From NCBI GenBank assembly GCA_051362555.1, contig CM120642.1, forward strand, positions 29,946,001 to 30,010,000: 64,000 bases of DNA, read 5' to 3'. The notes beneath the pieces are model-generated. The model worked only from the letters and a program-made list of their open reading frames with translations, searched no databases and was not told the origin of the DNA. Made by a program: the position numbers and the translations under genes. The stretch comes from Lingula anatina. Taxonomy: Eukaryota > Animalia > Brachiopoda. Positions 1 through 64,000 of the stretch are shown here, in pieces. How positions within the stretch are numbered: position 1 is the first letter of the stretch; each line of letters opens with the position of its first letter.

Positions 1-77
1 TTTAATCAGAGAACAGTTGAAAAACACCAGCAGTAGGCTAAAGTATCGCTCAAAGGATTTTTTTTCGTCAACATAAG

Positions 78-867
78 TTCTTCGAGGAAACCTGGCTCTG
101 CGTCAGATACCACCAACGTGGCCGCTGTGCCCCAATGGTTTCACCATATTGGGAGGGAAATGTTACTACTTTGACATCATCCACCTCTCAACGTGGATTG
201 AGAGTAACCATTTTTGTGAAGCCTTCGGCGCTAAATTGGTCAGTGTTGAGACGAAAGAAGAGCATATGGCAATAAGAGGACAACTGCTGAGATATAAAGG
301 TCAGATTTTTTCTATTCCTTACTAAATTGCCTGTAGGACGCCCTATAGGTCTTTAAGACCTATAGGTTTCCGATCTGAAACATTTGGGCCATTTCCGTTA
401 GGGTTGACCCATAGACATAACAGACATAGGTATATTTGTAAAACTAATGTGAATCTGAAGAAAAAGATTATATGTGTGAAGCTCTAAATCTCTAAATGTT
501 ATAAAAGTCGAGGACAGCACTGGGTTTAATATACATATACTGATAACATTAGGTGTACTGTAATACTGTATATACTGTAATAAACAAACCATATTTATTT
601 TTAGATTCATATAAGTCTCTGGGATTCTGGACGAGTGGACATGACATCCTTCAGTCAGGACACTGGGTATGGGCTTCCACCTATTCCCCTATCGGTTCAT
701 TCACAGCCTGGGGGCCAGGCGAACCAAACCACCCAGACACAGAGCATTGCCTTCAATACTACAAAGCGACCAGCTACACATACGAATGGAATGACCGCGG
801 GTGTAATGCAAAAGAACATTTTATTTGCGAAAAGGAGATCACAATGCCGATTTCATTTGGTTTATGA
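78..867 (+). CDS. C-type lectin (perlucin-like), copy 1; 5'-partial (exons 78-299 and 605-867; signal-peptide exon lies before the window)
   Basis: Exon 78-299 encodes ...WPLCPNGFTILGGKCYYF...TWIESNHFCEAFGAKLVSVETKEE; exon 605-867 encodes FWTSGHD..WVW...WGPGEPN..EHC...WNDRGC...FICEK. AG/GT boundaries are in phase 1. Has the CTLD cysteines plus EPN and WND motifs. Confidence 0.92.
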
Positions 868-1982
868 AATGTACGCGACAAACTGTTGTGAACTATGCGG
901 CTAACTATGAATGTGCTTTGGTAGATTTATTATAGCCTGGTGGAGTTGAAGAATTAAACGATTTGCAGACTGTGATTGACTTGTTTGAAATGTATGATGC
1001 ATCTAATTAGCTTATGTTATACCTCTCAGTCCGTCAGAATGTTTGTATGTTTGATAACACTTATATGACTTTATGCTACTTGCTATATTTGTCTTAATTT
1101 TACTTGCTATATATGTGGAAGTTGACAGTAGCGTCTGCACACAGAAGGGTCGGATTCTTAATTTATAAAACATTTTAAACTGCGATATCAAGGGTTGACT
1201 GGTAATGATTGCGATTGCTGCGCTCCGGTTGAGAAATAATGCATTCGGAAAAAAAATCCCTGTTCTAGTATTGAGTGGCTTAGATGTTGCCTGGAAGATC
1301 ATCATCATAATGATATTAATAATAATATTTATTTGCAACCAGATGTTTGATGTTACTTTCGTAATACTAAAATGGCGATTCTAAGAAAGACATATTGGAA
1401 ATTATAACATTTAAGATTTTCAAGAACTGCATTAGAATTGTTAATTTTGGATGTATTTGGTCAAAAATATGAAATTATTGAAAAGTAATAGAGATGTTGA
1501 GACCACACTAGCCATACACGGTATTAAGATTAAAAGGTAGGAGGTGCGTGATTGGCGGGGTGAGCCGTTACAAGATTGCATAAATATGGTGGGGCCACGT
1601 TTTAAAAAGCAGCATGAGCACAAACTAAACGTTTTAAAAGAAGCCGTGCTTTTATGGGTAGCCAGTGAAGTTGTTTGAGAATAGGGGTCATGTGGCTTTC
1701 TCCAGAATTGCGGGTAAGAACTCGAGCAGACATATTTGGAATGTGTTGATAAATCGAGAATTTGTTTCCTTGTAACATACATTTTTATCTGAGAGTTAAA
1801 TTGGGTTATGCATGACTGAACTTATCTCAGAAGGGAAGATTTCTGCAGTTTTCCCATAGGAGTGGAAGCTGATTAACCTATTTGACCGAGTTTTTATAAC
1901 TCAGCATTGAGTATATAAGAAGCCTTTTGGGTCGCTTATTCCATTCTGTCAGTTTTTAGGCTGTTGATTACATATATCATTC

Positions 1983-3064
1983 ATGGCGGTTGAAGGACCT
2001 TTGCAGTGCGTCTTGCTCAGCATCCTCCTAGCGGTAACAAGCGGAAGTGCATCGCCAAGTAAACGTTTTATTAACGTTATTACAATTTATTCTAATGAGT
2101 AAAGTCATTTTTAAATGAACTGCTATGAATTTCGTTAATGAACCTACAACTGTATTAAATTCATTTGTTTAATGGCTATCATTTAATCAGAGAACAATTG
2201 AAAAACACTAGCAGAAGGCTTAAGTGTCGCTCGAAGGATAATTTCGTATTTTTTCGTCAACATAAGTTCTTCGAGGAAACCTGGCTCTGCGTCAGATACC
2301 ACCATCGTACTGGACACTGTGCCCCAATGGTTTCACCATATTGGGAGGGAAATGTTACTACTTTGACACCACCCACCTCGCAACGTGGATTGAGAGTAAC
2401 CATTTTTGTGAAGCCTTCGGCGCTAAATTGGTCAGTGTGGAGACGAAAGAAGAGCATACGGCAATAAGAGGGCACCTGCTGAAATATGACGGTCAGTTTT
2501 TGTCTGTCGCTTACTAAATTGCCTGTAGGACGCCCTATAGGACTTTAAGACTCTAAAAGAGTTCTAACAGACAACCTATAGGTTTCCTATCTGAGACATT
2601 TGGGCCATTTCCGTTAGGGTTGACCCATACATATAACAGTTATAGGTATATTTGTAAAACTAATGTGAATCTGAAGAAAAAGATTATATGTGTGAAGCTG
2701 CTCTAAATGTTACAAAAGTCGAGAACAGCACCGGTTTTAATATACATATACTGATGACATTAGGTTAACTGTAATATATACTGTAATAAACAAACAATGT
2801 TTATTTTTAGGTTCATATGATGGTACGGCCTTCTGGACAAGTGGACATGACATCCTTCAGCCAGGTTACTGGGTGTGGGCTTCCACCTATTCCCCTATCG
2901 TTTCATTCACAGCCTGGGCTCCAGGCGAACCAAGCAGCCCAAACGAGCATTGCCTTGTTTACTACAAAGGGGTCCAATACCAATGGAATGACGGACCTTG
3001 CGACGATAAGCAACATTTTATTTGCGAAAAGGAGATCACAATGCCGATTTCATTTGGTTTGTGA
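1983..3064 (+). CDS. Secreted C-type lectin (perlucin-like), copy 2; exons 1983-2058, 2267-2491, 2811-3064
   Basis: Signal peptide MAVEGPLQCVLLSILLAVTSGSASP, then CPNGF..GKCYYF..W..S..FC...GAKLVSVETKEE, then FWTSG..WVW..WAPGEPS..EHC..WNDGPC..FICEK. All junctions are canonical and in phase 1. Confidence 0.93.
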
Positions 3065-6000
3065 AATGCACGGGACAAATTGTTGTAAACTATACGGCTA
3101 ACTATGAATGTGCTTTTGTAGATTTATTACAGCACAATGGAATTGAATAATGAAACGATTTGCAGACAGTAGTTGACTTATTTGAAACAATCTTATGATT
3201 CATCTGAAAATCTTAAGTTATACCTAGGCTTATCTTCAGGTCAAAATCGCACTAAAAGGTTTATAAATTAGTCGTGACTTGACCAAGGCGCAAAGAAAAG
3301 TTTCTGAACTTAGATATTTTCTTTGACTGTTCATCTGAAATATGATCAATATAACAATAGATCACTTGATGTTGCAGGGAGTTGGGGGTAATGCAGCTGT
3401 ACTCTAGAGATTTTTGAAAAAAAAAGAGATTTATTTTGATACCTTTAATTAGAGATTTTGCCTTTTCAAATCTCTCAGTCCGTCAGAAAAGCCTTACGCT
3501 TTCTTTCTTGAACTAAAATCACATCAAGCACTCCAGTTCACTTCCACCTGAAATGTACTAGATTACATTTAAACATTGCAACAATTTAAAACATGTCTGT
3601 ATAAAAAACATTAACATGATCTATTTTGGGGGGAAGGGGATTGGCAGGTAATGATTGCGGTTGCTACACTCTGGTTGAGAAATAACGCAATCAGACAAAA
3701 ATCACAGACGTGGTATTGTTGTATTGCAGATCATGTGTGGATCACACGGGAATACAGAGGCACTCATAGCATTTGAACACTATACTTATGGAGGTTAAAT
3801 AGAAAATGGAACTGATAAGAAGTAAACGTTTATCAATAACTCTCAAACTTATCACCAACGAAATTTAAATATATAAATGTTTATTCTACGGTTTTGGTTT
3901 GATTTATTTATTATATCTTTATCTTTTTTTCCTTTATCATTATATTGAATTTTCTTTTTTTTTCAGTTTTTGTTTTGTCCTTCTATTTCTTTTTCTTCTT
4001 CTAATTATAATTGTTTTCTTTGCCCATTATCCATTTTCCAAACTTTCTAAGATTCAATTTTGCTCGTATCGCTTCCACACTGTATAGCTCATTGCTTATG
4101 ATATGCAAAAATGATATCCACTGCATGGATGCTTTGACTTAGTCAAAGTCCTCAGCGGATGAGGTCAGGTATTATTTTCAAAATGACAACAACAAACTTA
4201 CAAGTAGAGCTAAAATAAGATTTCGCATTTAACTTGCTAGAGAAGTGATTATAATTATGCAAACAAGTTGAAATTTAGCCTGTGGCATGAGACAAATTTT
4301 TGCAGAGAGACGGTTGTTTGAAAATGAATATTGGCGGAACTGGGGGACAAAAAATGGAATAAAACAATTTTCCCGATAGTTTTTGAGTACATAATGACCA
4401 GATTACTGTCGCTTTCAAAAGCAAAAATTGGCCGTTAAATTTACATTAATTTTTTAACCCACTTTTTAAAACCGCTTTGATTAAGCAAAGTCTTGTTTGT
4501 ATTTGCATTTGATAAATATTGAAACATTTAACTGTGACATGCATACTAGTATAAATGCATGCTCTTCTTCAATAAAACAAAACAAAATAAAATTAAAATG
4601 TTAAAGAAAATTTAAATCTCAGGAATAGATTCTTTAAAAGAGAGTTAACCAGTGCTTCGCCGAACTGTCATGGCATTTCGGGGAAGGTTGATCATCAAGG
4701 ATTTGCATATTCTAAATTACGTAATTGTTCAGGCAATGGACATTCAATATCAACAAGGGCCATGAATAATTGGAACACGGACTAAACATCTAGTGGACAC
4801 ATTTCAAGTTCTGTTAAAGTTTTATTTCGTGACCTGTGTGTGCTTGGTGCAGTCTGAATATTTATGCAGGTACGTTTTTCGCAAGGACGAACGCAAGATT
4901 CCAACGGTGATACAAAACATCATTTTAATTAACGAAGCCAAACCCTCTTTTGACATCTGTATCGAAATGTGAAATCCCGCATTTAGACGCCGTAATTGAA
5001 AATTTAAAAGATAAATGACGAATTGAGACTTTTTATCATGTGTGGATAATTCTGTCTGACAAAAGAATACCTAGATAGCGTTAGAGAGATGATTCTCAAG
5101 GTTTATAATGTATACACCCAAGGACTGTGCGACATGCTTCTATTTGTTCTATTCACGACCGCCACCTGTAGACGATCCATAATCAATTCAATCAACCAAA
5201 TTAAACGAATTTCATTTAATATTGATATTGAATCGAACAATGATGCATTTATCGGTTGTATTGGCCTACGCAAGTTTACCCACTATTATTTTATAATTGT
5301 GCTGTTAAGGACTTAATTGCATTTCATTTCCATCGAGGATCACGTGCTTATTTATAGAAACTCTCATGGCGATATTATTCGTAATTAAAGATGGGTTAGA
5401 CTAACGACTCTGTTTTATGTTTGGTCTCATGCAACCATGAAACTCTGACACTTTAGTAAATAAACAAACCCCGTTACCTTTTTTTTTTACTTTTGCGTCT
5501 GTAACTCGAGTAGATGAAAATCTTACAATTACTTTGTCCCAAATACAAGGACTGGATTTATTAACCTTAGCCTATACGTTCATAGTGAATGTCCCAGGAG
5601 AAACAGATTTATATTCTCAAGTAGATATCTTTGGATTTTCTTGTTATGATAAATGTGAATGAAATGCGCAATTGACTAAATGAAAAGGTCTAAACGAGAG
5701 GGAGCCAGCAGGTGAAACTAAGGAGGGAGTTCGTTGGATTTTTGTTTAAATCTTCCTATTTTTATTTTGACAGCTTCTGTTTATTATTCGATAGCATGCC
5801 ATATCCTGTCTTAATAATTCAAATACTACCTTTGTTCAAGTAATGTGTTATAAGGCAAAGTGAAATGCACGGAATACATGTAACCGTTCACTGTATTTTA
5901 AACTGAAGAAAAAAAAACTTAATAACGTAAAGAGCGTTTTTGTTTGGAACACAGAAGAGTGATGGGCGGTAAGTAGGAGAAAAGTATCGTAGAAAATTCA

Positions 6001-8454
6001 TTAAAGTTCATAAAATTATATTGTACCAAAATTCCATTTTATCATCTTTTCTTTGTCTTCACGCTTCAACTTTTGGATGAGCTACATTTGTATTAGCCAT
6101 GTTCAAGATATTTCTTCATTTATTTTTCACGCGAATAAATCATCGTTCAGCAAAAATGTAAGCCATTGTTTTATGGTGTTTCGGCCAAGTTCCATCCAAT
6201 GAATTATTTAGCCAGTAGAAGACCCGCAGCATGTCGGGGACATTGGATTTTCAAAAGAATTTAAATATCTTATTTGAACTAATTATTTTTGAAATTGATG
6301 AGAAGCTATATAGGTGTTCTTATAAACGGTATATAACGTTCAGAACTTATATGCTTATATTAATATTATACTGATATTATACGTTATGAAGCTTTTTTCT
6401 CCATTTTCATCCTTGTTTGTTGTTCAGAAACGTTTGTCATAGAGTAAAAATTGCCAATTTATATACTATGAATCTGAACGCAGTTTCCTTTCACAAAAGT
6501 AAACATCATTTTTGAAATTCAATAGATCACCTTTTATATCAAAATAAAACGAAACTGCTTAAAATCACCGAAACAATTTACCAAGTGACCTCAAAAAAAT
6601 TTATTTTTACTACTTGAAAAGGGCCAAACACTGCCTTATCCACGGCGGGAATGGACGTTGTTTTGAAAAGTATGCCCTGTTTGAATGTGAATGGTACTTG
6701 AGTGGAACAAACTGGCGAACGATACCAAACAACACGCCTGTGCAACTTAAACTCTTTTTTGTAGTTGTTCATGAGAAAGCATAAAACGCTGTATTAAGTG
6801 TAAAACATCTACCAATGCTGACATTTAAAAAAATTATTGTTTTACTTTCCTAACTAGTGATCAGTGGTTGTGAAAAAATGTATTTGTGTATTGCGGTTTG
6901 CGGTGTTCATCATTGTGTGTGAAAGACCTACGAACATATAAGATGTTTTAATATAAACTTGTGTTGAGTGCAACATGAATTTAAAAACGTCTAGAGTGAA
7001 ATTACTTGGGAGTAAAAGAAGCTTAAAGTATAGCAGTATAACCGAAGTTATACAAATAGAAAATGCATTATGTAGGACACAAAGAATAAGACGCACACAT
7101 GAATCTGTAGAAATATGACTCATATTTATTATATAAGCAATGAAAAATCATTCGCTTGTCTTAAAGGGATTTCAATTATAATTATTCCCCATAATTATAT
7201 CTAAACTTAAAATGGTTAGAGATAAAATCAGCAGAAAAAATAGCAAGCCTTATTCTTAAAAAAACGTTCATTTACCGAATTTTCTACTTTAAGTAAAACG
7301 TGAATTGCATCTTTTTTGTTATTGATTGACATAATTTGAAGTTAAAACTTAAGATTCGACGCAATTAGAAGAGGGAATAGATAATAACGACTAACCTGCA
7401 ATTCAAAGTTTTTCTCCTTTATTTGTCATTTTAAGTTACATAAAGGTATCCCGGAAATATTGGACACCTCTATAATATTAATGGAGTGTCACTCTACATT
7501 TATGTTATCTTCCTCTAAGATACGATTTCAGTATAAAAGACCTATCATCGGGTGTAGAAATTATTTCACAACTGAGGCAGCTGCAAATTTGTATTACTAA
7601 GTGAAATGCTTAACACTTAGACTTAAACAACAAATTGTATGAACATAAAACATATAACGTAAAAGTGATATTTAAAAGGAAATGTAGAAAATTAACTAGT
7701 TAAAAAAAAACAAAAGCTCGTGTGTATAAAAACAATGAATGATACCGTAAAAGCATAATTTTGATCTGCCGCCCAAGTGAAATTTTTCAGTGGTGACTGA
7801 AGCAAGCAGCAACATTGTAAATAAAGACAAAACAGAAGGCAATAACTTAAATGACAAATTAACTATTTTCAAAACGCTCATTAGTAATGTTTCATTTTCA
7901 AGGATGATTTTAACGAAACTTGTTTTCAAATTATGAATATCAAACGAATAATTACCATAGTAATGTCCGCAGCTTTTCTGTACTTGTCTTCTTGTATGTT
8001 GTGCCATATAAAAGTTTTTTTTGTCTTATTTTCTCTTTTTCTTTTTCATTATTCATTTAATTTAGAGTATTTATAGCGGTTTCATCTTATCTATATGCTT
8101 TTTTGCTTGGTAAAAGACAATCAAATCCTGCCCCAAGCAGTAAAATAGTTAAAATAATTTCCGAGCGATGTTTGCATTACGTAATACATGTACTTGTCTA
8201 TGACTGGGACTCATTTCCAAACAGGTATTCGCATCGATGGCATTCATATAAAATTCGGTTAGTTACGACTGGCAGAAACATATCAGTCTGCGTTATCATT
8301 CAAGATACAAGATATTCATGTTATCAGGATTCTAAACGTGGCTTTAAATTCTGCGCATTAAGATCACATTTTACAAAATCTTTTATGTAAGGCACTGAAA
8401 ACGACTTGTGATTTGTCAGTAAAGGTGGCACGGTTTAGATTCAGAAAAGCCCCT

Positions 8455-8458
<4 letters not shown>

Positions 8459-8491
<33 letters not shown>
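8459..8491. repeat. (CA)n microsatellite
   Basis: Read directly from the sequence. Confidence 0.95.
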
Positions 8492-8494
<3 letters not shown>

Positions 8495-11400
8495 GAAATC
8501 ATAGCAATGTACATTTATATATATTGACAACTGTTTAAAAAAACATGATGCATCTCTATATTCAATTGTATTTTATTCCTTTCAGTACTTTATCTACCGT
8601 GAACAGATGCAGCCGAACTGGCAATTTTTAAACAGGCTATATTTTGTAGTAGTTATTTTGATAAGCAGTACGTAAGAGTATTTAAACCGTTTTAATGAAT
8701 AATTTGCTACAAAATGAAAGAGACCTTGTACAGGCTTTTTGTGCGAAAAATACAATAAACGAATGAATTCCACAAAAATAAAAAGCATTTCATATCAATG
8801 TGCATTTATTACATAAATATAAGCTTATGTAAAACGTCACAATGAAATAATTGGAATGCAAAAAAAAAAAAAAATCATTCACAGTGCATTTATGAACAAA
8901 AAAAAACACGATCGAATTAGGCTAAAAAACATTGGTAAAGCAATAATTCAGTTTTCATGAGAGCAGCAGCATGTCTTTGTAGATCCGATGAATTCGCATA
9001 GCTGATATCCGTACTCTTCAATCCTAGCGATGCAAGTTTAAATTTCGTCCAGTTTCATGCATTAAACTGAAGTCAGTTCCTTCAGGGAAGACGCGTTAAG
9101 GGTGATTTTTTAATCGAATAAAAGAAAGAGGTAGGTTTAATTCCATTTATGATATTTTATTTTTATGTAATCTCGCTAATCGACATTTGTGCTGACTGCT
9201 AAACCTACGTTTTCCTGAGGCGTTCACACCGCGGGAAGTTGGACCGTAAACGTGCTCTTCTCGGGGTTTGGACTACAACAATTTCTATTACAAGATTGCA
9301 AGACAAAAGTTTTGATTCTGGCCATGACTTTTGAACATATACATGTATACATGTGCATTTTTAAAGGATTTGTATCTTTCATTATCTATAATATTTTGTT
9401 GTTAGAACATAATTGAAACCATGATGATGGTCGTTTTGAGATAAAGTTACCCATTATTTGCAGTCGCTTTGGTAAAATGAACTCTTAAAAGATAGAAATA
9501 TCTCATGGAAATATATCATTTAAAACATCAGTCTTCCACATGGCCGCATGATAACGAAGTAATTTTAACTAGCTTGCAGAGATTTAAAAATTAATTGGAT
9601 TTTCCAATAACAAAATGTTGATGTCATCGATTGCGTCTATGGCGAAGAGATGTTAAGGCCTACCATTTATGTGTTATTATTTATTTATTCATTAATTTTT
9701 AACAAAATGTAATTTTTCAAAACAGATAAAAATCCCTCGAATACAAATCTCTTTTGAAATAAGATTGGAAAACTGTTCCTATATACAGCAGATGATTTAT
9801 TTACATCCCTCAATCTTATCCAGATTGATGACAACAGATCGATGTACGATATCTACAAAGAAACCAATCATCATGTTATATGCTCTTCCCCTATATCCTA
9901 TGTCGCCGCCCTTACGCCACTCATATATCGCCACATGATAATTTTGCAAGCAATCTCGACTCTAAGGCTTTATCAGTGGCACTTGAGGTAGCAGCACGCG
10001 TGACTCCCCTGTGGGGGTCCGTTCATAAATACGACTTGAAGCCATGATAACCTTTCTCCCTAGATTCTATAAAGAGTTCGATACTGGACGGATAAAAAGG
10101 AATTTCTGCAAACAATCTTTTTCTTTTTCAGTGCGTGGTTGCAGATAAACCTGTTACAACAAACTGTCCGAGATTGGATTGCGATGTTTACTTCTTCTTG
10201 CCAGACAGGCATGGCAAGTTTAATCTTCAGTTTATTTGTATTTAGGTTGTACTCTAGGGGCGTGCTAGGGTACCTTTAATACCTCGGGACGATACTTCAG
10301 TATGGGACGCATGGCGGTGACTTAGAGAACCACATTCTGGCACCAATGACATGACGATGAGGCGGACACCTGCCAAAAAAATTGAAACACAAAGAAAACT
10401 GAAAGTGAACTCGTTTCGTATTTTCTAAACGACTATTGTTGGTGATTCGGGAAACCTATCAGTACCATTCCCTGCTGAACAGTGAAGACCGGGATGCGTT
10501 TATTATCTATTGATAGAAAATAATCGAATATCAAGCCCTGTGATGATAAGAAAGTTTTCATTTTCACCTTACTATTAGAACAACCCCGAACTTTTAACAC
10601 GCGTTTTATTCAATATCCGATTTTATCTATGCAATTATCTTTTTCTCGCGATCGGTGATGGCGGCTCAAACAGTTAATTTTTACTACAACATTTTGGTTT
10701 TAAGTAACCTTCTCTATAGATATGAGTGTTTCATTGTGCAGTAATCAGTTCTTAAAATAATAATAATAATAATAATATGTAGATAAGATAAATGCTTTTA
10801 TTTAGACGAACACATTATTTTTACCGAGAAGTCTCTTAGTGGAGGCGCACAAAAATCTCTTACACCCCACCTTTCTCACAGTGTCTCCCTACTGTGACTC
10901 AGACATTCCTGGCCGTCGTCTGATTACGCTTAAAAAACTGTGACCGGTTTTGGTATAAAATGTTTTCTATGCCACTTACTATGAATAAACGTGGTGTATC
11001 AACCTGAATATGAACTTATTTTGCTGTCTGGTTTCATCCGTGATAAATTTGGTGAGGTTGAATGGGTGATGGGCAGAGATAATCTTGCTCATCGTTACAT
11101 ATGATATACACTGTAAAGTGGACCGTTATGTAGAGATTATGTAAGCATGTGTGAAGTGATGAAAATGGATTGGTGACTGATTGTCGTAGGCGAGAAAGAT
11201 CTAGAGGGATAATATGCTTTTTTAAAACGTGTTATGCTACAATATTTCAAGGGGAAAGCAATTTATAGCACCAAATAAGTGAAACATTCCCCTGTACCGA
11301 AGATGTGTCACGAATAATGAACATTGTTGTTGAAATGAACTTACGGCCGCTTTTGAGTTTTTGTTCTCTAACAGCACCAACTTACAGGTATGTTATTTGA

Positions 11401-12205
11401 CAGATAATTCATTTAGACGAAACAGAGCAAAGTAATTTTGTAATCTTCTTAAATCTTTTTTTTCGAGTCTCTGATAATAGATTGATGGATGGGAAAGGTA
11501 GGACTATGCACCTATATGTCAAATGAAAAGCAATTACATCTACATTTCCTGCAATTACTCAACGATCTTTATCGCTCAGACGATTCAGACACCGCACTCT
11601 CATTCTACGGTAGTTCTGAGGCTGACTGGCGATCTCTGAGTCCTTACTTTTCACTTATCTGAAGCACGTACCAAAAATTCCAACTAAAAGAACACAACAG
11701 ATAGAAAAATTCAAACAAAAATACACGCATCTTTTTATTTATTTCTATGAGTATCAATTTGTTCAATAAAATCAACCCAAAGGGATTTAACAACGTTGCC
11801 CAGCTCAATTTTAGGTACAGACTATTTAAAACGACCACAGTTTTTTCATAGTCCATTTAAACAATAACAAAATGGATGAAAGATATCCATCACGGAAAAC
11901 TTTCTTCCGGTTGGCATCTTTCTTTTGTCATCTCATTCAACATTTTTCCTCTGCAGAACCAGATGAGCTTTCAGTCCCAATGTTCTCCAGTTATCACGAC
12001 ATTATCTTAACCCCCATGTAGCTGACACTGCGGTGTGTACTGGAGTAAACAGTGTGGTGTATGTCACCAGATACGGTATCTATGTGGGCAGTGATACGAT
12101 GACAAGAGGAATGTCTGGCTAAGTATGGCAAGCTACCAACAAACATTATATATTTTATGTATATTCATGCCTTTAACCAAAGGTAGATGCCATATGCCCC
12201 CCCCC

Positions 12206-12208
<3 letters not shown>

Positions 12209-12255
<47 letters not shown>
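12209..12255. repeat. (CA)n microsatellite
   Basis: Read directly from the sequence. Confidence 0.95.
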
Positions 12256-12258
<3 letters not shown>

Positions 12259-15200
12259 CAGCGCCGCCCTTTTTTTTAGGGCCTGAAATTGAATGCCGTT
12301 ATGTCGCACAATCGCACGTGATTATGTTGCCCTTTTATCCTCTACTGCCCTCTGTATTATAAAATCGTGGATTTACAAGTTTATCAAACTCAGATTTGTA
12401 AACAAAAACAAGGGACATCGATGCCCCAAATTAGTATAATATCCCCACGTGTAAATAATACGATCATTTCGGAGTTTTGGTTCTACCACAGCTTATCAGT
12501 AGAGGGTTTCCTGTGCCCTTCAGACTGGGTGGTAGCATTTCCCTTAAATAGAATAAATAATTCTCAGTTCAATCATTGTTTAAAGACAGATATATGTAAT
12601 TTGATCTCCGAAATTAAACATAAAAAATCATCAGTGAAGATTGCATGTAGCTGATGGACCAAAACCGTTTTGTTATTACAGGATTTAATCATTTGATCCA
12701 TTAACCTGGCCTGATAAAATTAATTTGAGCTCAAATAATTTATATGTGCCTTAATTAAACATCTCTTTTTGAAAAATGATAAAATAATCACTTTCTGATG
12801 TTTATGCCACAAAGACTCAATCAATGAAATGGGAAGAAAATCAAGTTTCTGGCTTGTGTAGTTTGACAGACAAAGTTACTTATAAATCATATTTCAGATC
12901 CAAGTACATGACATGAATTATCAACATTAATCACAAATCACTGGTGATTATTTGTTTAGCAATCAATACATCATACCCATAATAAATTATATAGCAACGT
13001 AGCGCGTGCGCGTTTCTCCACCACCGCCTGTCATTCCGAATTATGACGAGCAATCGCAGTGGAAGACTTAACATTAATCACTCCGCTCTCGCCCAACGCT
13101 CGTATCCACTATCTCCCGTCACAACTCCACTGCGACCTGAACGCTAATCCAACTGACCGGCTAAGACAAACGGGTACTGTTGCCATTCTGTCAACCTGAC
13201 GTGGTTAAATAATCTGTGATTATTAATGTCATTTTAAGTGCTCGGTTGAAGGAGAGACACTGTAGCGGAAGCCAATTAGTGGAACAATTTGAACCCCGTG
13301 AAGTGGTATACAAATATGTTCGAGAGGTAATATCATAGATTATATTGAAGGATTTTTGTAGCTACTTCATGCAGTTGCATCTGTTCTGGCAGTTTACACG
13401 TGGACAGTTCTGTAAGAGTGACGTTAGCTTGGCCCTGCCACTCTTGGATCAGTTGTTATCTGTTAGACGTTGCCTTTGTAACACAGAGAGTATTATGCAA
13501 TGGAGTTGGTAGAATGATAAAGCAAAATAAATATGGTTGTTGAAATAAATTATTATATTCGTCTTGTTCTTGAACGCATGGTAATGCTCGAATTTTTCAG
13601 TTCAGCGAAAACGTTCAAATGCTTCTAATTCCGCCACCATTTACAAACAAGCTGCGGCAAAAATCAGCTGGTCAAATGAAAAATATAACTCTGTGCAAAT
13701 ACGTGCTGTTGACTTCATGTTAGGATTTAGGATCCACATCCCTGGTAAGTGTAGGGATTCGGGAGTACGTGTAAAACCGACCTCGTCAGCCCCCTTCACA
13801 ATTTTGCGTTATTACAACTGCGGGTGACATTTAAGAGAGTTCACTCGGTCGCTTGCTGTGTCTAAGCAGAGACGATAAGCCGGCATGGCACATTACCGTG
13901 TATCCAAGATCGCTTGACTCGAATCACGATAAGACCTTGTCAAGTTGTTTCACAGTTATCAGCAAAACAAAAGTCTTGTCAAATCACTGTATGAATGGTA
14001 GGAAGATATGATTGGTTAGCCAAATCTACCGGGCATCGGGGAATTAATTTTGTCATGCACGGTACGACAGCTCGACTTCTCCCTTCCTCACGCAGAGTGA
14101 AAGAGTTACGGGAAGCCCATTCTGTCGCTGTCACACGCAAACCCACGATAGATAAGTGGTGCATTCTTCAACTTAAGCACGAGTAAATACCACCTCCCTT
14201 GCTCCACCTTGCTACCTTCCCTCGTGCCCATAAACTGAGCGGTTGACCACGCGTCTACGGTATCCGGGGTTTGTGCGCCGCTATCTGACTTATCTTGTTA
14301 ACTTTGCCTGCTCTTTGGTAGCCTGAGACTGTCAAAGAGAAACAAGTACTTAAGTAGCAGAAACTATTGCAAAAATTACTTCAATCTCAATCAATATGCC
14401 GAGATAAGGAAGCGGAGGCCGAAGGTAGGTGGTATGATACGGGTTAATACTAAATTCATACGAGCTATTGGTATTCCCACCAACACAATTATTACAGTAG
14501 CTACAAGGTGTTGCTTGATGTGATTACAATAGGGGGTTCCGTTGTCCACTTAATTGGTTCGTTAGTGTTGACCAACATCTGGTTTAAGACAGATTTCCAA
14601 ATATTGAGCAAAACCACGAGTTTAAGAAGAATGATATTATAAATCTATTCTAAAAGGTTTAAGATCTCTGTTGCTTCTTGTGGTGGGACAGTGCGTTTTG
14701 TTTCACAGAGTTACGGCCATTTAGAGGTTCGTCAAAATACCTTGCAGTACCTGCTTCAACGTCAATGAACTTGAACGTTGTACTCGCCGAGACATGCTCG
14801 TGTTAAGCAGGTTAACTGTACTCATCTCAGTATCCCTGTACCCGACTAGGCCAGGCGTCAAAATATTTCTACGAAAATTGCAGATCTAAAGTTAATGATT
14901 ATATCATATCCTACCGGTACATAGACACTTAGCATTTGGCTCAAACATAACGTCACTTTTGGATGGTATGGAAACGTGGTGTTACATTGCCAAGTGGCAG
15001 AAAGACCGATCTAGCAGTAAACATGCCTTTTATGAATTTAAGTGCAAATATAAGTCATTGATATAACTTTTCAGGTTTATTAATGTAAATGTAAAAGTCG
15101 AATGTTTGATTGAAGAAGTCGGAAATATAGATGACGTTGGCAGAACTCGGAATTTTCCTAGATCTTAAGTAAAATTTTGTGGTAAAACTACATGTGCATT

Positions 15201-15832
15201 CTACATATTACAAACACAGATTTGAAGTGGTCCATTTATTCACAGCATACACATCAAAATTCTAAAAATAGGAAGTGGAGACAACTATGACCACGTGTAT
15301 TCCTAATAGCGTCCTCTTTACCTGAGCCCAGTTTAAAGGCATCCCTGCCCGTTCACCTAGCTTCTCCCACGCCATTGCGCTCTCTGTATCCACTCAGCGC
15401 CATTCACATGCCTCGGTTTTGGTAAACTAGGCAATAGCAGTACGGTATAGTTATGTGTACCTATCAACTCAGCTGTCAGACGCCGCTAACCTCAATGGTG
15501 TTTGTGCGCTTTATCCTCTATACGTTCAGGTGAGAAACTGGCGGCTGATTTATAATCAATCGATCGCAAGCGTGGTTTTTAATTGAAATATAGAGATTTG
15601 TTCTGTTGCCAGACGACAAATTAAAATCGCAGACTTTTCATTGTAATTGGGGTTTAATGGAAACAAAGTGCCTTTCTGGAGTCCAAGGACTGTATTAAAT
15701 CTTGCAAAAGTTCGTAATCACGTGACCTTCTTTTATTCAGGCAGTTGTCTGCCTGGGAATGATGGATGGATTCCCGCCATAAAATAATGCTCTCGTCTGC
15801 CATTTTTCATCACATTAGGTTAATGAGAGGAA

Positions 15833-16307
15833 ATGGACGGTCAACACTTCTTCAATCAGGCGATTTATCAGAGAGAGGCTAACTATGGAGTCCCGGTGTC
15901 GTCGACGGCGGTAGGGAGCTACAGTACCCTGGGCGGGCCAACGGCTTGCATCTACGCCGCCAAACCTGCGAGTATCAACCAAGGAGGAGGGTACGGTGGG
16001 CAGGCAATGACGGTGGTAGACCACGGAATACAACAAGATATCTTAGCCCAGAGTCTCTCTCCTCAGGCTCTAGGGGGTGGCCTGCCGTCACCCATCCCGG
16101 CGCACATCCAGCAGTCACAACTGGTGGCCGTATCTCCACAGTCTCAGCCGCCGCCGGCTCACAGCCAGACGCAGCTCTCACCGGCCTCCACCCCGTCGTC
16201 CACGGGGGTGGGGTCCACCCACACCCCAACCACACAGCCCGCACTGCAGTTCCCCTGGATGAAAACGACCAAGTCCCACGCGGCTCAGTGGAAAGCACAG
16301 TGGCCCG
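15833..16307 (+). CDS. Xlox: Xlox/Pdx ParaHox homeobox gene, coding exon 1
   Basis: MDGQHFFNQAIYQ N-terminus, PTACIY (Pdx PACLY-like motif), hexapeptide LQFPWMKTTKSH and WKAQWPG; donor G|gtagga at 16307/16308 (phase 1). Confidence 0.95.
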
Positions 16308-17807
16308 GTAGGAACACATACGGTACTCTTTAAAATATTTCAGAATAGATGTGTGAACAAATTGTGATAGATCGGGGAATTTTGTGTAAGCCGTTGGTAT
16401 TGATGCTTTTCTATAATATTATTTTTTAATTTCGAATGTAGACTGTTTGAAAACAAATGAAATGGACAAAATCAATTCTTAAGCTTAAGGTGTCGGAATA
16501 TTTTCCGAGTGGGTTAGGGCCATACCGCCCATAATTAACTAAATTAATAATTTTTCTACTTGTCATTTTAAAAATGTTGCAGTGCAAAAATGGAAAATAA
16601 TTTCAAATATTCCTATGAAAATATGACAATGAACAGATCGATAATATGGACGAAAATCATTTCATTTTTGCCTCTCTAATTAAGAATATTCGGTCGGTGT
16701 CATGCCACAAAATTGTGCTAATGAAAATGTAATATCGATGGTATTTGCGAGGCAATTTTTAAAACATTAATTGTGAAACATAGCAATGAACTATTGGATC
16801 TATAATTGCGAGTTCTCAGTCAGTGCCATTAGATAAAATTACTCGAATTAAAATGTAAAATTCATTGTTTTCCAACACAATAGGAAATTAATCATTTCCA
16901 TCCTGAATAAGAGTTCTCTGTTAGCGCCATAAGATAACATTATTCTGCTGCAAAAGGTAAACTTGTGTTTTTGTAGGAAATTGTAATTTAATATTACTAG
17001 TTAATCGCAATACATGTGCAAATAATAGCGCAGTATCTAATTAATTTTAATGATACATATATAAGAATTGCGTAGATTCATTATTCATCACTGTGCGGCT
17101 TATGGATGTCTTTTTTTCAAGACCAGTCAATGATCTACAGAAAATAAATTCGCTGTAAGAAATATATGTTCTTATAAAAGTATAATATCATGTTATTAGA
17201 CGCTTGATAAGCTATAACATGTTCTATTCTTGTCCTGCTTTATAATGTTAAAAAAAATTCAGGAACCGGTATTATCGGTATAAGTCTCGGGGGGCAATTT
17301 GAGTTCAAAACTGACTTAATGTTAAATAAAATCTTTGTCGTATTTGACGTTTATATAATTATGAATAAGAACAAAAGTAGAAATAGGCACATGCATATAG
17401 GTATACATTACACCCCGTATACAACGTCTCCCCTTGTTGCTCGTATTGCCGTGTATCTCGAACGAATTTTGTGGAACATATTTTTCTTTGGAATGGGATT
17501 TTAGTTATGCCTAATTTAAAGTTTCAAGCAATACTGTACATATAGATAGAAGATATCTATATTTTAATAAGAACCGCTTCAGAATCTACCTGAACGTCCA
17601 CACGGTAATTAGGTGTACATTTTGATAGCTGATCAATATTTAACTTTGACATATAAAAATATACAATGGAATTAAATGTTTTACTGTTGCAATAAGGTAT
17701 TCATAAGAAAGTAAAACTGGCTTAGTTAAAATTAATGGACTTTTTATTAAAAATCTCTTATGTACAATATTCATCAGGGGTTATTCTGTTAAAATTTTAA
17801 ATTATAC

Positions 17808-17998
17808 TTTCCAAAACCTGACAAAATGATCAGAAATCAATAAGATGTGAATATATATAATATATTTATATATGAACTTATATATGAACTTATATGTCAA
17901 ATATTCATATTTCAATTGATTTATTAACTTCGTCAGTATATTGTTTTAAATTTCACATCTTATTGATTTCTGATCATTTTTGTCAGGTTTTTGGAAAA
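17808..17998. mobile_element. MITE-like inverted repeat in the Xlox intron (~44 bp arms)
   Basis: tttccaaaacctgacaaaatgatcagaaatcaataagatgtgaa (17808-17851) pairs with ttcacatcttattgatttctgatcatttttgtcaggtttttggaaa (17952-17997) around an AT-rich spacer. Confidence 0.7.
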
Positions 17999-20900
17999 TA
18001 CGCACTCCATGATACCATTATAATATTTAAGATTATCTATTTAAAATTATGTAGACAACTAAGAGGACAAAACACATTGTTTTTTTAGATAAGTTTACAG
18101 TTGTACTTTTATACTTTAAACATCGCAGAAAAAAGTAGTGAAAGCAAAGTTTTGCATTTAATGAAGTTTACAGGAAATATCACGGGAAAGTTTTGAAATA
18201 TCCCTCCGTTTCGTTAATCAACGTAAGTTAAATCAATAACAAATTTCATTTTTGCCACAACACCGTTCTTTTCTTGTTGAATCGTATATCTTGCTGTATT
18301 AATACATGAGGCATTTTCATGGATCAAGCACTTGTACAACGGGAGTTATTTGCAAGGTGCTTGTTAATGTTTTATATCTGGTATTCCGCGTTTGTCCAGA
18401 CATCGATAACAATATAAATACAAAGATAACTTGTCAGATTATAGAGATATGGCAAATGAATGTGACGTGAATTTAAAGTATCCCAGTATTATGAAAACGT
18501 TCGTCTTTGAATGAATCACAAACTTTTAATCCAGTAGGTTCAGGTTACGTAGAAGTATAGTGTGTTTTGTGAGGTATTACTTGTAACCCCAATACAGCGT
18601 GCAAAATATGAAAACAGGATAATTATTTAAAAACACTTCTGATTGTTGAGACCCGCGTGATAATTTGATGGTATTCCTCCTGTCAACACTGGCGTCTTAA
18701 CTGAAATTCAACATGTGCCAAGACGTAAAATTCTAATTGATAATGATTCTCATCTAATTCTCAAAATATTTTGCAAGTTATATGACTTTTTTTGACCAGT
18801 ACACGTGGCAAAATATTGCAATGTTTGATTCTTTTTTGTCACATTCATAGATCGTAAAGACGGCATTTACTCCACAATATTTTACTGCAAAATGTCTAAT
18901 TTTTTTGTATTTGAGAAAGAAAGTGTTTTGAGTCAAAGACTAAACTTCCATATAACATTCAAAGGTAGTATACTTCCACACCTGGCCCTCGCAGTAACTT
19001 ATCCTCGTAAGATAATATTGTGACAGGAAACAGCTACTGTTTGACCACTTTCTTATTTATATGTAAATCATGACTGGCTGTGACACTGAAATACAAGGTC
19101 TGGGGATTACTCTGGCCAAAAATCGAGACTAATCCACTTCAGCGTTATCGCAGTTTGTCGTACAGTATTCACGGTTTGGTAGGAAATTCTAAAGAAAATG
19201 TTTGCCTCTCTGGTTTACACATCACGCAATTAAAATCCTGAAGGCGCGAGGCCCGTCTAAACAGATATGTGTGTCGGTGAATATACTGGAGTACATTGTG
19301 TACATTAGTCTGTGCGGACTTAGGTAAAATGCTGTGGTTTAATATTTAGGCAATAGTCCATGGTGTACATCTGTCGAAGTGGCTGCTAATGGTCTTGTGT
19401 AACAAAGTTGCTGTCCTCAAAGCCTTTTTTGTGATAAACAAGTGTTTTTTAAGTGGCTTGTAGTTATTCTGAAGATACCAGAAATCGGACCTTTACTCAG
19501 TATTTCTTTCCTACAATGGCAGACTTGAACATTTCGTCAACTTGTGGTTGTCGTGAATTAGTTAAAGAAAGCACGGTTTGCACCCGTCCTTAGTAGGCCT
19601 ATTTAGAAAGTGATGTGTTCCGTACAATTTATTGAGACATAAATAATAGTTTTATTAAAATTACATCTATTTTAGAAATGCATTACGTTGATAAAATGCG
19701 ATATATGGTTGACGTTAAGATTGTTCCCATGTAAGCTGAAATAATTAACTTTTACTGTTATCTAGTTAATGATTCCATCACATGTGGAATACGCTCAGTT
19801 TCAGTAGCAGATTCATCGAAACAACAGTTAGAATCAGAGTTGCTTTTTGCACTCCGATATTTCAGTATCCATAGGTTATACATATTATTGACATCTGTTT
19901 GTATAAAGCTAATGATTTTACCGGCTGTGTTATGCATTCAAAGTTACCATAAACTATTCTTGAAACCACCGATAGAATACGAATAATTACCACTTTAATA
20001 TTTTAACGTCTCAACGATGTCTTCCCCTGAAAAGGAGGCGATATCGCTTTTAGCGTCCTGTTTTCTCTCTATATATTACTGCCACAAAAGTGACGAATAT
20101 ACGCCAAGACGGGTTTGATCTTTCGTTTCTGCTCAGAGTTGCTCTATAGCTTTTTATTCACATAGACTCCACGAATTGGCAGTATTGTTCTCTGAGTTCA
20201 GCATCCAATTTTATGGTTGTTTCAGTAATAGGTATCCTGTCTCATGTCCTGTTGTTTCCCCACGTGGACTCTTTCTGACCTCAATCTGTAGTTTCTACAG
20301 AGGTAACATGGAGGGAGACATTGACATATTGGAATGGTAGTAACTCATATTTTAACCGTTGTTCGAAGGAATATATATTTGTGAGTATTAAGGATTTATA
20401 ATCTGGCACAGATATTATATATATATATTCTTTTATAACTTACTTTACGACCATGTCTTTTGAACGCAGGGAGGCGATGGCCGCTGTTCATTGTTCTGCG
20501 ACAAGATACCAAAATTATCCTTCATTTCAAAAATAAATATATCATATATAAATATATCACACATAAAGACTGTTTGTAGGAATGATTGGTGATGTAGTTT
20601 TAACTATATTTAAAATTCTACTGACGAAATATATTTTAACAATATATTGGATGCCCCTGACATATGCTTTTAAAATATTCATTTTCAAAAGTTTAAAACG
20701 CCGCTGTCATGACTAGAAATACGGGTATACGCTGATTTTTCGGCCCTACGTGGTAATGTTCTGCGTGGTTCGATTAAAATACACATGTAATGTCAATATC
20801 GCAAATGAAAATTAACATTTAACATCAGATGTTTAAAATTATCATCGGATAAATTGGACACGCAATAACCACATTAAAACCGGATTTTAGAGAACATAAA

Positions 20901-23187
20901 TGTCATTGAATTTGAATGGCAAGGTGCAGAATACTGAGGATGTAAATGCACTTATGCAACTTATGGTATGCACAAAGTTGAAATTGATTTAAAATAATTA
21001 TTTTATTTTACAGAAGACCCAGATTACCTTAACAGATGAAAATAAACATTAAACTAATATTTTTAGAGTAAGTTGTAGAAATGAAATTGATAGTGCTTTA
21101 AAATTTAAATTGCTGTCATCCAAGTTAATTTTATAATTATATTTGAAATGGGATCGAAACTGCAAACATATGGCGACAATGTTTGAACTATTGAATCTTG
21201 GGTCTACAACAAAAACATTTTCAAAATCTGCCCAAATTGACAAATAACTACAAAAAACACGTCTTTTAAAGTCAGTGTATAAAGGCATAAACATTAATTT
21301 ATGACCAGCCGACATTTGATTTTAAAATGATATATAGATAATTGCTTGAACACATAAGCTTTTAAAACCATGTACATGTATTTTGTAGGGGGATATGCAC
21401 GCTAAAACATTGATTTGTATGCAATTGAATTAATTATTCACGGCATTAGCGTATATTAATTTTGTTGCATATCATTAAAATAGATATTTTCAAAATAAAG
21501 TGTTCAAGCAGCATAACAATAATGCCATATTTCGTATGGTCTTTGGAAAATGTGGCAACGCAAAATGAATAAACAAAAATACCCCCCCCCCCAAAAAAAA
21601 ATAAAATAAAATAAAATGGACTAAACATATTTATATTCGTTAAAACAAATCAACGTAAGTCTCACAATCGCATTTGCCTAGAATATCTCTGTAGTCTTTA
21701 AGATATGCTGTTCATTGTTTAATTGAAGGAACTCGTTTAACCTGGAACCCTTTTTTACATATATACTATTTCTGTATGTGTTATGTCATAGCGGATAAGT
21801 TATCTGCCGGTCCTCAAGGTTACAGCACTGCTTTGGCGGCTTGGATAAAACAAGGTTATGCCCTTTTTACACTTAGATAATGCAAATTTATAAGATTTTT
21901 TTTAGTTTTGTTGCAAACAAAATTAGCGAGAAGCTTCAGTTGGTATGGATTGCAGTTTTCATGCCAAACTCGAGCGATGTTCTAGTTTAGAAATAACCCA
22001 TTACTGCCTGGCCTTGTTATCATAAGGTTATCATTTCATTGGATGTGTTGATACATACACTTCATATTTCCTTTTTTCTTTAATTATTTTTAACATAAAG
22101 GGACGAAAGCGGATTCAAACTACGTAGCAGAAAGAGCAAATGCGTGCACACATTAGCGTTTATTTCCCCTTACCCATTATATAACTAAAACGGTACCCTA
22201 AAATAGGTTTTAGCTTATGAAGATCTTTTTATGAATAATATATAAAATGTTTCAAAAAGTCAGTTTTATTTTTCCGCTTGTAATAACGCTTTTCCAAACT
22301 CTCTACTTTCTTTAAAAATGAGGAATAGATGTTCTAAAACTTTTGTGAAAAAGCTTTTTCATGGCTTTTGTCTAATATATTTATGGATTGCCTACGGAAC
22401 CTTTTAACAACATTCCCGGTCAGAAAGTCAGTCAAAACCCGTATCATTCTTCGTCAAAAGTTTCGTCATCTCTGTTGCAGCACCTTCGAACCACCTTCGG
22501 AGTAAAATTACAACAGAACTGGGCCTTCTGTTACTTTTCAGGTCACGGCGAAACATTTTACTTCTTGCAAATCTTGTCTTGCAGAAACTTGAACTTGCTC
22601 AGTTTTTGATGTCCACCTCTGGGAAACGCTTTGTTCCGTGAACCCAATAATCTTTAATAACACCAAGGTTACAGCTGGCACGAACGCGAGCTTGACTGCA
22701 GGCGCTTGTACTTTAGGTCTGGTTATATTCATTTCACGACTGAAATTAATCATATTGTGTTTACTTCCGCCATCATTTATCTGAAACCTCAATATGTTTT
22801 TGATATGATAAAATCGCGGTTGATCTTCCGTGGTTTGTGTTCATGATTTGAGATAAAGAGGCGGATTTTTGAAATAATAAAACAGGGATGATTTTAGTAT
22901 TTTTGGAAGTATAAGTTTTTGTGTTATGATAGTTGGAATAAATCACCTATAGAATAGGCATTAAAAAGTCCGATTTCATAATCTAAAACAGGTTTTGGCA
23001 ATTGTGAAAAATATTTAGGATAAGAAATTTGTATCGGTCCAAACTAAGTTGAATTAAAAAGGGTTATTTATCTTTTATTACTTGGAAGAAAACATTTTGA
23101 TGCTGGAAAAATTAGTTTGTCACGTTCATTTTTTTCATTTTAGCCATTTTTTTGTCCTTCCGTTATCTCAACTGCGAAAACTGTTTG

Positions 23188-23330
23188 CTCATATGAATCA
23201 TTTAAACGAAACACATCCTTTAATGAAGTGTATATTATATTTAGCAGTAAAGAGAGAAAACAATTTTTTGTACATTCATAGGGATCATTTAAACAAAACA
23301 TATCTTTTAATGAAGTGTATGTTATATTTA
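23188..23330 (+). repeat. Imperfect direct repeat, ~55 bp unit, ~89 bp period
   Basis: atcatttaaac(g/a)aaaca(c/t)atc(c/t)tttaatgaagtgtat(a/g)ttatattta occurs twice. Confidence 0.8.
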
Positions 23331-24028
23331 CATGATTAGATGAAAATGTGCAATAGAGATACAATTACTGATATACCATTTATAGGGTGATAAACATACG
23401 ATAATAAATTATAAAGCCATAAGCAATAACAATGATGAAGAATTCTACATATACCATATTCATAAATTACCAAACAGGTATTTGGCAAATATGCTGATGT
23501 GGACTACAAACTGCCTAGCGTATTGTTAGCGTCACATTATACGTAAATGTTCAATACTGCAAGATGTCAATACTTTTGTTTTCTTTTTGAAAATTAATTT
23601 GAATTGAATTCCAATATTTCTAATAACCTAAAATATACAAAACAATTCTGGACTAATTTTTCAGACAGGTAAACACACCCCTATGTTGTAATAAGGCGTC
23701 ACAAGTGGCCTCAAAGTCTATTTTCAGATACAGATACCGGAATTGGTATGATTACGTGTCGTGTAAAAAAAATAAAGTCGTCTAGAATACCTGTGATTTT
23801 ATAACAGACTTGAGTAGAACATGGAAGACATTTCAATTAAATGTGCATAACAAGTGCTTTCAGGCTTATTCTTTAAAACATTTGGGGAATACAGTACGTA
23901 CACAGAACGGGAGACGTCTACAATGCCCAAAAGGATATACACCAATACGGCATATATAGTACGCTACATACTACATTACCAAAGATAACCTATAAAAATT
24001 TCAAAATGCATTTGACAAGCAAAGAATG

Positions 24029-24029
<1 letters not shown>

Positions 24030-24067
<38 letters not shown>
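24030..24067. repeat. (ATT)n microsatellite
   Basis: Read directly from the sequence. Confidence 0.95.
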
Positions 24068-27000
24068 AAGGTTAGGACGTTAACTCCGTATGTTTTTGGT
24101 CACCGAATTAATCCGATGTTTAAACGTTTATCCCGTGGATAACTAATACGACCGTCCAGCGCTGCATTCACTAGCACTGGGCGAATGGTTTATCTGCCAA
24201 AAGGTTGAGTTAAGTCATACCATTCTGAGGAATAACTTCTTCCCTGTACGCTGGTTAAGTATAATTTGCCTGTAGATATACCTTTTTCAATTATTGGCAC
24301 ATAATAAGTATCTTAGATTTCAAGGGCGGCTTTTCACCTACACTACGTCCATTGCAACAGTTATTTAATTGAATAACAATTTTAAACCAATTATCAAGAA
24401 CAATTAAGCAATAGAATTTTTGTATGACATTCTTCACGTCCAATAAGATTACGTCTATTAAGATTCTGAATCGCTTCAGAAAATAATGATAGTTTTGATC
24501 TATATAAACTACGACTTGCAAAGTCATGTCAAACGAACACACGCCAGGCAAAAAAAAATGATATAATTTTTATGTAAATAATAGATTAAAAAAAAAGAAT
24601 CTCACGTTACTAGTATAATAAAATATGGCTCCTAGCTTAATGAAGAATTGGAAATAGGGTATCTATCAAGTCCAAATACAATAGTATATCCTATGATGTT
24701 AATAAAAAGAAAGTGAAATAATATAAAATTCCTTTAGAATCAAGTTTCAAGGACTGACCTAAGGTCATATATTTGTGAAAGCGAGGTATCAGTATGCTTA
24801 GTTATTAAACATAATTGCCTTCTCTGTGATCTTATTAACTTATATCCATGTAATATTTATGACATCAATGAATAAATTTGTGGTAATATTAAGAACCATA
24901 TGTACTCCGGTACCTAATACGACACACATAACAATTGACATTTATGTCGATCTACACTAGATAAAAATATTACACATCGGTCAAATAACGGCTGTTTTTA
25001 CTTGCACAGCCTTCCTGCAACGGATACCTATTCGGAGTATTTCATCTATCCATCGTTGATGTATATCCGGTGTATTGCGCTACACTCCGTAGATATAACT
25101 GTCCCCGAGACATTTTACAGCCAGCTTCATATTTACTAAGGTGCCACGGAAGTGAAAAGATGCATGTTTACTGTGCTTGTTAATTGTGTTATTTGACGAT
25201 AGCGTTTGGCCACGTTAATTGTGATAATAATATTATAATATTATATAATATTGAGCTCATGTCGACCATGTGGGTTAAATTCCATTATATAAATTAAATA
25301 ATATATATATTGAAGCAAATAAAACACAATGAAGATTCACCAGTCATCTTTGAAGCTTGTATAATGGACTTGTGATAAAATCACCCGTTGAATCTTGGGT
25401 CTTGATTTAAGGTCTTTGTAATGATATAATTATCCTTGGGCAATATTTGTTAGTGTGTCTAGAATTCTTGATGTTTTCGACAGAAGACCGTTGTATTCAT
25501 TCAAAAACCAACAATGGTCTCATAAAAAGTAAGATGTGTTTAAAAAAACACATTTTCTTTATTCTCATTAATATAAAAATCATTTTACGTATAAATAATG
25601 TTACGTTCTTAACGGAAGCAGAACTTTTTCCAGCAACATTTACACTTAAATACATTTGAACAGCAGTCCAAGAGAGAATATGCAAGCAATGATTGCCTTG
25701 AGACAGAGCGTCGAGAAAGATTCTATTTGTGTGTCATGAAAACTGTCAGTGAATTCAGGTGCAGAAAATCAACACAGAGAATCGAGAAGAGCTTTAATTA
25801 AATGTTCCTAATATCGTGTTCGCCGATGCACCTCAGTAATCATGGATCAATTAAGCCATCAATCTATAGATTAGTTTCGGAATAGTGCGAAATTAAACCT
25901 CTTGCTCTTTTTTCAATTTCGTCGAATTGAAGCTGACTGACTGTGCTGGCGTTAATTAATTTGTACCTGTCGCGCCCGGAAGATAAGGTGTCAGATGGAT
26001 TTTATTTGTGTAAACTTTTCTATTGCCGCCATTCATCATGCTCAGTAGCCGTCCGTTGACATTTTCCGCCGCGGAGTAAAAGGGCTTGTAATGTTAGGAG
26101 CTTGTGTTTATTTCACACAGCGGGGAAAAGGAACAACAGATACTGAAAGCGAGGAAAGATTGATCTTTCTTCAGACGCCTTTTGAAGGGAGAATAGAAAC
26201 CCAGTCTTGCTGTCGTCTAGGAGCCTTTGTTCAAAATAGAGATATCGTTTCTGCAATTGAAAACTGCCGTGTGCCTGAAAAGCTCCGGGGGAAATTCACA
26301 GAAAGATTCGTTCTCACAATTTCTAACGACATTAAACGTTCATCCACTAGATCATAGAAGCAATTTTTTATCGTCTTCGGGTGATGAAATTTTAGAGACA
26401 ATGATAAGGACACTGTCAGTTTTTATATTATTTGAAGTATGTATCAAGTCTATCGATATTGCCTAAATAAAAATCAAATTGACTTTTACGGAATAATGTC
26501 AATTTAGACCCACGTTTTGCTTTTAACTGAACGATAAAAGCAGCATCTACACAGATGCGTTTATTAAGAAAAATGTAGAGATCCAAAAGAGATTTTAGAA
26601 AAATAGCTGACTTGACGTTATATTCATATGAAAGTGTTTTGTGTAAGCCATACATAAAAAGGAACGTAGTAAAGACGATTATAATGTACATGTACTGCTG
26701 TATAGGGCTTGCAGTCGAAGGTCGACGGCGAAATATCTGTTTTGTCGATTCCACTGTTCTGTTTCCTTCTGTCATCTGCAGTGGCCATTTCAGATCAATT
26801 TCATATTAAATCTAACTGAATTATTTTTGTGAATCAAAATAGGTTTGGTACATGTACTTAAAATGATTGCATAAGTTATTTCTAAATTCACATTTTTCTG
26901 TTGTAAAAATATGGGTGTTGCCAAATGCTGTTCCTTATAATGATATGCACAGTGAATATCTGATAAGTAGTCCTTAAGTACTGTAATAGGTATTTTCTCA

Positions 27001-28500
27001 GATGAGTCCCCTGTGTTGCTAAACCTTAGGCTTTTGCGCATATTCTTTTTGTGTCTACATGTACATGTATGTACCGGCATCTCCATTGTTGTCAGATGCT
27101 GTTCATTTATCAATAACAAGATGAGCAATAGATGCTTCCTGGCGACCTTGTAGCCCTCATGAGGTGACACCTTCTCACAAAACAAGAGATAGAATTTATT
27201 GATTTACAGAATCAATTAAATCAAAACCAATTTAGATTGTGGCTCAGATTCTCAGCCTATTAAATACCAGGCTGGGTTCCCCGTGTGTGCTTTCTGATAA
27301 TTGGTGAGTCAACACATTCCTGGCGTTTCTTAATATAAATTTGTCACCAGTGTCCGTTCAATGTCATCCCTAGTTATAAAGCACCAACTGTACAAGCACC
27401 TGCTGATTGACGTGCCGTCTCTTCATCCCTGCTTTATCTGACACTCCGCCCCCTCTGCCTCTACTATTGACAAGGAGATTAGAAGCTTCTCCCTTCTTAT
27501 AGACAGAGTCATCCGCGTTTATCTGACACTTTGAATAAAATGTGTCAAGCCCTGGTTAGCAGCGTGTTATTATATCAATTAATCAAACGATTTAAAGCGC
27601 GCGCACAATTGATCTTGTGATGTTAATCGATGAGCGACGTTGCACGCGCTATAGACATTGTTCAGGTGCTGATGTTCCTTCCGTTCGCAAAGTGTATACT
27701 CTGGGGTAAAAAGGGCATGGGTCGAGGTGGCCTCAAAGTAAAAACCAACGCTGTGTCAGTTAAATCTCCCTTTTCACGTTTTACATCGACAGATCTTCTC
27801 TGGTCACCCGCGTCCAACGGACATAAACACGACATTATCGATAACATAGGTCTATTTAAATGGCATCCATTTTAAAAGTGTAGCAGAATTTTCACAATTC
27901 TAGAGACAGAATACATTTTACAGACCCCTCCCTTTTAGAGAGTACAAAGTGAAAAGCTTAAAATAATGATCTTTGACAACAATTTGGATCATCATTTTTA
28001 TTATTTTCCAAAAGCGTACAGAGGGCATTAACCTCCTTCCGCCGAGCTACTACTTGACTGCTTGTGAAAATGATGATAAAAACGGAGGATGGCCCCTTAA
28101 TCGTTATTATTTATTTATTTATTTATTTATTTTTATTTTTATTAATTTATTATTATTATTTGTGCAGAGAGGACAAATTCTTCATTTGCATGGGACAAGT
28201 AATATATCCAACGCATAAATTCCCAATAAACTCTAATCTCATCCTTTTCAGTGTGGTAGTGAATGTATGGTTTGATTTGTTTCTAACAAGACGTATTGAA
28301 AATATACAGTATAATTCGATGATCTTTTTCCGCACCACTAATTTAGAATAAGAGTTATTTATATAAACGGCCGTCAACTTATTCAGCACAGGATATACAT
28401 TTAAATTCCCTTTTCTTTCTACAGCAAATTATATTTGGAAAGCTGCGCTTTTGAATTGAGAATAAAACTTGCCCAACTACAATTTACCTTTTCTTTTCAG

Positions 28501-28901
28501 GGGCCCAATTTTCTCTAGAAGACGACAACAAAAGAACCCGAACAGCATACACTAGGGGACAGCTTTTGGAACTGGAGAAAGAATTTCATTTTAATAAATA
28601 TATATCTCGTCCACGTCGCATTGAACTCGCTGCCATGCTAAACTTAACTGAAAGGCATATAAAAATCTGGTTTCAAAATAGGAGAATGAAATGGAAAAAA
28701 GACGAAGCAAAGCGACGTCCGCGGCCTCTATCGACAACATCGGGAACTGCGACGACATCAGCAGGGATGGTTACGTCAGCCGCAGAATCAACTACGTCAT
28801 CACTTAAGACTGTCAGCTCTTATGAAGAGTCTGGTAAAGAATTAAACGGGGAAATGAAAAAAGAGGTCGCAGAACACAGAATAAGTCCGTCTGTCAAATA
28901 G
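28501..28901 (+). CDS. Xlox: Xlox/Pdx ParaHox homeobox gene, coding exon 2 (homeodomain)
   Basis: Acceptor ttcttttcag at 28500 joins in frame with exon 1 (291 aa total). Homeodomain [58 protein letters not shown] with the Pdx-diagnostic His in [14 protein letters not shown] near 29300. Confidence 0.97.
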
Positions 28902-30633
28902 ATCGCAGATCAAATCTTTTAAACGATGTGACTTTACACATGACACAATGTCAAAAAGGGTATAAAGTTTCAAACAGAGGGACTACCTGTATTTGGGATC
29001 TTAATAATTAATTTATATGGAGTTTATACAATGTACCTATATCTGACGTTGCTAAAATGCATCCTATTGATATACCTCTGTATGAAACCGAAATGTCATC
29101 TATAACTTGGCCAAAGCCCAATGATAACGCAAAAGACTGGGTTTGAGCAATGAACAACGTTTATTGTGGAGAAGGTAATTTTCGTCCATCATCATAAAGC
29201 TTCTGTAGCATCATGTACTATCTGTTTATATCTTATAAAGATTTTTCATTTGTAGTTTTTATTTTCGAATTGACTCCAAGTCTTTAACTGCTATAAAGTA
29301 ATAAAATAAAACGCAGATGTATCCGGTTATTGATACGTCCGAGAAAAAAATTGGTCATTATTCACATATTGTGTCTTAGAGGCAGTGTCTCCTTGTAAAA
29401 GCGGACCTTTACCAAACATGATGACAGGAAACGTGTAACGCTGTAATAGACTCGATCCACATGGAACGAAGTACAATGAGATAACACAACGGTTTTGACT
29501 GAGTACATGTACATTGCTTTGTCTCAAAATGCATACTGTACATTTACATGTGAAATCCATCCTGCTATACGTACCTTGATGCACGTAAGCTGGTTCGGGT
29601 TTCAAACATTTCCTAAGCGATCCAATTTCTGACGTCATTGATTTCATAACGACCCAATTAATTACACGTTAATTTCTTTGTCCGAGAGACAGTGAAGTGT
29701 CTTTTAATGGTCCTGCACAAACAGTTGCTCTTTGGTAAGACGTTCAAATTACATAAAGGGCCTAACTTATATAAATTTAGTCTTGAGGTGACGTGTATTT
29801 GAACTGAGCCGGTCATATATGGACTTAATTGTTATTTAAGACGCACCAAGACTTATTAAAGTAACAGTTCGTGCTATCAGGAGAACTGTTTGGCTGGTGA
29901 GGTTCGTGGTGTGGGTTGCACGTTACATCTTGCGGTTGTGACTACATGTCTCCGCTGACGCATTCTCCGTCAACTTTCACGCACGTGCATTTCTCATGGT
30001 CAACATTATACAAATATATTATTGGATAATGGTTTTCCGTTTCAGGGATATTTTAGACTAATCAGTTATTAAAATAAATAAACGGATAACATTAACAGTT
30101 CATTAATCTTGTAGAATGGTCGATATCTAAATAGCTGACATTAAATACGGAGTGTTTTCTCCAAATTATTTTTCTTCAATTTTTGTCTATTTCCGTGTAC
30201 TGAATGAAATCAAATATTTGAATCGTACTTAAATAAATTTAATTATCTCTTCAGTTTGAATGTGACATTAGTTCTTCAACTTAATTCATCCATAAAGTAT
30301 TACACAAGGGATGATTTAAGTCATAGCCTATAACAACCATTATTTCCAACTTATCAACTGCAAATATATTAAAAGTCCTCACGACCTTAATGAAATAAGT
30401 AGATTAAGTAATTATTGTTATCTTATTTGGGATTGAAGGTCGTCGGAGCAGTGACCCCTCCCCCTTGGCAAAACTGATTACACCGAGTATATTATCAACA
30501 AAAGGGGGGTCAGGTCTCCTGCAAGCCACGCAGTCACACAGACACATATATAAACCTTTGTGACCTCGATAAAGTTACTAGAAAGTGTGAGCCAATGCAT
30601 CAGTAGTTACCGTCTCAGAAGCATGTCTTTAAT

Positions 30634-30682
30634 ACACACACACGCACGCACGCACGCACACACACAAAAGACACACATAGAC

Positions 30683-30713
<31 letters not shown>
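30634..30713. repeat. Compound (CA)/(CACG)/(GA)n microsatellite between Xlox and the nuclear receptor
   Basis: Read directly from the sequence. Confidence 0.9.
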
Positions 30714-31263
30714 CCATTTGCACAGCAGCACTCCAACTTGTGATCTCGGTTTCGCCGCGCAGAGGACTGTTCTGTACATGAAGGTGAAACAAGACCGATG
30801 AGGGTCAGGGTTCAGGGCCAACAGGGATAAAAGGGGTACCTGTAAATACATGAACTGCATGCAATTTTGCATTTTAAGCAATAATCCCAAAAATCTTAAT
30901 TACATATTAATTACAAAAATATAATTACTAAGGTATTTCAGATGTTTAAGAAAGTCCTACTTAAAATGGAGGCGGGGTTGCAAACAATTTATCGTCCGAT
31001 TAAGAAGCATTTTATTCACACAGTATCCTGAAAATGCACAAATTAAACCACTATTCAAAAGAACTCCAACAATCACACAAAATTGTCACAGGAGAAACTT
31101 AATCCGTGAAACAATGTACGTTTTGATTTCATTATACACTCACATATCTACAGTATAACGGCAATGTCCGATCTGCTATGTTAAAATTAGCGTCATTTTT
31201 ATTTTATTTTTTAAATTAAAAACGGATTTGTTTAATCAATATAGTATCTTCACCGATTTTTGA

Positions 31264-32721
31264 TTACGTTTCTTCCAGTTCGCTTAGATCGGTGTTACAA
31301 AGTGAGAGTATGAGGTCGGGCAGGTCTATGTCAGGCATGTCAAGGTAAATCCGCTCGAGGATTTTCCAGCTAATTTCTGAAAGAGCGCGTATATTGACGA
31401 GGGCATTCACGATATTGGGAAACAGCCCTGGTCTGTCGGGGTGGTTGATTCTCAAAGAGTACTGCAACGCCTCCACAAGTTTTAACTGAATGGCTTCGAT
31501 CTTTGAAGGTTCCTTCAGGTCGCAGCGGTCGGAGAAAAACAGCGCGATTGCAGTAAGAAGAACGTATTCAGCGTACGATAATCTTAGGTTGGTCAGCTCT
31601 TGGGCCAGTTTGAAGAACGTATCCACATAATCCTCGTGTCCGAGTGCTTTGACGAGGTCAGTTTTGTGCAGTACCTTACCGGACATGGCCATTGTGTAGC
31701 ATTGGAGCTTGGCATTGAATCGCCGATGGCCACCAATGAAAAGAGCCTCATGGCGCGCGTACTTGATCAAGGCTGCCTGATCCTGGGTGCACAAATCTGA
31801 ATAACCGGGGATGAACATAGCAAACTGGATCAGTCGTTTAATGCATGCGTTAATCATCACAAGCCACTGGTTCAATATCTCGCGCCGGCCATCAAGGTCA
31901 AGGCCAGTCATACAATAAAACGTGCTGTACTCGTCGTCGTCGACGGGGTCTAGGCTGCCGAATATCTCCTGGCGAAGTTTGAAAACTTCCATGAATTGAA
32001 TTTGCTCGTCTCCGAGTTTAGATGAAAGATGGAGGCTCTCTGGGTCGATTATCATGGCGCACTCGGCGAGATATTTAACCAAGTGAGCAAGGTCCTGTTG
32101 ATGAACACTTTTAGCCTGGTCGAACAAGGCGTCCGTATTGGCACGGGGCTCCACTTGACTCTCCGCATAATGCTTTTTGATTTCCAAAATATCTTTCACT
32201 TTCTTTTCGTGGCTGTATCTGCCGGTTTTAATAGAGCTTCTAGACATTCCGACTGCGCGACATTTCTCGTAGCGGCAGTGAGCGCAGTAACGCCTTCGAC
32301 TCGGCACGATCTGGCACTTGCCGTTTCTCTTGCAGCTGTACACAGCATTCCTCTGCAACGTTCTCTTAAAGAACACCTTGCACGCCTCGCAAGTATTCAC
32401 ACCGTAGTGTAGCCCCGAGGCTGGCTTGCCGCACACTCGGCACGGAGGGAGCGCCGGGAGGGAGGGCTTGGACAGCTGACCTTCAGAGCCCTGACTATCC
32501 AACGTCGATGTCGAGCCAGAATCGGAACTCGACGGACTTAAGGGGTCGTCTGCCAGACTGGCGGGGTCGAGTAAGAGGGGCAGCGGACTGCATGGGAAGT
32601 CCTCCTCCAAATCCATGGAGTCCATGAATGTGTGAGAGTCCTTGGACAGTCTTCTGCCCCTTGTGCGGCTGTCTTCTGAAGTCATGTTGATACTAGCTAC
32701 GACCACCTTTAAGCGAGTCAT
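31264..32721 (-). CDS. Nuclear hormone receptor, NR1-like (resembles the lophotrochozoan NR1CDEF-type group), intronless CDS; start may be the second Met near 32685
   Basis: 485-aa ORF with a C4 zinc-finger DBD (CRVC..ASGLHYGVNTCEACKVFFKR..C.....C.........C..CRYEKC..VGM), a T-box-like IKTGRYSH, and an LBD (FA..IPGY.DL...DQAALIK; EYVLLTAIALFFSDR; LFPNIV..L..IR.L). Confidence 0.93.
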   Translation of the reverse strand: MTRLKVVVASINMTSEDSRTRGRRLSKDSHTFMDSMDLEEDFPCSPLPLLLDPASLADDPLSPSSSDSGSTSTLDSQGSEGQLSKPSLPALPPCRVCGKPASGLHYGVNTCEACKVFFKRTLQRNAVYSCKRNGKCQIVPSRRRYCAHCRYEKCRAVGMSRSSIKTGRYSHEKKVKDILEIKKHYAESQVEPRANTDALFDQAKSVHQQDLAHLVKYLAECAMIIDPESLHLSSKLGDEQIQFMEVFKLRQEIFGSLDPVDDDEYSTFYCMTGLDLDGRREILNQWLVMINACIKRLIQFAMFIPGYSDLCTQDQAALIKYARHEALFIGGHRRFNAKLQCYTMAMSGKVLHKTDLVKALGHEDYVDTFFKLAQELTNLRLSYAEYVLLTAIALFFSDRCDLKEPSKIEAIQLKLVEALQYSLRINHPDRPGLFPNIVNALVNIRALSEISWKILERIYLDMPDIDLPDLILSLCNTDLSELEET

Positions 32722-33206
32722 TATCTAGGACAACTTGACCTACTTCGATAACCGGATTTAGTCAGCGGCACTAGAATATGCGACCAGGGACTAAAATAAC
32801 TTATCAGGGACTAAAACTTCAAAATAAGACTATTTTTGAGAAGCGTGTTGGACGGTAACAGGTACAATTACATATCTAAATTTGTTTGTGTAGTTGCAGT
32901 AGCGATTTTTTTAAATAAAGCGCGTGAAAAGTTGAAATGATTCACGATTTTATCGTAATAACCGACATCAATCTCTCTGTTCAAATATTGCGTTAACAGG
33001 GGATATCTACCTTCGTCTACTTGTATAACCCTGGATGTAAATTCAAGATTAAAGGACGAAATAGTCACGTGTTGACAATTTACTCAGGATAAATATAAAT
33101 TCACCTGTGCACTGAGAATTGACACAAATGAAGGCCAGCGAGGACAGACCAATTACTGCCGAGTTGCTTTCTTTTCTTTTCACAAACTTTTTCTTACTGT
33201 CTATAG

Positions 33207-33424
33207 CAGTGGTGGATTCAGAAGGGGGGGGCAGGGGAGTCCTGAGTCCCCTCTTGAAATTAGAATTTTGACTAGATGAATCATAGTTCAAAACCGTTCG
33301 CCCTCTAAAATACAAAAATCAGCGGGCCCCGAACCCCACGCCAAGGGAGTGTCGGCTTCGCAGCCTCCGCCTTTAATCCCAAAAACGCCCCCCCCCCCTT
33401 CAAATAACCCTGGGTCCCTCCCTG
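33207..33424. mobile_element. Degenerate non-autonomous DNA transposon (CAGGGGCGGATCCAG-type termini)
   Basis: Starts cagtggtggattcagaagggggg and ends ccccccc..ctgggtccctccctg (imperfect TIRs). GC-rich island in AT-rich DNA. No clear TSD. Confidence 0.5.
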
Positions 33425-34219
33425 TATAGGTTTATTATAAGCAGTGTAGATATTTTGTATGAGGATATCATCATCTTGGAGGGTTGGGTGGGGGAGGCGC
33501 ACTCCACCTTCCAATACCTTCCACCTTCCAAACTTATTTCTTTAACCCCTCACACATAAGTTGAAAAGACTATAAGACACAAAAGCCATGATACTTCCAC
33601 GGATATTTTCCTCATTTACTTAGTATCTGAATATGTTGCTTGTCATTTCTTGAATCTCTTAAATTGCCTTCAGCTATATTCATTTACGAATAATCGTCAC
33701 GTTTGTATATACTGCAAGTTTTAATGAAGTTCCTCGAAAGAAAATAAAAGTAATCCATTCACTGGTCACAAAGTCAAAATTGTATGTCTTCTTATCTTTG
33801 CAAGTGTAATTTATCAATTAAAATAATACTCCTCAAATAATAGTGCCTGATATGAGTATTTATTTCTAAAAAAATTAAACCAGGAAGACATGGTGGTCTG
33901 AATGACTCATCATCGTTCTTTTAGTACTACAGTAGGTCATTTTATTAGAAAAACAGTACTACGCAATTTTTTTTCTCTCCAAGAAAATGATATTTGGTAC
34001 GAAAATCTCCCGTAAAATAATGGTACTTTCAAATTTTAAAGACAAATCAAATAAACACACATCTTCACGTGTGTAGTGCCCACATAGGAGCAGTACCAAG
34101 CACGTTATTGATCTTCACGTTGTCTTCACGGCACCTAAAGAATTTTTCTGTTTATTTCCTTGTCAATCCACTACCTGATGGCAAAATTGAGGCCACCGAT
34201 ATGTTCTTTTCGTGATTCA

Positions 34220-35898
34220 ATGTACTGCGTAATGGCTGCTAGGATGTACCACGTTCACCTTCTTTTTGTGTGTTTTATGGTGAATCTTTGGGCACCAGGA
34301 AATAGTAAGTACAACTGTACATTTATAACATGAAATGTAATTGATCTTGTATGTTTAAAACGTGTATGACTCCACGAAACGCAATGCAGGTAAGTATCAT
34401 TCCTCTTTCGCCACCCCGCTTCTTAGTGATTGTAAAATAATAACAGAAAAACGGTTACCATTTGTTTATATACTTTTATTTTAATTATTGTGCTTATTTT
34501 TTTCTTTTATGTCAACCAAAAGCAACGTCGACGGTTTCCAACACAAGTTCAGGAACATCGAATACCAGCACTACTAGTACCACTTTCTTAAATACCACTA
34601 CCGCTATCACCACGACAGTTTCCATTACGCCAAATGGCACTGATGGTAAGTTATCGATATATATCAAATTTAAGATATACTGATATCTTGATTTTTAAGA
34701 AGTAATCATTTCTGAAAAAATACATTTGCATGATCATTGACTTTTATGTTAGAATTTAGGCCCTACAAAATAAGTTGTTCAGAATAAAACGACCTTCATT
34801 TTAAATTGCTACTTAGTAGGCGTTGAAAAAAACTACAAAGCCCCTCGTACTGTTGGCTGCAAATTCATGTGCACTTGCAGTCGCCCTGTGAGGCACAAAA
34901 TACAACCACGTCCCCAGGGAGTTTCTAAAACTCAGAGAGCTCTCTCGGTGTTATAGTAGGTATTTTGGCAACAAGCACGTAATTAATCTCCACGTTGTTT
35001 CCACGGCACCTAAAGAATTTCTTTATTTCCTTGTCAATCCACTACCTGGTGGCAAAATTGAGGCCACCGATATGTTCTTTTCGTGATTTAATGTACTGCA
35101 TAATGGCTGCTAGGGTGTACTACGTTCACCTTATTTTTGTGTGTTTTATGGTGAATCTTTGGGCACCAGGAAACAGTAAGTACAACTATACATCTATAAC
35201 ATGAAATGTAACTGATCTTGTATGTTTAAAACGTGTATGTACATGTACATATGACTCCGCATTGCAAGTAGGGATCATTCACCTTCGCCACCCCGCTTCT
35301 TAGTGATTGTACAAACAATGACAGAAAAACAGTTACCAGTTGTTTCTGTACTTCTGTTTTTATTATTGTGCTTATTTTCTTTCTTTCATGTCAACAAAAT
35401 ACAACGTCGACGGTGTCCAGCACACGTTTAGGAGCATGGAATACCAGCACTGCTAGTACAACTTTCTCAAATACCACTACCGCTATCAGCACGACCGTTA
35501 CTGCAGACTGCATTACGCCTAATGTTACTAATGGTACGTTATCCACATATGTATCAAAGTTAAGATATACTGATATCTTCATTTCTAAGAAGTAATCATT
35601 TCTGAAAAAAATACGTTTGCATGATGATTGAGTATTGACTTTTATGTTAAAATTCGAGCCATTCAAAATAAGTTGTTCAGAATAAAACAAACTTTAAAGT
35701 AAACTGCTCCTAAGTAGATGCTGCAAAAATAACAGGGCACAGGTTATACAAGCCCCTCGAACTGTTGGTTGCAAATTCATGTGCACTTGCAGTCGCCCTG
35801 TGAGGCACAAAGTACAACCACGTCCCCAGGGAGTTTGTAAAACTCAGAGAGCTCTCTCGGTGTTATAGTAGGTATTTTGACATCAGTGTGTGCGTGCA

Positions 35899-35934
<36 letters not shown>

Positions 35935-37360
35935 GTATGTTGACTTGCTGGCACGATATTACATTGCACTTCAAGTAATGGTCACTCCTATTACAAATTT
36001 TTGTTATTGTTAAACCTACAGAAGAAAAACAGCAACCAGTTGTTTGTGATGATATCAACTTTATATATTTTAGTCTATCTATATTATTACGTTTATCACT
36101 TTCTCAGATACCACTTCCACTAACAGCACGAATGATTGTATGACGCCTACTGCCACTACTGGTAAGTTATAAATACATATGAAAGTTAAGATGTAAGTCA
36201 ACTAAATTCTTGATTTTGTTGGGAACTAATTATTTCTTAAAGAGGTACGTTTACATGATCATAAAGTATTGACTTTCATTTTTAAATTTTAGACATTTAA
36301 AGTAAATTGTTCAGAATAAAATGACCTTCACTGCTAATTCCTTCCAGTAAGTCTTAAAAAAACTATATACAAAAGACCCACAGCTTTTCCACGCTCCTCG
36401 TACTGTTGGATACATAACCACCTGCATTTGCAGATACCTTGGAGGCAACCACAACACCCAAGCCAGAAGAACCACCGCCAGTCGGTGCTATAGTTGGTCT
36501 CTCTACATCACTGGCGTTAGCAGTTCTTATCCTGTTACTGTGTGGTCTACTTGTATATCTACGACAGAGGAAGACTACACGTTTTAAGAGGTAAAGGAAG
36601 CCCTATGTATAAAAAAACTTTAAAAAACGCAAAATAATCTGTAAAGCATTAAGAAGTATTACGTAAACTATTAGACATTAATGTCTGTGTTCATTTTCTA
36701 TACATAGACTTTGTAAAACTGAAGAAGTATTATTGTAATAAATTTTTCATGTTTCATTTTTAATGTTTCAAGGTTTTCTTTGAAATCCCCATTGTATTCA
36801 TTTCAGGCCAAATTTTTCAAATCAAGCAATGGAAATGGTAAGGATTCAAAATATTTCACTAGTTTTTCATCCACTAATTTTCTTTATGCGTAAATTTAAC
36901 GTAGATCTACCCGTTGAAAACAACTGTGAAGTAGTAGTGAAGCTTTTGTAATTTCAAAAAATATATATCAAAATATTTTTCTAAACATTATGCCTATTCT
37001 GTTTGTATATCTTGCTCTAGTATTTAATGTAATATTTCTCAGGAACCAACGAGAACAACAGATTTCACACCCAATGGGAAGTCTATGGTAAATGCAGGTG
37101 CTTCCCGGAGCCACGATAACAATTTCACCTATTTCGTCAAAAGCGAACATATGAACGGATCTGCCGCGAGCGACGCCAATGAAGATGGACATGACTACCT
37201 AGATCTTAGTTCTGCCGGTACACCACCCAATGAGGAGTATTCGTATGCATATGCTTCTGTTGGTGGCAAGAAAGCCGAGATGGAATCAGGAGAACAGAGC
37301 AAGAAACAAAAACCCGAAGCCTTTGAGATGCAGCAAATGTATTTGAATGATTTACCCTAA
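34220..37360 (+). CDS. Receptor A: single-pass type I mucin-like membrane protein with tyrosine-motif tail; exons 34220-34304, 34523-34645, 36108-36161, 36434-36590, 36807-36837, 37043-37360
   Basis: Signal peptide (..MYHVHLLFVCFMVNLWAPGN), Thr/Ser-rich exons with N-x-S/T sequons, TM VGAIVGLSTSLALAVLILLLCGLLVYL followed by RQRK, a 31-nt micro-exon, and a tail with DYLDL, EEYSYAY and MYLN. All GT/AG junctions are in frame (phases 1,1,1,2,0). Confidence 0.8.
34971..35885 (+). pseudogene. Internal tandem duplicate (~875 bp) of receptor A exons 1-2 plus a decayed TM-exon fragment
   Basis: 34097-34970 is repeated at 34971-35880. The copy of exon 1 (35091-35175) is intact, but the exon-2 acceptor is mutated (caaaag>caaaat). 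The TM-like fragments at ~34881 and ~35793 carry stops, and the second ends in a (TG)n run. Confidence 0.75.
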
Positions 37361-38684
37361 CCATGCAGCAGTGCCCATATTCGCCATAAGGATTTGATAA
37401 AGTGCATGCCAAAGATTTAATCTTAATGTGGAGATAAATATCAACTTTAAACCATTTTGTGCAAATCCTCTTTTTCTGCAAAATTGATACCTCAAGCTTA
37501 TAGGAATGCTAGACCGTAGTTATTACAAAACAAATTCATCAGCGTTTTTTAATTATTTATTATTATTTTTTTTTTTTTGGGGGGGGGGGGGGGAGCGTTA
37601 AAACTTTCAATTTTTTTTCGCCAAACGGTACACCTCTAACTATATATCAACAGTCAGCGAGAGAGGAAATACTTCAGCTGCTTAAACTTCATGCAGACTT
37701 CCTCAATGAACCGATCGTCAAATCTAGGTCATTTTACCAATAGAAACGATTTAGGACCAAATCTTAATGATAAGGAAATGACAAAGCGGTCTTTAAATGT
37801 ACTGTGAAATGTTTTTCGATAAAGAGTGCGTGCATGTATTCATGTCGAGACAGTCTAAAATCTCATGGTAATGTCCAATATAAATCTATCTGTTCAAATA
37901 TTACGTAAATGGGGTATATTTATTCTTACAGGTATACTAGTATTGCCCTGTTAGAAGAATAATTCAAGATTATTAAGAGACGTAATGGTCGTTCAATGGT
38001 TCATTACATGTACCACTGGTCTCTTGATTGATATATACATGTATATGCGGGATTAATTCACTAACATTTAACACAAATTCAAAACAATTGCGTCAGATCG
38101 ATCATCTGATTCCCAGTTTATTTTTTACTTGTTTATTGTTTAAATAAAGGTATTTAATGACCAGAGCAGGAATTTTGTAGAGGATTGCGGATGGGGTGCG
38201 CTCGCTTACAAACAGCAAACAAAATGAAAACACGCTACGAGACACAAAGAACGAACCTCATACATGTACATGTAATACCTTCACCCATACACGATGAACT
38301 TTTGGGCTCCCCCCCCCCCCCCCACACACACACACACACACGAACACGACCTCACCTCTTGTCCCAGTGCACCATATATACAGTATAACTGACTCTCTTT
38401 AGGATATATATACCGATTTAAACAAGGTGCATATTGTCAAATTTATCATTTTAAAAATTTATCATTTAAAAATTGTGGCATATGTTGGGCCAAAGATATC
38501 GATGTGCTTGCTCCCTAGCCACTCGAAACTCCTGGATATCATTTGCCGTTTCTATTCCATTTTCTAAGAAGGAAAATAACCATTTTTCGTATCCTGAAGC
38601 TTTTTGCTCAGGAATGTATTGTATAATATCAAGAATGTATCACTAGGCTGTCCTGCAGGCCTCTAGCTAGCAATTATGTAAGAA

Positions 38685-39256
38685 TTGGCAAGGCCTTCCG
38701 TATGACGTGTAACGTATAGTACAATACGTAATACGTTTTACGTACGCGAGAAAGCTAGCAGTGGTTTTGGCAGGTCTCACTCCGTATGCGTTTTTTTTAA
38801 TATTATTTTTATTTATATTATATATAAATATTATAATATTTGGATTCTTTTTAGATAGATGATTGATTAAGATGTTGAATGGAATGTGTTATTTACGTCA
38901 ATTGATACCGCAGATCCTGTTGTTTATGAAAAAAATCAACTTAAATTGAATTTGATACTACTACGGACGACTGATTGCCTGGCTGTTTTTCCAGCTGTTT
39001 TCACAGAGTATTTCTACCGACAGCGTCTAAAAGTGATTCAGTGGAATCTTAACTCCCTATATATTCCTCTGCAGTATGTTAAACTTGAACGAAATAAGCG
39101 TAAATCTGTTAAATTCGATACGTTTCTTACCTACGTGTAATCACCGATTCATACGTAGTGCCGTATGACTTATGACTTGTCCTTGAGAAAAACTACGCAC
39201 AAAGTGATGACGTCGCACGTTATACGTCGTACGGAAGGCCTTGCCAAAACTCTCTA
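38685..39256. mobile_element. MITE (~570 bp) with ~31-bp TIRs upstream of glycosyltransferase copy 1
   Basis: ttggcaaggccttccgtatgacgtgtaacgt (38685) vs acgttatacgtcgtacggaaggccttgccaa (to 39247). Absent at the paralogous site ~47580. Confidence 0.88.
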
Positions 39257-39383
39257 TTATTAACCAACGTATGGTGCAATTGTCATGGATAATAGATGGT
39301 TCATTGAAGTGATCGACATTTTCATATTGTTTATTTATTTATCAATCTCTGTAAGTCAGTTTAAATGCTGCGGAGTGGATGTC

Positions 39384-40379
39384 ATGGCGAAAAAAGGGCT
39401 GGGTTTTGTTTTCTTCACAGCCAGTGCGGCTCTGCTCATTCTGATGGTTACTTTCACCACTATCCTCAACAAGAAAATCCGTCACATATCCAAACAGGAA
39501 ACGCAGCCCGATTGTTTAGTTCCAGAGTCAGTTTGTGAGGAAAAGCTACAGAAGAAACCATACCTGTGGTATCATCTCAAAAGGTATCCGTACAATTTTG
39601 GTGCCCCTTGTAGAGTGGACGAGGGACCGTTTCTACTTGTCCTAGTTATATCTGATCCTCGAGATTTTCAGTCCAGACTGACGTTTAGAAAAACTTGTGG
39701 AAGTGTTCCGGAATACTTGGGGCAACCAATTAAAACCGTCTTCTTTGTAGGGAATTCAAAATTGCCACACGTTGAGGAAAAAATCGTAAAAGAAAGCGAG
39801 CAGTTTGGAGATCTAGTTAAAGTCGATTTTGTTGACACGTACAAGAATTACACATTGAAATCTATTCTCGCCCTTCGCTGGGTAGCAGAGTACTGTCCTA
39901 GGACTCGTTTTGTCGTAAAATGTGGACATGACGTCACCGTTAACTATAGAGGCGTCATACGGTACCTGACACGTCTTCCGGCCAATAATTCTGGGAAACT
40001 ATTTGTTGGTTTTCTTTATGCTAATGGACCTGTACGTCGCAATTCACGCAGTAAGTACTTCCAGACCCGAGAGGAGTACAGTGACAGGAAATACCCACCT
40101 TATGTGGCTGGATTCGCATCGCTTCTTTCCTATGACGTCATCAAACTTCTTCACTCAGCGTCGTTATGGAAACACCTTTTCATGGAAGATGTCTTTTTAT
40201 CTGTCCTGGCACATGAAAATCACGTCAGACTTGAACATAATTCGGCCTTTATGAGTGAATCACGACGTTTTAACTTCAGTGATCTTTGCCGTGTGCGTAA
40301 TATGTTGGCAATTCACAAAAAACCTAATGCGAGGATTTGTGACCTTTATAAAGACAAAGATAAAGCCTGCACACATTGA
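39384..40379 (+). CDS. Beta-1,3-galactosyltransferase-like protein (GT31 family), copy 1, intronless type II membrane protein, 331 aa
   Basis: N-terminal signal anchor; GT31 motifs FLLVLVIS, R...RKT, VFFVG, E.EQFGDL..VDFVDTY.N.TLK, YPPY..G, MEDVF. The DxD position reads KCGHD. Confidence 0.9.
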   Translation: MAKKGLGFVFFTASAALLILMVTFTTILNKKIRHISKQETQPDCLVPESVCEEKLQKKPYLWYHLKRYPYNFGAPCRVDEGPFLLVLVISDPRDFQSRLTFRKTCGSVPEYLGQPIKTVFFVGNSKLPHVEEKIVKESEQFGDLVKVDFVDTYKNYTLKSILALRWVAEYCPRTRFVVKCGHDVTVNYRGVIRYLTRLPANNSGKLFVGFLYANGPVRRNSRSKYFQTREEYSDRKYPPYVAGFASLLSYDVIKLLHSASLWKHLFMEDVFLSVLAHENHVRLEHNSAFMSESRRFNFSDLCRVRNMLAIHKKPNARICDLYKDKDKACTH

Positions 40380-41498
40380 AATACAAGAGTGAGGAATGGT
40401 AAAAGAAAACAGCCAGTTTGGAGAGCTTATTAAGATGTATTTATTGGACACATACAAAAATTATACAATGAAAGATATTGTCGTGCTTAGTTGGGTAGGA
40501 GAACATTGTTCTATACCCGCAGTAAAAACTTTCAGACACAAGAGGAATCGCATCTTTCCTCTCATATGACATCATTAAACGTCTATAAGCGGTTGTTATG
40601 GGAACACCATTTCACAGACTAGTTTTTCTAGTATTTTTATGGAAGATGTGAACATAAAGACGAAGGTTTAGCATATAGCTGTGAACACATTTGTTTTGAA
40701 TATATTTGTACTATGAAAAAGCACACCCCGAGTCTTTAATATTCTGTACATGGACGCTTGGGCCACGCCTTAACCACATGAATATGTCTAGGTAATGCAC
40801 AAGTATTACAAGAACGGAAATATAGTTGCGATGATTCTGTCGGCTTGAGGAAAATTGCCCCAGATTTTTTCAACATGAAGGTCGTTATCGAGGAGACTCC
40901 AAAGCAGTAAATGGATTGGGGATCATCAGCGTTAGATAAAAACAAGACTTGCGACATTGTGTGATGTCATTCGAGATTACAAAACGTTTAAGAAACCGCG
41001 TAAGTGTTAAACCATCTGTGCGTCGAAGTTGAAATTTAAGGATTATCGTCTTACACTGAAAGCAATGTATTATTAACACGCACAACATAATGAATTCGTA
41101 CGGTTGAACAGACAGATATTCGACGAAATTTAGGAAAGAACAACCAGAAAAGCATCCATGGATAAATTCTTTGAGCTGTTATACGTCGCCGCTCCACACT
41201 GGCTTATCTGCCTTTATTTCCGACCCCACTCGCTTCCAAATCCCGCAAAATCTCTTTTGAAATAAATCATAAACAATGGCGATAAAGTAGTTTCAAATGA
41301 AGTTGTCTATAAACTATACATTTACTGGGCCATGAGAGGGATTCTAAAAAAAGTATTCCGTTTGCAGCTAAAATTTCTAATTTTAAGCCTTATTCTTTTA
41401 TTTGGACCTCTAATAAGCTAATTGCATTCCTTCTCACAAGGGCATGTTTAAGTTTGTGACAATATATTGATGTGGGCTCTAAATGGGAATGGTTAATT

Positions 41499-41707
41499 AC
41501 CTCCGCCAAGGAGGTTATGTTTTCACCCCTGTTTGTCTGTCTGTCTGTTTGTTTGTCATCAACATAACTCAAAAAGTTGTGAACCAATTTTGATGAAATT
41601 TTCAGGGTAGGTGGGAAATGGGTTAACTTAGAAGTGATTTTGGTGGTGATCCGGTTCAATAATAATCAATAATAATAATAAATTGCTGCCTTGGAGTGCT
41701 TTTCTAG
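41499..41707 (+). mobile_element. Non-autonomous Helentron-associated (HINE/DINE-1-like) element
   Basis: Begins acctccgccaaggaggttatgtttt, has an internal (GTCT/GTTT)n tract and cataactcaaaaagtt...ttttgatgaaatttt core, and ends gccttggagtgcttttctag. Inserted at TT; absent from the paralogous site ~49843 (ggttaattatctc). Confidence 0.82.
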
Positions 41708-42018
41708 TTATCTCTTTTTATCTTAAAAACTTAGGCGTGAGTATTTTAATAAAAAGGCAATAATAACCAGTTTAGCTGCATTTAGTTGCGTTACCGTAAT
41801 TTGTCAGCTCTAAGGTTGCTCTTGGGCTACATAAACAAAATTCGATTCTACACACATTTAACAAAGTCAGCTTTCACCAGTTCATAAGTACTGCATAAAA
41901 GTTTGTCAAATGGGCATGTGCTTCCTTGCATTTACTGACCCTCTTTGAATCCTACGCAGCAAGGAGATACATAGACTACATGTACATTCAGATTTACACA
42001 TCACATTTTAATTTTCAG

Positions 42019-42141
42019 TATTCGTATGCATATGCTTCTGTTGGTGGCAAGAAAGCTGAGATGGATTCAGGAGAACAGAACAAGAAACAAAAACCAGGAG
42101 CCTTTGAGATCCAGCAGATGTATTAGAATGATATAAACTAA
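42019..42141 (+). pseudogene. Fragment of a receptor terminal (cytoplasmic) exon with premature stop
   Basis: YSYAYASVGGKKAEMDSGEQNKKQKPGAFEIQQMY* matches the tail of receptor A (TTG>TAG). The 3' flank to ~42720 aligns with 37360-38000. Confidence 0.8.
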
Positions 42142-43336
42142 CCATATAGACAACAGTGCCCATATTAGCCATAAGGATTTGTTAATGTACACACCAAAGA
42201 CTTATTTTTATGTAGGGAAAATACTTTTTTTCTGAAAAATAGATGTCTAGATCATGGTTATACGAATGCTAGGTCGTTGTTATTATAAAACTAACCCATC
42301 AGATGTTTTTGGGAGGGGGGTTAAAACTCTGAACTTTTCTTCGCCAGACAGTAGCCTACAACTCTAGCTATAGCCAATAGTCAACGAGATTAGAAATGCT
42401 TAAACATTTTAGACATCACACAGACTTCCTCAATGAACTGATCGTCAAATCTAGGTCATTTTGCCGATAGAAACGATTAAGGACCAAATGTAAGTGATAA
42501 GGAAATGAAAAAGTGGTCTTTAAATGTAGTGTGTAATGTTTTTTTAATAAAGATTGTGTGAATTAATGTCAAGATAATTTGATATTTGACCGTAATATAC
42601 GACATTTCTGTTCAAATATTCAGAAATAGGAGATATTTATTCCTAGTTTATATAAATAAACGTATAATCCTGTATATTAATTCAAGATTAAGAGATGGAA
42701 TGGTCGCTCAGTGGTTCAACTGTACCCCAGATTACGTGATTCCAATTTGTGTGCGGAATTATTTAAGCTGTGCACTTAGAATTTACACAACTGAAGTTCA
42801 GCTTTGGCAGAACAACAAATTGATTTTTTTCTTTTTTTTAACAACACGTTATATTGAAGTACTTTATTCACAGGGTAAATATTTTTGTTAGCGGACCTAA
42901 AAGATCAGGAACGAAGGGGGGCACTACCTTTACCAAAAGTGAAAAAAGTAAATACACACTGAGACACATAATGCCTTCTTCATAATAGCCTTACTTACGC
43001 TCGATGAACTTTGTGTGCCCCTCCCCACACCTCCGATTTTTTATATTTTAGCATCATTACACATGTATTGCGAGTTTCCAGACATCATCAAGCATGTCTG
43101 ATATGGTTTCATTTGTCATAATTCTGACTTAAGTTGAGGCAAAATAACTAAATGCAGATAACCCTTCTCTTTGTTCTCTTTAAACGTTTTACTTATGGAT
43201 AACGTCATTTCCATTCGCTCGTGCTCAAAAGAAATTATATGTATAAAGCAGGGGAAGGATTTTTCAGTACTTTATCAGCTCCGTTAAGATATGCTTCGCT
43301 CTTGATAATCATTTCTTAGGCCGCATTCACAACAGC

Positions 43337-43450
43337 GGACTAACTAATCCGAGGGTCAAATATGGCTACCCAGTTCAGTGTCTATTAGCGGATATTAGAC
43401 GGCAAACTTTGACGTCTGTCGTCATATTTGACCTTCGGACTAGTTAGTCC
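43337..43450. mobile_element. Short foldback/MITE remnant (~33 bp inverted arms)
   Basis: ggactaactaatccgagggtcaaatatggctac vs gtcgtcatatttgaccttcggactagttagtcc. Confidence 0.6.
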
Positions 43451-44122
43451 CTATAATTAATGAACCTTTGTCTGCTCAGTACAGTGGACATTGCTAAAGT
43501 GCAAATATTTTCTTTCTTAAACCTACTAATGTACCACAGAAACCCAAACGCAATAGACAGGTAATGGAAAAACCTACAGTACAGGAATGGACATTAAAAT
43601 GTAGAAATATGATGCATTAAAATACATTGTCCTGTTTAATAGCAAAGTTCACATTTGGAAGGAGTACCCAGCATGCATGTCCCTAGAAAACTAAACTTGA
43701 GAGATCCTCTGGTCAGAGACCAGAGAGCGTGGGAGCAATGATGCAGAACCACACTGGAAGGAGAGAGCACACCGAGATAATTCGGTTTAACGTGACAGCG
43801 AGAGTCCCCCAAGATAAAGAGTTCGCTTTCCATTCATTTGTGCAGGTAAGCCGCTCTCTAGATTTTGTCTCACTTAGGTCAGGCTAACCCAAGCCATTAT
43901 AACTAAATGGAGGGTGGACTTTCTGTTACACGGACCCTCAGTTTTGATGCACTGATGCACCTCTGTGACTGATGGATGAAGATGTTGAGCTGGTTGAGTA
44001 CCCAACTCATAGATTGTTTTAACGTTATCAGGTTGACCTAAGAATGTACATTGTTCCTGTTGATAATATGTATTGTACCTGTTGATACTATGGCGGCTAT
44101 CCATTTTTCATCTCATAAATAT

Positions 44123-46484
44123 ATGACAATAATGTCAGTGTATCGCCTTGGCATTCTTTGTTTATGTTTTATAGTGAACCATTGGGCGCCAGGAAGTAGT
44201 AAGTATTACATGGAATATAAAAGTAACTGAACTGGTGCAGGTCCACGTGTCTCTGTCAATGGTCTGCGATAGTTTGAATCATATCTTGTTTTTTAACTGC
44301 AATATAAATATCGCAGTGCATTATACATATCGTAGTGCAGTTATGTATTTTTCTCTATCCTTGCTCCTCTATAAGTGTGCTAGTTCACCTGTTACGGTGA
44401 CGGCTCTGATGGCTCTACTCTTAACCTAAGATCAAAGTCGGTCCCTTGTCTCTAAATTGATACTGAGAGCCTCTGTTCTGGTCCTACACCTGTGACGTAA
44501 CCCTTTGTTTGCGGCAGAAGAAGCCGTTTACCAGTTGCATTTATCGCTTTTCATCATCACTACCCTGCTCATGCCGAGGTGGCGCATAAGGCCTCCTCCT
44601 GAGCTTGCCTGTCTTGTCTGTCACTTTTACAATCATTTATTTTCACGAAAAGTGGCCTTGCCGTGTGGACAAATCGACGGATACTGCTTAGCAGAGTATG
44701 CATATGCTCCGAACCCTGCAGATTGCACCACGTTCTATCGGTGCGTCAATGGTAAATGGAGAATTATTGGCTGTATCCATGTATCCCCCGGCAGCTGTGG
44801 TACTCCTGTTGAATACTGTAGACGAGTCACTTGTCCAGAAACCACCTCGTCGACGATGACCACCCTTTCTTCAGATGTGTCTTTAATGATAAGGACTATT
44901 GAAACAACACCTGAAACAACACATACTGATAGGTGGAGTTCCAGAGACCAACGTGCCGCTACCACTACTCATACGGCTATTTCAACACATGGTGTGACGA
45001 CTGGTATTACAGCTGGTGAGTTATTAAAATAATGATGGCAAGCTTAGATACAAGTTTCCTTTGCTTTTTTCTTGCGTCGCAATCATTCTTCCTTACTTTA
45101 TCTTCGATGGAGCGTATTTACAGTAATACAATTTTAAACAGTATTTTCAAAATTAAATCATATAATAAGTATACGTTTCTTCAGGAATTTTGATTCTAAA
45201 ATTGACTTTATTATAACTCCAAAAATATGAGGAGTTTTTAGATTGAAATGAGTTACTTAGAACGAGATTGTATATTCAGGGAATAGAGAACTTCTCAGTG
45301 TTGAAGAATACATGTACATGTAGCGTCATATCTTTCAAGTCCACGCTCCGCAGCTATATTTTCCTCATTGGACATAAAATCATGTTAACTTGCAGCTACC
45401 TCTACGGAACTACCCTCAACCACAGCATCCGGAAGCGGGTCAGTCTCTGAGAATTGCCTTACCCCTGGTGCTATATTAGCTGGCACTGTGACATCAGTAG
45501 CCTTGGCAATACTTAACATTATACAGTGTGCACTGCTTGTGATTCTGTGGCGGAGAGGAAAACGTACTGAAAGGTATAAGAGTGTTTTTGAAAAACTACT
45601 GCGATACTTAAAGTGCAAATGTTCAACGCACATACATCCTGTAGTTGCCCTACATCGTTGGGTGCCATGAGCTATATTATCGTACAATGAAATACAGGAT
45701 TTCGTTTGAAAATAAGTACTATCCATTTAAATTGGTTCAAGTATGAAAGCCACTGTTATATTCATTTTAGATCAAATCAACCAATTCCATCAGTAGCAAA
45801 GGTAAGGATGTACAAACATTTTTAAGTGTTTTGATATTTATTCTTTACATGTGCGAGGGTAATAACTATAATGGTAAAAATGAGGTTTTAAGTAATGAAA
45901 ACAAAATCAAAACTGTGAAAAAAAGCTTCATCGGATCTTAATTTTTGATAGTTAAAAAGTTCTCATTTATGATAGTTACAAAAATTTGAATCACCTGTAG
46001 ACTTTTTTGTCTGTTCACTCGGACAGACATTGTCACATTTAAATTTACTATGAACAGACGAAACAGTCATCAGGTAAATCATATTTGTGGATCTATCATA
46101 TATTAAATAAGTTCAACCCCTTTTCAAAATCTTGATTACTCTAGAATTTAATGCAACATTTATCAGGGACAACAAAGAACAACAGAACTCACACCCAATA
46201 AGCACCCCATGGCAAATGCAGATGCTTCCAGAAGTAACGGTGACAATTACATGGCTCTTGTCAAGAGCGAATGCATCGATGGATCAGCCATGAGCGACGG
46301 CAATGAAGGTAGAAATGGTTATCAAGAACTTCGCCCTGCTGAGCCGCCATCTAGTGACGCGTATTCGTATGCATTTGCTTCTGCTGGTGGCAGGAAACCC
46401 GAGATGAAATCAGGAGAGCAGAGCAAGAAACATAAATCGTACGTCTATGAGATGGAGCACATGTATTCGAATGATTTACACTAA
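44123..46484 (+). CDS. Receptor B: signal peptide + 8-Cys CBM14/peritrophin-A-like domain + mucin stalk + TM + tyrosine-motif tail; exons 44123-44198, 44653-45015, 45396-45573, 45771-45801, 46167-46484
   Basis: MTIMSVYRLGILCLCFIVNHWAPGS | MALPCGQIDGYCLAEYAYAPNPADCTTFYRCVNGKW..C..C..C..C + T/S stalk | TM GAILAGTVTSVALAILNIIQCALLVILWRR | 31-nt exon | tail with NYMAL, GYQEL, YSYA, VYEM, MYSN. Junctions are canonical and in frame. Confidence 0.85.
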
Positions 46485-46614
46485 CCACGCTGGCAGCAGT
46501 AATCTACACAGGGGTTTGATAATGGAAATTTCAAAGATCATCTGAAAACTTTTTTTAAATAGACGTCTCTAGATGACAGGCCGTGGTTATTGTCAAACAA
46601 GCCCGTCAGCTTTT

Positions 46615-49600
46615 CCATTTTACCGATAGAAATGATTTAGGATAAAATTTGTGATAAGGAAGGAAAAGTGGTATTTAAATGAAGTGTTTTTTAAGAGTAT
46701 TAGGATTCATGTCGAGATAATCTAATATTTCGCCGTAATGTCGAACATAAATCTATCTATTCAAATATTACGTAAAAAGGTTATATTAATTCTTACAGAT
46801 ATACTAGTATTACCCTGTTAAAAGAAAAAATAAAGATTATTAAGAGACGTAATGGTCGTTCAATTGGTTCAGTACATGTACTACTGGTCTCTTGCTAGAT
46901 ATATACATGTATATGCGGGATTAATTCACTAACATTAAACACAATTTCAGAACAATTGCGTCAGATCGATCAACTGATACCCAATTTATTTTTACTTGTT
47001 TATTGTTTAAATAAAGGTATTTTTTTACCAGAGCAGGAATTTTGTAGAGGATTGCGGATGGGGTGCGCTCGCTTACAAAAAGCAAATAAAGTGAAAAGAC
47101 GCTAAGAGACACAAAGAACCAAACTCACAATACCTTCACCCATACAAGATAAACTCTTGGGCTCCCCCCCCCCCCCACACACACACACACAAACACACAC
47201 ATACGAACACGACCACACCTCTTGTCCCAGTGCACCATATATACAGTATAACTGACTCTCTTTATATATATATATATATAAACGATATCTGTGCTGTGTC
47301 GCGATTTACCGATATAAACAAGGTGCATATTGTCATATTTATCATTAAATTAAAGATATCGATATTACTCAAAATGCTCTTTTGAGGTAATGCACTTGCT
47401 CCCTAGGCACTTGATACTTCTGGATAACATTTTCCGTTTCTGTTTTTCTATTCCATTTTCTAAGAAGGAAAAAAACAAATTTTCGTATCATGAAGGATAT
47501 GCTCAGGAATGTTTTGTATAATATCAAGAATGTATCACTGGGCTGTCCTGCATGCCCCTAGCTAGCTGTTACGTACGAATATTATCCAACGTATGGTGAA
47601 AGCAAAGCACTCCCAAGTCTTGAATTATTCGTGAAATTGTCATGGGTAATGGTGGTTCATTGAAGTGATCGACATTTTCATATTGTTTATTTATTTATAA
47701 ATCTCTATAAGTCCGTTTTCATGCTGCGGAGTGGATGTCATGGCGAAAAAAGGGCTGGGTTTCGTTTTCTTCACAGCCAGTGCGGCTCTGCTCATTCTGA
47801 TGGTAACTTTCACCAATATCCTGAACAAGAAAAGGCGTCACATAATCAAACAAGAAACGCAACCCGATTGCTTAGTACCAGAGTCAGTTTGTGAGGAAAA
47901 GCTACAGAAGAAACCATACCTGTGGTATCATATCAAAAATTATCCGTACATTTTTGATGCCGCTTGTAGAGTGGACGAGGGACCGTTTCTACTTGTCCTA
48001 GTTATATCTGATCCTCGAGATTTTCAGTCCAGACTGACGTTTAGAAAAACTTGTGGAAGTGTTCCGGAATACTTGGGGCAACCAATTAAAACCGTCTTCT
48101 TTGTAGGGAATTCAAATTTGCCACACGTTGAGGAAAAAATCGTAAAGGAAAGCGAACAGTTTGGAGATCTAATTAAAGTCGATTTTGTTGACACGTACAA
48201 GAATTACACATTGAAATCTATTCTCGCCCTTCGATGGGTAGCAGAGTACTGTCCTAGGACTCGCTTTGTCGTAAAATGTGGACATGACGTCACCGTTAAC
48301 TATAGAGGCGTCATACGGTACCTGACACGTCTTCCGGCCAATAATTCTGGGAAACTATTTGTTGGTTTTCTTTATGCTAATGGACCTGTACGTCGCAATT
48401 CACGCAGTAAGTACTTCCAGACCCGAGAGGAGTTCAGTGACAGGAAATACCCACCTTATGTGGCTGGATTCGCATCGCTTCTTTCCTATGACGTCATCGA
48501 ACTTCTTCACTCAGCGTCGTTATGGAAACACCTTTTCATGGAAGACGTCTTTTTATCTGTCCTGGCACATGAAAATCACGTCAGACTTGAACATAATTCG
48601 GCCTTTATGAGTGAATCACGACGTTTTAACTTCAGTGATCTTTGCCGTGTGCGTAATATGTTGGCAATTCACAAAAAACCTAATGCGAGGATTTGTGACC
48701 TTTATAAAGACGAAGATAAAGCCTGCACACATTGAAATACAAGAGTGAGGAATGGTAAAAGAAAACAGCCAGTTTGGAGAGCTTATTAAGATGTATTTAT
48801 TGGACACATACAAAAATTATACATTGAAAGATATTGTCGTGCTTAGTTGGGTAGGAGAACATTGTTCTATACCCGCAGTAAAAACTTTCAGACACAAGAG
48901 GAATCGCATCTTTCCTCTCATATGACATCATTAAACGTCTATAAGCGGTTGTTATGGGAACACCATTTCACAGACTAGTTTTTCTAGTATTTTTATGGAA
49001 GATGTAAACATAAAGACGAAGGTTTAGCATATAGCTGTGAACACATTTGTTTTGAATATATTTGTACTATGAAAAAGCACACCCCGAGTCTTTAATATTC
49101 TGTACATGGACGCTTGGGCCACGCCTTAACCACATGAATATGTCTAGGTAATGCACAAGTATTACAAGAACGGAAATATAGTTGCGATGATTCTGTCGGC
49201 TTGAGGAAAATTGCCCCAGATTTTTTCAACATGAAGGTCGTTATCGAGGAGACTCCAAAGCAGTAAATGGATTTGGGATCATCAGCTTTAGATAAAAACA
49301 AGACTTGCGACATGTGTGATGTCATTCGAAATTACAAAACGTTTAAGAAACCGCGTAAGTGTTAAACCATCTGTGCGTCGATGTTGAAATTTAAGGATTA
49401 TCGTCTTACACTGAAAGCAATGTATTATTGACACGCACAACATAATGAATTCGTACAGTTATTGAACAGACAGATATTCGCCGGAATTTAGGAAAGAACA
49501 ACCAAAAAAGCATCCATGGATAAATTATCTGAGCTGTTATACGTCGCCGCTCCGCACAGGCTAATCTGCCCTCATTTCCGACTCCACCAGCTTCCAAATC

Positions 49601-50155
49601 CCGCAAAACCTCTTTGAAATAAATTATAAACAATGGCGATAAAGTAGTTTCAAGTCAAGTTTCCTATATACTGGACTATGAGAGGGATTGTAAAAAAAGT
49701 ATGCAGTTTTCAGCTAAAATTTCCAATTTTATGCCTTATTCGTTTATTTAACCTCTAATAAGCTAATTGCATTCCTTCTCAAAAGGGCATGTTTAAGTTT
49801 GTAACAATATATTGATGTGGGCTCTAGATGGGAATGGTTAATTATCTCTTTTTCTCTTAAAAACTGAGACGTGAGTATTTTTTATAAAAAAAAGGCAATA
49901 TAAACCAGTTTAGGTGCTTCTCGTTGCATTACCGTTTGTTTGTCAGCTCTTAGGTTGCTCTTGGACTCCCTACACAACATTTGATTCTACACACTTTTAA
50001 CAAAGTCAGCTTTCGCCAGTTAATAAGTACTGCATGAAAATTTGTCAAATGGGCATGTGCTCCCTTGCATTTGCTGCCCCTCTCTGACCTAGATTCCCAG
50101 CTGTATTAATACGCAGCTAGGAGTTATTTAGACTATACACATTGGATTTACACAT
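46615..50155 (+). repeat. Segmental duplicate of ~37730-42005 (receptor 3' flank + GT31 gene + downstream region)
   Basis: Collinear similarity throughout and near identity across the GT31 catalytic region and ~0.6 kb of 3' flank. Differs mainly by two transposon insertions in the first copy. Confidence 0.93.
47740..48735 (+). CDS. Beta-1,3-galactosyltransferase-like protein (GT31 family), copy 2, intronless, 331 aa
   Basis: Same motifs as copy 1, with about 13 aa differences by manual count. The DxD position also reads KCGHD. Confidence 0.9.
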   Translation: MAKKGLGFVFFTASAALLILMVTFTNILNKKRRHIIKQETQPDCLVPESVCEEKLQKKPYLWYHIKNYPYIFDAACRVDEGPFLLVLVISDPRDFQSRLTFRKTCGSVPEYLGQPIKTVFFVGNSNLPHVEEKIVKESEQFGDLIKVDFVDTYKNYTLKSILALRWVAEYCPRTRFVVKCGHDVTVNYRGVIRYLTRLPANNSGKLFVGFLYANGPVRRNSRSKYFQTREEFSDRKYPPYVAGFASLLSYDVIELLHSASLWKHLFMEDVFLSVLAHENHVRLEHNSAFMSESRRFNFSDLCRVRNMLAIHKKPNARICDLYKDEDKACTH

Positions 50156-50557
50156 TGCAATAGCTGGGTCAGTCCAACTGTGCGAGAGATTCTCCTTCAA
50201 GTGCAATCAGTGTATTAAACTTAATTGTCTAACAGGCCTTCTTGAGGAGTTACGGGTGATTAAGTATCCTGTGCTGATTAAGGTGATCCCACCGATGGTA
50301 CTTAAGCGAGAATCCCACGCAGAGTTGGATCGAACAAGCTAGTACCACGTGCGAATCTGAATGCGTCCATAATATACTTGTCGGATATTAGTGCCTTTTA
50401 GTTTTACATGTCTGTAGTGCAATTATAACGTGGAAACAAGTTCCTTTCAATATAATTTCACCATTGCTTGGAACCTGGCTTGTTTGAGTACAGTCATCCA
50501 CTGGTTTAATGAGAGTTTAGACATACCTCCACCAATCGTCTGGCTACAGGATCTGTC

Positions 50558-50663
50558 AGAAGACCGCTGTCATAGAGGACCGCTGCAGAGAAGACCGCTG
50601 TCGCCAAGGGCCGCTGAGAAGACCGCTGTCGTCGAGGGCCGCTGAGAAGACAGCTGTCGCTGA
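50558..50663 (+). repeat. GC-rich minisatellite (~28-31 bp unit, ~3.5 copies)
   Basis: Repeats of agaagaccgctgtcg..gagggccgctg. Confidence 0.85.
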
Positions 50664-51577
50664 AAAAACTGCTGAGTGAACTGTCGCTGACAAGTCCTAC
50701 ATTTGTAAGCTCAGCATCCAGCCCATACAACAGACGTCGCCGTCATTCTTCCCACAGACAGCTTGAAGTGTGCTTCCTCTTCACACAACGCTATGCCTCA
50801 TCTGCAACTTTCAGCATCGCTGCAGCGCAGCGATGATCCAACGCCTCAATTTAACAAGGACGCTGAATGTGATCATGAGTCTGAAAACGAAGATACAGAG
50901 AGTGGGCTTGGGTTGACTGGCAGCGCCTTTCCTCTGCAACTGCATCAGCATGAGGGTCAACAGTTCTGTCGGCGTGGACAACGCAGAGTTCTTGATTCAG
51001 TTTCAGTTTTTTGTTTAAATAAAGGTATTTTATGACCAGAGCAGGTATTTTGCAGAGGAACGCGGATGTCATGAAAATGGAAGAAAAGATGTCATGAGAC
51101 GCATAGAACCATGCTCATAATACACACACCCATGCACAATGAACATCTGGGGTCATTCCCCCCCCCCCCCCCAACTGACCTCCACCCCTTGTCTCAGTGC
51201 ACCATACATGTACACACATCCACCTGCCTCAGTACTTGAGCGTTGCAGTACCATTTCGTGATAGTTTATTCACGGATCTAGAAGACCGGATAGGGAGGCA
51301 CACGCTCCATTTTTTCCAAAAAGAAACTTGATTTAGTAATTCTCCAGCAGTGCAATAATTGAGCCCGGGGACGGGTTGAAATCATTCACATGATATCACT
51401 GTCTATAGGCTAGGAAGAAAATACCATGGATGAAGATGTTGTTGAGTATCCGGTTTATTTTTAGTTTCAACGTTATCAAGTTGACCTCTTTTTACTTCCT
51501 TGTTTTTTTCCGTATATTTGTACCTGTTAGTAACATGACGGTTACCTATGTGTCGTGTCCGTCATAAATATATTACA

Positions 51578-52522
51578 ATGTCAGTGTATCACCTCGGCCT
51601 TTTTTGTTTGTTTTTTATCGTGAACCACTGGGCGCCAGGCTGCAGTAAGTATTACAGTGAATATAAATGTGTCTAGCTGTACACGTACCTGTTAAATACA
51701 GCATGTATGACTTAGCCAATGGTATGCATTGATTTAAACCGTGCATGTGCTGGTGCTTGAATAGAGTTGCGTTGCTAGTCATAATGCACTCAGTATAGTG
51801 CAGGGCCATTCCTTATAAAACTTAGTTGAACAAACAACAATAGGTAAACAGTTACTACTACAGATGTACGAGGTGAATCAAGCTTTATTTATTTTGCAGT
51901 GCCTATATCACTGTTGCATTTATCTTTTTTATTTTTATTTTATTTTATTTATTTATTTATTTTTATTTTATTTTATTTTTTGACAAGTGGCCTGGCCGTG
52001 TGGATATTATGCTGAGAACTGTTCAGAAGAAGAGCCATATGCTCCAAATCCTGCAGATTGCACACAGTATTATCGGTGCGCACACAACAAATGGACACTT
52101 TATCACTGTAGCAATATATCCCCTACCAGCTGCGGTATTCCAGTGGAATACTGTAAACGAGTTACTTGCCCAGAAACTACTTCGTCGACGACTTCTACCG
52201 TATTTCCGAGTGTACATGTATCTTTAATGACAAGAACTATAGAAACATTACGTACTGATAGGTCCAGTCCCAAATACCAACACACCTTTACCAGTCCTAT
52301 TACAACAAATGGTGTGGCATCTGATACTGATGCTGGTACGTTATTAAAATAATAATAAGAAGCTTAATAAATGCAAGCATACTTTAACTTTACTTAAACT
52401 TTTTGATCCTGCATTGCAATATTTCTTACTTACTTTGTCACCGACGGAGCGCGTTATAACGTATTTCAAACATCATTTACAAATTTTAATAATGATTCTT
52501 AACATTATTATAACTTCAAACA

Positions 52523-52593
<71 letters not shown>

Positions 52594-53716
52594 TGTATTT
52601 AATTCAGTTTAAAAAGGAGTTGTTTGAAACGAAATTTTACATATTCAGGAAAACGGGAAGTGACTTTCTCTGTGGAGATGAAAAGTACACGTGTACAAAA
52701 TTCCCGGTCCACATTGTGTCAGGTACCAGTATAAAAACTCTGTATACTTTCAGTGACTTTTACAGAACCAACCTCAACGACAGAACCCAGAAGCGGGTCA
52801 GTTTCAGGAAATTCACTTACATTTACCCCTGGTATTGTAGCTGGTACCGTGACATCAGTGGTGCTGGCACTACTTAACATTATACAGTGTGTGCTGCTTG
52901 TGATTCTGTGGCGGAGAACTAAACGTACTGACAGGTAAAGAACCGTTTTTAAATAACTACTGTATTTTAGAAGTATTGCCTAAAGGAGTTTAGAATTCTA
53001 TGTCCAACGTATTTCATACGTACATTTTATTATTTTATGCTGTCTTATAGCGGTGAGTGGCATATAATGGTAAAGTGTAATTGTGTTTGGTATGAAACAA
53101 AAAAACATATTCTCTTATATTGGTGTTAGAGTGTTTATTGAATCCACCGTTGTATTCAATATAGGTCTGATCAATCAATCAATCCACTCAGTAGGAAAGG
53201 TAAGATTCAAGATATTTTTTCTGGTTTCTAAATTCTATTTCCTAAAATAGTATTCTTCACATGAACGAGGCCTAGTCAATAACTGTTAAAAATATAAGAG
53301 TTTTTAGAAAAGAAAACAATTCAAGCTGTTTTCTGATTATTAAGCCCAACCTACTTCAATATCTTAATTACACGAGTATTTTAAATATCATTTATCAGGA
53401 ACAAGCAACTACAACCGATTTCACATCCAATAAGCAACCCATGGCAAACACAGCTGCTTCCAGGAATTACGGCGACAATTACATGTTTCTTGTCAAAAGC
53501 GAATACATCGATGGATCAGCCACAAGCGACAGCAATGAAGATAGAAATGGTTATCAAGAACTTCGCTCTGCTGAAACGCAATTTAGTGACGAGTATTCAT
53601 ATGCATATGCTTCTGCTGGTGGCAGGAAAGCCAATGTAGAGCCAGGAGAACATGAAAAGAAACATAAGTCAGACGTCTATGAGTTACAACTTATGTATTC
53701 CAATGAATCACAGTAG
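51578..53716 (+). CDS. Receptor C: paralog of receptor B; exons 51578-51644, 51988-52335, 52754-52934, 53165-53199 (frameshifted micro-exon), 53399-53716
   Basis: MSVYHLGLFCLFFIVNHWAPGC | MAWPCGYYAENCSEEEPYAPNPADCTQYYRCAHNKW..C..C..C..C + T/S stalk | TM ..VVLALLNIIQCVLLVILWRR | micro-exon of 35 nt instead of 31 | tail exon intact on its own. Confidence 0.78.
52526..52591. repeat. (TA)n microsatellite
   Basis: Read directly from the sequence. Confidence 0.95.
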
Positions 53717-53909
53717 CCACGCAGGCATTAATAACCTTTATAAGGATTTGATAATGAAAAGTTCAAATAATTTAATGAGACTTGACTTTAAATAACATTT
53801 AAGTGCAGATCTTCTGAAAACTTTTTTTCGGAAAATAGGTATCTCTAGCTTTTACGAATGACAGGCCATGGGTATTATACAACAAGCCCGAGTGTATGGA
53901 TTCGTGTCG

Positions 53910-54725
53910 ACATTCGTTGTCGTTGTACAGTGTGTTATATTTGCAATGGCAAAGAGGGAACAGGACAGCTCTGAGAGGTAATGTGTAATCGGTGAAAAAT
54001 TACAAAAATGCTGTATGTCCAATTAGGATATGTTCACCCTATAGTACTGTAGAAACCTGGGTGTCGCATTAATGTAAAGTGCAGTAAAAACGGACTGTTT
54101 ACTTAAATCACTTTAATTGTCAGAAAGAGATATCTTAAAGCTACAGTGTGTTTTTCCCACTGCAGGTCAGTTCAATCAAATCCAAGAGTAGCACAGGTAA
54201 AGATTTTGTTCTTGATTTTATCATGCTTGAGTAAGGAACTTAAACATGGAAATAACTATGAAGTGGTTGCAATGGTAAAATTATGAGAAAAATAAATGGT
54301 TTTACATATTTATGTCATATTCATGTTATTAATTAAATATTCTTTATCTATGTCCAACTTAGGCATTTTAAATGTAACATATTTATCAGGAACAACGAAG
54401 AACAGCAGATCTCACATCCAGTCAGCAGCCCATGGTAAACACAGGTGCTTCTGTGAGTCACGCCAACAATTACATGTCTCTTGTCAAAAGCGAATACATC
54501 GATGGATCCGCCATGAGCGAGGACAATGACGGTCGACCTGAGTATCTAGAACTTGGCGCTGCTGAGGCCCCATGGGCGCCGTTTGATGACGAGTATTCTT
54601 ATGCATATTATACAGCTGCGGATGACGTGAACCCCGAGGGTGGATCTGAAGAGAAGGACACGAAACAAAACTCGGACGTCTGTGAGATGCAGCACGTTTA
54701 TACGATTGATGTACATAACACGTAA
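53910..54725 (+). CDS. Receptor D remnant or alternative tail module: partial TM exon (~53910-53977), intact 31-nt micro-exon 54166-54196 and intact terminal exon 54390-54725
   Basis: TFVVVVQCVIFAMAKREQDSSER|gta resembles the TM-exon end of B and C; SVQSNPRVAQ micro-exon; tail EQRRTADLTSSQQPMVNTG..NYMSL..EYLEL..EYSYAYY..VYTI. Confidence 0.7.
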
Positions 54726-55334
54726 TCAAGTAGCAGTACCCTAATTCGTCATAGGGTTTGAGAGTGAACCTTACATAAACGACTGCGATTCTTTTGATTT
54801 GTTTAAAAAACACTGCTGAATATAAATATGTAGGTGAGTTATCCTTGCCTCAGTTTTTGGTCAATCATATTCAACAAAGCTGTGGTCAGCAAAAAAATAT
54901 TTAATCAAGTGTATTTAAAATCAGGATTCTACAAAAAGAGAATGGATATTTTGCCATGGCAGTTACTATGAAAATGTTCTGGTCAAGTCTTAGACCTACT
55001 GTAGCCTTAGTTTTAAAGATATATACTATATCAGCGCCTCTATCATCCATGTCTTTTAAATAGCAACATCAGTACCTATACTATTCAGGCATGACGATCT
55101 GCACGGTATGTCGCAAAAAAAAGTTACAAAGCACGCGGTCGTGCTCTGAAGGACATAAATTGATCCCCTTATCGCCCAAAGTAAATAAGCATTGGTATAC
55201 AGTAATACACGCTCAAGTTGCCTGAAACTGTTTTAGAGGAATTTGAATATTCATTTGTATCACCCAGTTTAAAGCAAATGATTTCATGTTGTTTTATCAC
55301 TCATTGTTGTACGCGTTCCATCCTATTTATTATT

Positions 55335-55337
<3 letters not shown>

Positions 55338-55370
<33 letters not shown>

Positions 55371-55500
55371 AGAATATAGGTGCCGCAAACCTGTAAGAAT
55401 GATAGGGCTGTCGGACACATCTGGCTCTTTTTTGTCGGACATATCTGGCCGTATCTGGTCGTAGGACATATCTGGCCTGTCGGACATATCGGGTCGTCAC
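55338..55500. repeat. (GTT)n microsatellite followed by 4 copies of a gtcggacatatctggc motif (probable transposon subterminal repeats)
   Basis: Motif copies near 55410, 55434, 55461 and 55479. Confidence 0.7.
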
Positions 55501-57903
55501 AACTAAACATGTATATATCGTCAAAACAAACTTTTCATCATCTATTGCATTTTGCTGGAAAAGAAGTAACCAAAGTAAATCGTTTCTAGAGATTAATCAT
55601 TTTTTCGCCTATAAGACGCATGGCGTATTGACCTTTTATCAAAAGACTTGATCACGTGGCTGACCCGTCAACACGAGACGACAAAGCTTGATTTTGACTA
55701 GCGGTGTCAGCGTTTCAGTTACTGAGCCGTTCAAAGAGCTTTTATATGAAGTTTAGTTTATTTTGAGACAGCACATTCATTAAAACCAGTTATATAGAGC
55801 ACCGGTTATTTAATGTTTACGTCACTGTGATATCGCTGTAATGTTTTGAGCAACTGTACTTACATATATATTTCAGTAGGGAGACGATATTGTTTGTTGT
55901 AGAGGGGAATGTTTGTCTGCTGAACGCATAAAAGAAAAGTACTAGTGCACACACCGGTAATTAACCAATAAATTTGGGAATCTGATAAAAAATCAACCCT
56001 TGGTCCTGGTAAGGGGTAGGGGTTTTTAAAAGTCCACCGAGCAAGATTTCAAATTTAGATATCAAGAACACTGGATGGGGGAGAGGGGGCTTTTTTTCTG
56101 GTGAAATTTATCGCTCAGTGCCAAGCAACACAGCAACAGGTACACTGTTAGATATCTAAGTCTTATCGAAGGTCACACTGGGGCGTCTCCGTTGTCCATC
56201 GACCTTGGCCACTGCGTTACTTTATCTCTTAGGGCCAAAGAACCACCCAACGAAAATATCAGCAGATACGTTCCCTCTACCAGGGCTGCAGTTATTATTG
56301 TGGACATTTTCTCTCACAGTATGGAGCTGTCAATTTAACCAAAGATATACAGTATCTTAGGGTATATCTAAAGAAAAAAAAACAATCTGTGGCCCTGGTA
56401 AGGGTATTGGATAAACATCAGTTCGAGTTGACGAGCACTAAAGACTACTTCATATGAAAGAACCATGATGCTGCGCTATGGAGATTTTACTATAGCATAA
56501 CATCACCACTGCTCACGTGGCATTGTTTGTGTGTGCGTGAGTAGATTACAAGGCGGATTATACATAAAGTTTGCATCTAAGGGTGCATGTGAACTGTCTT
56601 GAAAACTATAAAATTGGTCCTTTATGAAAGAGCTTTCTTATCCCCCATCCGCAATCCGTTTCTGTAAATAATAAATAATGCTATGTTATATTTGAAGCTC
56701 AATCACCTTATCAAAACGCTTCTTATTTTTAATCAACTTTTTTTACTATATTTAAATTAATTTCTTTCAACGGACTCAGTCGTGTCGACGGTATAAGAGA
56801 CCTAGGGAAACTTAAAGGAATAACTCTGATTTTTTTTTTTTTTTTTTTTTTTTTTTGAAACCAAACACTATCACATTGTTTTTATTCCGTGTATATAAAC
56901 ATACCATTTACTCCCAACACAAGGCTTATATGTACAGAATAGCATATATAGTCCACTACAAAGTGAATGCATAAATAGTTAACGATACAATTACTTGCAG
57001 ACGTGAATACTATTAAAGCACGTTCAATGCACAATAACAGAACTTATAAAAACGATACACATGTAAACATCACACACGTGTTCAAATGTCCCTTTACTTA
57101 TACACGTAGATCAAGTCAGCCCCGGAAAACTAGCATCAATATAAGGCTGCATAAACATTACAAATTCTGTATCTATGGCTTGTCCTCAACAGAGTTTATT
57201 TCCTCCCTGTATCGCACTGTTGGAGTGCTGTTTTCAGGTCGCTCTTTGAGATACATCATGTCTCTGTAGGATACCTAACCTCCAATTTACACTCTTCAAG
57301 GGCTTTGAGGGTACATGTATGTTTATCGAATTCTTTTTTTCTGAACAATTACCAAATATGTCACTAATAGATGTTTTATTATACAAAGCAGTCACTATAT
57401 GCACATTTATCAGATTTTGCTTCTTTTCTTTCTTATTGTGCTGTTTTGTCATCGGGTCTAACGGCAACTTTGATAATATTGTGTTCAGCGTTTGATTTTC
57501 TCATGCCTGAAGTGCGCTCTTGCCTGAAGTGAGCTCTTGCCTCACACCCAACACAATGCCTTTTCTCACCTAACACAATACTGAACATCAACAATGGGAA
57601 CTGTGCATTCTTTACAAAAACATTACTATCAATTGTTTGTAATGGCCTTCCTCTTTTTCAGCCTTTATCAGCATAAATGTACACGAAAACATTTATAAGT
57701 CTGATGACACTGTTGACCACTTTGTCAACATAAAAACTCATGATAAATATACATATGTGATGACAGCGAAGCGCGATGTTCACGTAACTAATGCTTTATG
57801 GTTACTTATAATGATATTCATATACTGTGTGTTCATTACATGTACGTAGCATGACATGAGACAGAAGACAGTTCATTTTACAAAACACATCCCGACTTTA
57901 TCT

Positions 57904-60900
57904 TTATCCGAGTTGCGGATCCACGTTAAAAGACACCTGAGTGTAGACACACCAGTAGATGAGATTAAAAATGGCGAAAATGACCGGGAAAATCACCCGG
58001 GAAATAACATCCAGTTTTTTATTTGGTTTCACTTTATGAAAGCGCTTGCATGAGTCTTTGGGAAGCATACTGCAGTTTGCTTGACATGTTCCGTCGGACT
58101 CACTGGCCCGAGAGGCGAAGGAGAAGCCACGGTTCAATCCCGAGTTTCCGTTACGCTTGGGCGAGCCGGCCTGGGGAGACTGAAATATTGAAAATACAAT
58201 CAAATAATCTTGCGTCGTAGGTATGACATAACGTTCCATCATGGCATGTCTCAATAAAGTTGCGATTTAATTATTTTATCCCTGGCGTGACTCACGATAT
58301 TAATTTGTTTAAGACGTTTGTGAGATTTCAGTAACGATCAGTTCTGGAAAAAAAGGGGGGGTTGCTACTTTTTCGGGGTGAAAATCTATTTTTTGTTGTT
58401 GTTTGGTTGTTCATATGAACATTTGAAATTTGAAAACATTTTGTTTGTCTGTGCAAAGACATTGAGAATCAAAATAACATTAAAACAAGCTTAAGGTTTG
58501 CAAACATACCTGTATTTCACTCTGTGTACACTATTCTTTATGAAGATATAAAACAAACAATAAAAGAACAACAGATAAATATCTTTAAAAAACTATGCAG
58601 AACGTGGTTAAACACCGTAAATAGTACCCAAATAAACACAAACAGAGACTGATACACACCGGAAGCTCTATAGTTTGAGTCACGTGGTTCCTCCTGTACA
58701 AAGTGTGAGCAACTGCAAACTCTAAAAGGGCGGAGAACGTGAAACAAAGACACGTAGCCATCCAGACGTCAATGGCTTTGACGTAGGAAATCTGAAAGTG
58801 AGAAAACAAAGACCGCTGAAAGCAATAGATACATATATAGGTAACCGTTCACCTAGCATAAACCTAATTATATGAATGTAGAAGGAAATGCTGAAATAGT
58901 GAAATGTGCCCAAATTTCTTTTTGGTAATCGATGGACATCGTTTTCAATTATATTTTTCACGCAAGACGAGTAATTTTTTTATCATTCACACTCCATCAT
59001 AAGGAAAGGGAGAGCAATAAATTGCATTGGTGGACAACAGCATCAGCACACAGTCCCAGCAGAAATGGAAAGAAACTATGATGTACGATTCAACTATAAT
59101 CGTCATTCATCACTCCATTAATGCTATAATAGCATCCCTTCTGCGGTATACTGTCTATTTCAACATCTATGCAGATCGATTTTCGGATTCGAGTCGGATA
59201 TGGGGTTACAGTTTCAATTAAGCATTATATTTCAGGGCTTTCAGACGACTTCAAGGCATCGATCTGTCGGGGAAAAAAATATCAAGTTGACGAGATCAGC
59301 CTCCTTTATCATTTTTGAGGACAACGCGAACTGACAAAAGAACCCTCCAGATGCACATGGCGTTTGACGTTTTAATTGAGCGCACTGATTCATGTCCTTT
59401 TACCTTATTTTCGTATCACTGCTTTGCTTAAATTTTCAATTAAAGCGTTCGTTTATTCAGTCCCTAAGGCCTAATTATTGACCGTCCTGCCTAGTTATTC
59501 CTATTTTTATAACGGATTTCTACTTCTTTAACTCCCCCAAGTTAACTAAAAATGGAGTGAATTTCAGACACGGAATTTACCCATTGGAAGCGTCATGATC
59601 TCCACGGCTGAAACGCGACCTTATTTAATCAACGGGTATTAATTCGGAATCTGGTCAAAATCCAGAAAATTATTGCTTTCTTCTGGGACCTTTAGCAGAG
59701 GTTCAGTGCTATCACTACCTATAAACATTCATTCTGCAATTGTATTTCTATGCCCATCAAAATGATTCCGTATGTATATATGCCAATATGCTAACCTTTT
59801 GATATTTTGTTAAAGATACAATGAATGAAGAATTAGGGGTGATATAAATAATTTCCTGAAACGCATACTCTGACTGTAGCCTATATACTAGTATTACACG
59901 TAACAGGACAATATTTCAAGATAAAGAGACGTCGTTCGTGCAGGGAACCAATGCCTTTTCCATACAGTTTTTTCTCGACAGACCCCCTCTCTTCAACAAA
60001 CGTAAAAATAACCAAAAAGTGCTTGTTCTGCAAAGACACACTAAAGGTTTGTTGAACAGGACTTCTTTAAATCGAAATTATGTTTTACCACTGTCTTCAG
60101 AAAACCTGCAGAGAAAGATCCAATTACCATTAAGTGGTAATGGCACGTGCTGGACCTATTCCGCGTCTTACGTTTGACTGAATACAGCTTATGGCTATAT
60201 AGACAATTCCTTCGGGAATGCCCTTACACTTTATCTATATGTACTGAGAATCTTAAATATAATGCGTCTCGACCGCCTCGTGTACTTTATGTGTAGTTAT
60301 AGCTTCTTTTTGGCTGCTAGGTATTGCGGTCCCATCATTAGTTTACCTGGATATCACTTATAGTACGCACAGCCCCAAGATCAAACCGACAACAGGACTA
60401 TGATATATCACCTAGTTAAGAATAAAAAACAATAACGATGCCAATTCTAAGATGCTATCAGCAAATGGTCAATGACCGCAGCGTTATGTGCGTATAATTC
60501 ATAATTACCTTCGGAAGTGTCTGGTTCACTGATGCATTCTGGGTACTCAGGGTCAAGATGGAGAGAACGCCGAGAGAGATCCTGGCGGCCACGGCGTTCA
60601 CGTCCAGCCAGAAGGACACCCAGGACAGAATGACCACCAGGACAGACGGGATGTAGATCTGGCTCAAGTAGTAGCCCAGCTTGCGTTCCAGGGCGAATTT
60701 GACGTACAAACACGCGTAACTACCTGTAAATAAAAACCGAATCAGTTCGCTGTTGTATGCAATTAATATATGTGTGTGGTGCATTTAAAAATGCCATATT
60801 TTGAAAGCGCCAGTGGAATTTATTAAGACCTAGCTTTGTGTGATAAAAACTACTTTCTTTTAAATGCGTCTGATTATGAAGTATTTTTTTCTTATCGATT

Positions 60901-63563
60901 ACATAACGTACGTTAATGCATAATGTATAATGTTTTGATTTCTTATTCATTCACGTGAGTTTTACAATATAGATGTATGGTAAAACATTATTTGGTAGCG
61001 TGGGGTACCTTCAAAAGCAATGAAAAAATGCTTGAAGACATGTACAGCACTTTCTCTGGAACAGGGACGAACAGGCAGAATCGCATGCAGTGAGGAATGC
61101 CAGACGTTATGTATAGACGTGAAAGTCATTTGTAAGACGGGCACTTTTTTGATTGAATAAGGTTAACAGAAACTCCAGTCAATATTTTACAAAATGTAAT
61201 CTGCCAGAACATCTCCACAATAAAGACCCGTGTGTCAAAAACATCAGTTCCTTGCTGATATACGCCCCGGAGAGACACGTACATACCATGCCTTTGTCAT
61301 ATTACCTCAGATTTAATACAAAATCGTCAATATTTACGATATTGCCCTTAGGATAAGGAATCAATACATACATGTAATCGCACCAGATTACTGGTAAAGG
61401 TTGGTTAATCCTGCATGTTTCACTTGCAAACATTTCCCACTAGTGCAAACCGGAGCACCGCTTGACGCAGTCAATGAGAGCGATAAGACGGTGAGCAGCA
61501 TGTATTACGGGAAGATGCCGACCACAGAGCACCTTGGGGTAAAATGTACAACACCGTCTGCCATATTGCATAAGAACATATACAGCACAGATATCCCTTC
61601 TGGGATTGACTTGCACAAAACCATTTAGAAGGGGGAATTTTGAGTATTGTAATACAATCAGGTGGTCAAATTAGATGTTTAATACTTTAATTTCAGTACT
61701 TTTATTTCGAATGTGGATAGTTTGAAAGTACATTCCAATCATAACTTGATAATAACGTAGATTTCTTCATGTGCACTGTGAGTTTCATTTTCTTCTAAAT
61801 AACCTTAACGTGTACTGAAATGCACTTCTTTAATTGGGGTGCAACAGGTCGTATTTTCGATTTTTCTTCCCAAGTAATCACTGCAATTCAAATTAGTGAG
61901 TTTCCTACAACTATTGGCCAAATCAATATAAATTAAAGGTAGCCGGTAGCCTAGTGAATGACTGGGAAGTGTATATTTACTGGGATTTTTTTTTATTATG
62001 CGGTATCGCTTTTGCCAACAACGGTTTGCAAAGTTCGAAACGAAACGTTCTAGGAGGGGGAAGTTTACCAGTAAAATAACCACTGTTGCAGGCGCCGTGC
62101 CGAAGGTCGTCTTTCTTTAAGTCAAACTGCGGAAGCTCCAGATCTTCTTCGATTGTGACTCCGTCTACGTCCTTCCATCGAAACACCAGCTCTTCCATTG
62201 TGTGGGCATCTGGACAGAAATGTTAAGTCTCTATCACAACAGCGTTTCACACAACTGTTTAAATGTACACTTATGGTACATATATATATATCGAAACGTG
62301 TATATATTAAGAGTTTTTCTGACATACAAGTGGGTTCAGTAATAATTATTTGCGGCAATTATTTAGGTTAGATACAAAATCGCTTTACATGTACGCAAAC
62401 ATATCATATCAAAAAATAAATGTGAAATGTGAACACTAGTCTCCCAGCATATTCCGAATACAAATATCAAATATTTCATTGGAACACAGCATTAAGATAA
62501 ACAACTTACAGCTAACAATCTGCAGGTAACAAGTCTGTTTGTCCATGGGGAAACTGTGATAAACCATCTTGCAGGAAGGGTACAGAGTCAGTCTGAAACA
62601 CACGATTTGTCACAGCACCGTTGAAGAATGTCACTAAATGAACTCCATATATTTTTAATGACTGTATTCTTGAGTATTTGTTTGCAATCAGCGACTATTG
62701 TACGAAAAATACTTAAATGCTTTTGTGCATGTCAGTAATCTAAAACCATGAAAATAAATCACGGAAGTTGGGGTATTCGCTTTGACTGTAAGCTGATTAA
62801 TTTATATACTAAGCATGTCAGGCAGCCGTTACAGCATAATGTAAAAGAGAGTAATCACCATTTGACTGAAGATATTGTTGATTTACAAACAAAAACATCG
62901 ACTTTTTAGCCGAAAAGAGAACATTTTTGTTCGTTCACAAGTATCGTAGCGGCAAACAGAATTGACAATATGGTTTCAACAGATAATGAAACAACACGTA
63001 ATCAACGATTAACAGAGCACAATCGGATATCCAGTTAGCTGATATTCAGAACGGAAAATGAAGATGCAGGGGAGATGATAAAACAAACTTTTCATGTGGT
63101 AATAAAACAATTCCTTTGGGAAGTAACTTGTTAGTATATTTGTGAATCAGATGCAGCTGCAAATTACCGCGTTCCTTTGAGAATAATCTGTTGCTGGTTA
63201 TTATTTTGGACTTCGCAAAAATAAGTGACTTAAGTAAGTTTTTCAAATCAGAAAGGGACTTGTTTCATACCCCGGCGTACTGTTGTAATAACGGCAATGG
63301 CATTAGGCTTGACAAACGACAAAATACATGTACTATAGCTGAGGAGCTACGAGACACCTTCTTTCACGTAAGAACATATGTCTCATGAGTCTCAGAGGAA
63401 AAAGAAACGAGCTATCAATTACAGAAAAGATTACTGCACTATAGAAACGATGTTGCCTTTACATGCGTGATAAATCGACATTGTGAGGGTCCCTTTAGAA
63501 TTCCTGTTCAACGCAAAGTAGCCGGCTGTGCTCGTTAGAGGACTTGGCTAAGACATATTTCAC

Positions 63564-63608
<45 letters not shown>

Positions 63609-64000
63609 TTCCATAATATGGAATCTTGGAGGAGCTGTTCTAACATGTCCCGCAGCTTTTTTTACTCTTTTCTGTTGTATGCCAGTGACTGGGCTGGGAA
63701 AAGCTCATTTTCACTTTCATTCTTAAAACCAAACAAGGTCCAGGCCCCAGTTTCACAAAAAAAAACTTCCATGAGAGTGATGTTACACTGCTCCTGATAG
63801 GGTAAGATGTACCCATGTGACCATGTAACCTTGGTAATTAAGTTCCTAGACAGTGGACCTGACTTAAGTTTTTTGTGAAACTGGGACCAGGAGCTGAATA
63901 GAAACCTACTTTTGACTGTAGAACACCTCCCCGTTGGGGTAAACCCTAATCAAGCGGTTGGGCACTGCAATGTCGTGGCCATGAGCTCGTCTGCTGTTCT
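57904..64000 (-). CDS. Cys-loop ligand-gated chloride channel subunit (glycine receptor/GluCl-like), 5'-partial; exons >64000-63910, 62592-62510, 62209-62069, 60723-60509, 58791-58660, (possible micro-exon ending 58510), 58179-57904
   Basis: VPNRLIRVYPNGEVFYSQK | Cys-loop CKMVYHSFPMDKQTC | FRW..LELPQF..C....TG | SYACL..M1 YIPSVLVVILSWVSFW, M2 AVAARISLGVLSILTLSTQ | SYVKAIDVWMATC..ALLEFA (M3) | LDVISRVIFPVIFAIFNLIYW (M4). In-frame GT/AG junctions; the loop-C Cys pair is typical of GlyR/GluCl. Confidence 0.95.
63567..63605. repeat. (CT)n microsatellite
   Basis: Read directly from the sequence. Confidence 0.95.
63740..63891. mobile_element. Small MITE in a Cys-loop receptor intron
   Basis: ccaggccccagtttcacaaaaaa..ctt vs aagttttttgtgaaactgggaccagg (inverted ~24 bp). 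Confidence 0.72.

What the first reader, a model, noticed from the sequence alone, without database searches (positions are those of the whole stretch)
34097..54725. Tandem array pairing tyrosine-signalling mucin/CBM14-like receptors with GT31 glycosyltransferase-like genes: candidate glycan reader/writer or recognition locus
Seen: order receptor A - GT31 - tail fragment - receptor B - GT31 - receptor C - receptor D remnant, all on the + strand, with a shared exon plan (signal exon ending WAPG, T/S stalk, TM, 31-nt micro-exon, tail exon). Established: T/S stalks and N-x-S/T sequons are glycosylation substrates, GT31 enzymes extend such glycans, and birth-and-death arrays of single-pass pTyr receptors typify invertebrate immune/allorecognition loci. 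Inference: the receptor and the GT31 gene may form a co-evolving functional cassette. I do not recognise this receptor family. Passive co-duplication is the null hypothesis.
Basis: partly seen in the sequence, partly recalled or inferred. Interest (0 to 1): 0.8.

Follow-up and report, generated by a model that had tools for sequence, protein, structure and literature searches.

The report
Brachiopod mucin-receptor array with passenger glycosyltransferases
In a lamp shell (Lingula), a row of related sugar-coated cell-surface protein genes, some of them broken, alternates with two near-identical sugar-transferring enzyme genes; the alternation likely comes from one duplication rather than a working partnership, and the surface proteins likely act as variable recognition receptors, a layout resembling parasite-resistance gene clusters of water fleas and snails.

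Summary
The genes and their order are real. The single-pass genes match Lingula anatina RefSeq models (A 97%, D tail 95%), and a profile of the family finds only 4 proteins among 1.84 billion, all Lingula. The receptor–GT31 "cassette" is not supported. Both adjacencies trace to one tandem duplication of [spacer–GT31–receptor]. The GT31 copies are 97% identical (99.5% in the 3' flank), while the tails of their neighbouring receptors are 52% identical. In the database, the 4 receptor loci and the 4 other members of this GT31 subfamily lie on different contigs. RNA support is thin: ≤3.6x, mainly one of four runs, with no splice joints listed. Best reading: a lineage-specific, haplotype-variable birth-and-death array of mucin-stalk, tyrosine-tail receptors with a passenger GT31. 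Closest analogues are the Daphnia F locus and snail PTC2. The scan had not noted this elsewhere.

The parts
34178..37360 (+). Receptor A: signal exon 34178-34304, stalk exon 34523-34645, 36108-36161, TM exon 36434-36590, micro-exon 36807-36837, tail 37043-37360; mucin-only ectodomain, 269 aa in the all-canonical model
   Evidence: matches RefSeq XP_013412601-3 with TM and tail identical
34972..35885 (+). Second copy of A's exons 1-2 (alternative first exon 35091-35175; stalk exon 35390-35533 with no in-frame AG acceptor)
   Evidence: 85% duplicate; RefSeq isoform X3 starts here; acceptor checked
38685..39247 (.). MITE-like insertion with 31-nt terminal inverted repeats, upstream of GT1 only
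   Evidence: gap in the unit alignment
39384..40379 (+). GT31-1: intronless type II ORF, 331 aa, DxD replaced by G181-H182-D183
40396..40512 (+). Decayed fragment of a further GT31 copy directly after the stop (also at 48752-48868)
   Evidence: 56-59% aa identity to GT residues 134-172
42019..42126 (+). A-like tail fragment with a premature stop, followed by 3'UTR-like sequence to ~42718
44090..46484 (+). Receptor B: exons 44090-44198, 44653-45015 (8-Cys CBM14-like domain + stalk), 45396-45573 (TM), 45771-45801, 46167-46484; 332 aa, open, all GT-AG
47740..48735 (+). GT31-2: 331 aa, 96% aa / 97.2% nt identical to GT31-1
51578..53716 (+). Receptor C: exons 51578-51644, 51988-52335, 52754-52934, 53165-53199 (35 nt, frameshifting) or 53130-53199 (70 nt, cryptic, in frame), 53399-53716
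53895..54725 (+). Receptor D remnant: 3' part of TM exon (to 53977) fused to C's 3'UTR, micro-exon 54166-54196, tail 54390-54725
   Evidence: RefSeq XP_013412650 has the stalk and full TM exon
37730..46615 (+). Inferred tandem-duplication unit 1 (spacer – GT31 – remnant – receptor B); unit 2 runs 46616 to ~53890
   Evidence: B's first 3'UTR segment is 83% like C's and 50% like A's; from 46616 it is 87% like A's spacer

Best explanation
This is a tandem array of a single-pass membrane-protein family found only in Lingula in my searches, whose members likely act as variable cell-surface recognition or adhesion receptors, and the two GT31 genes are likely passengers copied with one receptor in a single duplication and later homogenised. 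Shown: exon plan, signal/TM hydrophobic segments, S/T stalk, 8-Cys module in B and C, four invariant tail tyrosines, broken copies, and the identity gradient over the GT block. Inferred mechanism: the glycosylated stalk lifts the N-terminal module (CBM14-like in B/C, bare glycans in A). Ligand binding clusters the receptors (B, C, P0006 and P0010 have Asn/Gln and Cys in the TM). A Src-type kinase phosphorylates the acidic, kinase-less tail, and SH2 proteins dock on YxxL, YSYA, YxN (Grb2-type; A, B, C) and YxxQ (STAT3-type; C and P0006 only). Motif meanings are recalled, not tested. Inferred history: A–spacer–GT–remnant–X–D, then duplication of spacer–GT–remnant–X giving B and C, then gene conversion over the GT block, then a deletion removing the 5' part of D.
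For: Family restricted: 3 of 3491 candidates and 4 of 1.84 billion representatives, all L. anatina. Breakpoint signature. Identity rises from 70-78% (tails) through 79-93% (spacer) to 98-100% (GT 3' half and non-coding flank), then falls to 87-88%; 18 of 28 CDS differences lie in the first 240 nt (none of 100,000 random placements reached this). dS: GT 0.05, tails A/B 0.35, tails B/C 0.28. Receptor loci lie on contigs of 826,993 and 445,682 bp; GT-subfamily proteins on 238,026, 243,366 and 55,470 bp. Turnover: C frameshift, D deletion, tail fragment, and an off-frame, tail-truncated RefSeq paralogue P0010. Haplotype variation: A differs from RefSeq at 4 substitutions + 2 indels, all extracellular, and at 0 of 156 TM/tail residues (Fisher p=0.007); the RefSeq gene P0006 on the same contig is only 85%/63% (tail/TM exon) like C and 70%/67% like B. 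RNA reads over B's TM exon carry the P0010-type residues.
Against: No function was tested. Tyrosine conservation is only modestly above background (4 invariant Tyr among 27 invariant of 104 columns; Fisher p 0.04-0.24, 1 of 6 rows under 0.05). Tail dN/dS of 0.5-1.2 shows weak constraint. Expression seen is very low and not copy-specific. Both GT ORFs are intact with dN/dS 0.3-0.4 on few changes, so they are not obviously dead weight. Contig non-overlap rests on protein annotations and contig lengths; I did not see the reference DNA, so an unannotated or gapped GT31 there is possible, and those contigs could be neighbours or haplotigs. C's 3' spacer is deleted, so I cannot exclude that each receptor once had its own GT. 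Ectodomain-biased differences are also expected from a low-complexity stalk under weak constraint.
Confidence: 0.6

Rival explanations
1. The locus works like the Daphnia Pasteuria-resistance F locus: GT31 and receptors are both under microbe-driven selection and shape surface glycans and attachment sites, and are linked as a variable haplotype block without one-to-one pairing.
For: Same ingredients as the F locus: lineage-specific O-glycosylated single-pass proteins with a Tyr motif, a carbohydrate-binding domain, galactosyltransferase-like genes and presence/absence differences (PMC9894429 passages). No database protein is closer than 77-84% to the window's GTs, which may mean the GTs are absent from the reference haplotype. 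Older GT31 debris lies at the locus.
Against: No phenotype or population data. A and D are 95-97% like their RefSeq counterparts, so only the middle of the array looks hyper-divergent. The GT copies are homogenised rather than diversified. X7 reads on the GT CDS show that another individual carries a ≥90% similar copy.
Confidence: 0.2
2. A decaying, near-neutral array: only A (and D in some haplotypes) matters; B, C and the GT31s are redundant or dying copies, and the GT31s may be pseudoenzymes.
For: C frameshift, D deletion and P0010 frameshift; tail dN/dS near 1 in some pairs; ≤1.1x depth on receptor B in three of four runs; G at the D245 position, where D245A cuts kcat/Km 14,100-fold in B3GNT2.
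Against: The Cys domain keeps 8 of 8 Cys (dN/dS 0.51) and the TM exon has dN/dS 0.35 between B and C. The x-H-D motif, catalytic base and C-terminal His are kept across six subfamily members down to 47% identity.
Confidence: 0.13
3. One reading: each receptor is paired with a GT31 that writes the glycans on its stalk or its ligand, and the two co-evolve.
For: Two receptor–GT adjacencies, same strand, intact ORFs; both gene types have reads in run X7.
Against: A single duplication event; near-identical GTs beside very different ectodomains (A has no Cys module and 6 sequons; B has the module and 0 sequons); no GT after C or D; no shared contig in the database; non-canonical DxD. Golgi enzymes act in trans, so linkage is not needed (established knowledge).
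Confidence: 0.07

Closest known systems
Daphnia magna F locus / Pasteuria Resistance Complex (PMC9894429, PMC11500718; passages read)
   Same: Tandem lineage-specific single-pass, O-glycosylated proteins of 240-365 aa with a cytoplasmic Tyr (STAT) motif, mixed with galactosyl-/fucosyltransferase and carbohydrate-binding genes; gene presence/absence between haplotypes
   Different: No homology detected. The GTs named for the F locus in the passages read are an alpha-1,3-fucosyltransferase and a lactosylceramide 4-alpha-galactosyltransferase-like gene; the wider complex also lists beta-galactosyltransferases. The Daphnia locus has a mapped resistance phenotype; this one has none.
Biomphalaria PTC2 / GRC polymorphic transmembrane clusters (PMC7494358; passages and first part of Results read)
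   Same: Lophotrochozoan cluster of single-pass genes of 166-530 codons, no homologues outside the lineage, low paralogue identity, whole-gene indels between haplotypes
   Different: PTC2 genes have no known domains besides the TM and no GT is reported there; the region is 450 kb with mostly unalignable haplotypes; here the array is about 21 kb and flanking members are 95-97% identical between haplotypes.
GT31 B3GALT5 / B3GNT2
   Same: PF01762; 8zwp E=4e-34 and B3GNT2 E=1e-26; residues matching D247, H376 (metal) and D333 (base) are kept
   Different: The D245 position is Gly (Arg in P0004), D246 is His and K149 is Ile; this defines a Lingula x-H-D subfamily of unknown donor or activity.
CBM14 / peritrophin-A domain
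   Same: N-terminal half passes the Pfam cut-off; best PDB match is an insect-type chitinase chain 3w4r, E=0.0035
   Different: 8 Cys; the C-terminal half is unmatched (faint hevein-family hit in B only, E=0.33); no Trp after the last Cys, where CHIT1 needs Trp465 (PMC4844120 passages).
Vertebrate sialomucin / transmembrane-adaptor-like proteins (Opalin, syndecan, TMEM154, SCIMP, EVI2B)
   Same: General layout; nearest Atlas feature hits
   Different: All scores ≤0.82, at the level reached by shuffled proteins; analogy only.

Membership tests
GT31 (PF01762) | Galactosyl_T domain above cut-off; type II N-terminal TM | tested here: met
   113-116 bits vs cut-off 23; hydrophobic N-terminus seen in the sequence
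GT31 (PF01762) | DxD motif | tested here: not met
   G-H-D aligned to B3GNT2 D245-D247 and to the B3GALT5 D-S-D; x-H-D in 6 of 6 Lingula members
GT31 (PF01762) | Catalytic base and metal ligands (D333, D247, H376) | tested here: met
   D269, D183, H311 align (roles from PMC7948508)
GT31 (PF01762) | Glycosyltransferase activity | not testable with these tools
   needs an assay; AlphaFold model too poor to use (pLDDT 43)
CBM14 | Pfam CBM_14 score | tested here: met
   23.3 and 27.3 vs 22.1 bits on trimmed domains; B was below cut-off (20.5) on the untrimmed ORF
CBM14 | C-terminal half with exposed Trp (Trp465/Trp55) | tested here: not met
   match ends at model position 31-33 of 53; no Trp after the last Cys
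CBM14 | Beta-sandwich fold | tested here: inconclusive
   pLDDT 55.6; 0 of 48,161 chains at Z≥2
ITAM/ITIM immunoreceptors | YxxL/I-x6-12-YxxL/I or S/I/V/L-x-YxxI/V/L (consensus recalled) | tested here: not met
   0 of 6 tails for either pattern
hemITAM receptors (CLEC-2 type) | Single YxxL right after a triacidic stretch (PMC3576117, abstract start in search listing only) | tested here: not met
   YxxL is invariant with acidic residues 4-6 upstream, but no triacidic run next to it (by eye)
Polymorphic TM cluster (PTC2/F-locus kind) | Tandem lineage-restricted single-pass genes | tested here: met
Polymorphic TM cluster (PTC2/F-locus kind) | Hyper-divergent haplotypes with gene presence/absence | tested here: inconclusive
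   D deleted vs present and P0006 unlike B or C, but compared only with proteins of one other annotation
Polymorphic TM cluster (PTC2/F-locus kind) | Association with pathogen resistance | not testable with these tools
   no phenotype data
Receptor–GT functional cassette | Conserved linkage and congruent divergence | tested here: not met
Receptor–GT functional cassette | Co-expression | tested here: inconclusive
   both types seen along their length only in X7, at ≤3.6x

The most novel reading that the evidence does not exclude
A brachiopod host–microbe recognition locus, convergent on the Daphnia resistance complex: a GT31 subfamily with a rewired x-H-D donor site puts an unusual sugar on the mucin stalks, hybrid CBM14/hevein-like receptors read glycans, and frameshifted tail-less copies (C here, P0010 in RefSeq) act as decoys, all segregating as haplotype blocks beside Xlox.
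Probability: 0.12. Interest if true: 0.75.

Novelty: new member of a known kind. Interest (0 to 1): 0.38.

Why it matters
If the array is a variable recognition locus, it extends the snail and water-flea pattern (clusters of orphan single-pass genes, sometimes with glycosyltransferases) to brachiopods, and gives a compact 21-kb target for population sequencing. Separately, the x-H-D GT31 subfamily is a testable case of either a changed sugar donor or a conserved pseudoenzyme. As a receptor–enzyme cassette it does not hold up, which caps the interest.

Tried and rejected
No whole genome is held for this window, so I could not count copies genome-wide or test synteny. One search listed no RNA holder; nine same-species raw-read runs were offered and four were laid. 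Reads were laid only on 38900-47100, so A, GT2, C and D have no read evidence; A's non-AG acceptors and C's micro-exon choice remain open. Word-index search with the Cys domain: 0 of 5 candidates scored. AlphaFold models of the Cys domain (pLDDT 55.6) and of the GT (43.2) were too poor; the one fold search found nothing. The Atlas gave only chance-level hits for P0006. High depth at 38900-39450, 41366-41913, 43284-43557 and 43832-44105 was rejected as gene expression: these are repeats (loose ends, inverted repeats). The RAMP4 tag on P0002 comes from a chimeric-looking N-terminus and was ignored. The tail tree did not resolve B, C, P0006 and A. Paper searches (with Lingula/ParaHox/immune-receptor terms) listed nothing describing this family or locus; I saw only titles and abstract starts for most. 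A term search of the Lingula genome paper's main text found no mention of glycosyltransferases or ParaHox. No supplements were read; those of PMC4595640 and PMC9894429 could bear on this. PMC13712769 (term search) added nothing. No complex prediction was run because no binding claim is made.
Full report
Setting. The window is animal DNA. All close database matches are Lingula anatina RefSeq proteins, and receptor A is 97% identical to one of them with an identical TM and tail, so this is Lingula, and a different haplotype from the annotated one. Upstream lie a C-type lectin pair, an Xlox/Pdx homeobox gene (best PDB match Pdx1, E=6.5e-34, next 8e-27) and an intronless nuclear receptor; downstream lies a Cys-loop channel. 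No second homeobox was found in the window.

Observation. Building the genes from splice sites gives A (269 aa with canonical sites only), B (332 aa, open), C and a D remnant, with intron phases 1/1/2/0, and two intronless 331-aa GT31 ORFs. RefSeq models reproduce A's exons and D's micro-exon and tail, so the plan is real. D lacks its signal, stalk and most of its TM exon, which RefSeq's copy partly has (stalk and TM; that model also lacks a signal peptide). B has no ectodomain sequon. A has no Cys module but has two signal/stalk exon pairs, and RefSeq lists an isoform from the second.

What the receptors are. A profile of six members (four window tails, P0006, P0007) hit 4 of 1.84 billion representatives at E≤0.001, all L. 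anatina. Three were in or equal to the input. The fourth, P0010, lies on another contig, reads the Cys exon off-frame and has a frameshifted tail. Pfam gives nothing above cut-off for P0005, P0006, P0007 or P0010. The 8-Cys module matches only the N-terminal half of CBM_14; its C-terminal half has a faint hevein-family hit in B (E=0.33) and lacks the terminal Trp that CHIT1 needs for chitin binding (PMC4844120, passages). Chitin binding is therefore a lead, not a result. The tails carry four invariant tyrosines, in YxxL, YSY and a terminal Y that is YxN in A, B, C and P0006; C and P0006 also have YxxQ. There is no ITAM or ITIM. The docking-site meanings are recalled. Tyrosine enrichment among invariant columns is weak (p 0.04-0.24).

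Is the pairing functional? Four lines say no. (1) One event: B's first 3'UTR segment is 82.6% like C's and 50% like A's, then from 46616 it is 87% like A's spacer. A unit of spacer–GT–remnant–receptor was duplicated once, which alone yields receptor–GT–receptor–GT–receptor. Because C's spacer is deleted, an older GT after C cannot be excluded. (2) No co-divergence: GT dS is 0.053 (0.028 in codons 81-331), against 0.35 for tails A/B and 0.56 for the B/C Cys domains. The non-coding 3' flank is 99.5% identical with a 267-nt perfect run, and 18 of 28 CDS differences crowd into the first 240 nt: the signature of gene conversion or repeated unequal crossing-over. Near-identical enzymes sit beside two very different ectodomains. 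(3) No linkage in the database: 4 receptor loci on contigs of 826,993 (three) and 445,682 bp; 4 GT-subfamily proteins (of 1358 candidates) on 238,026, 243,366 and 55,470 bp. The window's GTs form their own branch, 77-84% identical to the nearest. This rests on annotations; I did not see that DNA. (4) tblastn finds no GT after C or D up to the window's end.

The enzyme. Against B3GNT2, the metal ligands D247 and H376 and the base D333 are kept, but D245 is Gly, D246 is His and K149 is Ile. D245A lowers kcat/Km 14,100-fold in B3GNT2 (PMC7948508, passages); B3GALT5 also keeps this Asp. All six Lingula members share x-H-D across 47% identity, so it is an old, maintained feature: a shifted donor site or a pseudoenzyme. 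The premise that these enzymes extend stalk glycans is untested.

Expression. Four of nine offered runs were laid on 38900-47100 at 90% likeness. The GT1 CDS had 1.5-3.6x in X7, 0.6x in one bin of X6 and none in X1 or X4. Over B, X7 had depth in 6 of 9 bins, and the three empty bins are mostly intron; the other runs had traces ≤1.1x, almost all at the 3' end. All 10 listed joints are in repeats, none at an exon junction. The differences in the TM-exon reads turn B's sequence into P0010's, so the reads likely come from a P0010-type copy. This shows the family and a similar GT31 are transcribed at low level; it does not show that B is, nor co-regulation.

Variation. A differs from RefSeq only outside the membrane (6 events vs 0; p=0.007, though stalks are weakly constrained). 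D's tail is 95% identical, yet the third gene on that RefSeq contig is 85% (tail) and 63% (TM exon) like C and less like B in the tail. Against 1.6% genome heterozygosity (PMC4595640, passage), the middle of the array looks structurally variable, though P0006's position on the contig is not known to me.

Comparison. The Daphnia F locus holds tandem lineage-specific O-glycosylated single-pass proteins with a STAT motif, mixed with galactosyl- and fucosyltransferase genes that differ between haplotypes (PMC9894429, passages; PMC11500718, passages). Biomphalaria PTC2 is a lophotrochozoan cluster of orphan single-pass genes with whole-gene indels (PMC7494358). The Lingula array works like these in layout, without homology and without a phenotype, so membership is unproven. 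Broken ParaHox linkage is usual in lophotrochozoans (PMC13161344, passages), so the Xlox neighbourhood is not itself surprising.

Verdict. A real and apparently undescribed receptor family with an odd GT31 subfamily; the cassette is unsupported (about 0.07). Passenger GT in a birth-and-death receptor array 0.6; F-locus-like recognition block 0.2; decaying array 0.13. New member of a known kind; interest 0.38.

Noticed in passing
window 15827-28901 (+): Xlox/Pdx ParaHox gene (hexapeptide exon and homeodomain exon about 12 kb apart); no other homeobox in the 64-kb window, so no Gsx within ~15 kb upstream or Cdx within ~35 kb downstream.
   Followed up: partly
window 31264-32724 (-): Intronless 486-codon nuclear receptor ORF (zf-C4 + Hormone_recep) between Xlox and the array, with an EACKV P-box region; possibly a retrocopy.
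   Followed up: no
window 34511 and 35390: RefSeq's exon junctions for receptor A fall on AT (and AC for isoform X2) instead of AG in this window, after good pyrimidine tracts, in both duplicated exons: possible non-AG 3' splice sites, or lost acceptors in this haplotype.
   Followed up: partly
window 42005-42126: The A-like tail fragment begins right after a pyrimidine-rich AG in phase 0, so it could serve as an alternative last exon of A that skips over GT1; only 0.15x in one run.
   Followed up: partly
window 39384-40379 and P0001-P0004: Lingula GT31 subfamily with x-H-D instead of DxD, on at least three other contigs.
   Followed up: partly
window 1-3225 (+): Tandem pair of C-type lectin genes, 84% identical.
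   Followed up: no
window 57904-60784 (-): Exons of a Cys-loop ligand-gated ion channel.
   Followed up: no
window 43337-43450, 41500-41700, 43860-43945: Dispersed repeats with high RNA depth from other loci, one a short hairpin with 33-nt arms.
   Followed up: no
window 51006-51173: Remnant of the receptor 3'/poly(A) block (also at 38131 and 46998) upstream of C, after a GC-rich insertion at ~50160-51000.
   Followed up: partly
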